Shown: positions 1 to 64,000 of the stretch, piece after piece
How positions within the stretch are numbered: position 1 is the first letter of the stretch
Layout of the letters: every line of letters starts with the position of its first letter
Source of the DNA: Actinomycetota bacterium
GTDB lineage: Bacteria; Actinomycetota; Humimicrobiia; Humimicrobiales; Humimicrobiaceae
Length of the DNA: 64,000 nucleotides
Direction of reading: 5' to 3'
NCBI GenBank assembly: GCA_028698215.1
Contig: JAQVDY010000004.1
Location: 481-64,480 of the forward strand
Notes under the pieces: generated by a model
The model's database searches: none
Told to the model about the DNA's origin: nothing
The model's input: only the letters and a program-made list of their open reading frames with translations
Translations under genes and position numbers: made by a program

Positions 1-1
1 C

Positions 2-337
2 TGCAATAATCAGACATTTATTGCTGATGCCCCCATTATCATAGTAGCTTGTGCCAATGAAAAGGAGGCATACGGGGTTATGGGAGGCTATATGAGCAGT
101 TTTTCTATAGATGTAGCCATAGCATTGGAACATCTGATGCTGGCAGCCGCAGAAATAGGTTTGGGGACCTGCTGGATTGGATCATTTAAGGAAAAACTGG
201 TAAAGGATCTTATGGGTATTCCAGATAATATAAGGGTAGTAGCTCTAACTCCATTAGGCTATCCTTCCAGGGAACCAGGAGAAAGGGGAAGGAAACCACT
301 GTCTGAGATTGTATGTTTTGACCGTTATATAGAATAA
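2..337 (+). CDS. Nitroreductase family protein (5'-partial; frame is open from the window edge)
   Basis: Frame 2 reads CNNQTFIADAPIIIVAC...IDVAIALEHLMLAAAEIGLGTCWIG...LGYP, the C-terminal nitroreductase signature. Confidence 0.88.
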   Translation, partial: CNNQTFIADAPIIIVACANEKEAYGVMGGYMSSFSIDVAIALEHLMLAAAEIGLGTCWIGSFKEKLVKDLMGIPDNIRVVALTPLGYPSREPGERGRKPLSEIVCFDRYIE

Positions 338-362
338 GACGCTGCCAGCCTGAGGCCAGGTA

Positions 363-2969
363 ATGGAAATAATTGCCACACATATTAGCTCTGATTTTGA
401 TGCTTTTGCTGCACTGGTAGCAGCAAAAAAGATTTATCCTGAGGCTAAAGCCATCCTGCCTACTTCCATTAATCAAAATGTGAGAAAATTTATAGCCCTT
501 CATGAAGAAGAGCTGCTAACCTTGCACGAAATATCTGATATAGACCTTAAAAAGGTAAACCGGATTATAATAGTAGATACCAGGATAGCCTCCAGGATAG
601 GCCAGGCGGCACAGGTCCTTTCAAATCCTGGGGTAAAGGTCATAATATATGACCATCACCAGAAGACCGGCCAGGATATAAGGGGAGACTTTGACTATTC
701 CCAAAACATAGGGTCCACCACCTCCATACTGGTGGAAATATTAAAGAAAAAAAACATACCCATAACTTCCCTAGAGGCTACCTTGTTGGCCTTGGGAATA
801 TATGAAGATACCGGTTCTTTTACTTATCCCAGCACTACTTTTCAGGATATGCAGGCAGCTGCTTATCTGCTAGAAAAGGGAGCCAACATCTATGTTTTAA
901 ACCAATTTCACAATATATCGCTTACTGAAGACCAGCATTACCTGCTAGAAGTTTTAATTGACAACATAGAGAAGATAAAAATAAAGGAAAAGGAAATACT
1001 GCTTTCCTGGGCCAAGGTAGACGATTATGTGGAAGGCCTGTCTGTGCTTACCAGAAAATTATCTCAGATTGAAGACATAAATACGGTCATTTGCTGGGCC
1101 CAGATGAAAGGCAAGGTATATATAGTAGGTAGAAGCTATGATCGGAGCATAGATGTATCGGATATACTCAGTTTTTTAGGCGGCGGCGGCCATCCCCAGG
1201 CGGCTTCTGCAGTAATGGAAGCTGACCAGTTTGGATTGATTAAGGATAAAATAGTTGGAGCTTTAAGCCAACAGATAAAAAGTCCGGTAAGAGCCAGGGA
1301 TGTAATGTCTTATCCCGTAAAATATGTAAATGAAGACCAAACCATCGCTGAGGTAGATAAGATATTGAAAAAATACGGCCATTCGGGTATTCCTATTTTG
1401 GATAGTAATCTTAAGCTGGCTGGAATAATTACCAGAAAAGATATTGATAAGGCCATTAACCATAATCTCTCCCATGCTCCGGTGAAGGGATTTCGTTCAC
1501 ATTCGGTGGTTACAGCCAGTCCTTCCGATACTGTAGAATCTATACAGGATTTAATGATAGATAACGGAATTGGCAGGATACCTATTGTAGAGAAAGATAA
1601 AATGGTGGGAATAATCACCAGAAAAGATATACTAAGATACCTTCACGGCAGGGGTTTTGATCAGAAAGTAAAAATATTAGAAGACTCCATTACAAGATTA
1701 AGCCATCATTTTCCTCCCAGAATTCAAAATATATTAAATGCTATTTCAGCAGAAAGCCGACAGTTAGGCTATAAGGCATACCTGGTGGGAGGAATAGTGA
1801 GGGACATACTGCTGGATATCCCCAATCTGGATATCGATATTGTGGTAGAGGGAGACGGTATAGAGCTGGCCAGCAGGCTTCAGCAAAAAGTGGGGGGAAA
1901 AGTAGAAAGCTACCAAAAATTTAAAACAGCAGTACTGGTATTGGAACCCGGGCTACATATTGATATCGCTACAGCCAGGGTAGAATATTATACCAGTCCT
2001 GCCGCGCTTCCCAGCGTGGAAAGCGGCAGTATCCGCCAGGACCTAAGCCGGAGAGATTTTACCATAAACGCAATGGCTATATCCTTAGAGCAAGATAATT
2101 TCGGAACCTTACTTGATTTTTTCGGGGGCAGGAAAGACCTGGAGCAAAAAAAAGTGAAAGTACTGCATAAGATGAGTTTTATAGAGGATCCCACCCGGAT
2201 ATTCAGGGCAGTCAGGTTTGAACAAAGGCTTGGATTTAAGATAGATCCCCAAACTGAAAAACTAATACTTACAACTATTGATATGGAGATGGTATCACTC
2301 TTGGGGGGAGTAAGAATAAGGGATGAACTGGTAGCCATACTTCAGGAAAAAAATCCCTATAAGCCTATTAAAAGGCTTTATCAATTAGGAGCCTTGGCAA
2401 AAATCGGCTTAAAGCTGTCAGTAGACCATGATTTTAGCCAAGATATAAAGGAGGTTTTAAATTGGTCAGAAAAACTGAAGCCTTATATCGGGCCTGCCAT
2501 AAAAAGATGGCGCCTGCTCTTTATAATGCTCCTAAAGCATGAATCGCTGCCGGTAGTAAGACAATGGTGCCTGGATATGAAAGTTAAAAAAAAGGATATC
2601 CAGGTAATTACCGATACCCTTACAGACTGGAAACAGGCTATTGATCTGCTGGCAGAACCTGTAAGCCAGAATTCTCTACTTTACCGCATTGCAAAAAAAT
2701 ACAGCAGCGAGCTGCTGGTTATTTGCTGTTCCTGGGGTAAAGTATATCAGAATAATGTTATCAAATATCTTTCCCAGTTACAGAATATCAAGCTTGAAAT
2801 TGACGGAACAGCGTTAACTGGATTAGGCCATACGCCTTCTCCCGTATTTAGACTAGTTCTAGACAAGCTTCTGGCCCTAAAACTGGATGGTTTTATCCAT
2901 AATCGAAAAGAAGAGTTAAGTTATGCTAAAAAACTATTTAATATCCATAGCCATAAGGGCCGCACCTAA
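363..2969 (+). CDS. cca: tRNA nucleotidyltransferase (CCA- or A-adding) with N-terminal DHH/DHHA1 and two CBS domains
   Basis: DHH motifs DFD, DHH, EDTGSF and GGGGH; CBS pair; class II NTase motifs GGIVRD, DIDIVV, DLSRRDFTINAMA, EDPTRIFRAVRF. Confidence 0.9.
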   Translation: MEIIATHISSDFDAFAALVAAKKIYPEAKAILPTSINQNVRKFIALHEEELLTLHEISDIDLKKVNRIIIVDTRIASRIGQAAQVLSNPGVKVIIYDHHQKTGQDIRGDFDYSQNIGSTTSILVEILKKKNIPITSLEATLLALGIYEDTGSFTYPSTTFQDMQAAAYLLEKGANIYVLNQFHNISLTEDQHYLLEVLIDNIEKIKIKEKEILLSWAKVDDYVEGLSVLTRKLSQIEDINTVICWAQMKGKVYIVGRSYDRSIDVSDILSFLGGGGHPQAASAVMEADQFGLIKDKIVGALSQQIKSPVRARDVMSYPVKYVNEDQTIAEVDKILKKYGHSGIPILDSNLKLAGIITRKDIDKAINHNLSHAPVKGFRSHSVVTASPSDTVESIQDLMIDNGIGRIPIVEKDKMVGIITRKDILRYLHGRGFDQKVKILEDSITRLSHHFPPRIQNILNAISAESRQLGYKAYLVGGIVRDILLDIPNLDIDIVVEGDGIELASRLQQKVGGKVESYQKFKTAVLVLEPGLHIDIATARVEYYTSPAALPSVESGSIRQDLSRRDFTINAMAISLEQDNFGTLLDFFGGRKDLEQKKVKVLHKMSFIEDPTRIFRAVRFEQRLGFKIDPQTEKLILTTIDMEMVSLLGGVRIRDELVAILQEKNPYKPIKRLYQLGALAKIGLKLSVDHDFSQDIKEVLNWSEKLKPYIGPAIKRWRLLFIMLLKHESLPVVRQWCLDMKVKKKDIQVITDTLTDWKQAIDLLAEPVSQNSLLYRIAKKYSSELLVICCSWGKVYQNNVIKYLSQLQNIKLEIDGTALTGLGHTPSPVFRLVLDKLLALKLDGFIHNRKEELSYAKKLFNIHSHKGRT

Positions 2970-3716
2970 TGCTCCTACTATCTGGGGATCTTCAGGTATA
3001 TAAATAGCAGAATCCAAAGTCTCTTCTAAAGCTTTGACCACTCCGGTATTTTTAGCCACTCCTCCAGTCATGCATACCGGTTCAGAAAAACCAACCCGGT
3101 CAATCATGGTATTTACCCGGTGGGCTATGGAATAAACCAAGCCTTTTATTATTTTATTTTTATCTACTCCGTGCCCAATAAGTGAAACTATTTCTGATTC
3201 AGCAAATACCGTACAGGTAGAGGTTATGTCCACTTTCTCTTTGGTGCTTAGAAATATTTCTCCAAAATGGGTTATATCAATTTCTAAAGCATGGGCCATC
3301 ACCTCTAAAAATCTTCCGGTTCCGGCAGCACATTTATCATTCATCAGGAAATCAAAGGGATTGGAGTTTTCATCCAACCTTATAACTTTGCTGTCTTGGC
3401 CTCCAATATCTATAACCAGCCTGGTCTGGGGGTAGTAATACAAAGCCCCTCTGGCATGGCATGTTATTTCTGTAATGCTTTTATGGGCAAAGTCCACATT
3501 TATTCTTCCATATCCGGTGGCCACTGTCTTATTTATGTCTTCAGGGGTGATACCGGCATTATCAACAGCTTGCTTAAATACCTTGCGGGCTGCGGTCTTG
3601 CTGTTGGAGCCGGTCGGTATAATAGCATAACTTAAAATATGGCAGCTCTCCGGCTTCTTGGTTAAAATTACTGCTTCTGCTGAAACAGAACCTATATCGA
3701 TTCCGCAGGTAATCAT
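2934..3716 (-). CDS. ATP-dependent activase of 2-hydroxyacyl-CoA dehydratase (HgdC/BcrAD-type, ASKHA fold, [4Fe-4S])
   Basis: GIDIGS, ATGYGR, EITCHARG, IDIGGQDSK, NDKCAAGTGRFLE, CTVFAESE, GGVAKN; SD AGGAG upstream. Confidence 0.93.
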   Translation of the reverse strand: MITCGIDIGSVSAEAVILTKKPESCHILSYAIIPTGSNSKTAARKVFKQAVDNAGITPEDINKTVATGYGRINVDFAHKSITEITCHARGALYYYPQTRLVIDIGGQDSKVIRLDENSNPFDFLMNDKCAAGTGRFLEVMAHALEIDITHFGEIFLSTKEKVDITSTCTVFAESEIVSLIGHGVDKNKIIKGLVYSIAHRVNTMIDRVGFSEPVCMTGGVAKNTGVVKALEETLDSAIYIPEDPQIVGALGAALMAMDIK

Positions 3717-4066
3717 TATTTTCTCCTTGCCTTATAGTTACAAAATGCCCTGATTTACAGTATAAAGAAATTCAAATAAATTTAGATAATTCCTGCCAGC
3801 ACCTGGCCGGCCTGTAATGCTGAGATTATCTTGACCAGGCTGCCTTAGGCGGCAGTGCTTCAGGTATCAATTTAATAACCTACCTGCCCTTAAATTTTTA
3901 GCACTGCCTGTCGCCGTGTTTAATAATAGCTAAAAAAAGGCAGATGTAAAAGGTTTTTTCAGCTGCAGGTGCTATTTAAAATCTGGGCTGTTTTAAAAAA
4001 TAGCCATTACCATTTATAATATATATTAAATATTTAATTATTAATAAAGGACATCCATAATTAATC

Positions 4067-5473
4067 ATGGGAAAACAACCGCAAAAGATTGTGCTGGTAT
4101 CAAACCGGGTACCTTATAAGATAGTAAAAAGTAAAGCTGGAATAAAATACAAGAAAAGTGTAGGAGGTTTGGTCACCGCCCTGGATCCCATATTGGCTAA
4201 AAAAGGCGGACTGTGGCTGGGTTGGAACGGCCTGGTAGGAAAGAACAAGTATGCTGAAAAAACAGTGGAAATGGATGAAGGTTATTCAGTAAAGTTTTTA
4301 GGGCTGAGCAAACTTGATGTCAGGGATTTCTATCACGGATTTTCTAACCGTACCATATGGCCACTTTTCCACGGCTTTATATTCCAGAGTTATTTCGATA
4401 TCAACTATTGGAAAGCTTACCAGAGGATAAACAAAAAATTTACTGAAAAGGTATTAGAGGAGGTAGGGGGAGATGAGATAATCTGGATACAGGACTATCA
4501 TCTAATGCTGATGCCCGAGATGCTGAGAAAAGCCCTGCCCCAGGCTAAAATACTTTTCTTTTTACACATACCCTTTCCCTGCAATGAAATATTCAGGGTG
4601 CTTCCCTGGGATAAGCGCATATTGGAAGGGTTGTTAGGAGCAGACCTTTTAGGGTTCCAGACCTCCCGGGATGCCATGAATTTTATGTATAGCTGCAAGC
4701 AGGAATTAAAACTATTTGTAGATTATAAGGGCAAGCGGATAGAGACAGAAAATCAGGAAATACAGATAGATAATTTTCCCATTAGCATAGATTTTAACCA
4801 TTTTGACAGGATAGCCAAGAAAAGCTCCACCCAGCACATGGTAAGGGAATTTAAAAAGGCACATAAGAATGTAAAATTGATAATAAGTGTGGAAAGGCTG
4901 GATTATACCAAAGGCATAAAGGAAAGACTGCATTCTATCAAACGCTTTTTTGAAAAATATCCTGAATACAGGAAAAAAGTAATATTTATACAGATATCGG
5001 TCCCTAGCCGCACCAAGATATTAGAATACAGGCAGTTCAAGCAGGAAATTGACCAATTGGTAGGCAATATAAACGGGGAGTTTGCTGATGAGCTATGGAC
5101 CCCTGTAAATTATATTTATAAAACCATACCCCAGGAAGTGCTGGTTTCTTACTATAAAGCCTCTGATATCTGCTTGGTAACGCCACTAAGGGACGGTATG
5201 AACCTGATAGCCAAAGAATATGTAAGCTGTAAGCCTGATGGCAATGGAGTGCTGGTACTAAGTGAATTTGCAGGCTCAGCAGAAGAAATGAATAAACATT
5301 CCTTAATGGTAAACCCTTATGATTTTGAAGAAGTCGCTGACAGCATTAAAAGCGCTCTAGAGATGGACTCCAGCCAGAAGAGATCCAAGATGCTGGCCTT
5401 AAGAGATATTGTGAAAAGTAATGATGTCTATAACTGGGCCCATAGTTTTTTAAACCATGGCACTAAAAGGTGA
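4067..5473 (+). CDS. otsA: Trehalose-6-phosphate synthase (GT20)
   Basis: VSNRVP, GGLVTAL, WIQDYHL, FLHIPFP, RLDYTKG, DGMNLIAKEY. Confidence 0.92.
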   Translation: MGKQPQKIVLVSNRVPYKIVKSKAGIKYKKSVGGLVTALDPILAKKGGLWLGWNGLVGKNKYAEKTVEMDEGYSVKFLGLSKLDVRDFYHGFSNRTIWPLFHGFIFQSYFDINYWKAYQRINKKFTEKVLEEVGGDEIIWIQDYHLMLMPEMLRKALPQAKILFFLHIPFPCNEIFRVLPWDKRILEGLLGADLLGFQTSRDAMNFMYSCKQELKLFVDYKGKRIETENQEIQIDNFPISIDFNHFDRIAKKSSTQHMVREFKKAHKNVKLIISVERLDYTKGIKERLHSIKRFFEKYPEYRKKVIFIQISVPSRTKILEYRQFKQEIDQLVGNINGEFADELWTPVNYIYKTIPQEVLVSYYKASDICLVTPLRDGMNLIAKEYVSCKPDGNGVLVLSEFAGSAEEMNKHSLMVNPYDFEEVADSIKSALEMDSSQKRSKMLALRDIVKSNDVYNWAHSFLNHGTKR

Positions 5474-6276
5474 TAGCTATCCAGCATTTGTTTGATCGTT
5501 TAGACAGGATAATAATCCAAGCCCAGGCAGCTTCCCATATATGTTTATTTTTAGATTATGACGGTACCTTGGTAGGGATAAAAAAATATCCCTCGGATGC
5601 CCGGCCTTCCATTAAAACCAAAATTATTTTATCCAGATTAATTTCTAGCCGCAGAATTGAGCCGGTGCTGGTTTCCGGAAGGCCTGTATCCCAACTGGAA
5701 AGTTTTTTTGGTGATATTGAAATTGGTCAGCTGGCCATGATAGGAAGCCATGGGGCGGAGATTAGGAAAGCAGGAAAAAAGCCGCATATCCTAGAAATAG
5801 CTAAAAAGCATATCTGTGCTCTTAGTGATCTAAAACAGAATGTTCTTAACATTACCGGTACCAACAGCTGCTTTTATGTGGAAGATAAGGCAGTTTCCCT
5901 GGCCATACATTATCGCAACTGTCCTGCCGGCAGCCTGGATATTTTAGATAAAATAAGGAAAAAATTGCAGGATTATACCAGTAGGCTTCCCCTGGAAATA
6001 ATAGAAGGCAAGAAAGTAATAGAGGTTAAATCAATGGCCATAAACAAGGGCACAGCCATAAAAGAATGGATCCAGTACAGCTGCTCCGGCCAGGATAATT
6101 TGGTCCTATGCATAGGGGACGATGTTACTGATGAGTTTATGTTTGAAGCCAACCGGTACGGTTTAAATATAAAGGTTGCTGCCAAACCAAATATCCAGTC
6201 CGTAGCCCCCTATTACCTTAGGGGGGTAGGGCAGGTCCAGCAGTTCCTGCTCAAATTGATCCCAGCAGTTCCATAA
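5470..6276 (+). CDS. otsB: Trehalose-6-phosphate phosphatase (HAD)
   Basis: FLDYDGTL, VSGR, GSHGAE, NKG, IGDDVTDE; GTGA start/stop overlap with otsA. Confidence 0.92.
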   Translation: MIAIQHLFDRLDRIIIQAQAASHICLFLDYDGTLVGIKKYPSDARPSIKTKIILSRLISSRRIEPVLVSGRPVSQLESFFGDIEIGQLAMIGSHGAEIRKAGKKPHILEIAKKHICALSDLKQNVLNITGTNSCFYVEDKAVSLAIHYRNCPAGSLDILDKIRKKLQDYTSRLPLEIIEGKKVIEVKSMAINKGTAIKEWIQYSCSGQDNLVLCIGDDVTDEFMFEANRYGLNIKVAAKPNIQSVAPYYLRGVGQVQQFLLKLIPAVP

Positions 6277-7519
6277 AACCCTGAATGCGGGTTTGCAGCT
6301 GCCCGGGGGAGTAATTATTCTGATCCACACAATCCCCATCAATTATTAACACCGGAAGCCCTTGGCTTCTAAGGTGGTCCTTAATTAACCTGGCTGCAGC
6401 GTTATTTTGGCGGCATCCCCAATGTGAAAACAGGATAGCCCCATCCATATGGTAATCGGCGGTCAGTTGGGAGATAACCTTCAATCTGTTGTTTATGCTT
6501 CCTCCCAAGTAATGGGAAAGCATTTTAACGGCCAGGCTTCTGAAAGGTGTAGCCGGATCCAGTTGGGGCCAGTATACATGGTTTATTTCCTCGAAAGCTA
6601 CCATGCAGTTACCCTGAGCTAAAAGGGAAAATATTTCATTTTTGTAATAGGGTTTTAAATGAAGCCAAAGCAGTCTCTTTTTAGGGGCAGGATCATCAGC
6701 TTTCCGGCCCAAAAGGCTTAATTCCTTATACATTTTTTTATATAAGGATACTGCTTGCGGTGTGCCGGCCATGCCGTGGAAGGGCAGTATGAAATTAAGC
6801 CCGTTATAGTCGGATGGATACACATTTAGGTTTTTTCTGACCTCATTTACTTTCAAGGCCCAGTATCTGAAGCGGTTGGAGTTTTCAATAGCTGTAGAAA
6901 GGGCATCAAGGTCTACCTTACGGCCCAGCTTGTTACTTATTTTATTACTTATTTGCTCTAACTGGGAGCTGACATAATCTACAGCTTCCGGATTGAAGTG
7001 GTAAGGGATGTCTATTAAATGATAATCTTTTTCCATCTTGAATTTATGGGCATAACCGTAGAAAGATTTCTGAGCTGCATCGCAGGCTAAATTGGTACAT
7101 ATGATAGCCTGCGGCCGGGGAAAAAGATTCAATTCCACCGCTCCCGAAGCGCTGCGGTGAAAAGTGCACAGGTCCGGGGAATACCAATGGCTGTTAGCTT
7201 TTTTTAAGGTATTGGGCGCAATTCCCATTCCTGCCGTAAAGCCGGCCAGGACCTCAGGAAGAAAGGGAACCAGTCCCAATCCATGTAATAATTCATAAGG
7301 CAGGAACAGTGAGCCATAGGCTACCGGAGCACCGTCTCTATAGGCTTTGGACATGGCTTCTATGCTGTAGATATTAAGGTATTTGTCTGATATTGATTTA
7401 AAGGTAGAACCAAACATCATAAGTACCGGCCTTTTGCCGGCAATGGATAAGAATCTTTTAATATAGTTCTGGTTAAGATTGTTTTTTATGGTAGTTTTAA
7501 GTTTATCCCTAACTCCCAT
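6251..7519 (-). CDS. 2-hydroxyacyl-CoA dehydratase family subunit (HgdA/FldB-like)
   Basis: LPYELL..PE, DLC, CTNLACD, HWGCRQ, IDGDC..QLQTRIQGFME C-terminus; adjacent to the partner subunit. Confidence 0.85.
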   Translation of the reverse strand: MGVRDKLKTTIKNNLNQNYIKRFLSIAGKRPVLMMFGSTFKSISDKYLNIYSIEAMSKAYRDGAPVAYGSLFLPYELLHGLGLVPFLPEVLAGFTAGMGIAPNTLKKANSHWYSPDLCTFHRSASGAVELNLFPRPQAIICTNLACDAAQKSFYGYAHKFKMEKDYHLIDIPYHFNPEAVDYVSSQLEQISNKISNKLGRKVDLDALSTAIENSNRFRYWALKVNEVRKNLNVYPSDYNGLNFILPFHGMAGTPQAVSLYKKMYKELSLLGRKADDPAPKKRLLWLHLKPYYKNEIFSLLAQGNCMVAFEEINHVYWPQLDPATPFRSLAVKMLSHYLGGSINNRLKVISQLTADYHMDGAILFSHWGCRQNNAAARLIKDHLRSQGLPVLIIDGDCVDQNNYSPGQLQTRIQGFMELLGSI

Positions 7520-8583
7520 TACAGCATCTCCAAAAAAGCTTCCAGCCGGGTCCTGATTTGCCCTTCAGGAAAATTATTAAACTCAAGTTCCAGGTTGAGT
7601 ATGGGAAGGCCCAGGTTTTGTTTGGCCAAAGGGTAAAAATAAAGGGTGTTGTCGCAGAATTTAAGGCTTACAAATATTATGGCCTGTACCCCAAAATCAT
7701 CTATAGCCTGTTTCAGGCTGTCAACCTTGGTTCCCAAATCAGCCATTCTCATGCATAATGGTTTTTGCAGGTATGCGCTGGCCAGGGCATAAAAAGGCTG
7801 TTGCCGGTAATCGGTTACTTCAAGGTCAAAGTAGCGGCTTAAGGTGCAAACATCATCATAAACCAGTTGGCAGTCCAGGTCTGAAAGGATATTCCACCAC
7901 TGGTCCTGGCTAATAAAATTACCTATCAGCATTATCCTGGGACCTGTACCTGGTTTTTTTACAGTGGCTGGCAGGCCTGCCAAGAAATCTTTCAGCCAAG
8001 GATTAAAAAATTGGGGATGTATGACCGCAGAACCCCTGACCAGCTGATAGTAATGGTTTAGGCTCAGCCGTTGTTCCCGGTAGGCCTGCCTCAGCTGGCG
8101 CAGACCTTTCTTTTTTTCATTTACCACCGCTATAGCTTCACTTAATCTTTTATCGTCTGCTTGGTTGCCAGATATATTTTCCAGCATGTTTAAGAATTTT
8201 TTTAACAGAGTTTGATAAAAAGATATAGAGTCAGCTCCGGCCAGCCGGGGGATATCCAAAAAAAAGGAAGGGAGCTGGGGAAGGTAGGCTTCAATTGCGT
8301 CATAAAGCCTTCTAGAACCGTCGCAGGAATTGGCAATTACTACCCCTTGCAGCCTGTCTGCTTCTAGCAGAAGCTGTGACAGGTTGGCCTTGATATAGGG
8401 ACAAAAGTTTATGGGAAGATAACTGTCTGCACGCCTGGAATCAGGCACCCCATATAAGCGGTAAGGGCTAAATCCTGCAGCTATGATTAATTCTTCCGGG
8501 GTGTAGGTACACATCCAGGCCCATAAATTACGGTCTTTATGGTAAAGATTTTCTGGTATAAGCTCCCGGTAATCATTGCTCAT
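7519..8583 (-). CDS. 2-hydroxyacyl-CoA dehydratase family subunit (HgdB/FldC/BcrC-like)
   Basis: CTYTPEELIIAAG, NFCPYIK, ANSCD, LKFCD, GQIRTRLEAFLE. Confidence 0.85.
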   Translation of the reverse strand: MSNDYRELIPENLYHKDRNLWAWMCTYTPEELIIAAGFSPYRLYGVPDSRRADSYLPINFCPYIKANLSQLLLEADRLQGVVIANSCDGSRRLYDAIEAYLPQLPSFFLDIPRLAGADSISFYQTLLKKFLNMLENISGNQADDKRLSEAIAVVNEKKKGLRQLRQAYREQRLSLNHYYQLVRGSAVIHPQFFNPWLKDFLAGLPATVKKPGTGPRIMLIGNFISQDQWWNILSDLDCQLVYDDVCTLSRYFDLEVTDYRQQPFYALASAYLQKPLCMRMADLGTKVDSLKQAIDDFGVQAIIFVSLKFCDNTLYFYPLAKQNLGLPILNLELEFNNFPEGQIRTRLEAFLEML

Positions 8584-9103
8584 TACTTAATATTATTCCT
8601 TCATTAGTGCTAAATTCTTCATACAAACCTATATGTCCCCAGAAGTCTTCTATATTGCTGCCGTCTATAGTACCCGAGCTTTTACCTTCTATGGTTATTT
8701 TTACCCTGCTGATTTCTTCGAATTGAGTAAGGGTATTGACAATAGAGTACAGGGCCAGTTTTTCAGTTGTAGAGCTATGGGGTATGGAGGTATCAGTCAA
8801 AATATCGCTGGAAAAATCTACTATTGCCAGCTGATCTTTTACCTGGACCTGTATTACCCGGGTACCGGCAGGAAGGGTAGCATAAAGATGGGAGGATTTT
8901 GGGCCATCTACCAGCTGCTCCAGGCTGGCCTGGTATATATTGGGGGAAGGCTTTATGGACCTGGTTTCAGCTGAAAGGTAAAAATCTCCCTCTGACTCCA
9001 CTGCAAAATAGAGGCCTACAGTTTGTGCTGAACATGCGCTCAGCAGCAAGGCCATAAATATTAACGATATGGCCAATAGCCATTTCTTTTTCAATTCAAT
9101 CAC
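8573..9103 (-). CDS. GerMN-domain lipoprotein
   Basis: Signal peptide with lipobox LSAC; LEQLVDGP, LAIVDFS, YSIVNTLTQF..V.I.IEG typical of GerMN. Confidence 0.8.
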   Translation of the reverse strand: MIELKKKWLLAISLIFMALLLSACSAQTVGLYFAVESEGDFYLSAETRSIKPSPNIYQASLEQLVDGPKSSHLYATLPAGTRVIQVQVKDQLAIVDFSSDILTDTSIPHSSTTEKLALYSIVNTLTQFEEISRVKITIEGKSSGTIDGSNIEDFWGHIGLYEEFSTNEGIILSNEQ

Positions 9104-9224
9104 CTGCCCCTGGTATAATTTGGTATAAATATTAATGGAAAAGCATCGGTTTGTATAGGCTGTTATAAATATTTGTTACAAAATTTAGAACCTAAATGTT
9201 ATTATATAATAGCTTGCACATAAT

Positions 9225-9761
9225 ATGTATAAGGTGGTGGTTATGAACAGAAAAGCCTTGATCATAATTGATATGTTAAATGACTTTGTGCGGGATGGAG
9301 CCCCCCTTAAAGTCCCCAGAATTGAAAATATAATAGTCCCCATACAGAGAGAAATAGAGTCGGCCAAGATAAATAGTATCCCTGTAATATATTTATGTGA
9401 CAGCCACTTGCCCCAGGACCCGGAATTTTTAAGGTTTCCGCCCCATGCGGTTCAGAATACGGAGGGAGCCAGGATAATTCCTGAGCTAAAACCCCAGGGC
9501 AGCGATATCATAGTTAAAAAAAGCACCTTTTCAGCTTTTTATCAAACCGAACTTAACCGGGTACTTAAAACCATGAACATAGTCCACCTTATAATTACCG
9601 GTTGTGTTACCAATATATGTGTTTATATGACTGTATTTGAAGCCTTGGTAAGGGGTTATGGAGTGGATGTAGTGGCAGATGCAGTGATAGGTTTAAATGA
9701 CCGGGATCACCGTTATGCCTTAAAACAGATGAAAGATGTATTGAAAGTAAATATTACCTAA
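9225..9761 (+). CDS. pncA: Nicotinamidase / isochorismatase-family cysteine hydrolase
   Basis: IDMLNDF, DSH, PPHA, KK..FSAF, GCVTNICV; directly upstream of pncB. Confidence 0.85.
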   Translation: MYKVVVMNRKALIIIDMLNDFVRDGAPLKVPRIENIIVPIQREIESAKINSIPVIYLCDSHLPQDPEFLRFPPHAVQNTEGARIIPELKPQGSDIIVKKSTFSAFYQTELNRVLKTMNIVHLIITGCVTNICVYMTVFEALVRGYGVDVVADAVIGLNDRDHRYALKQMKDVLKVNIT

Positions 9762-9766
9762 AGGAA

Positions 9767-10951
9767 GTGCCTATGTTTTATATGGCTTCTCCAGATGATA
9801 TTAAAAACGGTAAGGTAACTGACATTTATTTTAAGAGGTCCGAGACCATACTAAAATCACTAAACCGGGATGTAGAGGTGAAAGCAGAGGTTTTCTTAAA
9901 GAAATTACCCAACAATTATAGTTGGGGAGTGCTGTCAGGCATAGAGGAAAGCCTAAGGCTGCTGGCGGACAGCAAAAAAATTTCGGTAAGATGCATGCCG
10001 GAGGGTACCATATTTAAAGAATATGAGCCGGTAATGGTAATAGAAGGTAAATATTTAGACTTTGGCGTATTTGAAACAGCATTATTGGGTTTCTTATGCC
10101 AGAGCAGCGGTATTGCTACCAAGGCTGCCCGGTGTAAATTAGCGGCTCAGGGTAAACCTGTTTACAGTTTTGGGGCAAGAAGGGTGCATCCTGCCATTAC
10201 TCCCATGGTAGAAAGGTGTGCCTATATAGGAGGGGCAGAGGGGGTTTCCACTGTAATGGGAGCCCAGGTAACCGGTACTCAGCCGGTAGGAACCATGCCC
10301 CATGCCCTGATACTTATAGTGGGGGACACGGTAGAGGCTACCCGCGCTTTTGATGAAATTATCTCCCCCCAGGTAAACCGAATAGCATTGATTGATACTT
10401 TCCAGGATGAAAAGTTTGAAGCCATAAGGGTCTGCCAGGCTCTGGGAAACCATATTTACGCGCTAAGGCTGGATACCCCCGGCTCCAGGAAGGGTGACTT
10501 TTTAAAAATCCTGGAAGAAGTAAGGTGGGAACTGGACATAAGGGGGTTTGAGTCGGTAAAACTGGTAGTCAGCGGCGGCCTGGATGAAGCAGAAATTGCT
10601 CAGCTAGGTGCGGTAGCAGACTCCTTTGGGGTAGGAACTGCCATTTCTGGTGCCAGGGTACTGGATTTTTCTATGGATATAGTAGAGATAGAAGGCAAAC
10701 TGATAGCCAAAAGAGGGAAAATGTCTGGGGCCAAGAAAGTAATAAGGTGCCCCCAATGTTTTCAGGATAAGGTAGTGCTTGAACATACCGCTGCTCCAAA
10801 CATGAATTGTTCCCAATGTGGTTGCGCTTACCAGGAATTGTTTGTGGATGCTATTAAAGATGGTAAACTGGTAGCTGATTTACCCCCGGCATCCCAGATA
10901 AGGGAGAGGGTAATAAGACAGTTAAACGGAATGCAATGGCAAGGTGAATAG
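9767..10951 (+). CDS. pncB: Nicotinate phosphoribosyltransferase with C-terminal Cys knuckle
   Basis: TDIYF, FGARR, GTMPHAL (phospho-His), LIDTF, RLDTP, SGGL, FGVGT; C-terminal CPQC and CSQC. Confidence 0.92.
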   Translation: MPMFYMASPDDIKNGKVTDIYFKRSETILKSLNRDVEVKAEVFLKKLPNNYSWGVLSGIEESLRLLADSKKISVRCMPEGTIFKEYEPVMVIEGKYLDFGVFETALLGFLCQSSGIATKAARCKLAAQGKPVYSFGARRVHPAITPMVERCAYIGGAEGVSTVMGAQVTGTQPVGTMPHALILIVGDTVEATRAFDEIISPQVNRIALIDTFQDEKFEAIRVCQALGNHIYALRLDTPGSRKGDFLKILEEVRWELDIRGFESVKLVVSGGLDEAEIAQLGAVADSFGVGTAISGARVLDFSMDIVEIEGKLIAKRGKMSGAKKVIRCPQCFQDKVVLEHTAAPNMNCSQCGCAYQELFVDAIKDGKLVADLPPASQIRERVIRQLNGMQWQGE

Positions 10952-10953
10952 GT

Positions 10954-11625
10954 TTGGGAGTAAAGCTTTTCCTAATAAGGCACGGTCAGACATTATGGAA
11001 CCTGGAAGGAAAATACCAGGGTGACAGGGATATTGAACTAACTGGCCTGGGCATAAGGCAGGCAGGGCTGGCCCAGGAATACCTCCGAGATGTTGATTAC
11101 GCTAGTATTTACTCCAGTCCATTAAAAAGGGCTGTAGTTACCGCAGAAATCATTAATGCCGGCAGGGATAAAAAAATAATAATCCGCAATGACTTAAAGG
11201 AAATTGATTTCGGCCGGTGGGAAGGCCTGACCTTTGATCAGATAAATACTAGGTACCATAAGGATTACCAGGCCTGGCTGGAAGATCCCTATGCCAATGC
11301 CCCTACCGGGGGAGAAGATTTTACCAATCTTGTATCCAGGACATCCCAAGAAATAAACCGTATAGTGGCTGAAAACAAAGAGGGATCGGAAGTCATGATA
11401 TGTACCCATGGGGGAGTGATTGTAGCCCTGCTGGTATGGTGGCTTAAAGTACCACCAGAGAGGTGGAGATCACTTATCCAATACCAGGGGGCCATTAATA
11501 TAGTGGTCATTCACCAGGGTTTCCCCTATATATCCCAGATTAATTACAACGGACATTTGAATAAAACCTACTGCCATGAGCAAGACAAGGTAATAAATAT
11601 TTACAGCAAGTTAAAAGACGATTAG
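10954..11625 (+). CDS. Histidine phosphatase superfamily (CobC/PspA-like)
   Basis: RHGQT, SSPLKRA, EIDFGRWEG, THGG; TTG start. Confidence 0.88.
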   Translation: MGVKLFLIRHGQTLWNLEGKYQGDRDIELTGLGIRQAGLAQEYLRDVDYASIYSSPLKRAVVTAEIINAGRDKKIIIRNDLKEIDFGRWEGLTFDQINTRYHKDYQAWLEDPYANAPTGGEDFTNLVSRTSQEINRIVAENKEGSEVMICTHGGVIVALLVWWLKVPPERWRSLIQYQGAINIVVIHQGFPYISQINYNGHLNKTYCHEQDKVINIYSKLKDD

Positions 11626-11635
11626 GGAGATAGAT

Positions 11636-12508
11636 ATGAATGAAGAAGCCCAGGAAGTAATTTCAGGTAATCTAAGCCAAAACTTTTTGGACAATTGGCT
11701 CAATATAGCTATTGTTTTAGTTATACTGGTCATAGTGGTACTGATAGTAAAAGTAATATCCAATAAGATTAAAAGGATTTTTGAACAGCGTATCAGCAAT
11801 GAAAAGATGGAAATCAAGAAACGTACCTATACCTTTACCTCCGTATTGACCAACCTGATAATTGTGGGCAGTGTAGTAATTGCCATAATGATAATAGGCA
11901 TACAACTGGGAATCAATGTTACCCCCCTGCTGGCTGGAGCTGGAGTGGCAGGCATAGTAATTGGTTTCGGGGCCCAAAGCCTAATAAAAGATATAATAAA
12001 CGGAACCTTTATCCTATTTGAACAGTGGTTCCAGGTAAATGACATAGTTACCATAAACGATACTTCAGGCACTGTAGAAAAATTTAATTTAAGGACTACC
12101 GTCTTAAGGGATATTGAAGGGGTGGCCCATTATATTCCCAATGGGGAGATTAGTATTCTTAGTAACAGGACCCATATATGGTCGCGGGCCATGATAGAGG
12201 TAGGGGTTCATTACAAAGAAAGCACTGACCGGGTAATAGGTGTGCTGGAGCAGGTTTTTGATGAGCTTATGGCGGATAAAGAGTTTAGCTGTCACATATT
12301 GGAAAGGCCCCAAATACTAGGTAAGGGAGGAGTGGACAGCCTGGCCGATTCAGCAGTGATGTTTAAAATAATCTGTAAGGTGGTTCCCCCCAACCAGTGG
12401 GATATTGCCCGGCAGCTGCGAAAAAGAATTAAGGATAAGTTTGACCAGGAAGGCATAGAGATACCTTATCCCTGCAGGAATGTGTACATGAGGCAAGAAA
12501 AGCAGTAA
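11636..12508 (+). CDS. mscS: Small-conductance mechanosensitive channel (MscS/YbiO family)
   Basis: Three N-terminal TM segments; AGVAGIVIGFGAQSLIKD, GTVEKFNLRTT, IPNG, GIEIPYP. Confidence 0.9.
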   Translation: MNEEAQEVISGNLSQNFLDNWLNIAIVLVILVIVVLIVKVISNKIKRIFEQRISNEKMEIKKRTYTFTSVLTNLIIVGSVVIAIMIIGIQLGINVTPLLAGAGVAGIVIGFGAQSLIKDIINGTFILFEQWFQVNDIVTINDTSGTVEKFNLRTTVLRDIEGVAHYIPNGEISILSNRTHIWSRAMIEVGVHYKESTDRVIGVLEQVFDELMADKEFSCHILERPQILGKGGVDSLADSAVMFKIICKVVPPNQWDIARQLRKRIKDKFDQEGIEIPYPCRNVYMRQEKQ

Positions 12509-12532
12509 AAGTTATTGATAAAAACCCTTAAA

Positions 12533-12541
12533 TGTTATAAT
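12533..12541 (+). promoter_or_regulatory. Extended -10 promoter (TGnTATAAT) for the rpsF operon
   Basis: TGTTATAAT about 90 nt upstream of the rpsF start. Confidence 0.6.
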
Positions 12542-12568
12542 ATCCCTGTGGACAACAGAATATTTATA

Positions 12569-12625
12569 TTCTTCTGCCCTGGTCCAGAACCAGGGCCTAA
12601 TTAAAAAATTAGTCCATAGGAGGAA
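12569..12625 (+). ncRNA. Probable S6:S18 ribosomal protein autoregulatory leader
   Basis: Hairpins GCCCTGGT/ACCAGGGC (12576-12596) and CTAATT/AATTAG (12597-12612) are enclosed by TCTTCT, which can pair with the SD AGGAGG (12618-12623); the position matches the known S6:S18 leader; no Rfam scan was run. Confidence 0.5.
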
Positions 12626-12629
12626 ACAA

Positions 12630-12917
12630 TTGAGAAATTATGAACTTGCGCTGGTTTTTGATCCTTCCCTTGATGAACAGGGGATAGAGGATGAGCTTTC
12701 CAAGATTACCAAAATCATTGAAGAAGGCCAATCCAAGGTAGATGATATTGACAAATGGGGGATTAAAAAACTGGCTTATCCCATCAAAAAACAGGAAAAC
12801 GGCTTCTATTGTTTTGTCCATTTTCAAGCAGAAGGTGAACTTCTGGATGAATTGGACCGGGTAAACAGGATTAATGACATGATTCTGAGACACCTTATAA
12901 TCAAACTTGATCAATAA
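12630..12917 (+). CDS. rpsF: 30S ribosomal protein S6
   Basis: MRNYE, WGIKKLAYPIKK, ILRHLI; TTG start after AGGAGG. Confidence 0.97.
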   Translation: MRNYELALVFDPSLDEQGIEDELSKITKIIEEGQSKVDDIDKWGIKKLAYPIKKQENGFYCFVHFQAEGELLDELDRVNRINDMILRHLIIKLDQ

Positions 12918-12945
12918 TTATTTTAAACCATAAAGAGGGGAAATT

Positions 12946-13383
12946 ATGGCTTATGGAGTAAACAATGTTTCAATACTGGGAAACCTCACCAGGGATCCGG
13001 AGTTGAGGTTTACCCCCAACGGCACCCCTGTGGCTGCGTTTGGCATTGCGGTCAACCGCAGGTATCAGGATAAACAGTCAGGTGAATGGGTAGACGACCC
13101 TTCATTCTTTAATGTATCGGTATGGTTTAAACTGGCTGAAAATTGTGCCGAAAGCCTGTCCAAGGGAGACAGGGTGCTGGTATCTGGCCGGCTTAACCAA
13201 AGAAGCTGGGAAGCCAAAGATGGACAAAAAAGATCCACGGTGGAAATAGTGGCCGATGTGGTAGCACCCAGCCTGGAGTTTGCTTCCTGTAAAATTAACA
13301 GGAATGCCAGGGAAGAAGGCGGTTATCAAGCCAGCCAGACAGATGAAGAAGTTGATTTTACTGATGAAGACATACCGTTTTAA
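12946..13383 (+). CDS. ssb: Single-stranded DNA-binding protein
   Basis: GNLTRDPELRFTPNG, acidic tail DEDIPF. Confidence 0.97.
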   Translation: MAYGVNNVSILGNLTRDPELRFTPNGTPVAAFGIAVNRRYQDKQSGEWVDDPSFFNVSVWFKLAENCAESLSKGDRVLVSGRLNQRSWEAKDGQKRSTVEIVADVVAPSLEFASCKINRNAREEGGYQASQTDEEVDFTDEDIPF

Positions 13384-13413
13384 GGTTAAATTTTAAAGAA
13401 GGAGTGTTTTTAA

Positions 13414-13680
13414 TTGGCTAAGAAAAAAAGAAGAGATAGAAGAAGCGAATCATTATCAGCCCTTAATCTCAAACAGAGAAAGAGGTACTGTTATTTTTGT
13501 AAGGAAAATATAGAAGATATTGATTACAAGAATGTTAATGTATTAAGGAAGTTTATTTCTGATAAGGGTAAAATAAGGCCCAAGAGGTCCAGCGGAAATT
13601 GTGTTCAGCACCAGAGGAAAGTAGCTATTGCTATTAAAAGGGCCAGGGAGCTTGCCCTTTTACCATATTTTAAAAGATAG
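13414..13680 (+). CDS. rpsR: 30S ribosomal protein S18 (Zn-binding form)
   Basis: [27 protein letters not shown]. Confidence 0.97.
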
Positions 13681-13690
13681 GTAATCTTTA

Positions 13691-14665
13691 ATGTCCTTTG
13701 ATAATTTGAATAAACCAGCAGTAAAAAGGCCGAATTTATTTTTGCTGGCGCTGTTAACCTTTCTGGCTACAGGGGTTTCCCTGATGGTGCCCCTGGCCGG
13801 CGTGGTGGGAGGGGCCCTGATTCCTGTACCGGCTACTATTCTGGTTGTAACCGGAAGAAAAAGAGATGCGGCCATATGTGCGGGCCTTGGTTTGCTACCC
13901 GTATTGTTCCTAAATTATGCCATGTTTGCTGCATTGGCTGTTTTTTTGCTGGGTACTGCCTTTCTATACTATTGGCTGGAGCAAAAAAAGTTGATACCTT
14001 TAAAGTCAGTATTACTGATTTTTTCAGTATTGGCGGTTTCCCTTTTACTTTATCTAGGGCTTCTGATGGCCATAAACGGATCAGGTGTATGGGCTCAGTA
14101 TTTAGCAAATTACCGCGATTATGTAAGCAACCTGGCCAATGATCCGGCTATTGGAAGCTATGGCCGGCTGATAACTGCAGACGGCCAATTTGAACTGGTA
14201 ATAAGCCAAACCCAAAGGTTGTTGCTGTTTATCCCCAAAATTGCAGCGGGAATAATTTTAGCAGCTACATTCTTTACAGCAATAGTAAATTATGCCATTA
14301 GCGGTGCTGTATTGAGTAAATACGGAACCAATCTAAAGAGACTGCCCCCATTCGTAAGCTGGGATTTGCCCTGGAATATGGTTTGGGGACTTATAGCGGG
14401 GATTTTATTTTTGCTGATCCCTTCCTTTACCAGCCTGAACAGCGACTGGCTATATATATTAGGAACCAACCTGTTAATTGTGTTTGGTTTTGTATACCTG
14501 GTGTTGGGAATTTCTGTTTTATGGGGAATTTTTGAAAAATACAGGGTTCGGATGCTGTGGAGAGTTATTGTTTTGGTACTGTTGGTTTTTTCAGGTTTTT
14601 TATTCTTACTTCTGCTGTTGGGACTGACTGATGTCTGGGTTAATATAAGGAAATTAAAAAGATAA
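13691..14665 (+). CDS. yybS: YybS/DUF2232 family membrane protein
   Basis: Multi-pass hydrophobic protein ending LGLTDVWVNIRK; conserved position between rpsR and rplI. Confidence 0.75.
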   Translation: MSFDNLNKPAVKRPNLFLLALLTFLATGVSLMVPLAGVVGGALIPVPATILVVTGRKRDAAICAGLGLLPVLFLNYAMFAALAVFLLGTAFLYYWLEQKKLIPLKSVLLIFSVLAVSLLLYLGLLMAINGSGVWAQYLANYRDYVSNLANDPAIGSYGRLITADGQFELVISQTQRLLLFIPKIAAGIILAATFFTAIVNYAISGAVLSKYGTNLKRLPPFVSWDLPWNMVWGLIAGILFLLIPSFTSLNSDWLYILGTNLLIVFGFVYLVLGISVLWGIFEKYRVRMLWRVIVLVLLVFSGFLFLLLLLGLTDVWVNIRKLKR

Positions 14666-14694
14666 GAACTATTAATTACAATTAGGAGGAAAAG

Positions 14695-15294
14695 TTGAAG
14701 ATAATTCTTAAGAAATACCAGGAAAATTTAGGTGATGTTGGTGATATTGTAAAAGTTAAAGACGGTTATGCCAAAAATTATTTAATTCCTAATGATATAG
14801 CCCTGGAAGCAACCAGGGGCAATATAAAGCAGATGGAGCTGGTAAAAAAAGCAGTACAGAAGGTAGAAGCCAAAAATATTGCTGAAGCCCAAAAGCTGGC
14901 AGAACAAATAAAGGATATAGAAGTTACTTTTACGGTAAAGACCAGCGACGAGGGGAAACTTTACGGCTCTATTACCAATAAGGATATTGCCGAAAAGATA
15001 CTGGAAGATAAAAAAATAGAACTGGACCGGAAAAAAATTGCTTTAGAGGGTCATTTAAAAGAAATTGGCGATTATGATATAGAAGTTAAGCTTTACAGGG
15101 ATGTAAAATGCACCATAAAGGTTAAAATAGAAAGCGACAGGCCTTTAGAAGAGGTAAAACAGGAGGAATCCGGCCAAACCCAGACTAAACAGGACCAGGC
15201 CCAGACTGAGCCAGTTAAGGATAAACCAGAAGCAGAAGAAGGTCAGCCTGAGCAGGAGGGAGAACAGCCCGGGCAGGCCGAAGCACAAAAATAA
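14695..15294 (+). CDS. rplI: 50S ribosomal protein L9 with acidic C-terminal extension
   Basis: LGDVGDIVKVKDGYAKNYLIP, GKLYGSIT. Confidence 0.97.
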   Translation: MKIILKKYQENLGDVGDIVKVKDGYAKNYLIPNDIALEATRGNIKQMELVKKAVQKVEAKNIAEAQKLAEQIKDIEVTFTVKTSDEGKLYGSITNKDIAEKILEDKKIELDRKKIALEGHLKEIGDYDIEVKLYRDVKCTIKVKIESDRPLEEVKQEESGQTQTKQDQAQTEPVKDKPEAEEGQPEQEGEQPGQAEAQK

Positions 15295-16688
15295 TGGGTA
15301 ATACTAATCACAAAAGTAGATTATCCCCGATAGACACCTCTAAAATGGAGAGGATACCGCCCTACAATATTGAAGCAGAGGAGTCTCTGCTGGGAGCTAT
15401 GCTCATATCCAGGGAAGCTATAGGCCAGGTAATAGAAATAGTCATTCCCGGCTCTTTCTATCGTAAATCCAACCAGACGGTGTACCAGGCAATTATTGAG
15501 CTTTTTTCCAAAGGAGAACCTGTAGATCCCATAACCCTGGCCGACTGCCTGGAAAAGAAAGGACAGCTGGAGCAAGTAGGCGGAAAAACTTTTATTCATT
15601 CTCTAATCAGTAATGTTCCACTTGCTTCCAATGCCTCCTACTATGCCCAGATTGTAAACCATAACCATATATTGAGAAGACTTATATATGCAGCTACTGA
15701 AATTGCTACCATGGGTTACGAGGTTCCTGATAACCTTTCATCCACTATTGATAAGGCCCAGCAGCTGGTATTTTCTGTTTACCAGGATTACAACCAGGGT
15801 AAAGACAGCAGCCGTATATCGCCCATGAAGGATATTCTATCCGAGGTATATGAGCAGGTGGAAAAGCTGTATGAACATAAATCTGATATTATAGGCATAC
15901 CTACAGGCTTTATAGACCTGGATAAAAAGACCTCGGGACTTCAGAATTCAGACCTTATTGTAGTGGCGGCCAGGCCCGGTATGGGGAAAACCTCTTTTGC
16001 ACTTTGCCTGGCCAAGCATGTAGCCATGGAAGAAAAATATCCGGTAGCCATATTTTCCCTGGAGATGTCCAAGCATCAGATAGCACAGAGGCTGCTTTGT
16101 GCCGAGGCCAGAATTGATTTGCACCGATTAAGGAGCGGTAACCTCAGGGATGATGAATGGCCCAAGCTGGCCCGGTCTATAGAGAAGCTGGCGGAAAGCC
16201 AGTTATTCATAGATGACACTGCATTTCTTACCGTAATGGACTTGAGGTCCAGGGCCAGGATGCTGGTAAGCACCTATGGTATCAAGTTATTGATTGTAGA
16301 CTATCTGCAGCTTATGGGATCAGGCCTAAATTACAGGGATAACCGGGTACTGGAGATAACTGAAATTTCCCGTAACCTTAAAGGTATAGCCAAGGAATTA
16401 AATATTCCGGTAATAGCTATTTCCCAGCTTTCCAGGGAAGTGGAAAAAAGAGAAAGCAAAAGACCTGCCCTGGCAGATTTACGGGAATCGGGAGCCATTG
16501 AGCAGGATGCCGATATTGTAATATTTATATACCGGGATGAGTATTATGATGAGAAAAGCAAGGATCAGGGCATTGCTGAAATCAATATTGCCAAGCATAG
16601 GAACGGGCCTACTGCCAAGCTTAGCCTGAACTTTTATAAAGAATATGCACTTTTTAGAAATTTAACCAAGGTAAATGAGACTAATTAG
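15294..16688 (+). CDS. dnaB: Replicative DNA helicase (no intein)
   Basis: PPYNIEAE, AARPGMGKT, FSLEM, VDYLQLM, SQLSR, DLRESGAIEQDAD, KHRNGP. Confidence 0.97.
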   Translation: MGNTNHKSRLSPIDTSKMERIPPYNIEAEESLLGAMLISREAIGQVIEIVIPGSFYRKSNQTVYQAIIELFSKGEPVDPITLADCLEKKGQLEQVGGKTFIHSLISNVPLASNASYYAQIVNHNHILRRLIYAATEIATMGYEVPDNLSSTIDKAQQLVFSVYQDYNQGKDSSRISPMKDILSEVYEQVEKLYEHKSDIIGIPTGFIDLDKKTSGLQNSDLIVVAARPGMGKTSFALCLAKHVAMEEKYPVAIFSLEMSKHQIAQRLLCAEARIDLHRLRSGNLRDDEWPKLARSIEKLAESQLFIDDTAFLTVMDLRSRARMLVSTYGIKLLIVDYLQLMGSGLNYRDNRVLEITEISRNLKGIAKELNIPVIAISQLSREVEKRESKRPALADLRESGAIEQDADIVIFIYRDEYYDEKSKDQGIAEINIAKHRNGPTAKLSLNFYKEYALFRNLTKVNETN

Positions 16689-18020
<1,332 letters not shown>

Positions 18021-18028
18021 TCTTAGGA

Positions 18029-19312
18029 GTGTCTATGAATGTATTAATTATCGGCAGCGGAGGAAGGGAGCATTGCCTGGCCTGGAAAATCTCTCACAGT
18101 AGAATGGCCGGCCATATTTATGCGGCACCCGGCAATGCAGGCATGTCCGATGTAGCTGAATGTATTGATATAGGGATAAATGAATTTGAAGCCCTGGCTG
18201 ATTTTGCAGTCGGACACGAAGTAGGCCTTACTGTGGTGGGGCCTGAGGCTCCCTTAGTGGGGGGTATCGCCGATTATTTTAGGAAAAGAGGGCTGGATGT
18301 ATTCGGTCCGGGAAAAGAAGGAGCCCAACTGGAAGGCAGCAAGGTTTTTACTAGAAACCTGGCTCAAAAGTATGGTGTACCGGCAGCGGAAGGAAAAGTA
18401 TTTAGTGCAGAAGAATACAACGAAGCCAGGCAATATATTAAAAGCAGCAAAACCTACCCCCTGGTGCTTAAAGCCGATGGACTGGCTTTTGGCAAAGGGG
18501 TCATTATTGCTTCCGGGCGGGAACAGGCGTTGGATTGCTTGGATGATTTTTTTGTAGGACAAAAATTTGGACCAGCAGGAAACCAGATCATAGTGGAAAA
18601 TTTTTTAACCGGCTATGAAGTTTCCCTGCTCTGTTTTTATGACGGAAACAATATAGTACCTTTGGATTTGGCCCAGGATTATAAAAGAATCAAAGATAAT
18701 AACCAGGGAAAGAATACTGGAGGAATGGGAAGCTATAGTCCTGTACCCAAGGTAAATCAGGAACTCATGGAAAAAATAATGGATTCCATCATCGAACCCA
18801 CCTGCAGGGGCCTGCAGCAGGAGGGAATAGATTACAGGGGAATCCTCTATGCCGGCCTTATGATTTCAGAAGGTCGGCCCTATCTATTGGAATACAATTG
18901 CCGTTTTGGAGATCCTGAAACCCAGGCAGTACTGCCCCGGATGGAAGACGACCTGTTGCCCTGGCTGCTGGACTGTTCACAGGCTAAATTAAAAGATACC
19001 CCTATCCAGTGGAGCGATGAATCATGCGTTTGTGTAGTACTGGCTTCAGCCGGTTATCCTGAAACCTCGTCAAAGGGAGACATTATTAAGGGTTTGGAAA
19101 AACTGGCTGAAACTTCAAACATAATGGTTTTTCACGCAGGAACCGCTTTCCACCAAAACCACCTGGTAACCGATGGGGGAAGGGTTCTGGGAGTGGTCGG
19201 TAAAGCGGCCAGCTTTGAACAGGCCAGGCAAAACATTTATGCTGCTATCAAGAACATAGATTTTAGGGGAAAGCAGTTCAGGAAAGATATTGCTTTAAAT
19301 GTAGGGAGGTAA
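18029..19312 (+). CDS. purD: Phosphoribosylamine-glycine ligase
   Basis: [52 protein letters not shown]. Confidence 0.97.
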
Positions 19313-19316
19313 TCAA

Positions 19317-19778
19317 ATGAAGCCTGCAGTAGGTAAAGTAGCTATAGTTATGGGTTCAAGCTCAGATGAAGAAGTAATGAAACCAGCGGCCAATACTTTA
19401 AAAAAATTTGGTATAGAATATGATGTACACATATTATCCGCTCACCGTATGCCGCATAAGACCGCCTCATTTGCAGCAGAAGCTGGGGCCAAGGGGTACG
19501 AGGTAATAATAGCCGGAGCAGGGAAAGCGGCGCATCTGCCGGGGGTTATAGCCTCCCACACCACTCTTCCGGTAATAGGGGTTCCAGTTAGAACCTCTGA
19601 CTTGGGCGGCCTGGATTCTCTGCTGTCCATAGTCCAGATGCCTTCGGGAGTACCGGTGGCTACGGTAGCCATAAACGGCTCCAAAAATGCAGCCCTGCTG
19701 GCCATAGAGATTATGGCTTTAAAGTATGACAGCTTGAAGGAAAGCCTGGTTAGATTCAAATCAGACTTGGAATCATAG
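19317..19778 (+). CDS. purE: N5-carboxyaminoimidazole ribonucleotide mutase
   Basis: [41 protein letters not shown]. Confidence 0.97.
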
Positions 19779-19876
19779 AGTTTATTAAAAAAATATTAAA
19801 ATTTGCCTCTCCATCTGGTGTATATTTGTTATTTTGTTATTATTTTCTCAGATTCAAGCTAATTTAAGGATGGTTT

Positions 19877-20656
19877 ATGAGTGAGAAAATAAAGATAAAG
19901 GTAAATGGTTTCGGGTTCTTCTATGGCACCAACAAGATACTTTCAGGTATAGGTATGGGAATACAGGAAAAAACCATAACTGCCATAATCGGCCCTTCAG
20001 GATGCGGTAAGTCCACATTTTTAAGGTCTTTTAACCGCATGAATGACCTATTGGCCAAAACCAGGGTAGAGGGCCAGGTTTTAATAGACGATGTGGATAT
20101 ATACAGCAGTGAAATAGACGTAGTGGACCTCCGGAAAAGGGTGGGCATGGTTTTTCAGCGCCCTAATCCATTCCCTAAAACTATTTATGATAATGTGGCT
20201 TACGGGCTCAGGCTTCACGGCAGGTACAGCAAATCTGAGCTGGATCAAATAATTGAAATTAGTTTAAAGAAAGCCGCTTTATGGAATGAGGTCAAACATA
20301 AGTTAAATAAAAATGCTTTGGAGCTGTCCGGGGGCCAGCAGCAGAGATTATGCATAGCCAGGGTACTAGCCGTAGATTCTGAAATAATACTGATGGATGA
20401 GCCTGCTTCTGCCCTTGATCCTATATCTACCCAAAAAATAGAGGATTTAATAGATGAGCTTAAAGAGAATTATACCATCATTATAGTAACCCATAATATG
20501 CAGCAGGCGGCCAGGGTTTCCCAAAAAACTGCTTTTTTGCTTACTGAAGAAATTGGGCAGCCTGCTACATTGATAGAATTTGGGGATACTAATAAAATAT
20601 TTACCACTCCTGCCGACAAAAGAACTGAAAATTATATTACCGGACGGTTTGGCTAA
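19877..20656 (+). CDS. pstB: Phosphate ABC transporter ATP-binding subunit
   Basis: [51 protein letters not shown]. Confidence 0.95.
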
Positions 20657-20673
20657 TTAAATATTCATAGGCT

Positions 20674-20702
20674 TTGACATCTTATATCCAATAAAATATA
20701 AT
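20674..20702 (+). promoter_or_regulatory. Consensus sigma70/sigmaA promoter for greA-lysS
   Basis: TTGACA-17 nt-TATAAT, perfect consensus. Confidence 0.85.
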
Positions 20703-20747
20703 ACCTCAATTAAATAACAGTTTATTTACAGTGGGAGTATATTCTAA

Positions 20748-21215
20748 ATGAAGGTTTACCGTTTAACCAGGGAAGGTCATGAGATGTTGCTTAATGAGCT
20801 GGATGACCTGATTAAGAATAAAAGGAAAGAAATTGCTGACCGTCTCAGGGATGCCAAGAAATCAGGTGGAGACCTTAGTGAGAATTCTGAATATGAATAT
20901 GCCAAGAATGAGCAGGCTTTTATAGAGGGCAGGATAGAGCAGATTAATGAGATTCTGCAAAACCATATTATCATAGATGAAGATAACGGTGGAACCCATG
21001 TAGACCTGGGATCCACAGTGGTAGTAAAAGATATGGGCAGCGGCAAGGAAAAACGGTATAAAGTAGTAAGTTCCATAGAATCTGATCCTGAAAAGAATAA
21101 AATATCTGATGAAAGTCCCATAGGAAGTTCTCTTCTTAACAAAAAAATTGGCGATGAAATCATTGTTAAGACCCCTCAGGACAAAAAGAAATTTAAGATA
21201 ATAGACATAGTCTAG
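20748..21215 (+). CDS. greA: Transcription elongation factor GreA
   Basis: LTREG, GDLSENSEYEYAK, EGRI, ISDESPIG. Confidence 0.96.
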   Translation: MKVYRLTREGHEMLLNELDDLIKNKRKEIADRLRDAKKSGGDLSENSEYEYAKNEQAFIEGRIEQINEILQNHIIIDEDNGGTHVDLGSTVVVKDMGSGKEKRYKVVSSIESDPEKNKISDESPIGSSLLNKKIGDEIIVKTPQDKKKFKIIDIV

Positions 21216-21245
21216 CCTTTAATTATTTAAACCGGTGGTAGTTAT

Positions 21246-22784
21246 ATGAATAATAGCAGCTTCAATGAAAAGTACCTGGTGGAAACAGAACAGCCTTTAA
21301 GCGAACCTCTGCAGCTAAAACTGGACCAGATAAAAAGCATGAAGCAAAAAGGGGAAAAGCTGTACTGCAATGATTTTAAGCCTGATATTGACCTGGAAAC
21401 CTTAAAGGAAAAATTTAAAGACTTACAGCAAGGTGATAAGACTCCCCGGGAGTTTAAGGTAGCCGGCAGGATTACTGGCTTCAGGAAACACGGGAAAGCT
21501 ACTTTTGCCGATCTGAAGGACCCTAAGGGCAAACTTCAACTTTACCTCAGTCAAAAAGTAGTGGGAGAAGAACAATACCATAAGTTTGGGCAGCTGGATA
21601 TAGGAGATTGGATAGGAGTAGAGGGACCCCTCTTTAAAACCCGGACCGGTGAGCTTTCTTTAAGTGTGCAGCAGTACAAATTGCTTTCCAAGTCCATTAG
21701 GATACTGCCGGAGAAGTGGCATGGCTTAAAGGATAAGGAGCTCAGGTATAGACAGAGGTATCTGGACTTCCTGGTTAATCCTCAGGTCAAGGAAGTATTT
21801 CTTAAAAGAATAAAAATAATAGAAAAGATAAGAGAATTTTTAAACCAAAAGGGTTTTTTGGAGGTGGAGACGCCAATGCTTCAAACTATTCCGGGCGGAG
21901 CCACAGCCAGGCCATTTGTTACTCACCATAATGCCTTGGATATAGATCTGTATCTAAGAATAGCGCCGGAACTTTATTTAAAACGCCTTATAGTGGGTGG
22001 GTTTGAAAAAGTTTATGAGATAAACAGAAATTTTAGAAATGAAGGAATATCCTATAAACATAATCCTGAATTTACCATGCTGGAATTTTACCAGATGTTT
22101 TCTAATTATCAGGAGCTGGCCCTGCTTACCCAGGATTTGGTAAAATATGCAGCTGGGCAGGCGCTGGGCAGCCTCAAAGTCAGCTACAGGGGCCAGGATA
22201 TTAACCTGGAAGGTGATTGGAAAAAAATAAGTATGGTAGAAGCCATAAAAGAAATAGGCGATATTGAGGTTAGCTTTGACCATAGTAAGGAACAGCTGAC
22301 AAAGGTAGCCCAGGGCTTAGGCTTGGAAATACCTGCCTTTTTTGGCAAGGGTAAAATCATAAACCAAATCTTTGAAGCAGTGGTGGAACCTAAGCTTATC
22401 CAACCTACCTTTATCATGGATTTTCCCAAAGAAATATCTCCTTTAGCCCAGCAGCATCCTGACAACCCGGAACTGGTAGAAAGATTTGAGCTGTTTATAG
22501 GGGGAGAAGAGATAGCCAATGCTTTTACGGAGTTAACTGATCCCGCTGAACAACTGTCCAGGTTTATGCTTCAGTCTAAAAGCAGTGATGAAGAAGAAAG
22601 GCTTAGCGGCAAAATTGACCAGGATTTCATTAAGGCGCTGGAATACGGAATGCCCCCTACCGGGGGAGAAGGCATAGGCATAGACCGGCTGGTTATGGTG
22701 CTAACCGGGTCAGAATCCATTAAGGACGTATTGCTGTTTCCATTGATGAAGCCCGAACAGGAACCTGGGCAAGTTAATATTTGA
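21246..22784 (+). CDS. lysS: Lysyl-tRNA synthetase (class II)
   Basis: RYRQRYLD, EVETPM, LRIAPEL, FRNEG, HNPEFTMLE, ERFELF, GMPPTGGEGIGIDRL. Confidence 0.98.
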   Translation: MNNSSFNEKYLVETEQPLSEPLQLKLDQIKSMKQKGEKLYCNDFKPDIDLETLKEKFKDLQQGDKTPREFKVAGRITGFRKHGKATFADLKDPKGKLQLYLSQKVVGEEQYHKFGQLDIGDWIGVEGPLFKTRTGELSLSVQQYKLLSKSIRILPEKWHGLKDKELRYRQRYLDFLVNPQVKEVFLKRIKIIEKIREFLNQKGFLEVETPMLQTIPGGATARPFVTHHNALDIDLYLRIAPELYLKRLIVGGFEKVYEINRNFRNEGISYKHNPEFTMLEFYQMFSNYQELALLTQDLVKYAAGQALGSLKVSYRGQDINLEGDWKKISMVEAIKEIGDIEVSFDHSKEQLTKVAQGLGLEIPAFFGKGKIINQIFEAVVEPKLIQPTFIMDFPKEISPLAQQHPDNPELVERFELFIGGEEIANAFTELTDPAEQLSRFMLQSKSSDEEERLSGKIDQDFIKALEYGMPPTGGEGIGIDRLVMVLTGSESIKDVLLFPLMKPEQEPGQVNI

Positions 22785-22793
22785 TTTTAAAAA

Positions 22794-22802
22794 TGTTATA
22801 AT
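22794..22802 (+). promoter_or_regulatory. Extended -10 promoter for mcsA-mcsB-clpC
   Basis: TGTTATAAT ending 19 nt before the mcsA ATG; no CtsR heptad repeat seen. Confidence 0.5.
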
Positions 22803-22820
22803 GCAATCGGTGATGTCAAT

Positions 22821-23363
22821 ATGTTATGCGATTTTTGTGGCAGCAATGATGCCAATGTCCATTTAATTAAAATCATTGATAATCAGGTAGAAAAAGTTAA
22901 TTTATGTGAAGATTGTGCCCGTCAGATTTCCATGGGATCAGACCAGGACATCCTTGAAGGTCTGGCTGATATTTTGATTAAATTATTTACGCATCGTAAT
23001 AAGGGGCAATCATCCAAGTCTCTGCCTGAGATAAAAGAAAGTGCCGAAGGCAATAAAAAGTGCGTTAATTGCGGTATAGATCTGAGCACTATTAAAAAAA
23101 CAGGTAAGGTGGGTTGCGCCCATTGCTATAAAGAATTTAGTGAAGTATTTTTACCGCTATTGGAAGCTATACATGGAAGTGTGGAATACAAGGGTAAAAT
23201 ACCTGTCAATTCTAGTTTTACCTATAAAGTGGAAAAGAAAATAAAGGATTTAAAAATCAGGCTTAATGAAGCGGTTATCATAGAGAATTTCGAAGAAGCG
23301 GCTAAATTAAGGGATATGATTAAAAGACTACAAAAGAGACTCTATGTAAAGAGTAAAAAATGA
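22821..23363 (+). CDS. mcsA: McsA (Zn-binding, UVR domain) ClpC/McsB activator
   Basis: Four CxxC motifs (CDFC, CEDC, CVNC, CAHC), HG...YKGKIP, C-terminal UVR-like ENFEEAAKLRD. Confidence 0.92.
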   Translation: MLCDFCGSNDANVHLIKIIDNQVEKVNLCEDCARQISMGSDQDILEGLADILIKLFTHRNKGQSSKSLPEIKESAEGNKKCVNCGIDLSTIKKTGKVGCAHCYKEFSEVFLPLLEAIHGSVEYKGKIPVNSSFTYKVEKKIKDLKIRLNEAVIIENFEEAAKLRDMIKRLQKRLYVKSKK

Positions 23364-24424
23364 AAGGCCTAACCACATACCTTAAAGCCAGGAAAAATGT
23401 GGCGGACAACGGTCCGATTTTGTATAGCAGGGTTAGTGTATCCAGAAACCTGGTTGGCTATAATTTTGGACAGACTATCAGTACACAGGATAAGAAAAAG
23501 ATACTATCACTGGTTAAAATAACCGCTTCCAATATAGATGAATTTTCCCATTTTGCTTTTTTTGACTTAAGAAGGCTTAACCAGCTGGAGAGAGAGCTAT
23601 TGGTAGAAAGCAATATAATCACCCGGACCATGGTTAGCAAAGTGACCGGAAAAGGGGTGTTTATAAAGTTAAAAGATAATGGAAGCAATACCATAAGCTC
23701 AGTGATGGTAAACGAAGATGACCACTTTAAGATTCAAGCCCTTACTCCCGGCCTGGGACTTTATGAAGGCCATAAGAATGTAATTGGCTTAGAAAAGCAG
23801 CTGGAAAGCAAGTTAAGCTTTTGTTTTGACCGTGATTTAGGATACCTTACTGCCTGTCCCACCATGGTGGGTTCAGGATTTGAAGCGTCAGTGCTGGTTC
23901 ACCTGCCCTCGCTAGTGATGAGCTTCAAGATTAACGACTTGATAAAAAGACTGAACCAGCTTAATTGTACCTTGCAGGGCTATCATTTAGAAGGGTCAGA
24001 GGTCTTAGGTAACCTGTTTCTGGTATCAAAGGAAAGTTCACTGAAAAACAATGATATCGACACTGTTGAAGAAATGGTAGCAATTTGTTTAAATATCATT
24101 GAAGAGGAAAACTTGCAGACGGAAGCTTTAATTAAGGATACGCCCATAAGCGTGGCGGATAATATATATAGGTCTTACGGGGTCCTTGAATATGCGCAGC
24201 TGCTATCATTTGATGAAGCTATTGAACTTCTGTCTATGGTGCTTTTAGGTAAAAAGTTGAAAATCTTGTATAATTTAAAGGAGTTTGATTTTTATCAGGT
24301 GATAAATATAATTGGTAATTCATATATAAGAAGTTATTTTGGAAATAAGGATGATACCGAAGATCAGGTTGATGCTATAAGGGCAGATATACTGAGAAAA
24401 GAAATTTTAAAAGGGAATGATTAA
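23360..24424 (+). CDS. mcsB: McsB-family ATP:guanido phosphotransferase, probably catalytically degenerate
   Basis: Fold motifs NEDDH, GYLTACPT, HLP, EGSE, YRSYG and position between mcsA and clpC; several ATP-binding Arg replaced (see findings). Confidence 0.88.
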   Translation: MKGLTTYLKARKNVADNGPILYSRVSVSRNLVGYNFGQTISTQDKKKILSLVKITASNIDEFSHFAFFDLRRLNQLERELLVESNIITRTMVSKVTGKGVFIKLKDNGSNTISSVMVNEDDHFKIQALTPGLGLYEGHKNVIGLEKQLESKLSFCFDRDLGYLTACPTMVGSGFEASVLVHLPSLVMSFKINDLIKRLNQLNCTLQGYHLEGSEVLGNLFLVSKESSLKNNDIDTVEEMVAICLNIIEEENLQTEALIKDTPISVADNIYRSYGVLEYAQLLSFDEAIELLSMVLLGKKLKILYNLKEFDFYQVINIIGNSYIRSYFGNKDDTEDQVDAIRADILRKEILKGND

Positions 24425-26891
24425 TATGTTTGAGAGATTTACAGAAAGGGCCAGGAAAGTTGTAGTCAGGGCTCAGGATGAAGCCAGGTTCCTAAAGCAG
24501 AATTATATAGGAACCGAACACCTTTTGCTGGGCCTTATAGATGAAAAGGAAGGTATTGCCTCTAAGGTTTTAGAAACCCTTAATGTTACTGCTACCGATA
24601 TAAGAAATGCCGTTAATGATTCGGTTACAGAAGGAAGCTCGGAATCTTATGAGCATATACCGTTTACTCCCAGAGCCAAGAAAGTGTTAGAGCTTTCCTT
24701 AAGAGAAGCATTGCAGATGGGGCATAACTATATTGGCACTGAACATATATTGCTGGGTTTGTTAAGGGAAGGGGAAGGAGTAGCGGCCAGGGTACTTAAC
24801 AGCCTGGGTATAACTTTAGAAACGGTTAAATCCAAGGTTAAGGAAGTACTAAACAAGTATCCCTTCTACTCCCAAAGCCAGGATAACCAGACTTCGGCCA
24901 GAAGCGGAAAGAAAGTTCTTAAGACTTTAAGCCAGTATGGCAAAGATTTAACCTTGATGGCCCAGGAAGGCAAGCTTGATCCGGTAATAGGGAGGAAAAA
25001 AGAAATAGAAAGGCTGATGCAGATACTTTCCAGAAGGACCAAGAATAATCCCATACTTATTGGAGAGTCTGGAGTGGGCAAAACTGCTATTGTGGAGGGT
25101 TTGGCCCAACAGATAGTATCACAATCAGTTCCTTCCAACCTGCAGGATAAAAAGATTTTTACCCTGGATTTGGGCTCATTGGTAGCAGGGTCCAGGTACA
25201 GGGGTGATTTTGAAGAAAGGCTTAAGAAAGTTCTGGCTGAAATAAAAGAAGATGGTGATGTAATATTATTTATCGATGAGGTCCACACCTTGGTAGGAGC
25301 GGGAGCAGCTGAGGGGGCTATTGATGCTGCCAGCATATTAAAACCCATGATGGCCAGGGGGGAAATACAAACCATTGGAGCTACCACTAATAGTGAATTC
25401 CGGAAATATGTAGAAAAAGATAAAGCTTTGGAAAGAAGGTTTCAACCCATATATGTGGATGAGCCCAGCGTGTTTGAAACCATTGAAATATTGAACGGCT
25501 TAAAGAAAAGATATGAGGCTTTCCATAATTTAACCATAACCGATAATGCCGTTTCCAGTGCAGCCAAGCTTTCCCAGCGCTATATTTCTGACCGGTTTTT
25601 GCCGGATAAGGCCATTGACTTAATAGACGAAGCTGCTTCCAGGGTCAGGATACGGGCATTGGTAACTCCTCCTGATCTTAAGGAGATAAACAAGGATATA
25701 AACAAAATTGTAAACGAAAAGGAAGATGCCATAAAGTCGCAGGATTTTGAACGGGCAGCGCAGCTGAGGGATAAGGAAAAGCAGCTTATTAAGGAAAAAA
25801 GGGAAATCGAAGAAAGAAACAAGCGCAGCGACCATACCGAGAAAATAGTGGTAGATGAAAATGAAATAGCTGAAGTACTTTCCAGCTGGACTGGGGTTCC
25901 GGTTTATAAATTAACCTCCACAGAGTCTAAAAAACTGATGAATATGGAAAAGGAGCTTCACCGCCGGGTAGTAGGCCAGGATGAAGCTATAAAGACAGTG
26001 TCAAAAGCTATCAGGCGTACCCGGTCAGGATTAAAAGATCCTAAAAGACCTATTGGTTCCTTTATGTTTTTAGGGCCTTCAGGAGTAGGCAAGACTGAGC
26101 TGGCCAAAACAATTGCTGAATTTTTATTTGATAGGGAAGAGGCACTGATACAAATTGATATGTCAGAATATATGGAAAAACATTCTGTATCCAAGCTGGT
26201 AGGCTCGCCTCCAGGATATGTGGGTTATGATGAGGGAGGACAGTTAACCGAAGCTATTAGGAGAAGGCCTTACAGCGTTATATTGCTGGATGAAGTGGAA
26301 AAAGCCCATCCAGATGTATTTAACATTCTGCTTCAAATATTTGAAGACGGACATCTTACAGACTCTCAGGGCAGAAGGGTTGATTTTAAAAATACGGTAA
26401 TCATCATGACTTCCAATTTGGGAGCAAGGGAGATACAGAAGAATACTCCTTTAGGGTTTAAGGCTGCTGATAACCGTGAGCTGTCCTACAATGAAATAAA
26501 AGATAAGGTGATGAGTGAGCTAAAACAGACTTTCAGGCCTGAGTTCTTAAACAGGGTAGATGAGGTAATAGTATTCCATAAACTGACTAAAGAGCAGATT
26601 TACAGCATCATAGACTTGATGATTTCCAGGCTGGCCCAGCAGCTGGAACTGCAGGGTATCATAATAGAAATTACTGAATCTGCCAAAGAGCTGCTACTGA
26701 ATAAAGGCTATGATGAAAAAATGGGAGCCAGGCCCATGAGAAGAAGTATACAGAACTTAATTGAAGATCCTATCTCGGAGAAAATCATAAATGGCGAAAT
26801 AAAGAGTGGCCAAGCGATAAGGGTCAGCTCCGAAGATGGCCAGATGATATTTGATATAAAAAAAGTAAACGGCAGTATGCTAAAAGTCTAA
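24417..26891 (+). CDS. clpC: ATP-dependent Clp protease ATPase subunit ClpC
   Basis: Two Clp-N repeats (FTER/GTEH, FTPR/GTEH), Walker A GESGVGKT and GPSGVGKT, UVR coiled coil, TPLGF ClpP-docking loop. Confidence 0.98.
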   Translation: MINMFERFTERARKVVVRAQDEARFLKQNYIGTEHLLLGLIDEKEGIASKVLETLNVTATDIRNAVNDSVTEGSSESYEHIPFTPRAKKVLELSLREALQMGHNYIGTEHILLGLLREGEGVAARVLNSLGITLETVKSKVKEVLNKYPFYSQSQDNQTSARSGKKVLKTLSQYGKDLTLMAQEGKLDPVIGRKKEIERLMQILSRRTKNNPILIGESGVGKTAIVEGLAQQIVSQSVPSNLQDKKIFTLDLGSLVAGSRYRGDFEERLKKVLAEIKEDGDVILFIDEVHTLVGAGAAEGAIDAASILKPMMARGEIQTIGATTNSEFRKYVEKDKALERRFQPIYVDEPSVFETIEILNGLKKRYEAFHNLTITDNAVSSAAKLSQRYISDRFLPDKAIDLIDEAASRVRIRALVTPPDLKEINKDINKIVNEKEDAIKSQDFERAAQLRDKEKQLIKEKREIEERNKRSDHTEKIVVDENEIAEVLSSWTGVPVYKLTSTESKKLMNMEKELHRRVVGQDEAIKTVSKAIRRTRSGLKDPKRPIGSFMFLGPSGVGKTELAKTIAEFLFDREEALIQIDMSEYMEKHSVSKLVGSPPGYVGYDEGGQLTEAIRRRPYSVILLDEVEKAHPDVFNILLQIFEDGHLTDSQGRRVDFKNTVIIMTSNLGAREIQKNTPLGFKAADNRELSYNEIKDKVMSELKQTFRPEFLNRVDEVIVFHKLTKEQIYSIIDLMISRLAQQLELQGIIIEITESAKELLLNKGYDEKMGARPMRRSIQNLIEDPISEKIINGEIKSGQAIRVSSEDGQMIFDIKKVNGSMLKV

Positions 26892-26894
26892 AAG

Positions 26895-28004
26895 ATGGAA
26901 AAAAAAGAAGAAAAGCTATTGTTGGAAAGCCTTAAAAGGGTTTCTCCCGGCACTGTGCTTAGAACAGGTATTGAATACATATTGCAGGGCAAAACCGGGG
27001 GCCTGGTTGTAGTGGGTGATTCTGATGAGGTGCTGAAGCTGGTAAACGGCGGTTTCTATATTGGTACTGCTTTTACTCCTGCCAAATTTTATGAATTGGC
27101 CAAGATGGATGGGGCTATTATCCTTAGTTCTGATGCTAAAAAGATCTTGTATGCCAATACCCATTTGTTTCCCAACCCGGAAATAGAGACCTCGGAAACC
27201 GGGACCAGGCACAGGACAGCGGAAAGGGTGGCTAAGCAGACCAAGAACCTGGTTATATCTATTTCCCAGAAAAGGGATATTGTAACTTTATATATAGACA
27301 ATATTAAGTATATGCTGGAAGAGCCAAGAGTAGTGTTGTCTAAGGCCAACCAAGCCCTTCAGACCTTGGAAAAATACAAGAAGGGTTTGGACCAGCTAAC
27401 CTTTAATTTAACTATCAGGGAACTTGAAGATCTGGTGACCTTGTTCGATGCAGTAAGTGTGCTGCAAAGATCAGCTATTGTACAAAATACAGAAAAAGAG
27501 GTAAGAAAATATATATACGAGCTGGGCGCCGATGGAAGGCTGCTCAAAATGCAGGTAGAAGAGCTGATGGCTAATGTAGTAGATGACAGTATCAAGATAA
27601 TTAAAGATTATTCCCACCCCAGACAAGAGGAAACGGCTTTACAGATCAAGGACCATATAAATTTTCTTTCATCCGATGAGGTCCTGGATTTGGATAAGAT
27701 TGCCAAGCTGATAGGATATGATCCGGAAGGGAACTTACGGGAATTTAATGTGCACCCCAGGGGTATAAGGATTGTGAATGAAGCCCGGAGGCTGCCTCAA
27801 GCCGTACTAAATAATTTAATAGAGAGGTTTGGTAATCTCAGCAATATAATGGCAGCAAGCGTGGATGACTTGATAGAAGTAAACGGAATGGGAAAAGTAA
27901 GGGCAAAATCACTTTATGATAAATTAAAGAAATTTTCTGAGTATTATTTGTATAATGAACCTTATAATTTAAGGGGAGGGGTAGTACAAAAACTTAATTT
28001 GTGA
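26895..28004 (+). CDS. disA: DNA integrity scanning diadenylate cyclase
   Basis: KMDGAII, ETGTRHRTAERVA, C-terminal HhH (VNGMGKVRA). Confidence 0.95.
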   Translation: MEKKEEKLLLESLKRVSPGTVLRTGIEYILQGKTGGLVVVGDSDEVLKLVNGGFYIGTAFTPAKFYELAKMDGAIILSSDAKKILYANTHLFPNPEIETSETGTRHRTAERVAKQTKNLVISISQKRDIVTLYIDNIKYMLEEPRVVLSKANQALQTLEKYKKGLDQLTFNLTIRELEDLVTLFDAVSVLQRSAIVQNTEKEVRKYIYELGADGRLLKMQVEELMANVVDDSIKIIKDYSHPRQEETALQIKDHINFLSSDEVLDLDKIAKLIGYDPEGNLREFNVHPRGIRIVNEARRLPQAVLNNLIERFGNLSNIMAASVDDLIEVNGMGKVRAKSLYDKLKKFSEYYLYNEPYNLRGGVVQKLNL

Positions 28005-28040
28005 TATAAACATTTTTATTTATTAAACAAAGACCATTAT

Positions 28041-28754
28041 ATGAATGTTGCCATAATCACCGCGGCTGGTAGGGGTACCAGACTTAAAAGCAATGTTAGC
28101 AAACAGTTCCTAAATTTATATGGAAAACCAATAGTAGCTCATACCTTAGATACTTTTCAAAAAGCCTCTAAAATAGATTTAATTTATTTGGTAGTCTCCC
28201 CCGATTATTTAGATTTTTGTAATACCCACATTATTAAGAAATATAAGTACAGTAAAATAAAGGAAGTGGTATTAGGGGGCAATACCAGGCAGGAATCAGT
28301 TTTCAATGCTTTGCAGAAGCTTCCCCAGGATACAAGCATAGTATCAGTGCATGATGGGGTTAGGCCCCTGATAACTGCAGAGGAGATAGATAAAATAATT
28401 TCTGCTTTAGTTGTTGCCAATCGAAAAGATCCGGAGATAAAAGGGATAATTATGGCTGCTCCTGCTTATGAAACTATAAAAAAAATTTCAGGAAACGATA
28501 TAATTGAAAAAACCATTCAAAGGAATTTGGTCTGGCATGCCCAGACTCCCCAGGTTTTCTTCTATTCTACTCTTAAGGAAGCCCATCTTCAGGCCGTAAG
28601 TTCCAATTATGTGGGAACTGATGATGCGGGACTGGTGGAAATGCTGGGAAAAAAGGTAAAAATATTTAGGGGAAGGCATGAAAACATTAAAATAACCACC
28701 CCTACGGATTTATTTTTAGCGGAGCTGATTATGAGCAGGAAAGGTAATGAATAG
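28041..28754 (+). CDS. ispD: 2-C-methyl-D-erythritol 4-phosphate cytidylyltransferase
   Basis: AAGRGTR, KQF, GGNTRQESV, HDGVRP, AQTPQ, TDDA, NIKITTP. Confidence 0.96.
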   Translation: MNVAIITAAGRGTRLKSNVSKQFLNLYGKPIVAHTLDTFQKASKIDLIYLVVSPDYLDFCNTHIIKKYKYSKIKEVVLGGNTRQESVFNALQKLPQDTSIVSVHDGVRPLITAEEIDKIISALVVANRKDPEIKGIIMAAPAYETIKKISGNDIIEKTIQRNLVWHAQTPQVFFYSTLKEAHLQAVSSNYVGTDDAGLVEMLGKKVKIFRGRHENIKITTPTDLFLAELIMSRKGNE

Positions 28755-28769
28755 GAAAGGAGTCACAGG

Positions 28770-29237
28770 GTGAGGGTAGGTATAGGATATGATGTACACC
28801 GGCTAAAAAAGGGGCGGAAATTAATACTGGGAGGGGTAGATATAAGCTATCACTTGGGTCTAGACGGCCATTCCGATGCTGATGTATTAATACATGCAAT
28901 AATGGATGCCATGCTGGGGGCAGCAGGGTTGCCCGATATTGGAGTAAATTTTCCGGATAATGATTCAGCATATAAGGATATTTCCAGCCTTAAACTTCTT
29001 AAGAAAGTAAATCAGCTGGTTACCGGCAAGGGATTTACCCTGGTAAATGTAGATTCTACGGTTATTGCCCAAGAACCCAAGCTATCCCCATATATGGAGC
29101 AGATGCGGAACAACCTGGCAGAAACGCTTAATATTGATTTAGGGGCAGTAGGAATAAAAGCCACTACCACTGAAGGGTTGGGTTTTTGCGGACAGGGCTT
29201 AGGCATTGCAGCCCAAAGTGTGGTTCTATTAGAATAA
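28770..29237 (+). CDS. ispF: MEcPP synthase
   Basis: GIGYDVH, GHSDADV, GLPDIG, KATTTEGLGF. Confidence 0.97.
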   Translation: MRVGIGYDVHRLKKGRKLILGGVDISYHLGLDGHSDADVLIHAIMDAMLGAAGLPDIGVNFPDNDSAYKDISSLKLLKKVNQLVTGKGFTLVNVDSTVIAQEPKLSPYMEQMRNNLAETLNIDLGAVGIKATTTEGLGFCGQGLGIAAQSVVLLE

Positions 29238-29377
29238 TCCTGTATAACTGGGTTTGATAATGAAAGTGGATTATAATTTATTTTTAGCAATTTAAAAGCA
29301 AGGGCAAAACTGATAATATAAGTAGAAGACCTTAAACCATAAGTGAAAAGTTATTAAAAGAAGGAAATGGAATAATT

Positions 29378-30043
29378 GTGGGGCTAATAGGAGAAATTAA
29401 AGAACAGGTAAGGGCAGCTAAAGAAAGGGACCCGGCCGCAGTAAGCAGTTGGGAGATAATGACTACTTATTCCGGGCTTCATGCAGTAGTGGCCCACCGT
29501 ATTGCACACTGGCTACATAAAAAGAAAATTCCTTTTCTGCCCCGGTGGTGCTCGCAGGTTAGCCGTTTCATTACCGGTATTGAAATACATCCTGCCGCTA
29601 AAATTGGACGCAGGCTATTTATAGACCATGGCATGGGAGTAGTTATTGGTGAGACCACGGAAATTGGTGATGATGTTACCATTTACCAGGGGGTAACTTT
29701 AGGGGGCACTGGTAAGGAAAAAGGTAAAAGGCACCCCACTATAGGCAATGGGGTTACCATTTCAGCAGGAGCTAAAGTACTGGGCTCAATTACAGTGGGA
29801 GATTATGCCATCATCGGTGCCCAGGCGGTAGTAATTAACCCTGTACCCGAAAGGTGTACTGTGGTAGGGGTACCGGGCCGCATAGTCAGGTTAGGGGGAG
29901 AGAAGGTGCTCTCGGACGAGTTTCATCGCATGAAATTACCCGATCCGGTTAATGAACTATTAAGTGATTGCTGTGCTCGTATAAATTTGTTGGAAGCAGA
30001 GCTTAAAAAGCTGAAAAACGAAAAGGAAGGGGAAAATGGGTAA
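29378..30043 (+). CDS. cysE: Serine O-acetyltransferase
   Basis: RDPAA, TGIEIHP, FIDHGMGVVIGET, GGTGKEKGKRHP, VGVPGR. Confidence 0.96.
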   Translation: MGLIGEIKEQVRAAKERDPAAVSSWEIMTTYSGLHAVVAHRIAHWLHKKKIPFLPRWCSQVSRFITGIEIHPAAKIGRRLFIDHGMGVVIGETTEIGDDVTIYQGVTLGGTGKEKGKRHPTIGNGVTISAGAKVLGSITVGDYAIIGAQAVVINPVPERCTVVGVPGRIVRLGGEKVLSDEFHRMKLPDPVNELLSDCCARINLLEAELKKLKNEKEGENG

Positions 30044-31502
30044 TCTGGTAGTTTTTAATACCTTAAGCAAGAAAAAAGAAGAATTTATCCCGGCGCAAAA
30101 GGATAAGGTAAAGATGTATGTATGCGGCCCTACCGTATATAATTACATTTCTATAGGTAATGGCAGGCCCATAGTAGTATTTGATATGGTAAAAAACTAC
30201 CTTGAATACCGTGGCTATAAAGTGGAGTTTGTGCAGAATATAACAGATATAGAAGATAAAATAATAAATAAGGCTAATCAGGAAAAGGTGAGCTACAAGG
30301 AGATAACCCAAAGGTATATCGAAGCTTTCTTAGAGGATTTAGATAATCTTAAAGTAGGGCCTTTTACCCATATGCCCCTGGCTACAAACATGATTGATCA
30401 AATAATAAAAACCATTCAGGCTATCATAGATAATGGATATGGTTATGTGGTTGATGGAAATGTCTACTTTGAGGTAGCTAAATTTCCCTCCTACGGAAAG
30501 CTCAGCGGCCAGAAAATAGAAGAAATGAAAAGCCAGGATGATAATGCTGAGCTGGGCAAAAAGAACAAAGTGGATTTTGCCCTCTGGAAAAAAGCAAAAC
30601 CGGGAGAGCCTAGTTGGCCCAGCCCTTGGGGAGAAGGAAGGCCGGGATGGCATATAGAATGTTCTGCTATGTCTACTGATTTATTAGGCAGCAGTATAGA
30701 TATCCATGGGGGCGGGTTGGATTTGGTATTTCCCCATCACGAAAATGAGATTGCCCAATCTGAAGCAGCTAACCCTGGCCAGGGTCAGTTTGTAAAATAC
30801 TGGTTGCACAATGGGATGATAGAGGTCAAAGATGAAAAAATGTCTAAATCCAGTGGGTTGAAAGAAAACTGGATACTAAAGAACCTGCTAAAAAAATATA
30901 ACCATAATGTTATAAAAATGTATATTCTTTCTACCCATTACCGGAGTCCTTTGGAGTTTAGTGAAGAAAAACTTCAGGAAGCAACTAAAGCAGTTTCCAG
31001 GATAACCAATACCTTGAGGAACATAAGGTTTTTGATGGAAGAAAAAACCCCGGTACCAGGACAAAAAGATGATTATGATAATTTTCAAAAGATGGCTGAT
31101 AAGGCTGTGTTGGAATTTAGGTCCAGCATGGATGATGATTTTAACTCGGCCAAAGCCATAGGTGATGTTTTTGAGATGATTAAAAAGGTGAACTCATTAA
31201 TCCAGGATACTAATTTTAAAAATAGTGAATGGTCTATAAAGGGGCTGGAACTGGTTTATGGGCTCATACTGGAACTTATGCAAATTCTGGGTTTTGATTT
31301 TATGCATGAAGTGGAGCATCCGGAGAAGAAATCAAAAATCAGCCAGCAGGAGATAGAAGATTATATTGCCCATAGAAATAAAGCCAGGGCTGACAAGGAT
31401 TTTGCTAAGGCAGACCAGATAAGGGAAGAGCTGGAAAAAAGGGGAGTTGTATTAGAAGACAGAAAAGAAGGGACCATATACAGGTATGAACATGGAGAAT
31501 AA
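30036..31502 (+). CDS. cysS: Cysteinyl-tRNA synthetase
   Basis: CGPTVY, DFALWK, GRPGWHIECS, HGGGLDLVFPHHENE, KMSKS. Confidence 0.97.
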   Translation: MGNLVVFNTLSKKKEEFIPAQKDKVKMYVCGPTVYNYISIGNGRPIVVFDMVKNYLEYRGYKVEFVQNITDIEDKIINKANQEKVSYKEITQRYIEAFLEDLDNLKVGPFTHMPLATNMIDQIIKTIQAIIDNGYGYVVDGNVYFEVAKFPSYGKLSGQKIEEMKSQDDNAELGKKNKVDFALWKKAKPGEPSWPSPWGEGRPGWHIECSAMSTDLLGSSIDIHGGGLDLVFPHHENEIAQSEAANPGQGQFVKYWLHNGMIEVKDEKMSKSSGLKENWILKNLLKKYNHNVIKMYILSTHYRSPLEFSEEKLQEATKAVSRITNTLRNIRFLMEEKTPVPGQKDDYDNFQKMADKAVLEFRSSMDDDFNSAKAIGDVFEMIKKVNSLIQDTNFKNSEWSIKGLELVYGLILELMQILGFDFMHEVEHPEKKSKISQQEIEDYIAHRNKARADKDFAKADQIREELEKRGVVLEDRKEGTIYRYEHGE

Positions 31503-32076
31503 AGTTTATGAGCTAATAGGCAAACGCCGAAGCATCCGTAAATTTTTGCCAAAAACCATAGCTAAGGATGCCCTAAACAGGATGGTGGATGCTGCCAGGC
31601 TAGCTCCCAGTGCTGCTAATATGCAGCCTTTGGAATATATAATAGTAGATCAAAAAGAACAAAGGGAGAAGATTTTTCCTTTAACCAAATGGGCAGGATA
31701 CATATCACCGGAGGGTACACCGGCACCCGGAGAAGAGCCGATGGCCTACATTGCAGTTGTAATAAACCAGCAGATTGCCAAGGCAGGTTATTATTTGATT
31801 GACTGCGGCCTGGCAGTAGAGAACCTTATATTGACTGCTCTCCAAGACGGTATAGGCAGCTGCATTATAGGTGCCTGCAATAAAGAAAAAATTGCAGGGA
31901 TTATAAAATTACCAGCTAATTACCAGCTTGAACTGGTAATAGCACTTGGCTACCCTGCCCAATCTTCTATTGTTTTTGATATGGACTCATCCGTAAAATA
32001 TTACCTGGATGATAATAAAACCATGCATGTTCCTAAAAGGCAGCTAAAAGATATATTGCATTACAATCAATATTGA
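31486..32076 (+). CDS. Nitroreductase family protein
   Basis: RRSIRKF, RLAPSAANMQP, DCGLAVENL, GIGSCIIG, LGYP. Confidence 0.88.
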   Translation: MNMENKVYELIGKRRSIRKFLPKTIAKDALNRMVDAARLAPSAANMQPLEYIIVDQKEQREKIFPLTKWAGYISPEGTPAPGEEPMAYIAVVINQQIAKAGYYLIDCGLAVENLILTALQDGIGSCIIGACNKEKIAGIIKLPANYQLELVIALGYPAQSSIVFDMDSSVKYYLDDNKTMHVPKRQLKDILHYNQY

Positions 32077-32855
32077 TTATGCAAACAGGCCATAATACAG
32101 AATTGATATACGGAAATAATGCAGTGCTGGCTGTGCTTACTTCTAATGCCGGCCGGAGGAAGGTTTACCGCTTATTCTTAACCGGAAGCAAGAAAAAAAC
32201 CCCGGTCATAAAAAATATTTTGAGCCTATGCCAGAAGAAAAAAATTCAAATAGTAGAGCAGGATAAAAATACTTTTGAGCTTAATATAACCAGGTCTCTA
32301 AGCAGGCGGGATCTGGAGTCGACACAAGGTATTGCCTTGGAGGTGTCTAGCTATAATTATTACCAGCTAGATAATTATCTACAATCCGGGCACTCTCCTA
32401 AAAGGTTCTTGGTTATGCTGGATGGTATAACTGATGTCGGCAATTTTGGATCAATAATCAGAAACGTAAGTGCTTTTGAAGCCGATGGAATTATTATTGG
32501 CAAAAACCGAAGTGCACAGGTAAATCAGAGAGTAACCAAAACTTCTGCAGGTGCTTTAGAAAATACCAGGGTGTTCAGGGTAACCAATTTAGCCAGAAGC
32601 CTGCAAAAGCTTAAGGATAATGGTTTCTGGATCTATGGTTCAGAAGTAGAAGGCTCAATACCCATGAAGGAAGTACCCCTGGCTTTTCCTTTGGTAATAG
32701 TGCTGGGAAGTGAGGGTAAGGGCATCAGTAATCTGACTGCCAAGATGTGTGATTATCTAGTAAAAATTGATATGAGCAACAATATACAGTCTTTAAATGT
32801 TTCTGTAGCCAGCGGAATATTGATGCACTGGGTATACCAGGAGATGAAACAATGA
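32073..32855 (+). CDS. rlmB: 23S rRNA (G2251-2'-O)-methyltransferase, SpoU family
   Basis: LDGITDVGNFGSIIR, VLGSEGKG, SLNVSVA; usual position after cysS. Confidence 0.9.
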   Translation: MIMQTGHNTELIYGNNAVLAVLTSNAGRRKVYRLFLTGSKKKTPVIKNILSLCQKKKIQIVEQDKNTFELNITRSLSRRDLESTQGIALEVSSYNYYQLDNYLQSGHSPKRFLVMLDGITDVGNFGSIIRNVSAFEADGIIIGKNRSAQVNQRVTKTSAGALENTRVFRVTNLARSLQKLKDNGFWIYGSEVEGSIPMKEVPLAFPLVIVLGSEGKGISNLTAKMCDYLVKIDMSNNIQSLNVSVASGILMHWVYQEMKQ

Positions 32856-33370
32856 ATGAACTGGTAATAGTAGATGGCTACAATTTCATATTTCACTATG
32901 CAGCTGAAACAAAAATGGACAATGACAGCCTAACCTACTACCGGGATCGCCTAATCAATGATCTTGCCGGGTATAAAGCCAGCAAAAATAAAGATGTGGT
33001 CCTGGTTTTTGATGCCCGCCACAGCAGCAATGCTACCAGGACTACTCATATGATTAATCAAGTGAGGATTATTTATTCCAAAAAAGGGGAGACTGCAGAC
33101 ACAGTTATAGAAGAAATGGTAAACCAGGATCAAAGCCACAATAAAATTTTTGTGGTTACTTCAGATTATGTACAGCAAAAAGTGGTGTTCAGGAAAAATG
33201 TATACAGGCTGTCTTCCCGGGAATTCGGGTTGCAGTTAAATGAGCTTAAAACACAATTAAGGCAGCAAGTAAACCAGCTAAACAAGCAATCTAATACTTC
33301 TTTTTATAATCTAGGGGCCAGGCTAAATAAAAAGGACTGGGATGATTTCACTAAAATCAGAAATAATTAG
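32852..33370 (+). CDS. yacP: NYN-domain ribosome-dependent endoribonuclease (YacP/Rae1 family)
   Basis: VDGYN, VFDA, ETADTVIE, VVTSD, SSREF; follows rlmB. Confidence 0.88.
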   Translation: MNELVIVDGYNFIFHYAAETKMDNDSLTYYRDRLINDLAGYKASKNKDVVLVFDARHSSNATRTTHMINQVRIIYSKKGETADTVIEEMVNQDQSHNKIFVVTSDYVQQKVVFRKNVYRLSSREFGLQLNELKTQLRQQVNQLNKQSNTSFYNLGARLNKKDWDDFTKIRNN

Positions 33371-34157
33371 CCTGATAGTTTTAATTATAGTATTAATATC
33401 GGCAGTGGGTTGCGGATTATTTTATTATAAGCCCGGAATTGAAGATACAAGCGAAAGGGCCAATACAGGATTTATAGTAGCGGAAGTGATTGATGGAGAT
33501 ACTTTGGTTATAGAAGGCGGAGAGAGAATCAGGCTAATTGGCATAAATACCCCGGAAGAAGGCCAGTATTTTTATAGGGAAGCCAAACAAGCCCTGGAAG
33601 CTATGGTAGAAGGGAAAAATATAAAGCTGGAATCAGATATTTCTGACCTGGACCAATACGGCCGGCTGTTGAGATATGTATATAAGGACAATTTGTTTGT
33701 AAATCTGGAAATGGTAAAACGGGGTTTTGCCCATTCTTATAGTTATCCGCCGGATCTAAAACATCAGGATCAATTGCTTCAGGCCCAGGAATACGCCAGG
33801 CAAAACAGTTTGGGTTTGTGGGAACAAAGCAGCTCCCCCCTGGAGGTTAAAATCCAATATGATGCCCCTGGTGATGACAGCCAGAATATCAATCAGGAAT
33901 ATGTAATAATTACTAATACTTCTTCTTTTTCTATGGATGTAACAGGGTTTACTATCAAAGACCGGGGAACCAACATTTTTAAGTTCCCCAGGTTTGAACT
34001 ACAAAGCGGCCAAACCATTTTTGTACATAGTGGTTACGGCAAAAATGAAGACGGCCACTTTTACTGGAATAGCGATACCCCTGTATGGAATAACAGTGGC
34101 GACACCTTGTTTATAAGGGATAGGGAAGGACTTCTGGTGGCCATTTTTGATTATTAA
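33342..34157 (+). CDS. Secreted or lipid-anchored thermonuclease (SNase) fused to a lamin-tail domain
   Basis: Hydrophobic N-terminus ending AVGC; VIDGDT, RLIGINTPE, DQYGRLLRYV; LTD-like EYVIITN...VWNNSGDT. Confidence 0.85.
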   Translation: MISLKSEIISLIVLIIVLISAVGCGLFYYKPGIEDTSERANTGFIVAEVIDGDTLVIEGGERIRLIGINTPEEGQYFYREAKQALEAMVEGKNIKLESDISDLDQYGRLLRYVYKDNLFVNLEMVKRGFAHSYSYPPDLKHQDQLLQAQEYARQNSLGLWEQSSSPLEVKIQYDAPGDDSQNINQEYVIITNTSSFSMDVTGFTIKDRGTNIFKFPRFELQSGQTIFVHSGYGKNEDGHFYWNSDTPVWNNSGDTLFIRDREGLLVAIFDY

Positions 34158-34687
34158 ACGTCTTTGTAGTGGGATTCATGTTTAATCCAGTACAGGGAAG
34201 GGTGTATTAATTTTTGCCACCTTATTTTTATTATACGGAAAAGTATCTTAAATAATTGGCTTAATGCATTCCCATGGTTGGCCAGGGCCAATTTCATGCC
34301 TTCTATCCGGTTGTCAGCATAATTTACAACGGCTGAGGTTTCTTTAAGCTGTTTATCTGTAGGAATTTGAAACTGGTAAAGGAGGTTCAGCCGGTTTAAG
34401 GCTTCAGCCCCCTCATATATTTCATTCCAAACGCATTTTTTACTGCTGTCTACCTCGCATTTACCCTCTTGAGATCCACCGCAGGGACCGTTTCTTAATT
34501 CCTTGGGACATCTCATAGGGCAGACAAAACCGGTAGTGGACAGGATACATTGACCACAAGACCTGCAGTCAAAGATTAGTTCCTTTAGTTTTTCTTCTAA
34601 AAAAAACAGAACCCTATAGATGCATCTGAGATGCAGGAACGGCTTTGGTTTAGGTTTAAATTGCTTTGTGCTGGTAAACGAAACCAT
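34154..34687 (-). CDS. MetV-like / methylene-THF reductase C-terminal-domain Cys-rich protein
   Basis: DCRSCGQCILS.TGFVCPMRCPKELRNGPCGG...CEV....CVW. Confidence 0.8.
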   Translation of the reverse strand: MVSFTSTKQFKPKPKPFLHLRCIYRVLFFLEEKLKELIFDCRSCGQCILSTTGFVCPMRCPKELRNGPCGGSQEGKCEVDSSKKCVWNEIYEGAEALNRLNLLYQFQIPTDKQLKETSAVVNYADNRIEGMKLALANHGNALSQLFKILFRIIKIRWQKLIHPSLYWIKHESHYKDV

Positions 34688-34774
34688 ATATTTACTCCTT
34701 AAAGCGTAAAGTTTAGCTAAATAATTTAATAAATGTTATTCTAATTTATTTTTGATGTCAAACTACTAAGCTGA

Positions 34775-34802
34775 TTGACATTTTGACTAAAAGGTATAAA
34801 CT
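34775..34802 (+). promoter_or_regulatory. Putative sigma70 promoter of feoA
   Basis: TTGACA-16 nt-TAAACT. Confidence 0.45.
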
Positions 34803-34810
34803 AATAAAAA

Positions 34811-34830
34811 AAGTTAAGCATGCCTAAATT
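34811..34830. promoter_or_regulatory. Palindromic operator, DtxR/MntR-family-like
   Basis: AAGTTAAGCATGCCTAAATT; 16 of 20 positions match its reverse complement; abuts the feoA ATG. Confidence 0.5.
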
Positions 34831-35064
34831 ATGGAAAATACTAAATTGATGTCTTTGGCATCTGCAAAACCAAATATTGAATTGACTATAGCGGAAATTG
34901 CAGGTGGATATGGAATGAGGAGGAAACTGGCTGATATGGGCTTGGTTCCCGGCACTAAGATCAAAGTGTTAAGCCGTAATATGCTTGGTCCTATTATACT
35001 AGCTGTTAGAAATTACCGGTTAGCCATAGGCAGGGGTGTAGCTTCTAAAATAATGGTTAGCTAA
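34831..35064 (+). CDS. feoA: FeoA family protein
   Basis: RRKLADMGLVPGTKIKV, GPIILAV, LAIGRGVASKI. Confidence 0.92.
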   Translation: MENTKLMSLASAKPNIELTIAEIAGGYGMRRKLADMGLVPGTKIKVLSRNMLGPIILAVRNYRLAIGRGVASKIMVS

Positions 35065-36401
35065 ACTCCCATTTCTTCTTCAATAAAATGGGTATGTATT
35101 TTGCCTTCATTAAAATTCTTATTTTCCAGAATTCTTTTATGGAAAGGTATAGTAGTTTTTATACCTTTTATTTTGAATTCATTTAAAGCTCTTTTGGACC
35201 TTGCTATTGCCTCTTGCCTGTCATTTCCCCATACTATAAGCTTAGCCAGCAAAGAGTCATAAAAGGGTGATATGTTAGAGTTAGCATGTACAAAGGTATC
35301 TACCCTTATGCCGGGCCCTCCTGGTAGGTGGTAGTCAGTTATATGGCCTGGACTGGGAGAAAAGTTCTTATCCGGGTCTTCTGCATTTATCCTGAATTCA
35401 ATGCAGTGTCCGCGGCCGGAATAATCATGCCCGGTATTCAGTTTTTGGCCTGAGGCTAAAAATATCTGCTGCTTGATTAAATCCAGGCCGGTAACCATTT
35501 CGGTTACGGGATGCTCTACTTGGATACGGGTGTTGATCTCAATAAAATAAAAGTTATGCTTATGATCCATTAAAAATTCTATGGTTCCCAAATTCTGGTA
35601 ACCAATACTCCGGGCAGCATGGGCAGCCATTTCATACATAATTTTACGGTCTCTGGGGGACAGAGCCATGGAAGGAGCTTCTTCTATTAGCTTCTGATGC
35701 CTTCTCTGTATGGAACATTCCCTTTCTCCCACACAGGAAATATGGCCGTATTTATCAGCTATAATCTGAAATTCAATATGCCGGGGTTTGGATATATATT
35801 TTTCTATATAAACCTCTTCCGTGCCAAAAGATGATCTGGATTCAGATATGGCTAATGGAAAATAATTCATTAAATCCTTTTTGTCATTGCATATCCTCAT
35901 ACCTTTGCCGCCGCCGCCGAAACTGGCTTTAATTATGAGGGGGTATCCTATTTTCCGTGCTAGTTTTAATGCCTCCCTTGTATCTATGACATTGCCTGTT
36001 GAACCAGGTATTACTGGTATTTTATTTTGATGCATAACTTCTATGGCCTTGGATTTATTGCCGGCCAGCATTATGGATTCTTTGGGCGGTCCAATAAAAG
36101 TTAGGCTGTTTTGCTGACAGGCATCTACCAAGGTAGGATTCTCGGAAAGAAACCCATAACCAGGATGTAGGGCATCGCAGCTGCTTATTTCAGCAGCTGC
36201 GATTATATTGCTAATATTAAGATAGCTTTTTTGAGGTGGTGGTGGTCCGATACAGATGCTTCTGTCTGCAATCCTGGCATGCAGGGAATCCTGGTCTGCA
36301 GTAGAATAAACGGCAACAGTTTCCAGATCCATTTCCTGGCATGCCCTTATAATCCTGACTGCTATCTCGCCTCTATTGGCGATTAGAACTCTTTTGAACA
36401 A
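35061..36401 (-). CDS. accC: Biotin carboxylase
   Basis: ANRGEIAVR, HPGYGFLSEN, KASFGGGGKGMR, RECSIQRRHQK, EINTRIQVEHPVTE, YDSLLAKLI. Confidence 0.97.
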   Translation of the reverse strand: MFKRVLIANRGEIAVRIIRACQEMDLETVAVYSTADQDSLHARIADRSICIGPPPPQKSYLNISNIIAAAEISSCDALHPGYGFLSENPTLVDACQQNSLTFIGPPKESIMLAGNKSKAIEVMHQNKIPVIPGSTGNVIDTREALKLARKIGYPLIIKASFGGGGKGMRICNDKKDLMNYFPLAISESRSSFGTEEVYIEKYISKPRHIEFQIIADKYGHISCVGERECSIQRRHQKLIEEAPSMALSPRDRKIMYEMAAHAARSIGYQNLGTIEFLMDHKHNFYFIEINTRIQVEHPVTEMVTGLDLIKQQIFLASGQKLNTGHDYSGRGHCIEFRINAEDPDKNFSPSPGHITDYHLPGGPGIRVDTFVHANSNISPFYDSLLAKLIVWGNDRQEAIARSKRALNEFKIKGIKTTIPFHKRILENKNFNEGKIHTHFIEEEMGV

Positions 36402-36402
36402 T

Positions 36403-38175
36403 TCAAATTTCCTTTTTAATAAGCATTATAATCTGGCCAAATTCTACCGGCTGTTCGTTCTCTATCATTATCTTATCTATCACCCCATCAAGTTCAGCAG
36501 TAATTTTATTCATTAATTTCATGGCTTCAACAATACACAGGGTGTCACCCTTGCTGACCGCTTGGCCTTCTTTGACAAAGGGTTCTGCCTGTGGGGAAGG
36601 TGAACTGTAGAAGGTACCCACTATTGGAGATTTAACCTCTATCAAGTTCTCTTGGTAATCTGGCTTTCGAGGTTCAGGGGAAGAGGGGGGAGCGGCTGCA
36701 GACTGTTTGTTTATGGATATCTTTACTCCATCAACCTCAAAATTAATATTCCCGATATTGGAAGTTTCTACCAGGTCAGTTATTTCCCTTAACTTTTTTA
36801 AGCTGAGTTTATCCAGGTGTTGTTTTGCTTGCTCGGTCTGGGCTGGGGGTAACGGTTGTTTTTTATTTAAAAATGCTATGGTTTTTTCTGGAAAGAAACA
36901 GTAACTTAATATATGTTCCGGTTTATCAGTTATATTCTTTAGTTCCTCCCGGCATTGCTTATAAAGGTTTTCAGAAGGCAACTCCCAATATTTGTCATCC
37001 TTAATGCTGTTCAGGATGCTGGCTTCCAACTTGATATCGCGGGGAGGTTTTCCGTAATAACCAGCTAAATATTTCTTTATTTCATCGGAAGCAATTTCCC
37101 ATCTTTTTTCAGAAATTAAAGTGTTTAGGATGGCTTGGCTGGCAATTATTTGTCCCATAGGGGTAGCCAATGTAGGATTGCCCAGCTCTCCCTTGATAGT
37201 GATTATTTCCTTGATTACCCTATTTATATTTTCCATCTCTCCTATTTCCTTAAGCTGTCTTACTACCGAGCTTATCAGCCATTTGGGCAGCAGGCTCTGA
37301 TTTGATTCGAAAAGGGAGGAAGTGTCAAAGAAAAAGTCTTGGATTAAAAACGGGTATATGTTTTTCTTAACTATTTCAAATGCCTGTAGGGCCTTAGTCC
37401 AATTCAGGTTAAAAGATATACTGGAATCTTTTAAGCTTAATAAAAAAGCGAAAATGGTGGGGCTGTAATCTTGATATGAGGAGGGTAAAAAACTCAAGTC
37501 AACCCCACCACCTCCATTAGCACAAGCCTTATAATAGTTTAGGACCTGAAGGCCCCTAAGGTTATAGCTGCTTAACAATATTGGGATATCCGTAAGGGAG
37601 GTGATTTTTTCAAACAGCTTGGCAGTAGTGGAAGGCAATAGAGTAGATTCAACGTCTTTTATGCAAATGCTGCTGCATCCCATAGAGGTAAGCTGCATGA
37701 TCTTATCCTGGTAGTACCTATGATCCCGGGAATGTTCATAGATTAGGATACCCTGGAAAGAAGCCCCAGCTTCTATAACCTTTTCGGCCGTATATTCTAT
37801 ATCTTTAAAATCATTTAAGGCATCATAAATTTTAAAAACTTCTATCCCGCTTGCTATGGATTGGTCAATAAATTTATTAATTAAGTCTTGGGGATAAAGA
37901 TCAACCCCTACCAGGTTTTTGCCTCCAATTTGAGCTTGCAGTTTAAGTTCTGGAGCCATTTTTTTTATATAGGCACAAATCTGAAAAGGAGATTTATAGA
38001 AACAGTTTTCCAGCATTTTCTCGAAAGTGGACCCACCCAGGACCTCTACGGTATCAAACCCTATCTGGGAATAATTTTCTAGTACCTGGTCCAGTTTATG
38101 GATATCCACGGAACAGAGATCAGTATTTTGAAATATATCTCTTAAGGTAACATCGTTTAACCTTATTCTATTCAT
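36403..38175 (-). CDS. Degenerate OadA/PycB-like carboxyltransferase domain fused to a full AccB-type biotin carboxyl carrier
   Basis: N-terminal TIM barrel DVTLRD, GGSTF, YDALND, IKD, LATP; C-terminal AccB with SPIVGTFYSSPSP and EAMKLMN. Confidence 0.88.
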   Translation of the reverse strand: MNRIRLNDVTLRDIFQNTDLCSVDIHKLDQVLENYSQIGFDTVEVLGGSTFEKMLENCFYKSPFQICAYIKKMAPELKLQAQIGGKNLVGVDLYPQDLINKFIDQSIASGIEVFKIYDALNDFKDIEYTAEKVIEAGASFQGILIYEHSRDHRYYQDKIMQLTSMGCSSICIKDVESTLLPSTTAKLFEKITSLTDIPILLSSYNLRGLQVLNYYKACANGGGGVDLSFLPSSYQDYSPTIFAFLLSLKDSSISFNLNWTKALQAFEIVKKNIYPFLIQDFFFDTSSLFESNQSLLPKWLISSVVRQLKEIGEMENINRVIKEIITIKGELGNPTLATPMGQIIASQAILNTLISEKRWEIASDEIKKYLAGYYGKPPRDIKLEASILNSIKDDKYWELPSENLYKQCREELKNITDKPEHILSYCFFPEKTIAFLNKKQPLPPAQTEQAKQHLDKLSLKKLREITDLVETSNIGNINFEVDGVKISINKQSAAAPPSSPEPRKPDYQENLIEVKSPIVGTFYSSPSPQAEPFVKEGQAVSKGDTLCIVEAMKLMNKITAELDGVIDKIMIENEQPVEFGQIIMLIKKEI

Positions 38176-38740
38176 CTTGGTTTTTACCCTTTCCGGATAA
38201 AACTTTATAAATATTTGCTGCCAGCAATATTTTTATTATATCAGGTACTATAAAGGGTAACACAGCCAGCTTAAAAACATTGGCGGCTTCAGCACTGCTA
38301 AAGGCAATACTCCTGTTAACATAAAATAAAATATGAATGTATCCCAAACTGTATATGCACAATAGCCCTGCCATTAATGCCCACCATACCCTTTTAGGAC
38401 TGGATATATTTTTAAAAATATAGCTGGATACAAAGGAGGCTGCTAAAAAACCTAAAACATATCCTGCGGTAGGCCCTGCCAGTACCGTATAGGAATTATT
38501 AAATCCTGCAAAAACTCCCATTCCCATAAAACCTAAACCCACATACATCAGCTGGGAATAAAAAGCATAGGGCATACCCAGTATAAGGGAGCTTAGCAAT
38601 ACGGTAAAAACCTGCATGGTAAGTGGCACTGGAGTAAAAGGTAGATAAAAAAAACAATTTGCCCCTAATGCCGTCAGGAAGGCAAAAGTTATGGTAAAAA
38701 TTATTTTAACCTTTAAGCTTACTGTCTGTTCCATAAGCAA
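38168..38740 (-). CDS. bioY: Biotin transporter BioY
   Basis: LPFTPVPLTMQVF, MGVFAG, GPTAGYVLGF, PFIVPDIIK. Confidence 0.95.
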   Translation of the reverse strand: MLMEQTVSLKVKIIFTITFAFLTALGANCFFYLPFTPVPLTMQVFTVLLSSLILGMPYAFYSQLMYVGLGFMGMGVFAGFNNSYTVLAGPTAGYVLGFLAASFVSSYIFKNISSPKRVWWALMAGLLCIYSLGYIHILFYVNRSIAFSSAEAANVFKLAVLPFIVPDIIKILLAANIYKVLSGKGKNQDE

Positions 38741-38878
38741 TATCCTTTCAGAGGTTCTGTTTTGGCAAAAGACGGAACTAGCAATTTAAAGTTTCAATAA
38801 AGCAACTCATTTTGAAACCAATCCCCTGGATGCCCGTCTTTTTAACCAACTATAAATAGTATTAATCCGGGGGAACTT

Positions 38879-40027
38879 ATGGATTATTCTTTTACTGAGG
38901 AACAGCAGATGGTCGTAGATATATGCCGGCAAATTACTGAGCAGAAAATAAAGCCGGTAAGGGCAGAGCTGGATGAGAAACAGGTTTTTCCTTCAGAACT
39001 GTTAGCGGAAATAGGCAAAGCGGATTTATTCAGGTTATTCATACCTGAGCAGTATGACGGGATGGGGACCGGCATATTTGAAGTATGCCTGGCCACCGAA
39101 GAGCTAAGCAGGGGAGATTTAAGTGTTGCTACCTCCTATGCCGCCAGCGGGTTGGGATTTTTACCCATCCTTATATCAGGCAGCGAAGAACAAAAGAAAA
39201 AATATTTGCCTGCACTGGCTTCGGGCCAAAAACTGGCAGCTTTCGGGCTTACCGAGCCTGAAGCAGGAAGTGATGCCAGTGGTATTAAAACCAAGGCAAA
39301 ATTGGAGGGCAACTGCTATATACTAGACGGAACCAAGCAATGGATTACCAATGGGGGAGAAGCTGACATCTATACCATATTTGCCATGACTAATCCGTCT
39401 AAGGGAAGCAGGGGAGCCTCTGCTTTTATAGTAGAAAAAGGCATGGAAGGTTTTGAGTTTGGAAAAAAAGAAAATAAGATGGGAATAAGGGCTTCTGCTA
39501 CCAGGGAATTAATCTTTAACCAATGCAAAATTCCCAGGGAGAACCTGATAGGTAAAGAAGGTATGGGCTTTCTAATAGCCATGAAAACCCTGGATAGGTC
39601 ACGTCCTGCAGTAGGGGCGCAGGGGGTTGGACTGGCCCAGGGTGCCCTGGAAGAAGCCTTGGCTTATGCCAAGGTAAGGAAACAGTTTTCGGTACCTATT
39701 TCTACCTTCCAGGCCATCCGCCATATGCTGGCTGATATGGCAACCCAGGTAGAGGCTGCCCGGAGCCTGGTTTATATGGCAGCCCGGAGGGTGGACCAGC
39801 AGGAGAAAGATATATCCAGGGTATCCGCCATGGCCAAACTTTTTGCTTCAGATATGGCTATGAAAGTAACTACAGACGCAGTTCAGGTATTGGGAGGTTA
39901 TGGCTATATGAAAGAGTATCCGGTGGAAAAGATGATGCGAGATGCCAAGATACTGCAGATATATGAGGGAACCAATCAAATACAGAGGGATGTAATTGCC
40001 CTGGACTTAATTAAAAAGGGATTTTAA
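38879..40027 (+). CDS. Acyl-CoA dehydrogenase (Bcd/CarC-like)
   Basis: FGLTEPEAGSDA, KQWITNG, ENKMGIRAS, RKQF, QVLGGYGY, IYEGTNQIQR (catalytic Glu). Confidence 0.95.
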   Translation: MDYSFTEEQQMVVDICRQITEQKIKPVRAELDEKQVFPSELLAEIGKADLFRLFIPEQYDGMGTGIFEVCLATEELSRGDLSVATSYAASGLGFLPILISGSEEQKKKYLPALASGQKLAAFGLTEPEAGSDASGIKTKAKLEGNCYILDGTKQWITNGGEADIYTIFAMTNPSKGSRGASAFIVEKGMEGFEFGKKENKMGIRASATRELIFNQCKIPRENLIGKEGMGFLIAMKTLDRSRPAVGAQGVGLAQGALEEALAYAKVRKQFSVPISTFQAIRHMLADMATQVEAARSLVYMAARRVDQQEKDISRVSAMAKLFASDMAMKVTTDAVQVLGGYGYMKEYPVEKMMRDAKILQIYEGTNQIQRDVIALDLIKKGF

Positions 40028-40034
40028 CCAAGGG

Positions 40035-40847
40035 GTGGTAAATATTAAGGTTTTAGTTTGCATTAAGCAGGTGCCTGGCACCACAGATATAAAAATTGAT
40101 TCTCAAACCAATACCCTGATCAGGGAGGGCATTGAAAACATTATTAATCCTTATGATGAGTATGCCCTGGAGGAAGGGGTTAGCTTAAATGAAAGAATGG
40201 AAGCCATAAGCCAAACCATAGCATTGACCATGGGACCTTTACAGGCAATGCAGATATTAAAAGATGCCCTGTCGGTAGGGGCAGATGGGGCGGTACTGGT
40301 TTCAGACCGGGATTTTGCCGGTGCGGATACCTGGGCTACTGCCCAGACCCTGGCTGCAGCTTCTAGTAAAATTGGACAGGTGGGTCTTACCATATTCGGC
40401 AAGCAAACACTGGATGGGGATACCGGCCAGGTAGGCCCGGAATATGCCCAAATATTAAACATACCTTTTGTAGGTTATGTTAGCCGGATTATCAGGATAG
40501 ATAAAAATAGTTTACAGGTGAAAAGGCTGGCCGAAGACCGTTATGAAACCATAGAAGTAAGTATGCCTGCAGCTATTTCGGTTTTAAAGGAAATAAACGA
40601 GCCAAGGGTGCCTTCTCTGAGGGGAAAGCTGAAAGCAGCCAAAGCCCAGATACCGGTATGGTGCCGGAATGATTTGGGCCTTAATGCCGATCAGGTGGGG
40701 CTGCAGGGTTCATTTACCCAGGTAGTTAAAGTATTCATACCTACCATAAAACATGAAGTTATGATGCTGGAAGGTTCTGTGGAGGAGCAGGTAGAAAAAC
40801 TTTTTAAAAAGCTAAAGCAACTAAACAGGGTTCAGGAGGATATTTAA
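40035..40847 (+). CDS. etfB: Electron transfer flavoprotein beta subunit
   Basis: CIKQVP, NPYDEYALE, FAGADT, GKQTLDGDTGQVGP, NEPR. Confidence 0.96.
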   Translation: MVNIKVLVCIKQVPGTTDIKIDSQTNTLIREGIENIINPYDEYALEEGVSLNERMEAISQTIALTMGPLQAMQILKDALSVGADGAVLVSDRDFAGADTWATAQTLAAASSKIGQVGLTIFGKQTLDGDTGQVGPEYAQILNIPFVGYVSRIIRIDKNSLQVKRLAEDRYETIEVSMPAAISVLKEINEPRVPSLRGKLKAAKAQIPVWCRNDLGLNADQVGLQGSFTQVVKVFIPTIKHEVMMLEGSVEEQVEKLFKKLKQLNRVQEDI

Positions 40848-42037
40848 TGGGGATAAAAGTTTTAGAAGATAAATGTACCGGCTGCGGCTTATGCCTTAAA
40901 TCATGCCTTTACCAGGCCATAGATATAAAGAATAAAGTAGCGGTAATTAATGATAGCTGCATATTATGTGGAGCTTGTGTCCCGGCCTGTAAATTTCAAG
41001 CAATCCAGCTAACTACAAAAGAATCCATCAAAGACTTCCCCGATTATAGGGGGTTTATGGTATTTTTAGAAACCAAGGATGGGCGGATCAAGGATTCAGG
41101 CCTGGAACTATTAAGTAAAACCCGCCAATTGAATAAAATTTTAAATACAAATATTTGTGGAGTATGCATGGGAGCCAGCCAGGATCAACTCCATTTGCCT
41201 TTCAAATTTGGGGCAGATAAAGTTTTTGCTTTTAATAGTGACGGATGGGAGCAAGGCATGGATGATACCTACAGCCAGGCTCTTTTCCAAATCATAGGAG
41301 AGGTAAAACCGGAAATATTTTTGGCAGCAGCCACCTCGTTTGGAAGGACATTGACCCCTAAACTGGCTGCTATGCTTAAGACTGGATTGACTGCTGATTG
41401 TACCGAGCTGGAAGTTGATAAGGATACTAGGCTTTTAAAACAGACCAGGCCCACTTTTGGGGGCAATGTTTTGGCCACTATTGTCTGCAAGAACTCCCGG
41501 CCCCAGATGGCTACGGTACGGCCTCATGTTTTTAAAAAGGTTGAACTTGGGGCAAAGCCGGAACAGATAGAGATGGTGCCCTTAAAAAAGGCAGGATTGG
41601 TAAACCGGCAAAAACTGCTAGACGTTGACCATAACCTGGACCAGGATATAAACTTGGCTGACTATGAAGTAATTGTTGCCGGGGGCAGGGGGATGGGCGG
41701 CAGTCAAAATTTTTCCTTGTTAAGAGAACTGGCAGACTTATTGAAAGGCACGGTAGCCGCTTCCAGGGCAGCAGTAGACGCTGGCTGGATTGCTTATCCC
41801 CATCAAGTAGGCCAAACCGGAAAAACAGTTAACCCCAAACTATATATTGCCTGTGGAATATCCGGAGCTATCCAGCACCTGGCAGGAATGCAGACTTCAG
41901 ATATAATTATAGCCATAAACAAAGATAGTTCGGCTCCTATATTTAAAGTTGCAAATTATGGAATTGTGGGGGATATTTTGGAAATAGTACCAAAGTTGAT
42001 TTCAAGGATAAAACAAGGTCTATCCTTAGTAGATTAG
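40847..42037 (+). CDS. etfA: Electron transfer flavoprotein alpha subunit with N-terminal 2[4Fe-4S] ferredoxin domain
   Basis: CTGCGLCLKSC and CILCGACVPAC; TADCT, TRPTFGG, QVGQTGK, GISGAIQHLAG. Confidence 0.96.
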   Translation: MGIKVLEDKCTGCGLCLKSCLYQAIDIKNKVAVINDSCILCGACVPACKFQAIQLTTKESIKDFPDYRGFMVFLETKDGRIKDSGLELLSKTRQLNKILNTNICGVCMGASQDQLHLPFKFGADKVFAFNSDGWEQGMDDTYSQALFQIIGEVKPEIFLAAATSFGRTLTPKLAAMLKTGLTADCTELEVDKDTRLLKQTRPTFGGNVLATIVCKNSRPQMATVRPHVFKKVELGAKPEQIEMVPLKKAGLVNRQKLLDVDHNLDQDINLADYEVIVAGGRGMGGSQNFSLLRELADLLKGTVAASRAAVDAGWIAYPHQVGQTGKTVNPKLYIACGISGAIQHLAGMQTSDIIIAINKDSSAPIFKVANYGIVGDILEIVPKLISRIKQGLSLVD

Positions 42038-42673
42038 TATTTTTTCAATTTGCTTAAACCAGAAGGCAAAATCATTATTTGTAATGAACTGGCTATACAT
42101 AGGTTCCATTTGGGTTAAAATTGAGGCTAAAACAGTTTCCAGATGTACGCTATGGCCTAATTGAACGCTAATGGAGGTAGATGTATCCTCATAAGGTTTC
42201 AGGTGTTTAGAGGCCAAATTTACATTTAATCCCATTCCCAAATTCACATATAAATTATCCTTTATATTTTCGGGCTCTACCAGTATACCCCCCAGTTTCC
42301 TGTTACAGCAATAAAGGTCATTAGGCCATTTAATAATTATTTTTAAGCCATATCTAATTTGCAATGCCCGGGCGGCGGCATAAGCAAAAAGAAGGGTAAT
42401 CTGGGGCATGTTTCTGGGCTTAAGGTTTGGTTTTAATATAAGGGTAAAATAAAGGCCACCTGGCGGAGAAACCCATTCTGCCCCCAGCTTTCCCCTGCCC
42501 CTGGTTTGCTGGCCGGCAGCTATGACCATGCCTTCAGTTATATGTTCAGCTTTTTTTTCTAAAAGGGAAGCATAGTTATTGGTAGAATCGATGCTGGTAA
42601 AATATTTGATATCCTTTCCCAGCCAGGAGGTGTTTAATTTTTGATTATATAATGTTACATTAAAATCGTTCAT
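42026..42673 (-). CDS. birA: Biotin-protein ligase, catalytic domain only (no HTH, no evident C-terminal domain)
   Basis: IDSTN, QTRGRGK.G..W.SP, KWPNDL, KLGGIL, GLNVN; ATG at 42673 preferred over the ORF-track start at 42736. Confidence 0.85.
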   Translation of the reverse strand: MNDFNVTLYNQKLNTSWLGKDIKYFTSIDSTNNYASLLEKKAEHITEGMVIAAGQQTRGRGKLGAEWVSPPGGLYFTLILKPNLKPRNMPQITLLFAYAAARALQIRYGLKIIIKWPNDLYCCNRKLGGILVEPENIKDNLYVNLGMGLNVNLASKHLKPYEDTSTSISVQLGHSVHLETVLASILTQMEPMYSQFITNNDFAFWFKQIEKILIY

Positions 42674-42797
42674 TAAAAATATATATTTTTTTAAAATAAG
42701 GCAAACATAGTATACTTGATTATAGCTATTTGCCAAATTTTATAAAGAAAAGACAAATGATACAGATTATGGAGCATAAACATCTTAGGAGAGTGTA

Positions 42798-43913
42798 ATG
42801 AAAGATAGCAGGATCAATAAACTGGCCAGTGGCTTGACAGGTTATTCATGCCAGGTAAAAAAAGGGCAGAGGGTGCTGATAGAATGCGTGGGCAGTTCAG
42901 CTTTCCCTTTGGTAAAAGCATTAATTTCTAAAGTATATGAAATAGGGGCCGAACCCTATGTTGATTTATTGGATAACAGCATCAAGAGAGAGCTGCTCAA
43001 ACACAACACTAAAGAACAGCTTGATTTTATGGCTGAATATGATTTGGTAAAAATGAAAGGAATGGATGCCTTTATAGGCATAAGGGCCAGCGATAATGCC
43101 AATGAGTGGGGTGATATTAATCCAAAAAACATCAATTCTTACATGAAACACTATGTAGATCCAGTAAACAAGGTAAGGATTAACCACACTAACTGGGTGA
43201 TATTAAAATATCCCAACCAGTCATTAGCGCAGCTGGCCGGAACCAGTTTGGAAACTTTTGAGGACTTCTTCTTTAAAGTATGCAATTTGGATTATTCTAA
43301 AATGTCGGCGGCAATGGATAATTTAGTAAAACTCATGGATAAAACAGACAAGGTAAGGATAGTAGGGCCTGGTACCGATATTAGATTTTCCATAAAAGGT
43401 ATACCGTCCATAAAATGTGCAGGTCAACACAATATACCTGATGGTGAAGTATTTACCGCCCCCGTAAGGGATTCAGTTGATGGTACTATTAGCTATAATA
43501 CCCCTGCGGTATACCAGGGATTTACCTATGAAAATATAAGCTTTACATTCAAGCAGGGAAAAATTGTAAAAGCTACTGCCAGCGACAGCAAGCGTCTTAA
43601 TCAGGTACTGGATACAGATGAAGGAGCAAGGTATATAGGAGAGTTTGCTTTGGGGGTAAACCCTTATATTGTAAAACCCATGAAAGATATTCTTTTTGAT
43701 GAAAAAATAAGGGGAAGCTTCCACTTCACCCCGGGAGAATGCTACAAAGAAGCTTCCAACGGCAATGATTCTGCCATACACTGGGATCTTATCAGTATAC
43801 AGACCAGGGAGATGGGAGGGGGAGAGATTTATTTTGACGATATTCTCATCCGCAAAGATGGCATGTTTACTCTTAAAAAACTGGAGGGTTTAAACCCTGA
43901 AAACCTGTCTTAA
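42798..43913 (+). CDS. Aminopeptidase, M29 (AmpS/AmpT) family
   Basis: NIPDGEVFTAP, GEFALG, ILFDEKI.GSFH..PG, SAIHWDL. Confidence 0.92.
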   Translation: MKDSRINKLASGLTGYSCQVKKGQRVLIECVGSSAFPLVKALISKVYEIGAEPYVDLLDNSIKRELLKHNTKEQLDFMAEYDLVKMKGMDAFIGIRASDNANEWGDINPKNINSYMKHYVDPVNKVRINHTNWVILKYPNQSLAQLAGTSLETFEDFFFKVCNLDYSKMSAAMDNLVKLMDKTDKVRIVGPGTDIRFSIKGIPSIKCAGQHNIPDGEVFTAPVRDSVDGTISYNTPAVYQGFTYENISFTFKQGKIVKATASDSKRLNQVLDTDEGARYIGEFALGVNPYIVKPMKDILFDEKIRGSFHFTPGECYKEASNGNDSAIHWDLISIQTREMGGGEIYFDDILIRKDGMFTLKKLEGLNPENLS

Positions 43914-43937
43914 ACTTATTATTTTATCAGTCAAATA

Positions 43938-43979
43938 AAAACAGCAGGCTGTGGCCAGGAAGCGGCAGTTTGCTGTTTT
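43938..43979 (+). terminator. Putative intrinsic terminator after the aminopeptidase gene
   Basis: 14-bp stem AAAACAGCAGGCTG / CAGTTTGCTGTTTT with two G-U pairs, ending in a U-run. Confidence 0.55.
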
Positions 43980-44035
43980 AATATTGAAACCATGCCTAAG
44001 ACTGGCCGTCTAATTAACCAAAGAAATATTAGAAG

Positions 44036-44467
44036 GTGTCAATAATGCTAAATCAAGAACAAATTAAAGATATTATTCCTCACCGGGAGCCTTTCCTGCT
44101 GGTGGACCAAGTAGTAAAGTTAGAACCAGGAAAGCGTATTAAGGCCTTAAAGAAAATAAGGGGAGATGAATATTTTTTCAAGGGCCATTTTCCTTCCAAC
44201 CCCATTATGCCGGGAGTGTTGATTGTGGAGGCTATGGCCCAGGCCGGGGCAATAGCCCTGCTAACCCTAGAAGAGCACAAGGGCAAGTTAGCCCTTTTTG
44301 CCGGCATAGAGAAGGTGAGGTTTAAACAGTTGGTAAAGCCTGGGGATATACTAACCATGGAAGTTGAATTATTGAATTTAAGAAGAACAATTGGCCGGGC
44401 TAAAGCTGAAGCCAGGGTAGCAGGCAAGCTGGCCTGCAGCGGAGAAATAATGTTTGCTATAGTTTGA
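44036..44467 (+). CDS. fabZ: 3-hydroxyacyl-ACP dehydratase
   Basis: [37 protein letters not shown]. Confidence 0.97.
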
Positions 44468-44480
44468 TTGAAAGGAAATA

Positions 44481-45443
44481 ATGAAAAAAACAGCATTAAT
44501 GTTTCCTGGACAAGGATCCCAGTATCAGGGAATGGGGATAAAATTTTTAGAGGATAATCCAAAATATATGGCCTACATAAAGCAATGCAATCAGGCCATG
44601 GGCATAGATATTTTAGAGATAATTGCTGAGCAGCCCCATACTTTAAGCCAAACAGAATACAGCCAGCCTGCCATATACAGTTTAAGTTGCGCCTATTATG
44701 ATTACCTTAAAGAGAACACCAGTTTAGCCATACAAGCAGATGCGGTAATTGGCCATAGCCTGGGTGATTACAGCGCTTTATATGCCAGCGGGGGATGTAG
44801 TTTTTATGAAGGCCTAAACCTGGTTATTTACCGGTCAAAAATTATGGCTGAACAAAACCATCTAAATCCCGGCATGATGGCAGCAGTCCTTGGCCAGGAA
44901 TATACTATGGTAGAAGAGCTCATAAAAGAATTAAAGATTAATATATATATAGCCAATTATAATAGTCATAATCAAATTGTATTAAGCGGCCTCAAACAGG
45001 ACATGGTTAAGGCTATAGAACAGCTTAAACATAACGGGGTTAGAAAAATTTTACCCTTGAAAGTTGGGGCATCCTCTCATTGCCCCTTAATGGAACCGGT
45101 AGCCCGGAAATTAAAGTCCTATTTGAATAACAATTTAACTATTGGTGATTTAAATATTCCCTTTTTCTCTTCAAGTGGTAAAAAATGGATAGTTGCGGAA
45201 GAGGTCAAAGAAATTTTGGAAAAACAGCTAATAACCCCTATAAATTGGCTGGATTCAGTAATTAAATTGCTAAATGAAGGTTTTAACGCTTTTGTTGAAA
45301 TTGGGCCCAAGAACGTACTGGCAAGCCTGGTGCTTAGAATTAGCCAAAGTGAAAGAAATAGTATAGAGGTATTTGATTTTGAAGATAACCTGGATACTTT
45401 ATTAAATGATTTTAAAAACAAGGAAGGGACAGATGAAGCTTAA
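44481..45443 (+). CDS. fabD: Malonyl-CoA:ACP transacylase
   Basis: FPGQGSQ, GHSLGDY, ANYN, SHCPLM, EIGP. Confidence 0.95.
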   Translation: MKKTALMFPGQGSQYQGMGIKFLEDNPKYMAYIKQCNQAMGIDILEIIAEQPHTLSQTEYSQPAIYSLSCAYYDYLKENTSLAIQADAVIGHSLGDYSALYASGGCSFYEGLNLVIYRSKIMAEQNHLNPGMMAAVLGQEYTMVEELIKELKINIYIANYNSHNQIVLSGLKQDMVKAIEQLKHNGVRKILPLKVGASSHCPLMEPVARKLKSYLNNNLTIGDLNIPFFSSSGKKWIVAEEVKEILEKQLITPINWLDSVIKLLNEGFNAFVEIGPKNVLASLVLRISQSERNSIEVFDFEDNLDTLLNDFKNKEGTDEA

Positions 45444-46179
45444 AGATAAAGTTTGTCTAATAACCGGAGGAGCCCGAGGCATCGGCAGGAGCATAGCGGA
45501 GTCTTTCTTGGAGGAAGGCGCCCAGGTAATTATATTTGATTTGGACCAAAAGCAGGGCCAGATAACCCAAAAAGAACTTAACCAAAAATTTGGATCAAAG
45601 CGTGTCCATTATTTCCATGTAGATATTTCCAATGAAGAAGATGTGGAGCTTAACCTGGAAAAGATTACCGGCATTTTCCACAATATTGATATATTGGTTA
45701 ATAATGCGGGAATTACCAGGGATAACCTGATGATGAGAATGCCGTTGAAGGATTGGAAACAGGTATTAGACATTAACTTAACCGGAGCTTTCCTGCTGTG
45801 CAAAAATGTAGTTAGGAATATGATTAAGAACCGCAAGGGGAAGATAATAAATATATCTTCCATAGTGGGCTTACACGGCAATCTGGGTCAGGCTAACTAT
45901 GCTGCAGCTAAAGCGGGGCTCATTGGCTTGACCAAGTCTTTAGCTAAAGAGCTGGCTGCTAAAAATATTCAGGTAAATGCAGTGGCACCGGGCTATATAG
46001 ATACTGCCATGACTGAAAACCTTAAAGATGAGGTTAAACAAAAAATTTTAGATTTAGTACCTGCAAAAAGATTAGGCTCAGTAGAAGATGTGGCCAAGGC
46101 TATAGTTTTTTTAGCCAGCAGCGATTCTGATTATATTACAGGAACAGTACTGAATGTTGATGGTGGAATGGGGATATAG
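45433..46179 (+). CDS. fabG: 3-oxoacyl-ACP reductase
   Basis: TGGARGIG, NNAGITRD, YAAAK, VAPGYIDT; ATG at 45433 follows AGGAAGGG. Confidence 0.95.
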   Translation: MKLKDKVCLITGGARGIGRSIAESFLEEGAQVIIFDLDQKQGQITQKELNQKFGSKRVHYFHVDISNEEDVELNLEKITGIFHNIDILVNNAGITRDNLMMRMPLKDWKQVLDINLTGAFLLCKNVVRNMIKNRKGKIINISSIVGLHGNLGQANYAAAKAGLIGLTKSLAKELAAKNIQVNAVAPGYIDTAMTENLKDEVKQKILDLVPAKRLGSVEDVAKAIVFLASSDSDYITGTVLNVDGGMGI

Positions 46180-46190
46180 AAAGGAAATAT

Positions 46191-47447
46191 ATGGAAAATA
46201 ACTGTAAACAAAAAAGAGTAGTGGTTACAGGTTTGGGAGTTATTACTGCTTTGGGGTTAGATGTCGAAACTTACTGGAATAGTCTTATAGAGGGAAAATC
46301 AGGAGTAAGCACTATTGAGGGTTTTGATTTGGATAAGATATCCTCAAAGATAGCTGCCCAGATTAAAAATTTCAATCCTGATGACTATATGGAGTTAAAA
46401 TTATCTAAAAGAATGGACCGTTTTGCTCAGTTTGCCTATGCTGCTGCAGCCCAGGCTATCAAAGACAGCACCATGGTTATAAATCAGGAAAACGGCCACC
46501 AGGTAGGAGTGTATATTGGCAGCGGGGTAGGGGGGCTGGGCACCCTGGAATTGCAGCATACCAGGATGATACAGAAGGGTGCAAACAGGGTAAGCCCATT
46601 TCTCATCCCTATGATTATTAGCAATATGGCTGCAGCACAGGTATCTATCATGAGTGGAGCCAGGGGGCCGGTAAGCACTACTACTACTGCCTGTGCAGCA
46701 GGCTCAAATGCTATTGGAGATGCATTTGAAATTATAAGGAGGGGAGCAGCAGAAGTAATGATTGCCGGAGGCAGCGAAGCACCTATAACTCCTCTGGGTA
46801 TGAGCGGTTTTTCTAACATGAATGCTTTATCTACCAGGAATTCTGAACCACAGAAAGCTTCCAGGCCTTTTGACCGGGATAGGGATGGATTTGTAATGGG
46901 GGAAGGCTGCGGAATATTGATTTTGGAGGATATGGAATATGCCCTGGGCAGGGGAGCTAAAATATATGCTGAAATGTTTGGTTACGGCCTTTCCGGCGAA
47001 GCATACCACATGACAGCTTTAGAACAATCTGGACAAAACGTGGCCAGGTGTATGGGTAACTGTTTGGAACAAGGCAATATCGAACCAAGTGAAGTCGACT
47101 ATATAAATGCCCATGGAACCTCTACCCCTTTAAATGACATAGTGGAAAGCACAGCTATTGAAAGACTGTTCGGCACTTATACCGATAACATAAATATAAG
47201 CTCTACCAAATCCATGACCGGTCACTGCCTGGGAGCCGCAGGAGCCATAGAAGCAGTAGCTTCAGTACTGGCTCTGGTAAATGAAGTTATTCCTCCTACC
47301 ATAAACCTGGATAATCCTGACAGCCAATGCCGCTTAAATTACACCCCCCATGTCAGGGTGGAAAGGAAAGTAAGGGTTGCTTTATCTAATTCAATGGGTT
47401 TTGGGGGCCACAATGTATGTCTGGGGTTTAAAAAATGGGAACAATAA
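46191..47447 (+). CDS. fabF: 3-oxoacyl-ACP synthase II
   Basis: TACAAG (Cys), NAHGTST and GHCLGAAG (His pair), SNSMGFGG. Confidence 0.97.
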   Translation: MENNCKQKRVVVTGLGVITALGLDVETYWNSLIEGKSGVSTIEGFDLDKISSKIAAQIKNFNPDDYMELKLSKRMDRFAQFAYAAAAQAIKDSTMVINQENGHQVGVYIGSGVGGLGTLELQHTRMIQKGANRVSPFLIPMIISNMAAAQVSIMSGARGPVSTTTTACAAGSNAIGDAFEIIRRGAAEVMIAGGSEAPITPLGMSGFSNMNALSTRNSEPQKASRPFDRDRDGFVMGEGCGILILEDMEYALGRGAKIYAEMFGYGLSGEAYHMTALEQSGQNVARCMGNCLEQGNIEPSEVDYINAHGTSTPLNDIVESTAIERLFGTYTDNINISSTKSMTGHCLGAAGAIEAVASVLALVNEVIPPTINLDNPDSQCRLNYTPHVRVERKVRVALSNSMGFGGHNVCLGFKKWEQ

Positions 47448-48205
47448 CCTGCCGCCAATGTAATAGCCGGATGGATCAAAAAGAGTTTGTAAATAACTTT
47501 AAAGTATGTCTTAAATGTGGGCACCACAGTCCCTTGACGGCTTTAGAAAGAATAGACCTTACTGTTGATGAGGATAGTTTCAGGGAGCTGGCTTCTAATA
47601 TTAATTCTTTGGATTTTTTAAAATTCCAGGATATTAAGCCTTATTCTGATAGGCTGGTAGAAGCCCGGTCTAAAAGTGGAATGGATGAAGCCATTATGGT
47701 GGGAACAGCCCGGCTGGACAACCGGCCCATAGCTTTAGGGGTCATGGATTTTGCCTATATGGGGGGTAGTATGGGCAGTGTAGTTGGGGAAAAGATTAAG
47801 CTGTTAAGTGATCATGCTATCAAAGATAGGCTTCCTTTAATCATAATTACCGCTTCCGGAGGAGCCCGGATGCAGGAAGGGATCATGTCCTTGATGCAGA
47901 TGGCAAAAACAGTTTCCTGCATCCGAAGGCTGGGCGAGGAAAGGCTGCCTTTCTTTTCAGTAATTACCCACCCTACTACCGGGGGGGTAAGTGCCAGTTT
48001 TGCTTCTATTGCAGATATTATTATAGCTGAGCCCGGTGCCTTATTCTGTTTTGCAGGTCCGCGTGTGGTTCAGCAAACTATAAAAAAAGACCTTCCCCCT
48101 GATTTCGGGACAGCTGAAAGGGATTTGTCACATGGTTTGATTGATATTATTGTAGAAAGAAGCCGGTTAAGACCTGCCCTTATAAAAATATTAAATTTTT
48201 TCTAA
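47435..48205 (+). CDS. accD: Acetyl-CoA carboxylase carboxyltransferase beta
   Basis: Zn finger CRQC/CLKC, MGGSMGSVVGE, SGGARMQEG, PTTGGVSASFA. Confidence 0.96.
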   Translation: MGTITCRQCNSRMDQKEFVNNFKVCLKCGHHSPLTALERIDLTVDEDSFRELASNINSLDFLKFQDIKPYSDRLVEARSKSGMDEAIMVGTARLDNRPIALGVMDFAYMGGSMGSVVGEKIKLLSDHAIKDRLPLIIITASGGARMQEGIMSLMQMAKTVSCIRRLGEERLPFFSVITHPTTGGVSASFASIADIIIAEPGALFCFAGPRVVQQTIKKDLPPDFGTAERDLSHGLIDIIVERSRLRPALIKILNFF

Positions 48206-48214
48206 AAGGCCCAT

Positions 48215-49201
48215 ATGGAATTAAAGGATTTAAAAAACATACCAGGACACTATTTAAAAGATACGCTAAAAGCTTTTTTGAGACTGGAAAAACTAAAAGA
48301 ATTTTCTTTGTTTAGAAGTTCCCATTTTACGCAGGCTGAAAAAGAATTATTGGATAAGGTACAAAACTACAGGAAAGTGGAAAAAGGGGCTTTAAAAGTT
48401 TGGAATATTGTTCAACTGTCCAGGGATGAAAGAAGGCCTCAGACCCTGGATTACATTAAAGGAATATTTGATGATTTTGTAGAGCTTAAAGGAGATCGTC
48501 TAGGCCAGGATGACCAATCAATAATTACAGGTTTGGCCCGGCTTGGCACCCTTACTGTAGCCGTGGTAGGCCATAATAAGGGTAGGGATATCAAAGAAAG
48601 AGTAAAATATAATTTTGGTATGAGCAGTCCATCTGGGTATAGGAAATCACAAAGGATAATGAATATGGCCCAAAAGTTTAATTTTCCAGTGATTACTTTT
48701 ATAGATACTCCGGGAGCTTATCCGGCCATAGAAGCCGAAGATCAAGGGCAGGCAACAGCGATCGCAAAAAGCATAGAGCTTATGTTTGAAATTACTGTAC
48801 CGGTCATAACTATACTGATTGGGGAAGGAGGCAGCGGAGGTGCCCTGGCTATGGCCATTGGCAATAGGGTTATGATGCTGCAGAATTCCACCTATTCAGT
48901 AATATCCCCGGAAGGGTGCGCTGCTATTCTGTGGAAGGATCCTGCAGGTTCCAAATTAGCGGCCAGGGCCTTAAAAATAACGGCTAAAGATCTTTACCGT
49001 TTAGGAATAATTGATAAGGTAATACCTGAGCCTTGGGGAGGGGCTCAAAACAATATGCCTAGAACGGTGAGAATTGTTAAAAAGTATTTGGGGCTTAGCC
49101 TGAGGGAATTATTGGATAAAAAAGGAAGTCAGTTAAAAAAGGAAAGAGCAGAAAAATTTGAATCTATGGGTTTTTTTTCAGAGCCGCCTAATTCCCAATA
49201 A
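48215..49201 (+). CDS. accA: Acetyl-CoA carboxylase carboxyltransferase alpha
   Basis: RPQTLDYI, IDTPGAYP, GEGGSGGALA, YSVISPEGCAAILWK. Confidence 0.96.
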   Translation: MELKDLKNIPGHYLKDTLKAFLRLEKLKEFSLFRSSHFTQAEKELLDKVQNYRKVEKGALKVWNIVQLSRDERRPQTLDYIKGIFDDFVELKGDRLGQDDQSIITGLARLGTLTVAVVGHNKGRDIKERVKYNFGMSSPSGYRKSQRIMNMAQKFNFPVITFIDTPGAYPAIEAEDQGQATAIAKSIELMFEITVPVITILIGEGGSGGALAMAIGNRVMMLQNSTYSVISPEGCAAILWKDPAGSKLAARALKITAKDLYRLGIIDKVIPEPWGGAQNNMPRTVRIVKKYLGLSLRELLDKKGSQLKKERAEKFESMGFFSEPPNSQ

Positions 49202-50993
49202 ATATGATTACGGTGGAGTTTAAAAATACAGAATCCCCAGCCGCAGGATATTGGAATAGAATTAAACCTTTTTGCACTGAATATGCGGAGGTAATTTCTT
49301 TCACTTCGTATTTAAGGGTGATAGAGCCCAGAGCTTCTGCTGCCTGGGTAAGGTTCATTTGATAAAGATTGGGAACATTAACCATTTCCTGGTTGGTGGC
49401 AATATAAATTTTTACAATGCTGCCTATTTCTACCGCAGAACCAGGCTGAGGCAGGGTTTCTATTACTGACCCTGGAGTATAGCTGTAATGGGTTACCATT
49501 TCTGTATCTAAATTTAGTCCCAATGATTGTAGCTGGCTGGCCACATAGGGGTAATCCTCTCCTATAATATTAGGTATAGTTACCATTTGAGGTCCTGTTC
49601 CTATAGTAACATTGATCTCGCTGCCCTTTTCTATTATCTGCCCGTAAGAGGGTTCCTGTCCTATGATCTTGGTATCGCTCCCTGGGCTGGAAGTTTCTTC
49701 GTCTATAATACCCACCTCTAACTGCAGGCTGTTTATAATATCTTTTGCTTCCTCCATGCTCAAACCGATTAGGTTGGGAACAGTTATTGGTTTAGGCTCT
49801 GGCCCCTGGCTTACCACTACATTTACCGTGCCAGGTCCGTCCATCATGGTTAAAGCAGGGGGCTTTTGTGAAATTATGGTATCTTCAGTTATAGTTTCAT
49901 TATATTGATACTCAGCCTCAATCTCTATTTTATTTTCAGATAAAAAATGCCTAACAGTGCTGTAGTCCATACCTGCCAGATCAGGAAGCTGATAAGGTTC
50001 ATTGTAGCTTTTAATTTTAATGAAATTTAATGCAAAAAATATGGTGGTAATGGCCAATATCAGGGTTGCTGCCATCAAAATTAAATCCAACACTTTTAGG
50101 GGACCCACTGTCTTCCTAAACCACCGAGACCGGAGACCAGTTTTTTTCAAACTTACTTGATCTATGGAAAGAGGCCTGGCTTCAAGATACCGGAAAAGGT
50201 CCTTTTTTAAATGGCTAATTGAAGGATATCTATTTTCCCGGTCCTTCTGGAGACACCGCATAACTATTCTTTCCAAAGGCAAGGGAATATCCGGTACCAT
50301 CAAGGAGGGTTTGGCCGGAATCTCATTAATATGTTTTAAGCTTATATCCACGCTGCTTTCGCCCCTAAAAGGAAGGTCCGCAGTAATCATTTCATACAAG
50401 ACTACTCCCAGGGAATATATATCAGAGCGGGCATCCAAGGATTTTCCCATAGCCTGTTCTGGTGATATATAGTTAGCGGTACCAATTATATTCATGGTTT
50501 TGGTAGCATCATCTATGGCTTCTTTGGCAATTCCAAAGTCAGTTACCTTGACTGTATTTTCCAAAGTTATCAATATGTTTTGAGGTTTAATGTCACGATG
50601 GATAAGGCTATTGCTGTGTGCTGCTTCCAAAGCCTGGCATATCTGTATTCCATATCTGGCCGCTTCCCGGGGTAAAATAATGCCTCTTCTGTCAATTATT
50701 TCCTTTAGGCTGTAACCTTCAATATATTCCATACAGATAAAATAGGATCCATTATACTGGCCCCAGTCATAAACCATAACTATATTGGGATGGTTAAGTT
50801 TAGCCAGTATCTGGGCTTCATGTTTAAATCTGGCCACAAAATTTTTGTTTTGGGCATAGTTTTCGGCTAATATTTTAACAGCAACTTTGCGGTCCAGCTT
50901 GGTATCTTGGGCCAGATATACATCAGCCATGCCTCCGCTGGCTATTTTATTGATTATTTTATACCTGTTGGCTACCAGAACAGATTGATCCAT
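49188..50993 (-). CDS. pknB: PASTA-domain Ser/Thr protein kinase (PknB/PrkC), four PASTA repeats
   Basis: GGMADVY, VAVK, HRDIKPQN, DFGIA; one TM; four PASTA starts (LPDL, VPNL, IPNI, VPNL). Confidence 0.95.
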   Translation of the reverse strand: MDQSVLVANRYKIINKIASGGMADVYLAQDTKLDRKVAVKILAENYAQNKNFVARFKHEAQILAKLNHPNIVMVYDWGQYNGSYFICMEYIEGYSLKEIIDRRGIILPREAARYGIQICQALEAAHSNSLIHRDIKPQNILITLENTVKVTDFGIAKEAIDDATKTMNIIGTANYISPEQAMGKSLDARSDIYSLGVVLYEMITADLPFRGESSVDISLKHINEIPAKPSLMVPDIPLPLERIVMRCLQKDRENRYPSISHLKKDLFRYLEARPLSIDQVSLKKTGLRSRWFRKTVGPLKVLDLILMAATLILAITTIFFALNFIKIKSYNEPYQLPDLAGMDYSTVRHFLSENKIEIEAEYQYNETITEDTIISQKPPALTMMDGPGTVNVVVSQGPEPKPITVPNLIGLSMEEAKDIINSLQLEVGIIDEETSSPGSDTKIIGQEPSYGQIIEKGSEINVTIGTGPQMVTIPNIIGEDYPYVASQLQSLGLNLDTEMVTHYSYTPGSVIETLPQPGSAVEIGSIVKIYIATNQEMVNVPNLYQMNLTQAAEALGSITLKYEVKEITSAYSVQKGLILFQYPAAGDSVFLNSTVIIFIGN

Positions 50994-50995
50994 TA

Positions 50996-51718
50996 TTATA
51001 TTCTTATTATTATCAAAGTAATATTATCATAGCCGCCTTGGCGCTTGGCGTGTTCTACTAGGCTTTGCCCCATAGCAGAAAGGGTTTTCTGTTTGTTCAT
51101 AATTTTGCCAATCATTTGGTCTTTTAGCATAGAATTTAGACCATCTGTGCACAGAAGCAGGGTATCTCCCTGATTCAAGTTCAACTGAAAGCTTTGCGGC
51201 TTTAAATCAGAATTCATACCTACTACCTGGGTAAGTATATTTTTTTGCGGATGGCTAAAGGCCTGGTCGTAGCTGATTTCCCCTTTTTTATATAATTCCC
51301 CCGCCAGCGTTTGGTCATAAGTTTTCAGTGTCACTTCTTTGCCTTTTTTTAAATATAGCCTGCTATCGCCTACATTAAGGACATAAGCGGTTAAATCTGA
51401 AATATAGCAGGCAGTTAAAGTAGTTCCCATTCCGCTATACTGGGGGTTTTCTTCTGAGAGCCTGTAAACCTCACGATTAGAAAATTGGGCGCATTGTATC
51501 ATTAATTGAGTAATAGAGGGGGGAGCCAGGTTTTTGATATTTAATTTCTGGTTATAAAAATTCTTAGTAAATACCTCTAGGGCTGTCTTGCTGGCTATTT
51601 CCCCTGCTTTATGGCCGCCCATACCGTCTGCTACTAAAAACAAATTAGAGTCTGCATACAAGCTGTCTTCGTTTTTTTCCCGGTAGTTACCTATGTCAGT
51701 AAGTGAAAAGTATTCCAT
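50996..51718 (-). CDS. PP2C-family Ser/Thr phosphatase (Stp1/PrpC)
   Basis: GNYREKNED, VADGMGGH, GMGTT, NVGDSR, LCTDGL, GGYDNIT; directly upstream of the kinase. Confidence 0.95.
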   Translation of the reverse strand: MEYFSLTDIGNYREKNEDSLYADSNLFLVADGMGGHKAGEIASKTALEVFTKNFYNQKLNIKNLAPPSITQLMIQCAQFSNREVYRLSEENPQYSGMGTTLTACYISDLTAYVLNVGDSRLYLKKGKEVTLKTYDQTLAGELYKKGEISYDQAFSHPQKNILTQVVGMNSDLKPQSFQLNLNQGDTLLLCTDGLNSMLKDQMIGKIMNKQKTLSAMGQSLVEHAKRQGGYDNITLIIIRI

Positions 51719-52191
51719 TATTTTTTAAAATCATTACCCAATGGATATAATAGTAAAGATAAATTTTTAAAAAATAAAGACTATATGCAATTTATATTTG
51801 GCAATGGACCCCAATAAGGGTTAGGGTAGGGCAATCAAGGCGGAAATTGCATTCAATTTATTGGTTTTACAAACATTAGGATATTGGAGGGGTAAGAGGG
51901 TGCTTCTAACAGTAAAAGACCCCAACACTTAAAGCATTTATTGTAAGTATAATTAAGCCTATGGTTGGAATCTTTAATTCCTGTTATGGGAGTGGCCAGC
52001 TTTCCCCTGCCTTAATCTTTTAAAACATGGACTTTAATTATTATTATAGCCATTAAACAAGTTAAAATTCATCCAGGGGCAATAAGGAATGCTTAAAAAA
52101 AATGATAATTAAAGCCTTGGGGCTATTGTATTTATAAATAAAATAGTTAAAATAAAAAGTCAGCATAAGCTGAAAAATCAGACTTTGGTAA

Positions 52192-52278
52192 GGGCGAATG
52201 GCGGAATTGGCAGACGCGCTAGGTTCAGGGTCTAGTGCTCGCAAGAGCATGGGGGTTCAAGTCCCCCTTCGCCCACCA
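52192..52278 (+). tRNA. tRNA-Leu(CAG), CCA encoded
   Basis: Acceptor GGGCGAA/TTCGCCC+ACCA; anticodon stem CTAGG/TCTAG with loop TT-CAG-GG; long variable arm; T-loop TTCAAGT. Confidence 0.97.
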
Positions 52279-52444
52279 AATCATTATGGTTTTTATGGGA
52301 ATAAGGGCAATGGATTATTGCCAAAGGATGGTTCTTGAAATAGTAGGCAGTGCATGTAGTCAATAAGTAGAAATAAAATACCTTGAGAGGTAATACTACA
52401 CATCTCAGAATAGGAAGAAGCCAAATAACAGTTTCCATAGTTGC

Positions 52445-53151
52445 TTGATTGCAACCAATCAATGATCAGTTTTTCTGTCTATTGCAGGGCAGTACTCTTG
52501 AATATGCCAATACAACACATAATCACCATAGATAAAGACGAGATCATCGCACAGAGCAAAAAAGCTTTGGATAAGTTTAACTTCTATAGGGATTTAAGAA
52601 CGGAGAAATAAAAATTGTTGATGTTTATAGCATTTCAACCAACGATTAACGGCAGAGGGTTTTACTGAAAACAAGAAGTTTTAAGTAAAAAGAAAGCAAA
52701 AAGCACAACGGTTTATGTCATCATGGAAACTCTGTTAAAAAAAGCAAATGAGGAAAAGCTGCCCAAACAAGCTGTAAATTTGGTTAAACTATTGTGTAGA
52801 AGCTGATTTTGCGTAATTAAGAATTCGACAAATTTGAAGTTGTAGGATATCCTTTTGATATCAGAAAAATAAGGGCAGCTAAGCTGTTCTTAAAAAAGGT
52901 GCAAACTGGGCGCCAAAAAGAGCGGGGAAGTGATGAGGCTTTATCCTCCCAAAGAAGACGGAATTTTTCAAAAACCTTGTGAGTATAATCATATTTCTAA
53001 TTTAGTGCTAGCACAACATGATCACTATGATGGTTTTAGTTATTCATATAGGATTAAAATAGAAAATATTTCTTTAATGGCAAAAATTATTGCTGTTGAG
53101 GCCACCGGTGATAAAATAATCAATGAAGATCTATACAAAAGCTGTGGATAG
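52445..53151 (+). pseudogene. Frameshifted remnant of a GGDEF + HD-GYP gene
   Basis: Collinear fragments in alternating frames: DQFFCLL (~52464), IMETLLKK (~52720), GYPFDIRKI (~52845), QHDHYDG...ENISLMAKIIAV (ORF 52930-53151). Confidence 0.65.
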
Positions 53152-53405
53152 GTAAGCGGCTATAAACAAAAAAATAAAAGTTCACCTATCCGGCTTGTTT
53201 TGAACCTATAGTGAGTTTTATTGACATTGTAATTGGGAAGAACTAATTGAGCAGTAGGTCTGTGCCTTAAGGTATGTACCTTATCATTCTAATTTAACCT
53301 ATTGATTTATCTTAAGCGGTAGGGGTAAATAGGAAATGGGTACATTGAGAATAAATATGCATTGTATTTCTATGCGTATCAGAAATCTGAGGGAGTAGAA
53401 CTGGT

Positions 53406-55421
53406 GTGAGAGAGAATAGAAGAGTTAATTGGTTCAGTAAATACTTAACCAACAATGGCAGGTATGACAAAGTTGATGCTTTATACAGAAAAGTATATGT
53501 CTTAAATGTTATTCTTACTATTATGCTGGTCATTTGCCTCCTTTTTGTTTTTATAGATATCGTCCTTTTTAGGATGTACGGCGCCGCCATAGTTAATGCT
53601 GCATCTGTTGTTTTATCCTTATTAACTTTAATATACTTTAAAAAGACAAATAATTATAAAGTTGCTGCTTATCTCTCAGTGGCAATTTTGTTTTTTATTC
53701 TAGCTGCCTTTTTTCAGGTTGTTCAGAATAAACACTACGCTTTCTATTGGCTCGCTATCCTTCCTCCTATTATATACTTTTTATTGGGTAAAAAGACTGC
53801 AAGGATTGCTTTGTGCATTTTTGGAGCTTACATGTTTTACTTTTTCCTATATAACAAAGCGGGTTGGAGTCCGGCAGAATTTGATAATCAGTCTGTTTTT
53901 AATATTGCAGGAGCAACCCTAAGCATAGTGTTGATGATAGCTTACTATGAAAAAAGTAGAAAAGAAGCATGGGATGAGCTAAGAAAAATAAATTTTCAAT
54001 TGGAGAACAGCCAGGATGAGCTGCGGTTGATTTTAGACTCAGCAGCTGAAGCTATTTATGGTGTCGACTTAAAAGGCAACTGCAGCTTCTGCAATAGAAG
54101 CAGTATTAAAATGCTGGGCTATAATAGTCAGGCTGAATTAATCGGCAAGAATATGCACTGGCAAATTCACCATACCACCAAGGACGGGACCCCTATTCCC
54201 ATTGATGAATGTAAAATTTTAAAAGCATTTATAAACGGTGAAGGTTCACATGTAGATGACGAAGTTTTCTGGCGTGCTGACGGCACTTCTTTTGATGTAG
54301 AATATTTTTCATACCCGCAAATTAGAAATGGAGAGATCATAGGCTCTGTAATAACCTTTATGGATATAAGTGAGCGCAAACAAAAAGAAGCAGAAATTCA
54401 ATATTTAAGCTGTTATGATACCCTCACTGGACTTCAAAATCGTAGATGTTTTGAAGAAAACCGTACAAAGTTTGATAACCAGGACAATCTTCCGCTTTCT
54501 ATTATTTCAGCGGATATTAACGGGCTGAAGATGACCAATGATATATTCGGGCATGCTGCCGGGGACGAGTTAATAAAAAAATCATCTAAAATTTTACTCC
54601 AGGCATGTAGGCAGGGCGATTTGGTTGCACGTGTCGGGGGTGACGAGTTTATAATATTTTTACCAAGAACAACTGGAGTAAATGCAGAAAAGATTATGGA
54701 TAGAATCAGGGCTGGATTCACTGATGCCAGGGTGGAAGCCATTAAATGCAGCATTTCTCTTGGTCTTGATACAAAAATAAGCACTGATCAATCGCTTGAC
54801 GAGATAATGGTTAATGCTGAAAATGCAATGTACAAAGACAAAACTATGAATCGAAAATCCATAAATAAGGACATTATTGATGCTATAATAGAAACCCTGC
54901 ATGCAAGAAACCCAAGGGAGAAACGACATTCAGCCAAAGTCAGTGAACTGTGCTACAAAATAGGGTCAGCTATGCTTCTTCCGGAAGCAGAGATTAGTAA
55001 ATTAAGCAGGGCAGGATATCTGCACGATATAGGGAAAATCGTATTTGACGATAGCATATTGTCCAAGGATTTTCTCTCAGATATAGAGCTAGAAAGAATG
55101 CAGCAACATTCGGTAGTTGGGTATAGGATTTTAAGTCTCTTTGATGACACGCTAGATTTGGCCGAATATATTTATGGTCATCATGAAAAATGGGATGGTA
55201 CCGGATATCCAAGACGGCTAAAAGGGGAACAAATCCCCTTGATTTCTAGAATCATTGCAGTTGGCGAGACTTATGATCGAGTGCTGAACAGAGGCGAACT
55301 TTCTTTAAAGAAACGGAAACAGGCAGCCCTTAAAGTAATCAGTAAGGGGGCGGGAACACAGTTTGACCCGAGGATTACTGAACTGTTTTTGCGCGTTATG
55401 GGTGAAAAAGAGGAGGTTTGA
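53406..55421 (+). CDS. Membrane-bound PAS-GGDEF-HD-GYP c-di-GMP turnover enzyme
   Basis: About five N-terminal TMs; PAS; RQGD I-site + GGDEF; HDIGK and HHEKWDGTGYP. Confidence 0.95.
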   Translation: MRENRRVNWFSKYLTNNGRYDKVDALYRKVYVLNVILTIMLVICLLFVFIDIVLFRMYGAAIVNAASVVLSLLTLIYFKKTNNYKVAAYLSVAILFFILAAFFQVVQNKHYAFYWLAILPPIIYFLLGKKTARIALCIFGAYMFYFFLYNKAGWSPAEFDNQSVFNIAGATLSIVLMIAYYEKSRKEAWDELRKINFQLENSQDELRLILDSAAEAIYGVDLKGNCSFCNRSSIKMLGYNSQAELIGKNMHWQIHHTTKDGTPIPIDECKILKAFINGEGSHVDDEVFWRADGTSFDVEYFSYPQIRNGEIIGSVITFMDISERKQKEAEIQYLSCYDTLTGLQNRRCFEENRTKFDNQDNLPLSIISADINGLKMTNDIFGHAAGDELIKKSSKILLQACRQGDLVARVGGDEFIIFLPRTTGVNAEKIMDRIRAGFTDARVEAIKCSISLGLDTKISTDQSLDEIMVNAENAMYKDKTMNRKSINKDIIDAIIETLHARNPREKRHSAKVSELCYKIGSAMLLPEAEISKLSRAGYLHDIGKIVFDDSILSKDFLSDIELERMQQHSVVGYRILSLFDDTLDLAEYIYGHHEKWDGTGYPRRLKGEQIPLISRIIAVGETYDRVLNRGELSLKKRKQAALKVISKGAGTQFDPRITELFLRVMGEKEEV

Positions 55422-55571
55422 ATAACCCATTATAGCAATTCTTTAAAAGTGCAAATAAATTTAGAATTTTCTTAAATAATAATCCGGGTATCTTATAAAA
55501 ATTGTGCAAATAACAATACTAAATTTACACACTCTTTAGACCAAGGGCAGGTATAAGCACTTATGCTAAAT

Positions 55572-55610
55572 AAAAAAAGCCCTGTATCTAGTACAGGACT
55601 TTTGTTTTTT
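55572..55610 (-). terminator. Intrinsic terminator, best formed on the minus-strand transcript (may be bidirectional)
   Basis: Stem AAAAGTCCTGTA/TACAGGGCTTTT with a U-tract on the minus strand; its G-U pair becomes a C-A mismatch on the plus strand. Confidence 0.75.
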
Positions 55611-55611
55611 A

Positions 55612-55653
55612 TTATTTAGTTTTTTTCTTACCTTTTGCTTTTTTGGTGCCCAT
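55612..55653 (-). CDS. Putative 13-aa Lys-rich micropeptide MGTKKAKGKKKTK
   Basis: SD GAGGTGA, ATG, tandem TAA TAA stops, with its own promoter and terminator. Confidence 0.55.
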   Translation of the reverse strand: MGTKKAKGKKKTK

Positions 55654-55690
55654 TCTCACCTCACTAAAGTTAGAATTAAATAATGAGCTA

Positions 55691-55719
55691 ATCATAGGCT
55701 CACCCCGGTTAAAAATCAA
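55691..55719 (-). promoter_or_regulatory. sigma70-type promoter of the micro-ORF
   Basis: TTGATT-17 nt-TATGAT on the minus strand. Confidence 0.6.
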
Positions 55720-55777
55720 TTATTATTTTTAAATTCAGATTTAAGTCAATATGTTATATTATTAAGGTAATCCTGAA

Positions 55778-55996
55778 ATGAAAAGGATAATATTAGATAC
55801 CAGAAAAAATAAAGATGTAAGCAGGCAGGGCATAGGCTGCGCCATCATGGTCATGGTGTTTTTAATTATTGCCTTGGTGGTGGCTATAGTTCAGCAAAGG
55901 GGCCTGGGCCTAATTATTACATTGGCAGTGATGGTTTTCGGTATAATTATCTTATATGCTTATATTTTTTTCAGGGTCACTAAAAAAAATAAATAG
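55778..55996 (+). CDS. Small two-TM hypothetical membrane protein
   Basis: 72 aa, two hydrophobic helices, basic termini; collinear with the next two genes. Confidence 0.55.
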   Translation: MKRIILDTRKNKDVSRQGIGCAIMVMVFLIIALVVAIVQQRGLGLIITLAVMVFGIIILYAYIFFRVTKKNK

Positions 55997-56026
55997 GTTG
56001 TACAAAAAATAGCAAGGAGCAAGGTA

Positions 56027-56383
56027 ATGACTTCTTTGGAGATAATAGGTCTGGTAGCAATTATTTTGATGTCAGCATTTTCTATAATAGCTATAATTTT
56101 AGCTGTTCCCATATTTAAGCTTTTATCTAAAGCAAACCGTATCATCGGAAGCGTTAGCGACCGGATAGACCCCATGGTTGGTGATCTCAATCTTATGGTA
56201 GGAAAGCTTAACGTGGAAATATCCTCTATAAATGATATTACCCGTAGCGCAGGCTCCATTGTGGAGCAGCTAGAAAAGATTATAAGGCTGGCCAGGATAG
56301 TGGTCACTAGCCCTATTATAAAAGTCATAAGTACCGGGGCCGGGCTAATAAGCGGTATTAAAAAAGCCAAGAACTCGGAGTAG
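56027..56383 (+). CDS. DUF948/YtxG-like single-TM coiled-coil protein
   Basis: N-terminal TM followed by a heptad-rich segment (KANRIIGSVSDRIDPMVGDLN...). Confidence 0.6.
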   Translation: MTSLEIIGLVAIILMSAFSIIAIILAVPIFKLLSKANRIIGSVSDRIDPMVGDLNLMVGKLNVEISSINDITRSAGSIVEQLEKIIRLARIVVTSPIIKVISTGAGLISGIKKAKNSE

Positions 56384-56396
56384 GGGATAGTGGTTT

Positions 56397-56576
56397 ATGA
56401 ATAAACGGGATGCAGGATTCATAATAGGCGGTGCTATAATTGGTGCAATTCTTGGTTTTATAATTCAAAAAAAAGGAATCACCAAGGTTATTGAACTGTT
56501 AAAAGGTAAAAAAACCATAAGTCCTAAAATTGTCGATTATTGGAAGCTATTAAGCCAAAAACTCGGCTGGGATTAA
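56397..56576 (+). CDS. 59-aa YtxH-like membrane protein (absent from the ORF track)
   Basis: Hand-translated MNKRDAGFIIGGAIIGAILGFIIQKKG...; Gly-rich TM; GGGGA SD-like site; follows the DUF948-like gene. Confidence 0.6.
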   Translation: MNKRDAGFIIGGAIIGAILGFIIQKKGITKVIELLKGKKTISPKIVDYWKLLSQKLGWD

Positions 56577-57820
56577 ATTATTGTTCCATGCCCGTATTTA
56601 TGGGGCTTAAGCCTGTAAATAGTTTCAAATGAGTTAAATAGGTCTAGATATTGTTCCAAGTATCTTATCATAAGGAAATTGTTTCTAACCGTTTCCCTGG
56701 CTTCTAGCCCTAATTTTTTACGTAAATCCCTATCTTTTATTAACTGGACTATCCTTTCCGCTGTTTCTTCAATAGATGACACCAGGAAACCATTAAAACC
56801 ATTTTTTATTTGATGGGTGATCCCTCCGGCTCTTCCGCCAATTACAGCAGCACCTTTCCACATGGCTTCAGTTACAGTAAGGCCAAAGCCCTCTTTGATT
56901 GATTTTTGCAATACCACCGCTGCTTTGCTTTGTAGTGAATTTACCAGTGCTGAGTCCTGGTGGCTAATAATGGTTATATGCTCATCCTGGTGCCGGAGCA
57001 GATTCTTGTATATATCTTCACCTTCCGGGTCATCAGTAGCAATATTTCCCAACAGTACCAAATGACAACTTACCTTTTTTCTAGCCAGTTTAAAAGCTTC
57101 AATTACGCCTTCAGGATCTTTCCACCTGTCAAACCTGGATATTTGGACTACCAGGGGAAGATCAGTAGGTATATGGTAATGTTGCAGGCGTTCATCTATC
57201 TCTTGATCGCTTAGCTTTTTATTCTTAACAGAGAAGGGATCAATGGCCGGCATAAAGAAAACCTGGGGAACCGGTATGTCTTGCTTGTATTCCTTCAGGG
57301 TAAGTATGGTTGCATCGTAATGTTGAATGTACCGCTTAAGGTAGGAGAACAGGTGCCCGTTGGGGCTGGAAAGATCTATATGGCATCTCCAGATCCAGGG
57401 CTGTCTTTTAGGGTAAAACTTAATCATGCCCAGAGGCTGGGGATCATGCACTATAATAAAATCATGATCCATTCGGTTGCGTACGGAATTTTCAAAAAGC
57501 ACTCTCTCGTAAATTTCTTTTTTGCGCTGGGTTAAATTGATATCCGCCCCTTGAAGGGCATTATGCATTTTTTTAGTTATACTAAAAAAATCAGGCGAAC
57601 CCTGTAGTACCTTCCACTCGGTTTTAATTCCCGCACTGTTCATAAGCAAGGTAAGGGGGGAGAGCATTTCTGCTACTCCTCCTCCATAAAAAGTGGAATT
57701 TATATGGGCTACATGCGAGCCTTGGCAAGGTTTTGCTTTTTCTTTTACCCTGTCTACCGTTTCCTGGCCTACAAATTCTTGATAATGCTCAATTTTTACC
57801 AGATCTTTAAGTTTGTTCAT
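56573..57820 (-). CDS. treT: Trehalose glycosyltransferring synthase (GT4)
   Basis: HINSTFYGGGVAEML, HDPQP, WIWRCHID, SRFDRWKD, EGFGLTVTEAMWK. Confidence 0.88.
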   Translation of the reverse strand: MNKLKDLVKIEHYQEFVGQETVDRVKEKAKPCQGSHVAHINSTFYGGGVAEMLSPLTLLMNSAGIKTEWKVLQGSPDFFSITKKMHNALQGADINLTQRKKEIYERVLFENSVRNRMDHDFIIVHDPQPLGMIKFYPKRQPWIWRCHIDLSSPNGHLFSYLKRYIQHYDATILTLKEYKQDIPVPQVFFMPAIDPFSVKNKKLSDQEIDERLQHYHIPTDLPLVVQISRFDRWKDPEGVIEAFKLARKKVSCHLVLLGNIATDDPEGEDIYKNLLRHQDEHITIISHQDSALVNSLQSKAAVVLQKSIKEGFGLTVTEAMWKGAAVIGGRAGGITHQIKNGFNGFLVSSIEETAERIVQLIKDRDLRKKLGLEARETVRNNFLMIRYLEQYLDLFNSFETIYRLKPHKYGHGTII

Positions 57821-58108
57821 TGTTTTTTGGGGTAAATTACAATTAATTTAAAATTATAGGCAATAATCTATTAGAAATCTAAGCCAAAAAATTTATCCTG
57901 TAGCCATATTGGGGAAAATAATACAAATGATGTTAATTAAAGTCAGGTCCAGGGCGATATCCCAATATTTTTAAAATATAAGGTCAACAATTGATTTAAT
58001 TTTCTAATGAAAGTATTATAGTAATAATTTTTACAAGTTAAAACCATAAGTCACCAGCTTCTTGCTCTAAAATATAATATTAAAAACAATATTTATTAGG
58101 GGAGATTT

Positions 58109-59206
58109 ATGCCAGGCCAACCTATAAGGGTAATTAATTTTGGAGAAGTCTCATGGCTTGATTCTCAAGCTATTTACCACACAGTCGCCCATGCTTTTGA
58201 TTCTGGCAGCATGGACACTATCACCATCATGAGTCCTAAAAGTACTTATGTCAGTATTGGATATTTCCAGGAACTGGAAAAAGAAGTGGACATAGATTAT
58301 TGTACCGCTCACAACATCCCCATTATAAGGAGGGAAGTTGGGGGAGGAGCCGTACTTTTGGATTCAAACCAGCTTTTTTTCCACTTCATTTTTAACCAAA
58401 ATAAATTGCCCAAAGATGTTTCTCAAATATATAGGATTTTTTTAGAGCCAGTAATAAACGCCTATAAAAAAATGGGACTGAATGTCTATCACCGGCCCAT
58501 CAATGACCTGCATATAGATAATAAAAAAATTGGAGGGACGGGAGCTGCAGAAATAGGAAAAGCCATGGTGGTAGTAGGCAGTTTCATGTTTGATTTCAAT
58601 TATGAACTCATGCCTCGCATATTAAAGGTCCCTTCTGAAAAGTTCAGAGATAAAGTTTATCAGAATGTTAAGGATTATGTGACTAATATAACCAAGGAAT
58701 GTAATTTAAAACAGTTGCCCTTATTTACTCCCGACGACATTAGCAGTGTATTTTTAGAGGAGGTCAAAGCTGCCTGGAAAAGACCTTTGGTTCTGGAAGA
58801 TAAGCTTAAACATAAAGAGGCACAAGAATTAAAATCAATCAGAAAGCGCCTTACAGATAAGGGATGGCTTTACAAGAAGGGAAAATTTTTAGACCGCAAA
58901 GTAAAGATAAATGCTGATATAAACTTATATGAAGGCAATTATAAATGTGAAGGCGGCTTGATAAGGATCACCTGCTCAACCAAAAATAACAATATTGAAG
59001 ACATAAATATATCAGGGGATTTTACATTGCTGCCGCTGGATGGGTTAACCTTTTTGGAAAATGGATTACGGGGATGCCCCTTGGAACAGGAAAAAATTTA
59101 TGAAGTCACCAAATCCGCTTACCAAAAACATGGTATCCGCTCTCCCGGAGTAGAGCCTCACCACCTGGCAGAAGCTATAAAAACTGTTTTAAGTGACTGT
59201 TTTTAG
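58109..59206 (+). CDS. Lipoate-protein ligase family (catalytic plus C-terminal accessory domain)
   Basis: VSIGYFQ, RREVGGGAV, NDL..NKKIGG, C-terminal KCEGGLIR...ISGDF. Confidence 0.85.
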   Translation: MPGQPIRVINFGEVSWLDSQAIYHTVAHAFDSGSMDTITIMSPKSTYVSIGYFQELEKEVDIDYCTAHNIPIIRREVGGGAVLLDSNQLFFHFIFNQNKLPKDVSQIYRIFLEPVINAYKKMGLNVYHRPINDLHIDNKKIGGTGAAEIGKAMVVVGSFMFDFNYELMPRILKVPSEKFRDKVYQNVKDYVTNITKECNLKQLPLFTPDDISSVFLEEVKAAWKRPLVLEDKLKHKEAQELKSIRKRLTDKGWLYKKGKFLDRKVKINADINLYEGNYKCEGGLIRITCSTKNNNIEDINISGDFTLLPLDGLTFLENGLRGCPLEQEKIYEVTKSAYQKHGIRSPGVEPHHLAEAIKTVLSDCF

Positions 59207-59589
59207 TCCTGCCCAAAATTAAGTGAACCTGAGTTTATGCAGTACCTTTTCCCTGTAGGAGGGGGCCCGTCATCAAACACATGGCCCAGGTGCCCTCCGC
59301 ATTTTGTACATAATACTTCTGTTCTAGCCATATTATGGCTGTGGTCTATGCTGGTACTGACATTTCCTTTTTTAGCGCAGTCATAAAAGCTGGGCCATCC
59401 AGTGCCTGAGTCAAATTTATGCCTGGAATCAAATAGCAGGGTGCCGCAACCAGCACAATAATATTTACCTTTTTTCTTATGGTTATAGTATTCATTCTTA
59501 AAAGGAGGCTCAGTCCCTTTTTCCCTCAGGATATGGTAGGCCTGGGGTGAAAGGGACTGCCTCCACTGCTGCTCAGTTTTATTTTTCAT
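59203..59589 (-). CDS. msrB: Peptide-methionine (R)-S-oxide reductase
   Basis: LREKGTE, CAGC, SGTGWPSF, RTEVLCTKC, GHLGHVFDDGP, RYCINS. Confidence 0.97.
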   Translation of the reverse strand: MKNKTEQQWRQSLSPQAYHILREKGTEPPFKNEYYNHKKKGKYYCAGCGTLLFDSRHKFDSGTGWPSFYDCAKKGNVSTSIDHSHNMARTEVLCTKCGGHLGHVFDDGPPPTGKRYCINSGSLNFGQD

Positions 59590-59608
59590 TTTTCCTCCTT
59601 AAAATCAA

Positions 59609-61405
59609 TTATATCAGGTTTTCGAGCTGGCCTACCAGCTTTGAAAATTGTTTTAAGGCCAAATTTACCGGTTGAGGCTGCGTCATGTCTATTCCTATCT
59701 TCTTTAAAAGAACTATGGGATAATCGCTGCCGCCGCTGGCCAAAAAGTCAAGGTATTGTTTCAAATAAGCCCCATCCTGTTTAATTTGCTGGGAGATAGC
59801 TGAGGCGGCACAGAAACCGGTAGCATATTTATAAACATAAAAGCTATTATAAAAATGGGGAATTCTTGCCCATTCCATTTCCAATCCCTGGTCCATTACT
59901 AAATGAGGGCCATAGTATTTCTTATTTAATGCAGAATAGATATCAGAAAGGTTCTGGTAAGTTAAGGGCTGTTGCGTTTGAACCATTTGGTGAATCTGTT
60001 TTTCAAACTCAGCAAACATGGTTTGCCTGAATACTGTATTTCTAAACTGTTCCAGGTAATGGTTTAAAATATAGAGTTTTTTCTTGGGTTGCCGGTAATG
60101 GTTTAAAAGGTGCTCGGTTAGCTTTATCTCATTTAAGGTGGAAGCTATTTCAGCTAAGAATATGGAATAGGCAGAATTGATATAGGGCTGACGCTGGTTA
60201 GACAGGTAACTATGAACCGAGTGGCCCAGTTCATGGGCTATGGTAAATATGCTGTCCAGGTTGTTCTGGTAGTTTAACAGGATAAAAGGGTGGCAGCTAT
60301 AGCAACCCCAGGAGTAAGCACCACTGGTCTTGTTCTTGGTTTCCGCTACATCAATCCATCTATTGTCTAATGCCAGCTCTATGATGGACATATAATCAGT
60401 CCCTAGTGCAGAAAGCCCATCCTTAACTGTTTTTATCGCCTGAGGGTAAGAATAGGCATCTTGCATTTCTTCAGCCAGGGGAACATAAAGATCATAGGCA
60501 TGAAGTTTTTTTTGGCCCAATGCTTGTTTTTTGATGTCTATGTATTGATGTAAGGAAGGAAGGTATTGGTGTACTGAATCTATAAGGTTATCATATACGG
60601 ATAATGGTATATTGTCTTCAAATAAAGCCATTTCCAAAGAAGAGCTGTATTGTCTGGTTTGCGCAAAAAATAAATCTTTTTTAACTGAAAAGGATAAGGT
60701 AGAAGCAATAGTGTTTTTTTGCTGCCGGTAAGTTTTATAAAGCTGGGTGAATGCTTTTTTCCTTACTTTTCTGTCCCTATTTTCCATAAACTTAATATAG
60801 TTACCCTTGGTAAGTTCTACTTTTCGGCCTTTATCATCCGCTATGGCCGGAAATTTAATATCAGCATCGTTTATCATGGAAAAAATATATCTGGGTGCCT
60901 GGGCCATATCTCCACTTAAAGCTAGTATCTTTTCTTCCTGGGAGGTAAGGACATGTGATTTTTTCCTTAGCAGGTTACCTAAGAAATGACGGTAATCTGC
61001 AAACCTTTTCTGGCTGGATGCTTGTTTTAGATAAGCAGAGGGCAAAGATAATATTTCAGGAATTAGCCAAGCAGACTCAGTTTCAAATTTTATTAGCAAA
61101 CCCTGGGCACGATCCAACATACCCTGGTACTCCGAATTGCCATTATCTTCATCTTTTTTTAGGTGGGCAAAAAAGAATAATTTCTCTACGGCCTGTGCTG
61201 TACCTGTATAAAAATTTAGAGTTTTATACAAGTTATCGATAGAACCTGAAAGACTGCCTTGAAACTGGGAAAAAATATTTATCTTGCTTTGTGTGGCAGA
61301 AAAGGTTTTTTCCCAGGACTTAAAGTCAGCAAAAATATCTTCTGTCTTCCATCTAAGATGCGCTGGTACATCATTTCTAACTGGTAATTTAGCCACTTCT
61401 TTCAT
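59609..61405 (-). CDS. pepF: Oligoendopeptidase F (M3B)
   Basis: RWID, KTSGAYS, AHELGHS, AEIAST, WARIPHFY, YVYKYATG. Confidence 0.95.
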   Translation of the reverse strand: MKEVAKLPVRNDVPAHLRWKTEDIFADFKSWEKTFSATQSKINIFSQFQGSLSGSIDNLYKTLNFYTGTAQAVEKLFFFAHLKKDEDNGNSEYQGMLDRAQGLLIKFETESAWLIPEILSLPSAYLKQASSQKRFADYRHFLGNLLRKKSHVLTSQEEKILALSGDMAQAPRYIFSMINDADIKFPAIADDKGRKVELTKGNYIKFMENRDRKVRKKAFTQLYKTYRQQKNTIASTLSFSVKKDLFFAQTRQYSSSLEMALFEDNIPLSVYDNLIDSVHQYLPSLHQYIDIKKQALGQKKLHAYDLYVPLAEEMQDAYSYPQAIKTVKDGLSALGTDYMSIIELALDNRWIDVAETKNKTSGAYSWGCYSCHPFILLNYQNNLDSIFTIAHELGHSVHSYLSNQRQPYINSAYSIFLAEIASTLNEIKLTEHLLNHYRQPKKKLYILNHYLEQFRNTVFRQTMFAEFEKQIHQMVQTQQPLTYQNLSDIYSALNKKYYGPHLVMDQGLEMEWARIPHFYNSFYVYKYATGFCAASAISQQIKQDGAYLKQYLDFLASGGSDYPIVLLKKIGIDMTQPQPVNLALKQFSKLVGQLENLI

Positions 61406-61498
61406 TATTAAGTCCTTTTTAATTTTCCAATATTGTTTATTATATAAAAATACATTAATTTATTTAAATAAAATTGTATTTAAATAGCGCAAGGCGGT

Positions 61499-61527
61499 TT
61501 GAATTTTGTTATATTGGCTTGTATAAT
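61499..61527 (+). promoter_or_regulatory. Putative sigma70 promoter
   Basis: TTGAAT-17 nt-TATAAT, 46 nt upstream of the 61573 start. Confidence 0.6.
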
Positions 61528-61572
61528 AAATTTGTTTTTTAGCAGGCTAAAATTCAACTCTAAAGGAAGGAT

Positions 61573-62601
61573 TTGTTGGAGAGAAGAGGAAGAAAAGAAT
61601 CAATCATCACCCTGATAATAATGATTATTATTGCAGCGGTGATTGTGAGTTGGATTTCAGGTTTATGGAGCTGTGAAGCAGGAAGAAAAGACCTTACAGA
61701 GGAAGAGAGGCTTAGCATTGCCGATTATGTTAATTCGGTTTCCGTGCTGGTTCAGCAATCAAATCAGGTTTCGTTTAACTTCTTTTTAACCCTGGACAGA
61801 ATAAAAAACATATCCAGGGAGGAGCTGGACAGCTCCTTGCTGGGTATAATTGAAGAGAGCACAGTTATTTCTGAAAACTGCAATGAGCTTAATCCCCCCC
61901 AATCCTTTGAAGTAGCCCACGGTTATCTGAAGCTGGTCCTAAAGACCAGAAACCAAGCTTACCAAACTTTTAAGCCAGCCTTGTTTAATGCATTGCAGGA
62001 CATAGATATAGACATTTCAAGCTCTCAGATGACCAATGCTTTTTTGTATATGTTTATGAGCGATGAGATTTATAAATATTTCCAGGAAGAGCTGCAGGTT
62101 GCCGGTGAGAATATGGATATTAATAATCTTACCATAATAGACTCGGTAATACTCCAGGATAAGAATTTAACTGACACCCAGAGTGTGGCCAGACTGGTAG
62201 AAGATCTAAAAACAGTTACTACCCTTCAGGAAAGGAGGGGAGTGGCAGTAGTAACTCAAAGCATAGAATTTGACCCCAGGGTTATAAATGAGCAGGGAGA
62301 TTTCCTGATACTTTCCAAGGGTACTGAAATAAGCGTAACTATTTTGATAGAAAACCAGGGTAATATTGCGGAAAGGGACGTTAATGTGGTTATGACCTAT
62401 AGGGCTCAGGATAATCCTGTAGAAGAAAAAACCTATACCATAGCCAATATAAACCCCTCGGAACAAAAAGCAGTTACTATTACTGGGTTCCCAGCTTATC
62501 CCGGCAGAAAATGTGATCTGGAAGTTACAGCAGGGCCAGTACCCGGAGAAGCTATTATCAACAATAACACCGCATCCTATAAGTTTATGATGGAAAACTA
62601 G
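61573..62601 (+). CDS. Membrane-anchored extracytoplasmic protein with a C-terminal Ig-like (CARDB-like) domain
   Basis: N-terminal TM; helical middle; beta-rich tail IENQGN..E..V.V...INPSEQKAVT. Confidence 0.6.
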   Translation: MLERRGRKESIITLIIMIIIAAVIVSWISGLWSCEAGRKDLTEEERLSIADYVNSVSVLVQQSNQVSFNFFLTLDRIKNISREELDSSLLGIIEESTVISENCNELNPPQSFEVAHGYLKLVLKTRNQAYQTFKPALFNALQDIDIDISSSQMTNAFLYMFMSDEIYKYFQEELQVAGENMDINNLTIIDSVILQDKNLTDTQSVARLVEDLKTVTTLQERRGVAVVTQSIEFDPRVINEQGDFLILSKGTEISVTILIENQGNIAERDVNVVMTYRAQDNPVEEKTYTIANINPSEQKAVTITGFPAYPGRKCDLEVTAGPVPGEAIINNNTASYKFMMEN

Positions 62602-62679
62602 ATTTAGACTAAAAAGGGTTTTATAAGTTTTAATTTTCAGTTATAATTAGCCAAGTTTTGTAAATTATAATAGTTATTT

Positions 62680-63624
62680 ATGGAAGAAAAGCAAGGTAAG
62701 TCGTTTACAATACTGGTATTATCTGATGCTAAGTCTAAAGTAAGAAAATTTAAAATCTCCTTTAACTTTCTAAGAGCATTATATGTTTGTGGGGTTATTG
62801 TAATTGCAGCTGCGGTAATATTGGTATCTAACCTCTATATAACCCGGCAAAAACTTGATGAGAAAATAGCAGAAATAGAAAGAATAGAATATAAAATAAA
62901 TTACAAAACAGTAGAGTTGCAAAATTTGGAACAGAAAACCTCAGAGATAGAAACCAAGACTAAAATTCTGGAAAACTATTTAAAAGAAGTAGAAGAGCTG
63001 GATAGGGTAGTAAGGGATATTACCGGACAGGGAGGCTTCCAGAGCGAGGTTGCATTATATAATACTGAACTTAATGCAGATATAGACTTTGAGAATAATC
63101 CTGAAGAAGTTTTCTATTATGTAATTGACCAGGAACAGGAGCTAGACGATATTGATGCTCTGCTGGATCAATTACTGCAAGTGGCTCCCGGACTGTCAGA
63201 AAAACTATCCCAAGATAAAGCTAATATTGAAGACTACATATATTTGATGGAACATACCCCCTCCATATGGCCTACCTGGGGCAAGTTAACTTCCAAGTTC
63301 GGGGAAAGAAGGTGGGGATATAACCATAAAGGCCTGGATATTGCCAACAGCACAGGAGTTCCCATTAATGCCACTGCCAGCGGAGTAGTAATATTCGCCG
63401 ATTACCACGGGGGCTATGGGAAAAAAGTTATGATTTACCATGGATTTGATTATACTACCGTATACGCCCATTTAAGCGAGATACATGTTAATGTAGGTGA
63501 TGAAGTAAAACAAGGTGATGCTATCGGACTGATGGGCAATACAGGAAACAGCACTGGCCCTCATTTACATTATGAAGTATTGGTAGATGGTATACCACAT
63601 GACCCCCAGGATTATATGCCCTAG
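62680..63624 (+). CDS. M23 family metallopeptidase with TM anchor and coiled coil
   Basis: HKGLDIA, GGYG, YAHL, STGPHLHYEV. Confidence 0.93.
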   Translation: MEEKQGKSFTILVLSDAKSKVRKFKISFNFLRALYVCGVIVIAAAVILVSNLYITRQKLDEKIAEIERIEYKINYKTVELQNLEQKTSEIETKTKILENYLKEVEELDRVVRDITGQGGFQSEVALYNTELNADIDFENNPEEVFYYVIDQEQELDDIDALLDQLLQVAPGLSEKLSQDKANIEDYIYLMEHTPSIWPTWGKLTSKFGERRWGYNHKGLDIANSTGVPINATASGVVIFADYHGGYGKKVMIYHGFDYTTVYAHLSEIHVNVGDEVKQGDAIGLMGNTGNSTGPHLHYEVLVDGIPHDPQDYMP

Positions 63625-63651
63625 AATTTGTTAAATATTTTTTAATTAACA

Positions 63652-63887
63652 ATGGGTATCATACTAGAAGTCAATAATCTAGTAAAAACCAACGGCCAGC
63701 AAAAGCAGTAGACGGCATTAATTCTAGCATACAGGTAGGACATATTTTTGGTTTGCTGGATCCCAATGGCGCGGGGAAAACCACTACTGTAGAAATAATT
63801 GAAGGTTTAAGGAAACCAGATAGCAGTGTATCAGCTTGGCTAATAGCCACTTTGGAATTATCCATTAAGTTCTTTAAATGGAAATAG
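63652..63887 (+). pseudogene. Truncated, frameshifted ABC transporter ATP-binding gene remnant
   Basis: MGIILEVNNLVKT then, in another frame, KAVDGIN...FGLLDPNGAGKTTTVEIIEGLRKPDS; similarity ends near 63827. Confidence 0.8.
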
Positions 63888-64000
63888 CGTAAACATACTT
63901 CTGGTTAAGCTAAAAACACTCTTTATAATACCTTTTTATTATTATATAATCTTTAAATCATTATCAGACAAATTTACTATGACTAAAATTGCATATTTGG

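Follow-up and report, generated by a model that had tools for sequence, protein, structure and literature searches.

A Full-Length McsB Homolog Whose Active Site Is Degenerate, Probably a Selected Pseudo-Enzyme, in the mcsA-mcsB-clpC Operon of Uncultured Actinomycetota

Introduction

Why would a bacterium keep, between mcsA and clpC, a full-length mcsB gene whose product has lost most of the residues that bind phosphate in a protein-arginine kinase? To our knowledge, no bacterial protein-arginine kinase other than McsB is known, and pArg serves bacteria as the counterpart of a ubiquitin-like degradation tag. Mycobacterial ClpC1 is an essential drug target. In Actinomycetota, including mycobacteria, pArg exists and is bound by ClpC1, and no kinase has been identified (PMC9604228, PMC13345244). 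The gene analysed here lies in a 64-kb stretch of DNA from an uncultured member of this phylum (hereafter, the window), and probably encodes a selected pseudo-enzyme, in which phosphotransfer would have been lost and another role, played with McsA and the ClpC1-type unfoldase, would have been retained or acquired.

Gene, Fold and Distribution

The gene (23360..24424, plus strand) encodes a protein of 354 aa that PF00217, an alignment with 6fh1_A and an AF2 model identify as a McsB homolog of full length; its active site is degenerate. The match to PF00217 (E=3.5e-43) covers profile positions 6–201 of 203, while the alignment with 6fh1_A (E=2.7e-52) covers residues 18–348 at ~30% identity, the C-terminal end being alignable with 6fh1 as far as residue 352. 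The AF2 model, built from a 120-sequence alignment (pLDDT 91.4, pTM 0.89), superseded an earlier one from a 15-sequence alignment (pLDDT 66.7). The phosphagen-kinase-like domain (residues 1–231; 23360..24052, plus strand) holds every catalytic-site substitution in the site table, and the McsB_C dimerisation domain (residues 232–354; 24053..24421, plus strand) is delimited by PF27454 and the 6fh1 alignment. The N-terminal phosphagen-kinase domain is absent, the protein beginning about 20 residues before the SRxS motif. PF27454 is assigned by precomputed annotation to P0001, which is identical to the window protein, and to all relatives P0001–P0015; in the model, the C-terminal domain is helical and its pLDDT is >90, and within the clade it is the most conserved part of the protein. 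The window protein misses all the NCBIfam McsB equivalog cutoffs, with 264.9 bits vs 385 (NF002194) and 242.3 vs 500 (NF053707), a shortfall that is in part lineage divergence, since the actinobacterial relatives with a canonical site also score below the NF002194 cutoff (305–346 bits, vs 263–279 bits for the degenerate forms). There is no second McsB within the 64-kb window.

The degenerate pattern is common to a rare clade (clade A) of eight protein clusters, all of them from uncultured Actinomycetota that stand near Ca. Humimicrobiia. All eight members are full length, without frameshifts or stops, and all lie in the same locus order, greA-lysS-mcsA-mcsB-clpC-disA-ispDF. This locus is identical in L081–L085 and orthologous to the loci of clade B (L167) and clade C (L166). 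The actinobacterial McsBs, degenerate and canonical-site, form one monophyletic group (100% bootstrap), in which clade C is the sister of the window's clade (83% bootstrap). A single-sequence scan of metagenomes yielded no confirmed further relative of the clade, and an alignment-based scan had canonical McsBs among the matches listed. No clade-A genome was among the matches listed in a scan of GTDB genomes, the best being L001–L003 at 36–41% identity. An assembly or alignment artefact was rejected as the source of the pattern, which occurs in eight independent assemblies with motif blocks that align gap-free.

The Degenerate Catalytic Site

Sites are numbered after Limulus arginine kinase (AK), whose sequence was checked against 1RL9, and the GsMcsB and BsMcsB reference sequences are 100% identical to 6fh1_A and 8wtb_A. 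An earlier note, made from the letters of this DNA, had reported six altered motifs, and alignment to canonical McsB proves all of them real: SRxRLARN is replaced by SRVSVSRN, EKHLIS by ESNIIT, NEEDHxRIQ by NEDDHFKIQ, CPTNVGTGxRAS by CPTMVGSGFEAS, VRG by LQG, and QISNQ by LVSKE. In AK numbering, the changes are R126S, E225D, R229K, N274M, R280E, R309Q, N327K and H185N, with R124, R129, C271 and E314 retained. The same note had counted four of the five phosphate-binding arginines as replaced, one of them by Glu, and mapping the alignment onto AK returns the same count. The phosphoryl- and guanidinium-binding roles of these residues have been described (PMC11075012).

Eight of the positions concerned (R126, E225, R229, C271, N274, R280, R309 and E314) are invariant in 104–105 of 105 canonical McsBs from many phyla, and read S, D, K, C, M, E, Q and E in the window protein. 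Six of the eight canonical catalytic residues are thus altered here, and seven in P0003–P0007. Canonical McsB has 48 columns with a conservation of at least 99%; the window protein differs at 13 of them, whereas equally divergent canonical-site actinobacterial relatives differ at only 1–5.

The phosphate-binding cluster (AK R126, R229, R280 and R309, plus N274) corresponds to S26, K124, E175, Q206 and M169, spread over several segments of the plus strand. The S26 codon (23435..23437), where the phosphate-binding R126 is lost, specifies Ser in all eight clade members, as AGT or AGC. Further along, D120 to K124 of NEDDHFK (23717..23731) carry the changes of AK E225 to D and of AK R229 to K, the K124 codon being AAG or AAA across members. 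The CPTMVGSGFE loop (23855..23884) keeps C166 (AK C271), loses AK N274 (M169), and contains S172 (T277S) and E175, the Glu that takes the place of AK R280; across the clade, both GAA and GAG occur as the codon of E175, and four different codons are in use for S172. At 23975..23992, Q206 marks the loss of AK R309, H209 is a Y312H change, L210 replaces a conserved Gly, and E211 preserves AK E314. Finally, K224 and E225 (24029..24034; AK N327K and Q328E) are a basic and an acidic gain, respectively. Three conserved glycines of the active-site loop are lost.

The residues that position the guanidinium group (AK E225, C271 and E314) are D120, C166 and E211 in the window protein and range over E/D/Q, C/S and E/D/Q/H across the clade, with Ser at the AK C271 position in P0003–P0007 and D, Q or H at the E211 equivalent in other members. 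As far as an alignment can tell, these changes look conservative and the positions do not appear to be fixed. The net charge of the pocket, counted over the listed site residues, turns from positive to negative. K224 is the only clade-specific basic gain near the site, beside the two acidic gains within it, E175 and E225, and the check for compensating basic residues that the earlier note had proposed found no adequate set, although some positive charge could come from K124 and K224.

These data bear on whether the protein is still a phosphotransferase, in which R24, R29, K124 and K224 substitute for the missing arginines, or which uses a different phosphoryl donor or acceptor. The window protein does keep the NE(D/E)DH motif together with R124, R129, C166 and E211, the loop in which AK R330 lies has in K224 a basic residue that is conserved and specific to the clade, and selection on the remodelled residues (see Selection on the Degenerate Form) would also fit an altered chemistry. 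A further argument comes from single Arg mutants of creatine kinase, which retain 2–30% activity, so that a residual or altered chemistry could persist in the window protein as well. In favour of the pseudo-enzyme, on the other hand, single substitutions in human creatine kinase B lower kcat/Km to 2–12% of the wild type (PMC10557616); the mutated residues are, by motif correspondence, presumably those equivalent to AK R126, R229, R280 and C271. In the present case four arginines and N274 are lost jointly, with Glu in the place of one arginine, and together with the gain of Q328E this renders the phosphate cavity acidic; the Cys presumed to be catalytic and the two Glu are not constant within the clade (C/S; E/D/Q; E/D/Q/H), which is unexpected in a catalysing enzyme; and the three loop glycines are missing. 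A surviving phosphotransferase is, on this evidence, quite unlikely.

The pArg receptor site has been described in BsMcsB, where it comprises S285, R337, D338 and R341 (PMC8370763). It reads F285, V337, D338 and R341 in the window protein and is, hence, incomplete. Nevertheless, of 105 canonical McsBs just 56 have Arg as R337 and just 50 have Ser as S285, so that this receptor does not define the family; as a lineage-specific feature even among canonical McsBs, it was rejected as a discriminator.

The mcsA-mcsB-clpC Operon

The upstream neighbour, mcsA (22821..23363, plus strand; 180 aa), encodes two zinc-binding modules followed by a UVR-type coiled coil, as judged from 8wtb_B and PF02151. 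McsA aligns with 8wtb_B (BsMcsA) over residues 1–174 (E=2.2e-20), all eight Cys included; it contains the UVR family PF02151 and scores 119 bits with the NCBIfam McsA model, below the cutoff of 210. Downstream, clpC (24426..26891, plus strand; 821 aa) encodes a ClpC1-type protein with, according to Pfam, an N-domain, two AAA+ modules and a UVR-type M-domain, whose NTD finds its best match in the Mtb ClpC1 NTD (2e-55, vs 1e-43 for B. subtilis).

The picture of the surroundings drawn in the earlier note holds in each of its parts. The reading frame is full length (354 aa) and coupled to both neighbours, with a 4-nt overlap with mcsA (ATGA) and a stop codon 1 nt before the clpC ATG at 24426. McsA carries the four CxxC motifs (C3/C6/C29/C32 and C81/C84/C99/C102), and the pArg-pocket motifs of ClpC are kept, with FTERA, GTEH twice and FTPRAKK aligned. 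The host belongs to Actinomycetota and its ClpC is of the ClpC1 type, in agreement with the NTD comparison. The absence of ctsR was likewise corroborated, a tblastn probe being negative in the window and related loci and positive in five Firmicutes control loci; the gene upstream of mcsA, where ctsR was not found, is lysS. Work by Trentini in 2016 reportedly forms a second basis for reading the ClpC motifs as pArg pockets. The assignment of GTEH/FTxRA/FTPRA used here was taken from PMC9604228.

Two promoter-like sites were found on the plus strand. The first precedes mcsA (22774..22802; TTAATA, a 17-nt spacer and TATAAT, with an upstream TG as in an extended -10 element), extends over the stop codon of lysS and the spacer between lysS and mcsA, and has 10/12 consensus matches in addition to the TG. 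None of the five clade-A loci departs from its sequence, TTAATATTT...TGnTATAAT, although nearby synonymous sites are saturated. The second, found in a scan with 10/12 consensus matches, lies about 115 nt upstream of clpC, in the 3' end of mcsB (24285..24312; TTGATT, 16 nt, TATAAT). Both of its hexamers are invariant in the five loci, and all five codons over them are codon-invariant, vs 12.8% of the invariant-aa codons operon-wide. Moreover, a Shine-Dalgarno-like AAGGGA (24411..24416, plus strand), recognised by sequence and five-locus conservation, stands 9 nt upstream of the clpC ATG, and the AAGGGAATGAT block is conserved as DNA in the five loci, even where a 1-nt indel shifts the mcsB frame across it. 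The order mcsA-mcsB-clpC is kept in all relatives, and mcsB adjoins clpC in 71 of 71 loci examined.

The internal promoter-like site suggests that clpC may be transcribed independently, and in this respect it would suit a cleft that serves as a sensor or site for a small cationic or guanidino ligand, unrelated to ClpC delivery, with a merely historical location next to clpC. The change of the pocket from basic to acidic and the conservative retention of the guanidinium-contacting positions would also be in keeping with such a sensor. On the other hand, mcsA, mcsB and clpC are tightly coupled (4-nt overlap, 1-nt gap) across synonymous-saturated lineages, and McsA, for which we know of no role other than that of McsB partner, has been co-retained under selection. 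A ligand sensor detached from ClpC is quite unlikely as well.

Selection on the Degenerate Form

The dN/dS of the degenerate mcsB is about 0.07–0.14, although dS is saturated (>1.4 in all pairs, from 1.4 to above 3, with many values undefined), which makes these ratios rough, and relative dN, site conservation and codon turnover were therefore used as well. The ratio for mcsA vs L081 is 0.064, and that for clpC is 0.018. In the closest pair, the window vs L081, dN is 0.122 for mcsB, 0.121 for lysS, 0.149 for ispD and 0.205 for ispF. Among the seven core members, 19 of the 26 changed columns are invariant, vs 82 of the 269 other columns (30%; Fisher p=3.7e-5), and the replacement residues are the same across members even though different synonymous codons encode them. 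Judging from these patterns, the replacement residues themselves appear to be selected.

A decaying remnant under relaxed selection, heading for loss as in other Actinomycetota, is very improbable in this light. The deeper splits of the clade would fit decay, since McsB identity falls there to 48–63% at a ClpC identity of 87–90% (canonical mean 72%, minimum 60%); the divergence rate of the kinase domain in clade A is 1.33 times that of the C-terminal domain, compared with 1.03 for canonical pairs; and McsB is missing from crown Actinomycetota (PMC9604228). Nonetheless, decay is largely refuted by the intact frames of all eight members, by the low dN/dS and a dN equal to that of lysS in the closest pair, by new residues kept through codon turnover, by the conserved promoter and coupling, and by the confident fold prediction. 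Relaxed selection or loss in relatives, for which the earlier note had asked to look, was thus found in neither form, with the same locus kept in 8/8 members. That note had also taken the protein for a possible intermediate toward the McsB-less ClpC1 of other Actinomycetota. The locus does support a presence of mcsA-mcsB next to lysS and clpC1 in early Actinomycetota; a transitional state is not upheld, given the replacements kept through synonymous turnover. Rather, these comparisons indicate that the degenerate mcsB is an old, stable and positively maintained state. That the frame is kept mainly for DNA signals (an internal clpC promoter, a ribosome-binding site and translational coupling), the protein being irrelevant, is barely tenable, since the nucleotide-conserved TTGATT-16-TATAAT and AAGGGA that favour it take up ~140 nt at the 3' end and cannot explain amino-acid selection over 354 codons or the conservation of the remodelled pocket, which lies >250 nt upstream of them.

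Proposed Function of the Degenerate McsB

The features by which pseudo-enzymes are recognised in sequences, namely missing catalytic residues, purifying selection and a full-length frame, here in eight members, were all found. As the selected pseudo-enzyme favoured here, the protein would have a canonical protein-arginine kinase, encoded at this same locus, as its ancestor and would be unable to bind or transfer the ATP gamma-phosphate, and the purifying selection on it would be due to another task, performed with McsA and the adjacent ClpC. The remodelled cleft would not bind nucleotide and may still hold a cationic ligand, e.g., an unmodified arginine side chain. The complex of McsA with the degenerate McsB may then regulate ClpC without catalysis or serve it as a substrate receptor, and we infer, as the earlier note did, a role as ClpC adaptor or McsA scaffold. 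Arginine phosphorylation, if present in these organisms, would be carried out by the same kinase as in other Actinomycetota. Sequence-defined pseudokinases have sometimes proved active via migrated residues. Moreover, the adaptor function of B. subtilis McsB depends on its kinase activity, so that a kinase-dead adaptor would need a different way of engaging ClpC.

A more specific version, conceivable but on balance doubtful, is that the protein has turned from a writer of pArg into a reader of unmodified arginine or of a cationic degron, the cleft, now acidic, handing substrates to ClpC1 together with McsA. This change could have been made possible by another arginine kinase that took over pArg marking early in Actinomycetota.

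Implications

In uncultured early-branching Actinomycetota, mcsA-mcsB still occupies the lysS-clpC1 locus, with a kinase site that is intact in some lineages and dismantled but maintained in others. No earlier account of a pseudo-McsB that occurs naturally and is conserved came up in text searches of the literature. Such a protein would give a handle on what the McsA/McsB module does apart from catalysis, and the contrast between canonical and degenerate forms could bring the missing arginine kinase of Actinobacteria within reach of comparative genomics. If the protein has indeed become such a reader after another kinase took over, the lineages with canonical, degenerate and absent McsB would constitute a phylogenetic profile for that kinase, whose gene should occur in lineages with a dead McsB or none and be missing from those with an intact one.

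Comparison with Known Systems

Among the closest systems for comparison are the actinobacterial McsBs with a canonical site, found in Ca. Humimicrobiia-like MAGs (P0010–P0013, P0121, P0124, L002 and L167). They share with the window the greA-lysS-mcsA-mcsB-clpC-disA-ispDF locus, the group-specific C306 and S330, and the VD.IRA C-terminal motif but, unlike the window protein, have all eight catalytic residues. The degenerate state is shared with, or recurs in, sister lineages (P0014/15 of clade C, L001, L003, P0122 and P0123). L003 resembles the window protein in R126S, R229K and R280E, and differs in keeping R309 and in C271N; P0014/15 have R229K, R280K and R309S, and clade C differs from the window in C271N. 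Outside Actinomycetota, P0184, P0230 and P0239 are degenerate McsBs that have likewise lost several of these catalytic residues, P0230 being a 523-aa McsA-McsB fusion.

The McsB of Geobacillus stearothermophilus and Bacillus subtilis (PDB 6FH1, 6TV6 and 8WTB) has the same two-domain architecture as the window protein, in which a phosphagen-kinase-like domain that lacks the N-terminal helical domain is joined to one for dimerisation at the C-terminal end. The mcsA-mcsB-clpC order and a McsA with both Zn modules are also shared with these organisms, whereas the window has lysS in place of ctsR upstream. MecA-type ClpC adaptors offer a functional analogy only, in that non-catalytic control of ClpC is the role proposed for the degenerate McsB, which has no sequence or fold relationship with MecA. 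Arginine and creatine kinases (1BG0, 1M15 and 1RL9) have in common with it the catalytic-domain fold and the motif framework (E about 5e-17). The window protein differs from them in lacking, as all McsBs do, the N-terminal substrate-specificity domain and, unlike any active phosphagen kinase, it is devoid of the phosphate-binding arginines.

Identity of the McsB homolog and its operon

The ORF at 23360-24424 (+) encodes a 354-aa protein that is clearly a McsB homolog by its database matches: it matches Pfam PF00217 (E=3.5e-43), its best solved-structure match is G. stearothermophilus McsB (6FH1, E=2.7e-52, residues 18-348), and a McsB_C domain is on record for the identical database protein, P0001. 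It falls under every NCBIfam McsB equivalog cutoff (e.g., 265 bits vs 385). AlphaFold2 run with a 120-sequence alignment (pLDDT 91.4, pTM 0.89) gave both domains with the full set of secondary-structure elements; the run from a 15-sequence alignment reached a pLDDT of 66.7. The coupling to both neighbours that the earlier note described is present, with a 4-nt ATGA overlap with the upstream mcsA-like gene (22821-23363) and an end 1 nt before the clpC ATG at 24426. The partner genes also bear out what had been claimed for them: McsA aligns with BsMcsA over its full length (2.2e-20) and retains all eight zinc-ligand Cys, and ClpC keeps both GTEH repeats, FTERA and FTPRAKK in its pockets. With moderate confidence, we favour the reading that the window McsB has been kept by selection as a pseudo-kinase, which would play a non-catalytic role with McsA and ClpC1 as partners.

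Active site

In arginine kinase, the phosphoryl group is held by Arg126, Arg229, Arg280 (printed once as 279), Arg309, Arg330 and Asn274, and the guanidinium by Glu225, Glu314 and Cys271 (PMC11075012). Residues were mapped to the Limulus arginine kinase (AK) sequence, checked against 1RL9; the reference GsMcsB is 100% identical to 6fh1_A 26-352 and BsMcsB to 8wtb_A 23-349. All six motif changes previously claimed were found in the sequence and alignments. In a MAFFT alignment of 105 canonical McsBs from many phyla, the positions that match R124, R126, R129, E225, R229, C271, N274, R280, R309 and E314 are invariant in 104-105 sequences, and the window protein reads R, S, R, D, K, C, M, E, Q and E, respectively, with H185N and N327K as further substitutions. 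Positions that we take, by motif correspondence, to be AK R126, R229, R280 and C271 have been mutated in human creatine kinase B. Such single substitutions leave 2-12% of the wild-type kcat/Km (PMC10557616). Moreover, the protein deviates at 13 of the 48 columns whose conservation in canonical McsB is 99% or higher, vs 1-5 in equally divergent canonical-site relatives.

Compensating basic residues were also looked for. The only clade-specific conserved Lys/Arg near the site that is absent from canonical McsB is K224 (AK N327), beside two clade-specific acidic gains, E175 (R280E) and E225 (Q328E), and the net charge over the listed site residues shifts from about +2 to about -1 or -2. The retained R124, R129, C271 and E314 would fit an enzyme that still works through an altered site, but that reading seems unlikely beside this shift and the lost phosphoryl-binding arginines. 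The guanidinium-contacting positions vary conservatively (E/D/Q, C/S and E/D/Q/H), as expected if nucleotide and phosphoryl binding were lost while the cleft perhaps kept its hold on a cationic side chain.

Locus and distribution

In every member examined, McsB lies in a greA-lysS-mcsA-mcsB-clpC-disA-(...)-ispD-ispF locus: in the window's own degenerate clade A (L081-L085), in the canonical-site clade B (L167), in a second degenerate clade C (L166) and in L001 and L003, from GTDB Actinomycetota MAGs. Since degenerate and canonical members occupy the same locus, the degenerate gene is an in-place descendant of canonical McsB and not a paralog. A ligand sensor repurposed without relation to ClpC would suit a cleft that binds cations, and it is similarly improbable beside this persistent adjacency to clpC. 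The 64-kb window, a stretch of one contig, holds no second mcsB, LMW-PTP (YwlE-type) phosphatase, hrcA or clpP; a canonical McsB paralog may still lie elsewhere in the genome. The reported absence of ctsR holds in the window and in L081-L083, L085, L001, L003, L166 and L167, with a probe that recovers ctsR in five Firmicutes loci. The protein encoded at 33342-34157 joins a staphylococcal-nuclease domain to a lamin-tail domain and is conserved, position included, in L081 and L083.

In a search of 5.8 billion proteins, close clusters numbered only eight (P0001-P0008, at 48-100% identity), and every one came from Actinomycetota MAGs. R126S, N327K and the loss of R229, R280 and R309 are common to all eight; K229, E280 and Q309 occur in seven, and in P0003-P0007 C271 (to Ser) and E314 are lost as well. 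Clustering at 50% reduces the entire clade to a single representative out of at least 1394 McsB-like clusters. In a tree built by neighbour-joining only, in which clade A has few members, actinobacterial McsBs fall into a single group (100% bootstrap) with canonical-site P0010-P0013 at its base and the second degenerate clade (P0014/15) as sister of the window's clade (83% bootstrap). Among the MAG loci, L001 (McsB at 10001-10996) has C271S, R280K and R309N, L003 (10001-11056) has R126S, E224W, R229K, C271N and R280E, and L002 has a canonical site.

Outside the actinobacterial group, strong degeneration is rare, only P0184, P0230 and P0239 of ~145 representative clusters deviating at three or more of eleven sites. 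P0184 carries R229K, C271S and E314D, P0239 deviates at 7/11 sites, and P0230 is a natural McsA-McsB fusion of 523 aa with R124G, R229L, N274K, R280Q and R309H. Given P0184 and P0239, pseudo-McsBs may have more than one origin. Text searches of the available literature turned up no account of a degenerate McsB.

Selection on the degenerate protein

The dS values (1.4 to above 3) are saturated in every pair, while the proteins are still 48-81% identical; dN/dS, computed by NG86 on this saturated dS, is 0.07-0.14. The closest pair has a dN of 0.122 for mcsB, beside 0.121 for lysS, 0.134 for mcsA, 0.149 for ispD, 0.205 for ispF and 0.047 for clpC. Inside sub-clades, McsB divergence relative to ClpC is within the canonical range; at deeper splits it is faster, with 48-63% identity at a ClpC identity of 87-90%, where canonical McsBs average 72% and do not fall below 60%. 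Divergence of the kinase domain is 1.33x that of the C-terminal domain (canonical pairs, 1.03 +/- 0.25; clade B, 0.98), and constraint on the kinase domain is therefore somewhat relaxed, though far from lost. Canonical McsB has 82 columns with a conservation of 90% or more. All seven core members depart from it at 26 of these, and 19 of the 26 are invariant within the clade, vs 82/269 other columns (Fisher p=3.7e-5). The same new residues are encoded by differing synonymous codons among members (S26 AGT/AGC, K124 AAG/AAA, E175 GAA/GAG, S172 four codons, Q206 CAG/CAA, K224 AAG/AAA; numbering of the McsB protein). Judged from these patterns, the replacement residues are themselves under constraint, and a decaying remnant, to which the faster deep divergence could be ascribed, is very improbable.

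Expression signals

A promoter-like TTAATA-17-TATAAT with an upstream TG (22774-22802) spans the lysS stop and the lysS-mcsA spacer and is invariant in all five clade-A loci. A second, TTGATT-16-TATAAT, lies within the 3' end of mcsB (24285-24312) and is nucleotide-invariant in the five loci, third codon positions included; all five codons covering its hexamers are codon-invariant, vs 12.8% of invariant-amino-acid codons operon-wide. This embedded promoter-like site suggests that clpC can be transcribed independently of mcsA-mcsB. The predicted clpC ribosome-binding site AAGGGA (24411-24416) is likewise embedded in the mcsB 3' end and nucleotide-conserved in the five loci, third codon positions included, and the AAGGGAATGAT block ahead of the clpC ATG is kept even where a 1-nt indel shifts the overlying mcsB frame. 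Retention solely for such DNA-level reasons is the least credible reading, the protein residues being constrained across synonymous codons.

A terminator-like GC hairpin in the 5' part of mcsB (23403-23416), CGGACAACGGTCCG followed by a T-rich tail, is probably due to chance, since such sites are fewer in the region than the shuffle expectation. Directly upstream of greA, 20674-20702 matches the sigma-70 consensus at 12/12 positions (TTGACA-17-TATAAT).

Other genes in the window

At 49188-51718, the - strand encodes a PknB-like, PASTA-domain Ser/Thr kinase of 601 aa and, after it, a PP2C phosphatase, an ordinary actinobacterial pair with no relation to arginine phosphorylation. Genes for 2-hydroxyacyl-CoA dehydratase with its activator and for acyl-CoA dehydrogenase with ETF, whose alpha subunit bears a ferredoxin domain (2934-3716, 6251-8583 and 38879-42037), suggest an anaerobic, fermentative lifestyle, and OtsA/OtsB (4067-6276) and TreT (56573-57820) indicate trehalose synthesis. 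Also encoded are an 868-aa protein with DHH/DHHA1, two CBS domains and a poly(A) polymerase/CCA-adding head domain (363-2969) and, downstream of a tRNA (52192-52275), a 671-aa MASE6-PAS-GGDEF-HD (HD_5) signalling protein (53406-55421).

Comparison with other Actinomycetota

Mycobacteria and other Actinomycetota are not known to have an arginine kinase, although pArg occurs in the phylum and the ClpC1 pockets are conserved there (PMC9604228; PMC13345244). The locus indicates that early Actinomycetota had mcsA-mcsB adjoining clpC1, and this part of the earlier proposal of an intermediate toward loss stands; against the remainder, the degenerate state is old, stable and maintained. Among named ClpCs, the nearest share about 80% identity and belong to Ca. 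Hydromicrobium and Ca. Humimicrobiaceae, of class Ca. Humimicrobiia in the phylum Actinomycetota. The ClpC N-domain is closer to M. tuberculosis ClpC1 (2e-55) than to B. subtilis ClpC (1e-43), and the order lysS ... clpC1 ... disA ... ispD-ispF-cysS presumably resembles the M. tuberculosis clpC1 region.

Follow-up and report, generated by a model that had tools for sequence, protein, structure and literature searches.

The window analysed here, a stretch of 64 kb, encodes a 590-residue protein in which a carboxyltransferase (CT) domain of the PycB/OadA/5S type (residues 1-445) is followed by a complete AccB (residues 457-590). Judged by its relatives, the CT half behaves as a pseudo-enzyme domain retained under purifying selection. 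With a confidence somewhat above even, the protein is read here as the AccB of this organism, which would descend from a PycB-AccB hybrid and whose CT would have been disabled and kept within the BC-BCCP sub-complex in a non-catalytic capacity. The fusion itself is widespread and, as far as the compared sequences tell, what is peculiar to the Humimicrobiia lineage is the inactivation.

Domain order and gene neighbourhood

The reading frame of the fusion gene is intact and, judged by the E-values of its domain matches, chance is ruled out as their source. Pfam places PYC_OADA at residues 301-458 and Biotin_lipoyl at 513-586 and gives no match to HMGL-like (PF00682) on the fusion. The PycB model of NCBIfam (PRK09282) aligns with it end to end at 342.6, below the cut-off of 402, and the oadA and 5S cut-offs are missed as well (257 against 756 and 162 against 827, respectively); indeed, every curated PycB, OadA and 5S model of NCBIfam, TIGR01108 among them, leaves the fusion below its cut-off (about 162-343 bits against 402 or more). 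The BCCP equivalog TIGR00531 is passed, with 126.7 for the whole fusion and 133.1 for the C-terminal 140 aa alone at a cut-off of 115.2, its local alignment on the fusion covering model positions 59-156 only.

The preliminary description had held that the last 134 aa form a whole AccB rather than a bare biotinyl domain, and the alignments bear this out. They match E. coli AccB residues 1-156 end to end (35% identity, E 4e-30), residues 457-492 of the fusion falling on E. coli residues 1-34 and the thumb (E. coli residues 94-101) aligning without gaps (YSSPSPQAEPF and YRTPSPDAKAF, respectively). A profile made from 118 free-standing AccBs is matched over positions 2-154/155 (E 2e-49), and the biotin-accepting Lys is predicted to be K553 (codon 36517-36519), within EAMKLMN (550-556). 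On these alignments, the assignment of the protein as an AccB orthologue, thumb and N-terminal segment included, is supported. Searched in all six frames, the window yielded no second biotinyl or CT domain, in agreement with the earlier statement that a separate accB is missing from it. With the AccB part as query, the database gave fusion fragments (P0121, P0122), followed by free AccBs from other organisms that reach 48% identity at most and of which one (P0123) stands in an efp-accB-accC context; full-length fusions were oddly unlisted, and this search is weak as negative evidence.

A TIM barrel and a helical funnel are confidently predicted in the AF2 model, with a pLDDT of about 90 over the barrel and below 50 in the linker, and the AccB N-terminal segment is modelled as a helix (459-471) and two strands (476-481, 484-489) at low pLDDT. 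Foldseek with this model retrieves 5ks8 (E 3e-40), 1rqb (5S, TM 0.80) and 2nx9 (OadA, TM 0.84).

The gene belongs to a tight operon, bioY-fusion-accC, with birA, fab genes and accD/accA nearby (Table 1). The stop codon of bioY overlaps the ATG of the fusion by 8 nt, and the stop of the fusion is separated from the TTG start of accC by 1 nt, a distance that had been noted at the outset; accD and accA, placed correctly by the same description, lie 9.3 kb away on the opposite strand and pass curated cut-offs. The accC gene follows directly 3' in 20 of 20 related genomes checked, none of which has a free accB within 6 kb of the fusion, and no second biotinyl domain was found in the 6-10 kb flanks of relatives, while an upstream bioY is conserved in the Humimicrobiia lineage only. 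The biotin-protein ligase gives no match to a repressor domain, and a promoter/terminator scan of 34000-39100 returned 14 promoter-like sites against 15.7 expected and so carries no information.

Table 1. Fusion gene, its domains and neighbouring genes in the window
Feature	Coordinates	Strand	Evidence
Fusion gene: degenerate PycB/OadA-type CT and complete AccB	36403..38175	-	ORF; Pfam; NCBIfam; 119 full-length relatives
CT TIM barrel, residues 1-290	37306..38175	-	Alignments to 5ks8_C, 2nx9, 1u5j; family columns; AF2; Foldseek
Helical funnel subdomain (PYC_OADA, with conserved T338), residues 291-445	36841..37305	-	PF02436, 69.8 bits; conservation
AccB N-terminal alpha/beta/beta segment (KLREITDLVETSNI...), residues 457-492	36700..36807	-	E. 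coli AccB and AccB-profile alignments; model; 69% family identity
Pro/Ala-rich flexible linker, residues 493-511	36643..36699	-	18% family identity; pLDDT <50
Biotinyl domain with thumb (SPSPQAEP) and EAMKLMN, residues 512-590	36406..36642	-	PF00364, 74 bits; TIGR00531; alignment
accC, biotin carboxylase (BC), 446 aa, TTG start, no C-terminal PycA-type helix	35061..36401	-	TIGR00514, 639.5 (cut-off 626.5)
bioY, biotin transporter S component	38168..38740	-	PF02632, 108 bits
birA, biotin-protein ligase, ligase domain only	42026..42736	-	TIGR00121, 136 (cut-off 83); PF03099
fabZ-fabD-fabG-fabF, type II fatty-acid synthesis, directly upstream of accD/accA	44036..47447	+	Translations; Pfam of syntenic genes in L001, L002
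accD, ACC carboxyltransferase beta	47435..48205	+	TIGR00515, 332.7 (cut-off 317.45)
accA, ACC carboxyltransferase alpha	48215..49201	+	PRK05724, 398 (cut-off 357); TIGR00513, 366 (cut-off 319)

Active site and its conservation in the family

Residue correspondences were obtained from alignments to solved PycB (5ks8_C), OadA (2nx9) and 5S (1u5j). RD(G/A)HQ corresponds to R12-D13-I-F15-Q16 in the fusion, E(A/C)WGG to E44-V-L46-G-G, LLRGQN to Q-I83-G84-G85-K86-N87, IAIKD to C-I-K173-D, LHxHxxxG to L-S202-S-Y204-N and LVTP to L-A-T338-P, with F15, L46, G84, S202 and Y204 standing in the barrel for the canonical H, W, R, H and H, respectively. All the substitutions listed beforehand are therefore present and the Lys and Thr are kept, to which the metal-ligand D13 can be added. 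The metal-ligand set of CT domains consists of an Asp, a carboxylated or carbamylated Lys and a His-x-His pair (PMC9581989). The fusion keeps D13 and K173 of these four ligands, and both His residues are gone (S202/Y204). As to the substrate, the equivalent of R621 of R. etli pyruvate carboxylase (PC), the pyruvate-binding Arg of LLRGQN, is G84, and the equivalent of Y628, its Tyr partner and a residue of the biotin pocket, is relaxed in the family. The catalytic Thr (R. etli T882 equivalent) is T338, in LATP. Because the equivalents of Arg621 and Tyr628 are lost or relaxed, binding of a 2-oxoacid in the canonical mode by the pseudo-CT looks unlikely and, as the His ligands, the Arg and the Tyr are gone, metal-dependent carboxyl transfer to pyruvate has most likely been lost. 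Canonical docking of biotin in the pocket was also considered and is left as a bare possibility: T338, P339, Q342, Q347 and A348 are still present, but S885 is replaced by Gly, R621 has no counterpart and the position of Y628 is relaxed.

The relatives comprise 119 full-length family members (clusters) of the class Ca. Humimicrobiia, from at least two families. None of them has His at either HxH position, so that the loss noted for this one protein is fixed in the family. Position 84 is Gly in 116/119 and position 15 Phe in 113/119, while K173 is kept in 118, the T338 equivalent is Thr in 115 and R12 and Q16 are each found in more than 115. The residues replacing the two His ligands vary in the family (S/C/G and S/Y/T/P), and D13 is E or N in 15 of the 119 members; the Arg seems, from family columns, to have moved by two positions on its strand (R/K86) and not to be plainly lost.

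The CT is of full length and free of frameshifts across the 119 clusters, with a pairwise family identity of 57.5% in the barrel, 59% in the funnel and 67-69% in the AccB parts, against 18% in the linker. Of the positions conserved to 85% or more in 32 intact CTs, the family retains 51 and has fixed new residues at 16, including R84G, G85A, A176E, G177S, QxPGGM to LLPKWL and S341G. Within the barrel, conservation is highest at the C-terminal ends of the strands, where the old active site lies. In parallel, the ratio dCT/dAccC is 1.57 in the degenerate family and 0.98 in intact fusions, the CT being about 1.6 times faster relative to AccC. Since two of the four metal ligands and the substrate Arg are absent in 119/119 and the domain is nonetheless conserved, it behaves as a pseudo-enzyme domain and not a decaying one. 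The initial proposal of such a domain on an AccB-type carrier agrees with these data, the losses being family-wide, the domain conserved and accC adjoining.

Intact fusions and known systems

CT+AccB fusions with an intact site are present in Desulfosporosinus fructosivorans, Thermincola ferriacetica, Syntrophomonas, Desulfitobacterium, Adlercreutzia, Eggerthellaceae and others, cultured species included, with 741-884 bits on the PycB model and BCCP matched over positions 1-155/156. They share with the window protein the domain order (611-666 aa), the AccB-type carrier and accC directly 3', at about 28-32% full-length identity. They differ in that RD(H/Q)Q, WGG, LRGQ, IKD, HxH and T are kept, whereas in the window family, which scores 343, HxH, R, W and H are lost, and in that bioY is not upstream in their lineages. 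Within the classical accB slot spoIIIA-accB-accC-asp23-nusB, the place of accB is held by the fusion in a Syntrophomonadaceae MAG and in Desulfosporosinus; the same is true of the efp-accB-accC slot in locus L005 and in Adlercreutzia. As intact fusions occupy the accB slot elsewhere, the window protein is best read as an ACC carrier derived from a PycB-AccB hybrid. The architecture had been called unusual, a claim that finds no support in that form, given that CT+AccB fusions with an intact active site are widespread in Clostridia and Coriobacteriia. A fusion of this kind in the accB slot with intact catalytic residues is new here: neither a functional study of the intact fusions nor an account of a CT joined to AccB, or of a pseudo-CT, turned up in the literature searched. 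Database names diverge, intact fusions being AccB for PGAP and OadA for JGI. An excess of degenerate sites as a rule for AccB-type fusions, seen in a representative search, was discarded, the query itself being degenerate and a genome scan giving many intact fusions. As the degenerate CTs lie at the base of an NJ tree of CT domains, on long branches, the tree is not used to argue that the fusion or the inactivation arose once or more than once.

In the usual description, bacterial ACC is made up of four separate proteins, among them an AccB of 17 kDa. The E. coli-type AccB/BCCP (1bdo, 4hr7, TIGR00531) shares with the window protein the N-terminal segment, the Pro/Ala linker, the thumb, EAMKLMN and accC directly 3', in a setting with accD/accA, birA and fab genes near the fusion; the window protein differs by a 450-residue N-terminal PycB-like domain, which leaves the AccB N-terminal segment internal, and by a predicted transcript that includes bioY. 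The best match for residues 1-440 in both sequence and structure is PycB of the two-subunit PC of Methylobacillus flagellatus (5ks8; PMC5059739), which has the same order of CT barrel, funnel and C-terminal biotinyl domain and an adjoining biotin carboxylase gene. That enzyme is an alpha2beta4 assembly with a BT-like domain in beta and an Ala-rich C-terminal helix on an alpha subunit of ~471 aa (PMC5059739). Unlike PycB, the window protein is without metal ligands, substrate Arg and BT-like domain, its carrier is of the AccB type and its partner BC of 446 aa is accC-type, without the Ala-rich C-terminal helix; the alignment with 5ks8_C ends at residue 442 and picks up again only past the AccB N-terminal segment, in the biotinyl domain. 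OadA (Vibrio cholerae, 2nx9) and 5S (Propionibacterium shermanii, 1rqb) superpose with TM 0.80-0.84 and an rmsd of ~3.5 A over ~455 model residues and differ by the Zn/Co ligand pair, which the window CT does not have; next to the fusion, where bioY and accC lie, there are no oadB/oadG or 12S/1.3S partners. Silent modules are known in biotin carboxylases, such as the eukaryotic ACC central domain, BT/PT domains and the plant BADC pseudo-BCCPs, and mycobacterial AccA3 is one BC-BCCP unit for several CT subunits. These offer a functional analogy only, that of a module kept for assembly or regulation or of a shared BC-BCCP, and none is a pyruvate-type CT fused to AccB.

Proposed role, alternatives and meaning

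We infer a loss of CT activity together with an ACC carrier role and a scaffold role. The ancestral hybrid would have carried a 5S/PycB-type CT before a complete AccB and would survive intact in Clostridia and Coriobacteriia; a single AccC and a single carrier could then suffice for the carboxylation of both pyruvate (CT in cis) and acetyl-CoA (AccD/AccA in trans). Within the class Ca. Humimicrobiia, the CT would have been disabled by loss of the two His ligands, the pyruvate-binding Arg and its Tyr partner. For the remaining work in ACC, BirA would biotinylate K553, AccC would carboxylate the biotin, and the thumb-bearing biotinyl domain would swing on the Pro/Ala linker to AccD/AccA, providing malonyl-CoA for the neighbouring fab genes. 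By extrapolation from other CT domains, the 445-residue pseudo-CT is most likely a scaffold, a dimerising hub that would position the carrier and, via the AccB N-terminal segment, AccC; its remodelled pocket may also bind a ligand. For E. coli, a packing of the AccB N-terminus inside ACC tubes has been proposed (PMC11160672). With a domain of 50 kDa ahead of that N-terminus, a fit into E. coli-type tubes is not obvious, and therefore assembly here would have to differ.

The retention of D13, K173 and T338 and the conserved strand ends seem to fit a functioning pocket better than a mere scaffold. A neo-functionalised ligand-binding or catalytic site, for another substrate or for metal-independent chemistry via K173, D13, T338 and R/K86, would couple ACC to a metabolite or perform a new carboxyl transfer in cis on the carrier, and we consider it unlikely. 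The 16 canonical invariants switched to residues fixed in the family speak for it, as do the position of the best-conserved barrel parts round the old active site, the near-constancy of K173 (118/119), T338 (115/119) and R12/Q16 (>115), and R/K86 on the same strand face, two residues from the lost Arg; yet both His-replacing positions are variable, D13 is exchanged in 15 members, the Tyr628 equivalent is relaxed and the domain is 1.6 times faster than intact ones. Moreover, we know of no DRE-TIM carboxyltransferase that works without a metal. Quite unlikely, in our view, is a rebuilding of the old active site as a metal-free pocket (K173, D13, T338, R/K86, E176/S177, LLPKWL) that would bind a metabolite or the carrier's own (carboxy)biotin; were it true, a corollary for the intact relatives would be one AccC and one AccB-type carrier for both PC and ACC.

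It is improbable that the fusion is not the ACC carrier at all and that a separate accB lies elsewhere, the fusion and AccC forming then a distinct biotin protein, be it a former two-subunit PC that is now inactive, a regulator or a biotin store. The visible DNA is 64 kb plus flanks of relatives and not a whole genome, accD/accA are 9 kb off on the other strand, and many members are oxaloacetate decarboxylase alpha in JGI annotation; however, the carrier is AccB-type (thumb, N-terminal segment, TIGR00531) rather than a short PycB/OadA biotinyl domain, the adjoining BC passes the accC equivalog cut-off and is without the PycA C-terminal helix, and the beta-type BT-like domain, as defined in PMC5059739, is absent. 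Relatives also occupy the classical accB slot, and neither the search with the AccB part, in which fusion fragments preceded free AccBs of other organisms, nor the window and the 6-10 kb flanks of relatives offered another carrier. Least credible is a CT that is a neutral relic heading for deletion, with no function of its own: this would explain the lost catalytic residues and a rate 1.6 times that of intact homologues, but it is already contradicted by the conservation data, namely full length without frameshift in 119 clusters from at least two families, 57-59% identity against 18% in the linker and 51 canonical invariants kept with 16 newly fixed, as well as by a confidently predicted fold.

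Collectively, the accB slot of several anaerobic lineages (Desulfosporosinus, Thermincola, Adlercreutzia) encodes a protein of ~65 kDa that is also a PycB-type CT, which suggests that anaplerosis and lipid synthesis may draw on a common BC and BCCP, and a whole Actinomycetota class keeps the extra CT domain after loss of the catalytic metal site. The two groups form a natural active/inactive pair, in which one can ask what, beyond catalysis, a CT contributes to its carrier. The inconsistent database names ("oxaloacetate decarboxylase alpha", "pyruvate carboxylase subunit B", "AccB" and "hypothetical") are corrected by the present reading, and metabolic reconstructions of Humimicrobiia should count the fusion gene neither as a pyruvate carboxylase nor as an oxaloacetate decarboxylase.

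Domain composition and genomic context of the fusion

The fusion joins a PycB/OadA/5S-type carboxyltransferase (CT) domain (residues 1-445) to an AccB-type biotin carrier (residues 457-590). Pfam recognizes PYC_OADA (301-458) and Biotin_lipoyl (513-586) and finds no match in the fusion to the HMGL-like barrel model, which is matched by canonical PycB and OadA. Over the full length, the fusion aligns with the NCBIfam PycB model PRK09282 but scores below the cut-off (342.6 vs. 402), and it lies far under the cut-offs of the oadA, 5S and pyruvate carboxylase (PC) models. As a PycB/OadA/5S protein it falls short in metal ligands, substrate Arg and model scores; as an AccB it is recognized, since the equivalog TIGR00531 is passed (126.7 vs. 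115.2; 133.1 with the last 140 aa alone). Indeed, the complete AccB that the preliminary description had claimed is borne out: the last 134 aa align to E. coli AccB residues 1-156 (35% identity, E 4e-30, thumb ungapped) and, against a profile of 155 positions derived from 118 free-standing AccBs, cover positions 2-154 (E 2e-49). Judged by these alignments, they are a whole AccB. A six-frame search of the 64 kb found no second biotinyl or CT domain, in agreement with the earlier claim that the window has no separate accB.

The genes bioY, fusion and accC form a single tightly packed unit. The bioY stop and the fusion ATG overlap by 8 nt (38168-38175, ATGAATAG), and 1 nt separates the fusion stop from the TTG start of accC (36401-36405), which suggests that translation of the transporter, the carrier and the carboxylase is coupled. 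The position of bioY 5' of the fusion is found in the Humimicrobiia lineage only. For the window biotin-protein ligase, the match to bifunctional BirA models is confined to the ligase part (from model position ~67), and the enzyme probably lacks the DNA-binding repressor domain; its true start may lie downstream of the listed TTG, as orthologues have 214-220 aa. In the neighbouring genes, EtfA carries an N-terminal ferredoxin-like Cys cluster, and the acyl-CoA dehydrogenase/EtfB/EtfA arrangement is kept in the related loci L001 and L002. DUF5981, the C-terminal domain of methylene-tetrahydrofolate reductase, follows accC in L001 too.

Features of the window, with positions and strands
Feature	Position	Strand	Remarks
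Fusion ORF	36403-38175	-	intact, 590 aa
bioY	38168-38740		upstream of fusion; PF02632
accC	35061-36401		downstream of fusion; accC-type biotin carboxylase (BC), 446 aa, TIGR00514 over cut-off
accD	47435-48205		curated cut-off passed; fabZ, fabD, fabG, fabF immediately upstream
accA	48215-49201		curated cut-off passed
Biotin-protein ligase	42026-42736	-	curated cut-off passed
Acyl-CoA dehydrogenase, EtfB, EtfA	38879-42037	+	between bioY and birA; divergent from bioY
DUF5981 protein	34154-34687	-	small, Cys-rich; 374 nt 3' of accC, same strand
HGD-D (2-hydroxyacyl-CoA dehydratase), two subunits, and BcrAD/BadFG-type activator ATPase	2934-3716, 6251-8583	-	
Trehalose-6-phosphate synthase and phosphatase	4067-6276		split the HGD-D/activator genes
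TreT-type trehalose synthase	56573-57820		
868-aa protein	363-2969	+	DHH/DHHA1, two CBS domains, poly(A) polymerase/CCA-adding head domain
342-aa protein	61573-62601	+	no Pfam match at E <= 1e-5
136-aa protein	55960-56370	-	no Pfam match at E <= 1e-5

Loss of the catalytic site and its fixation in Ca. Humimicrobiia

HMMER alignments to 5ks8_C (two-subunit PC beta), 2nx9 (OadA) and 1u5j (transcarboxylase 5S) placed each motif substitution of the CT domain where it had been described. RD(G/A)HQ reads R12-D13-I-F15-Q16, E(A/C)WGG reads E44-V-L46-G-G, LLRGQN reads I83-G84-G85-K86-N87 and HxH reads S202-S-Y204, with K173 of IKD retained and LVTP present as L-A-T338-P. The Arg missing from LLRGQN is the pyruvate binder, R621 in the R. 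etli enzyme, and is lost in addition to metal ligands. The metal of L. lactis PC is bound by Asp534, carboxy-Lys703, His732 and His734 (PMC9581989), so that two of four ligands are absent from the fusion. Metal-dependent carboxyl transfer to pyruvate would no longer be possible for this domain.

Searching a database gave another 119 full-length clusters (41-66% identity), whose MAGs bear the names Ca. Humimicrobiaceae, Actinomycetota or Actinomycetia. A genome scan added Ca. Hydromicrobium; both candidate taxa belong to the class Ca. Humimicrobiia. The loss of HxH is conserved in these relatives without exception, as none of the 119 has His at position 202 (Ser 98, Cys 8, Gly 8, others 5) or 204 (Ser 54, Tyr 47, Thr 11, others 7). 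Position 84 is Gly in 116 and position 15 Phe in 113, while Lys173 is kept in 118, Thr338 in 115 and Asp13 in 104 (Glu 12, Asn 3). Thus, the inactivating changes are old and fixed rather than a defect of one genome. Synteny is also kept in relatives (fab genes, birA, acyl-CoA dehydrogenase/ETF, bioY, fusion, accC; contigs up to 982 kb).

Within the family, the barrel (residues 1-290) averages 57.5% pairwise identity, the funnel (291-445) 59%, the AccB N-segment 69%, the biotinyl domain 67% and the linker 18%. With the neighbouring AccC as divergence clock, the CT/AccC ratio is 1.57 in the window family (21 pairs) vs. 0.98 in intact-site fusions (105 pairs). Constraint on the CT domain is relaxed, yet far from lost, and the domain is not decaying. 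Of the positions with 85% or higher conservation across 32 intact CT domains, the window family keeps 51 and has exchanged 16 for new fixed residues (R84G, G85A, A176E, G177S, QxPGGM to LLPKWL, S341G); 31 are relaxed, among them W46, the second His and the Tyr that corresponds to Y628 of R. etli. Barrel conservation is highest at the C-terminal strand ends around the former active site. In the AlphaFold2 model (mean pLDDT 80, barrel ~90), the barrel, the funnel and the biotinyl domain are predicted with confidence, and the AccB N-segment is alpha/beta/beta at low confidence; Foldseek matches the model to PycB, PCs, 5S (TM 0.80) and OadA (TM 0.84).

Intact fusions in Clostridia and Coriobacteriia

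An exhaustive search with residues 1-450 yielded a tight family at 341-470 bits, then a drop to 222 bits, just past which lie other proteins pairing a PycB-type CT domain with an AccB-type carrier. Among species-representative genomes, a scan brought up full-length fusions from cultured as well as uncultured members of the Clostridia and Coriobacteriia: Syntrophomonas, Thermincola ferriacetica, Desulfosporosinus fructosivorans 63.6F, Desulfitobacterium, Peptococcaceae, Christensenellaceae, Eggerthellaceae, Adlercreutzia sp. ZJ141 and gut Coriobacteriia. In these, RD(H/Q)Q, W, R, K, HxH and T are all intact, the PycB model scores 741-884 bits and the BCCP model matches over positions 1-155 of 156. 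At each of 20 loci, accC directly follows the fusion, with no free accB closer than 6 kb. The order is spoIIIA-[fusion]-accC-asp23-nusB-folD-xseAB-ispA-dxs in a Syntrophomonadaceae MAG, spoIIIAE/AF/AH-[fusion]-accC-asp23-nusB in Desulfosporosinus, and efp-[fusion]-accC in locus L005 and Adlercreutzia. As intact fusions occupy the classical accB slot of many lineages (loci L014-L026, L029, L033; e.g., L018 5962-7893, L029 6001-7878, L006 10001-11908), the architecture is widespread in the place of accB. These fusions contradict a unique architecture, but the pseudo-enzyme domain that the preliminary description placed on the ACC carrier holds up; its interpretation is supported in part. Catalytic-site loss, not fusion, is particular to the window's lineage. 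In the intact-fusion hosts, the arrangement suggests one AccC and one carrier common to PC and acetyl-CoA carboxylase (ACC).

Other CT+AccB-type proteins outside the window family show different losses, either of the carbamylated Lys (to Met, Asn or Thr) or of a single His. They include P0244 (L008 950-2773; Lys to Met), P0256 of Ca. Hydrogenedentota (L009 10001-11797; Lys to Asn, HxH to HxR, without adjoining accC), P0259, P0274, P0277, P0280, P0282, P0300, P0338, P0357, P0365 and P0377. CT inactivation in other lineages seems independent, with more than one event.

Predicted role of the fusion in ACC

Domain identities, residue losses and their fixation, conservation, operon structure and synteny are observed here, whereas the role of the window fusion as the carrier of ACC is what we infer. 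BirA would biotinylate K553, the biotin would be carboxylated by AccC, and the biotinyl domain would hand CO2 to AccD/AccA for malonyl-CoA formation. In an ancestral intact hybrid, one AccC and one carrier plausibly served pyruvate carboxylation and ACC alike; after the loss of PC activity, the CT domain may owe its retention to having become part of the BC-carrier assembly. Bacterial two-subunit PCs are joined by a C-terminal helix of BC and a BT-like domain (PMC5059739). Unlike these, the window AccC lacks the helix and the fusion the BT-like domain, so BC binding should go via the AccB N-segment, as in ACC. In E. coli, the N-segment has been proposed to form oligomers within the lumen of ACC tubes (PMC11160672), and a 50-kDa domain ahead of it implies a different assembly in the window lineage.

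Our best guess is that the CT pseudo-domain would act as a dimerising hub; the reading as a whole, ACC carrier role included, is favoured somewhat beyond an even chance. Since former-site residues are conserved and remodelled in the family, a putative ligand-binding or parking-site role of the pocket deserves mention, albeit as a rather unlikely one. That a separate accB elsewhere in the genome serves ACC is decidedly improbable, as the fusion's carrier is AccB-type, its partner BC is accC-type and synteny speaks against it; a CT domain persisting as a neutral relic is hardly credible, being contradicted by its conservation.

The proteins are already in databases under inconsistent labels, namely "acetyl-CoA carboxylase biotin carboxyl carrier protein" (PGAP, some members), "oxaloacetate decarboxylase alpha subunit" (JGI, others) and, for one relative, "pyruvate carboxylase subunit B". 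No description of the CT-AccB fusion or its inactive form was found in the literature searched; the window protein is best seen as an AccB that carries, as its fusion partner, an inactivated PycB-type domain. Collectively, the lineages provide a natural, lineage-wide pair of active and inactive CT domains, and the cultured relatives are where a carrier shared by PC and ACC can be tested.

Follow-up and report, generated by a model that had tools for sequence, protein, structure and literature searches.

The ribosomal protein bL37 is located in the 50S subunit underneath the 5S rRNA tip. The reference form taken here comprises 24 aa (MAKRGRKKRDRKHSKANHGKRPNA; PDB 5o60 chain 3, against which the sequence was verified; NCBIfam models NF047428 and NF047429) and binds rRNA phosphates (PMC10085706). 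Other short polycationic proteins, namely bS22 (33 aa), eL41, bTHX and the non-annotated bL38, likewise went unnoticed by annotation and came to light only through cryo-EM or MS (PMC10085706, PMC10618245); none of them is shorter than about 24 aa, and they adopt helices or strands embedded in rRNA. On the minus strand of a 64-kb stretch of contig JAQVDY010000004.1 from an Actinomycetota bacterium (assembly GCA_028698215.1; hereafter, the window), a shorter open reading frame (ORF) of 13 codons can be deduced which encodes the peptide MGTKKAKGKKKTK with seven Lys residues. It resembles bL37 in being a tiny free-standing gene for a polybasic peptide in Actinomycetota that has long escaped annotation, and in an N-terminus of the type MA followed by K/R-rich residues. 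In contrast, bL37 is about twice as long (about 24 aa, with 32 positions in the Planctomycete model), rich in Arg and His and conserved in its C-terminal SKANHGKRPN, which is absent from the micro-ORF with its 13 aa in three species; moreover, bL37 is widespread in its group, whereas the micro-gene occurs in few species. When the micro-ORF was scanned within its 35-aa open frame, the bL37 models gave 0 families at E≤10, while with the bL37 of M. smegmatis as control they reached 51.8 bits, the cut-off being 30. Searches with Pfam, NCBIfam and bS22 did not match the micro-ORF either, nor was sequence or profile similarity to other small basic ribosomal proteins found. By analogy, the micro-peptide may work like the tiny basic ribosomal proteins without being a member of their families.

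A further likeness is to basic protein tails. Actinobacterial HU (HupB/MDP1) and histone H1-like proteins carry Lys/Ala-rich tails of the PAKKA/AKKA type, with which the micro-peptide shares a composition of K, A, T, G and P and, presumably, an electrostatic mode of DNA binding. These tails, however, are domains of larger proteins, whereas the micro-peptide would be a free 12- to 13-mer.

Direct reading and a consensus scan of the minus strand agree on a –35 hexamer TTGATT (55719-55714) and, after a spacer of 17 nt, a –10 hexamer TATGAT (55696-55691), from whose position a transcription start near 55684 and a leader of about 30 nt (55663..55684) can be predicted. The following Shine-Dalgarno (SD) sequence GAGGTGA (55662-55656), with its GAGG core 5 nt upstream of the start codon, is separated by 2 bases from the ATG at 55653. 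With its stop codon the ORF spans 55612..55653, reading GGC ACC AAA AAA GCA AAA GGT AAG AAA AAA ACT AAA after the ATG and closing with tandem stops (TAA at 55614-55612 and TAA at 55611-55609). Then, at a distance of 8 bases from TAA TAA to the stem, an intrinsic terminator follows (55568..55603) which consists of a 5′ arm (55603-55592), a loop (55591-55587), a 3′ arm (55586-55575) and the tract TTTATTT. The hairpin (55603-55575) reads AAAAGTCCTGTA-CTAGA-TACAGGGCTTTT and has 12 pairs, including one U.G, and a loop of 5. An earlier, sequence-only reading of this DNA had proposed precisely this minus-strand order of promoter, SD, ATG, 13 codons, TAA TAA, hairpin and T-run, all of which is present base for base and at the same positions. 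It had also considered the G-U pair of the hairpin to be specific for this strand. Indeed, in the plus-strand version the wobble turns into a C.A mismatch, leaving just a 7-pair stem in the scan, so that the argument for a terminator of the minus strand holds.

Taken singly, promoter-like sites are at chance level in this region (10 found in 2.3 kb versus 8.0 expected), the promoter of the micro-gene scoring 9/12 against the consensus. The window was scanned for four signals at once, in whose co-occurrence the earlier reading had placed its evidence: a terminator, an ATG-initiated ORF of 8-30 codons ending at most 25 nt away from it, a strict SD and a promoter-like site. In the entire 64 kb, exactly one such unit exists, the micro-gene, while the combination was found in 0/40 random 64-kb sequences generated with a first-order Markov model; ORF, SD and terminator alone came to 0.025 per random 64-kb sequence. 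Hence, co-occurrence of all four signals is beyond chance.

The informative relatives are the clade with 82% DUF948 protein identity to the window, represented by L101 (GCA_022396035.1) and L106 (GCA_034520345.1). Both are MAGs of other uncultured Actinomycetota species and carry the micro-gene unit at the syntenic position, where tRNA-Leu(CAG) is followed by the hairpin, then by the mini-ORF, which is encoded on the other strand, and then by the 72-aa/DUF948 operon. In L101 the ORF reads ATG GCA ACC AAA AAA TCA AAA GGC AAG AAA AAG ACA AAG TAA (MATKKSKGKKKTK) and in L106 ATG GCA ACC AAG AAA CCA AAA GGC AAG AAA AAG ACC AAG TAA (MATKKPKGKKKTK). Neighboring genes of the window and this clade are 70-75% identical at the DNA level, with a position-3 identity of 0.46-0.55 in the 72-aa, DUF948 and TreT genes; judged from these alignments, neutral sites are near saturation. 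Against this background, the SD GAGGTGA is identical at 7/7 positions and the terminator arms at 12/12 each, the first stop is kept (3/3) as are start and length of the ORF (31-32/39 identical), and both promoter hexamers, TTGCTT and TATTAT in the two relatives, agree with the window at 5/6 positions each. The promoter spacer is only 11/17 identical, albeit unchanged in its length of 17, the leader just 18/28 and the terminator loop 2/5. Functional elements are thus kept while the linkers vary, as one would expect if the transcription unit works. The terminator shows the features of its class, i.e., a G+C-containing stem plus U-tract with conserved arms and a varying loop, and SD, start, frame, length and stop are retained across species, as would be expected of a small protein gene, the exception being a copy with a 1-nt deletion in the contig L090. 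The sequence-only reading had suggested looking in relatives for the promoter-SD-ORF-terminator arrangement along with synonymous variation, which is what L101 and L106 display, and would have taken absent conservation of start, frame and SD as refuting its claim, whereas all three are kept in both.

For the coding signal, three independent intact sequences are available, amounting to one deep and one shallow comparison with 10 substitutions. Between the window and L101/L106, identity within the ORF is 0.92 at codon positions 1 and 2 but 0.54-0.62 at position 3 (Fisher test on codon positions, p = 0.03), and peptide identity is 0.85 versus 0.66-0.83 for three neighboring proteins. Among the three intact copies, 7/10 substitutions fall at position 3, for example in the codon of Thr12, which differs by species (ACT in the window, ACA in L101 and ACC in L106). 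Replacements are confined to residue 2 (G/A) and residue 6 (A/S/P), while no change is seen at Thr3, Gly8, Thr12 or any of the seven Lys. In simulations, an intact ORF with at most 2 amino-acid changes resulted from 7 random substitutions with a probability of 0.006 (one comparison), and over the 10 substitutions on both branches relating the three copies the probability was 0.001. This is the pattern of purifying selection at the codon level, albeit in a small sample, and invariant residues combined with drifting third positions suggest that the peptide itself is the product.

The region is under further constraints, which have to be weighed here. In L090, L101 and L106, the hairpin directly abuts tRNA-Leu(CAG), and in these relatives it is predicted to be bidirectional, doubling as tRNA-Leu terminator on the plus strand. 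Upstream, the micro-gene –35 box lies back to back with a plus-strand promoter-like site of the 72-aa operon (TTCAGA-17-TATTAT, 55734..55762), which belongs to the context and is not part of the micro-gene; the segment carrying it (55777-55734) is 34-35/44 identical to L101 and L106. Plus-strand terminator and adjoining divergent promoter hence contribute to the conservation of the region, and the 13 codons could be a chance ORF in a spacer that is retained for the tRNA-Leu terminator, for what precedes the 72-aa operon (its promoter or upstream region) or for the binding site of a regulator, the more so as Lys-rich ORFs easily arise in A-rich DNA and a frameshift is tolerated in L090. Such an origin, however, would account neither for the periodic substitutions and the kept length, start and stop, with the simulated probabilities of 0.001-0.006 given above, nor for an SD perfectly kept at the correct distance or for the G.U wobble favoring the minus strand. 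In addition, the other five frames of the same aligned block show 5-9 amino-acid differences versus 4 in the micro-ORF frame, and four of them contain stops. A chance ORF is therefore regarded as quite improbable. Among these frames, a plus-strand ORF of 29 aa (55643-55732) was considered as a candidate and rejected, as it shows more amino-acid changes and its open frame is no better conserved over the aligned block.

The frame of the micro-ORF is open further upstream, up to a TTG at 55719 (35 aa), and the –10 box within this stretch contains a further ATG in the frame, at 55695 (27 aa), an extension overlooked by the sequence-only reading. In favor of one of these longer ORFs being the true gene, the frame is uninterrupted in the window, GGGGTGAG is located 3 nt upstream of ATG 55695, and the JGI pipeline called the 27-aa gene on contig L107 (4586-4669), the non-conserved extension being the only variant picked by this caller. 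However, an in-frame TGA in L101 and a TAA in L090 close the extension, and both sequences lack the ATG, which in the window sits within the conserved –10 box. Furthermore, a strain SNP of the window species at 55693 (C>A on the plus strand; contig L096, run X15) converts TATGAT into TATTAT, which keeps the –10 box in its sister-clade version while turning ATG 55695 into ATT and thereby abolishing the start of the 27-aa ORF. In the DNA runs, which represent an almost clonal population, this SNP is the sole variant in the micro-gene region. With its extension not conserved, the 27/35-aa ORF was rejected and is deemed extremely improbable as the true gene. ORFs of fewer than about 30 codons are passed over by annotation pipelines and by most surveys of small proteins. 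In the NCBI annotation of the two MAGs, protein locus tags are consecutive across the site, with no gene between.

At the RNA level, folding of the predicted 118-nt RNA gives the terminator as main stable element plus weak 5′ pairings (fold z = –2.8), and in the three-species alignment the terminator helix is the sole conserved structure, the leader being without any. No Rfam family matched at the gathering threshold, and permissive thresholds only brought up sub-threshold, terminator-driven look-alikes of leaders and sRNAs. Logan contigs of four runs tentatively labeled as RNA and of one metatranscriptome are unstranded and of low depth; in the RNA-labeled runs X19 and X25, unstranded contigs cover the region at 2-7×, with similar depth for genes and spacers. 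A reading of the locus as a small regulatory RNA (about 115 nt), in which the ORF would be incidental or just stabilize the RNA, could be reconciled with the unit having its own promoter and strong terminator and with the fold z-score of –2.8, though the latter mainly reflects the terminator hairpin. Conservation of structure in the terminator alone, however, argues against a structured sRNA as well as against an attenuator with alternative pairings, and the lack of an Rfam family at threshold, the leader being the least conserved part, the strict conservation of SD and ATG, and the codon periodicity of the substitutions likewise make an sRNA very unlikely. For the sRNA alternative put forward in the earlier reading, structural support is accordingly limited to the terminator.

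A second non-peptide function would be that of a translation-sensing, attenuator-like leader, in which reading of the seven Lys codons tunes termination or read-through, so that the signal would be how far the ribosome has moved and the peptide would be irrelevant. The architecture fits, as the 13-codon ORF is rich in one codon family and ends 8 nt from the terminator stem, and the leaders thrL, hisL, pheL and pyrL (14-16 codons) similarly combine an SD, enrichment of one codon type and an intrinsic terminator directly after the ORF. The Rfam similarity to Thr_leader (RF00506), which is weak on either strand (minus, 22.0 bits; plus, 24.9 bits), is far under the gathering score of 55, however. 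Moreover, the known leaders are positioned upstream of a regulated operon on the same strand and form alternative pairings, whereas the micro-gene has neither a same-strand gene downstream, where tRNA-Leu in the ancestral layout (L090, L101 and L106) and a GGDEF gene in the window are antisense, nor a conserved antiterminator pairing, other predicted pairs being few and weak. With nothing downstream on the same strand the leader model is unattractive, and the stalling-sensor function that had been suggested for the A-rich Lys codons would have nothing to regulate. In addition, Thr3, Gly8 and Thr12 are invariant despite synonymous changes, which a Lys sensor would not need. A leader function is therefore considered unlikely, and the preferred reading remains a gene for the peptide.

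The exceptional copy is found on L090, a JGI contig of 1.1 kb that is closely related to L101, with 89-95% DNA identity in flanking genes. There, the micro-gene copy (157-260) lacks one A in an A-run and reads MATKNQKARKRPDN; restoring this A gives MATKKSKSKKKAR with unchanged stop. In a first pairwise MAFFT alignment, the homologous bases of L090 seemed to be read in another frame, but with L101 and L106 added the difference was reduced to a single 1-nt deletion. Besides, its –35 box is poor (TCATTT) and its SD weaker (AAGGTAA), the leader has lost 11 nt, another 4 nt are missing ahead of the stem, and the stem contains a mismatch. Such a copy looks like the outcome of recent decay and possible pseudogenization or, at least partly, like an assembly error of a low-coverage contig, meaning that either the micro-gene is dispensable in the L090 lineage or the contig is faulty. 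In five more distant loci (L001, L004, L006, L103, and L105; DUF948 homologs with 69-74% identity), both the hairpin and a Lys-rich mini-ORF are absent, while the 72-aa/DUF948/59-aa/TreT synteny is kept and tRNA-Leu(CAG) lies shortly upstream of the 72-aa gene in 4/5 of them. According to these comparisons, the micro-gene is limited to a narrow clade formed by the window species and the L101/L106/L090 clade. Its absence from the five loci argues against a core function, such as that of a universal ribosomal protein, and narrow distribution together with a decaying copy speaks for a function that is accessory and of recent acquisition, and against a core role in the ribosome. Two pattern scans of a JGI metagenome collection (one with the hairpin, one with SD plus first codons) gave no match; as the known JGI contigs were not matched either, the scanned collection evidently is without these organisms. 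One viral scan did not produce a match to the micro-gene. According to sequencing-run look-ups, the organism occurs in landfill, digester and wastewater metagenomes, and homologs of the DUF948 protein were labeled as uncultured Actinomycetota by their depositors.

In the window, the genomic neighborhood of the micro-gene deviates from that of its closest relatives. Divergent from it runs the 72-aa/DUF948/59-aa operon (55778-56576, plus strand), starting with the gene for a 72-aa protein with two TM segments (55778-55996) and continuing with that for the DUF948-like protein of 118 aa (56027-56383); this three-gene operon is convergent with a gene for a TreT-like glycosyltransferase (trehalose synthase), an arrangement which is syntenic in all relatives examined (L001-L107). 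On the other side, about 3.29 kb (52282-55571), flanked by AAT/AAAT, are inserted between tRNA-Leu(CAG) (52192-52278) and the hairpin when compared to the closest relatives, and the insert is present in every strain-level contig extending far enough upstream. Its cargo comprises a 72-aa ORF (52933-53151) and a MASE6-PAS-GGDEF-HD-GYP gene on the plus strand (53406-55421), convergent with the micro-gene; an integrase gene was not seen among the insert ORFs. The GGDEF gene has its best homologs in Clostridia MAGs (Desulfoscipio, with up to 74% identity), suggesting that it was acquired horizontally. The regions downstream of 80 GGDEF/HD-GYP homologs from GTDB genomes resemble neither the spacer nor the peptide, which shows that the GGDEF gene was inserted here rather than being the ancestral neighbor. 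In the 3′ flank of this gene, two minus-strand copies of TTATTTGCAC (55513-55504 and 55458-55449) lie ahead of an extended –10 box that is perfect, TGCTATAAT (55437-55429, minus strand), and points in antisense orientation into the GGDEF gene's end, and the ATG of a 41-aa antisense ORF (55430-55305) overlaps this box. Beyond tRNA-Leu, gene content varies among the relatives: L101 (1-4300) carries a resolvase gene, a GGDEF gene split into fragments and one for a PAS-GAF-HD-GYP protein, while L106 (1-4300) and the window have a PASTA kinase, which in the window is paired with PP2C. The surroundings of tRNA-Leu look like a hotspot of rearrangement and of c-di-GMP genes.

Taking these lines together, the locus likely represents a genuine micro-gene that is independently transcribed and translated. 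The earlier claim of a complete unit encoding a 13-aa peptide stands as far as the signals, the conservation and the synonymous variation in L101 and L106 are concerned, while its actual expression is a matter of prediction. In the proposed sequence of events, the sigma-70-type promoter TTGATT-17-TATGAT would give rise to an RNA of about 115 nt whose unstructured, A-rich 5′ part exposes the strong SD GAGGTGA and the AUG. The thirteen codons would be translated to MGTKKAKGKKKTK, and transcription would end at the strong hairpin 8 nt past the stop codons. With Gly or Ala at residue 2 of the peptide, removal of Met is expected from the specificity of Met aminopeptidase. The resulting 12-mer would be devoid of hydrophobic residues, its charge being about +7; monoisotopic masses of 1301.85 Da (GTKKAKGKKKTK) and 1432.89 Da (with Met) were computed. 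A peptide of this kind cannot fold or enter membranes alone. It would most probably bind electrostatically to a polyanion, candidates being rRNA or the ribosome, DNA and polyphosphate. It is tentatively proposed, as a possibility of rather low probability, that the peptide serves some polyanion of the cell as its dedicated structural ligand, for example as the smallest known ribosome- or nucleoid-associated protein with about half the size of bL37. Its gene would then rank among the shortest free-standing ones under purifying selection, having perhaps emerged de novo from the A-rich spacer beside tRNA-Leu in a recent ancestor of the clade.

In summary, the locus probably is an unannotated, lineage-restricted gene for a micro-protein. 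Judged from the comparison of a few sequences of uncultured organisms, it is best described as a variant of the small basic proteins that is confined to one lineage and, with 13 codons, distinctly short for a free-standing gene. A gene of 13 codons with its own promoter, SD, terminator and coding signature would lower the practical size limit for free-standing bacterial genes, and genes of such tiny size would be detectable by comparative sequence alone. Given its narrow distribution, it may also be a case of a gene born recently next to a tRNA gene. If the peptide binds to the ribosome or DNA, it would join the growing list of tiny lineage-specific basic proteins, such as bS22, bL37, and bL38.
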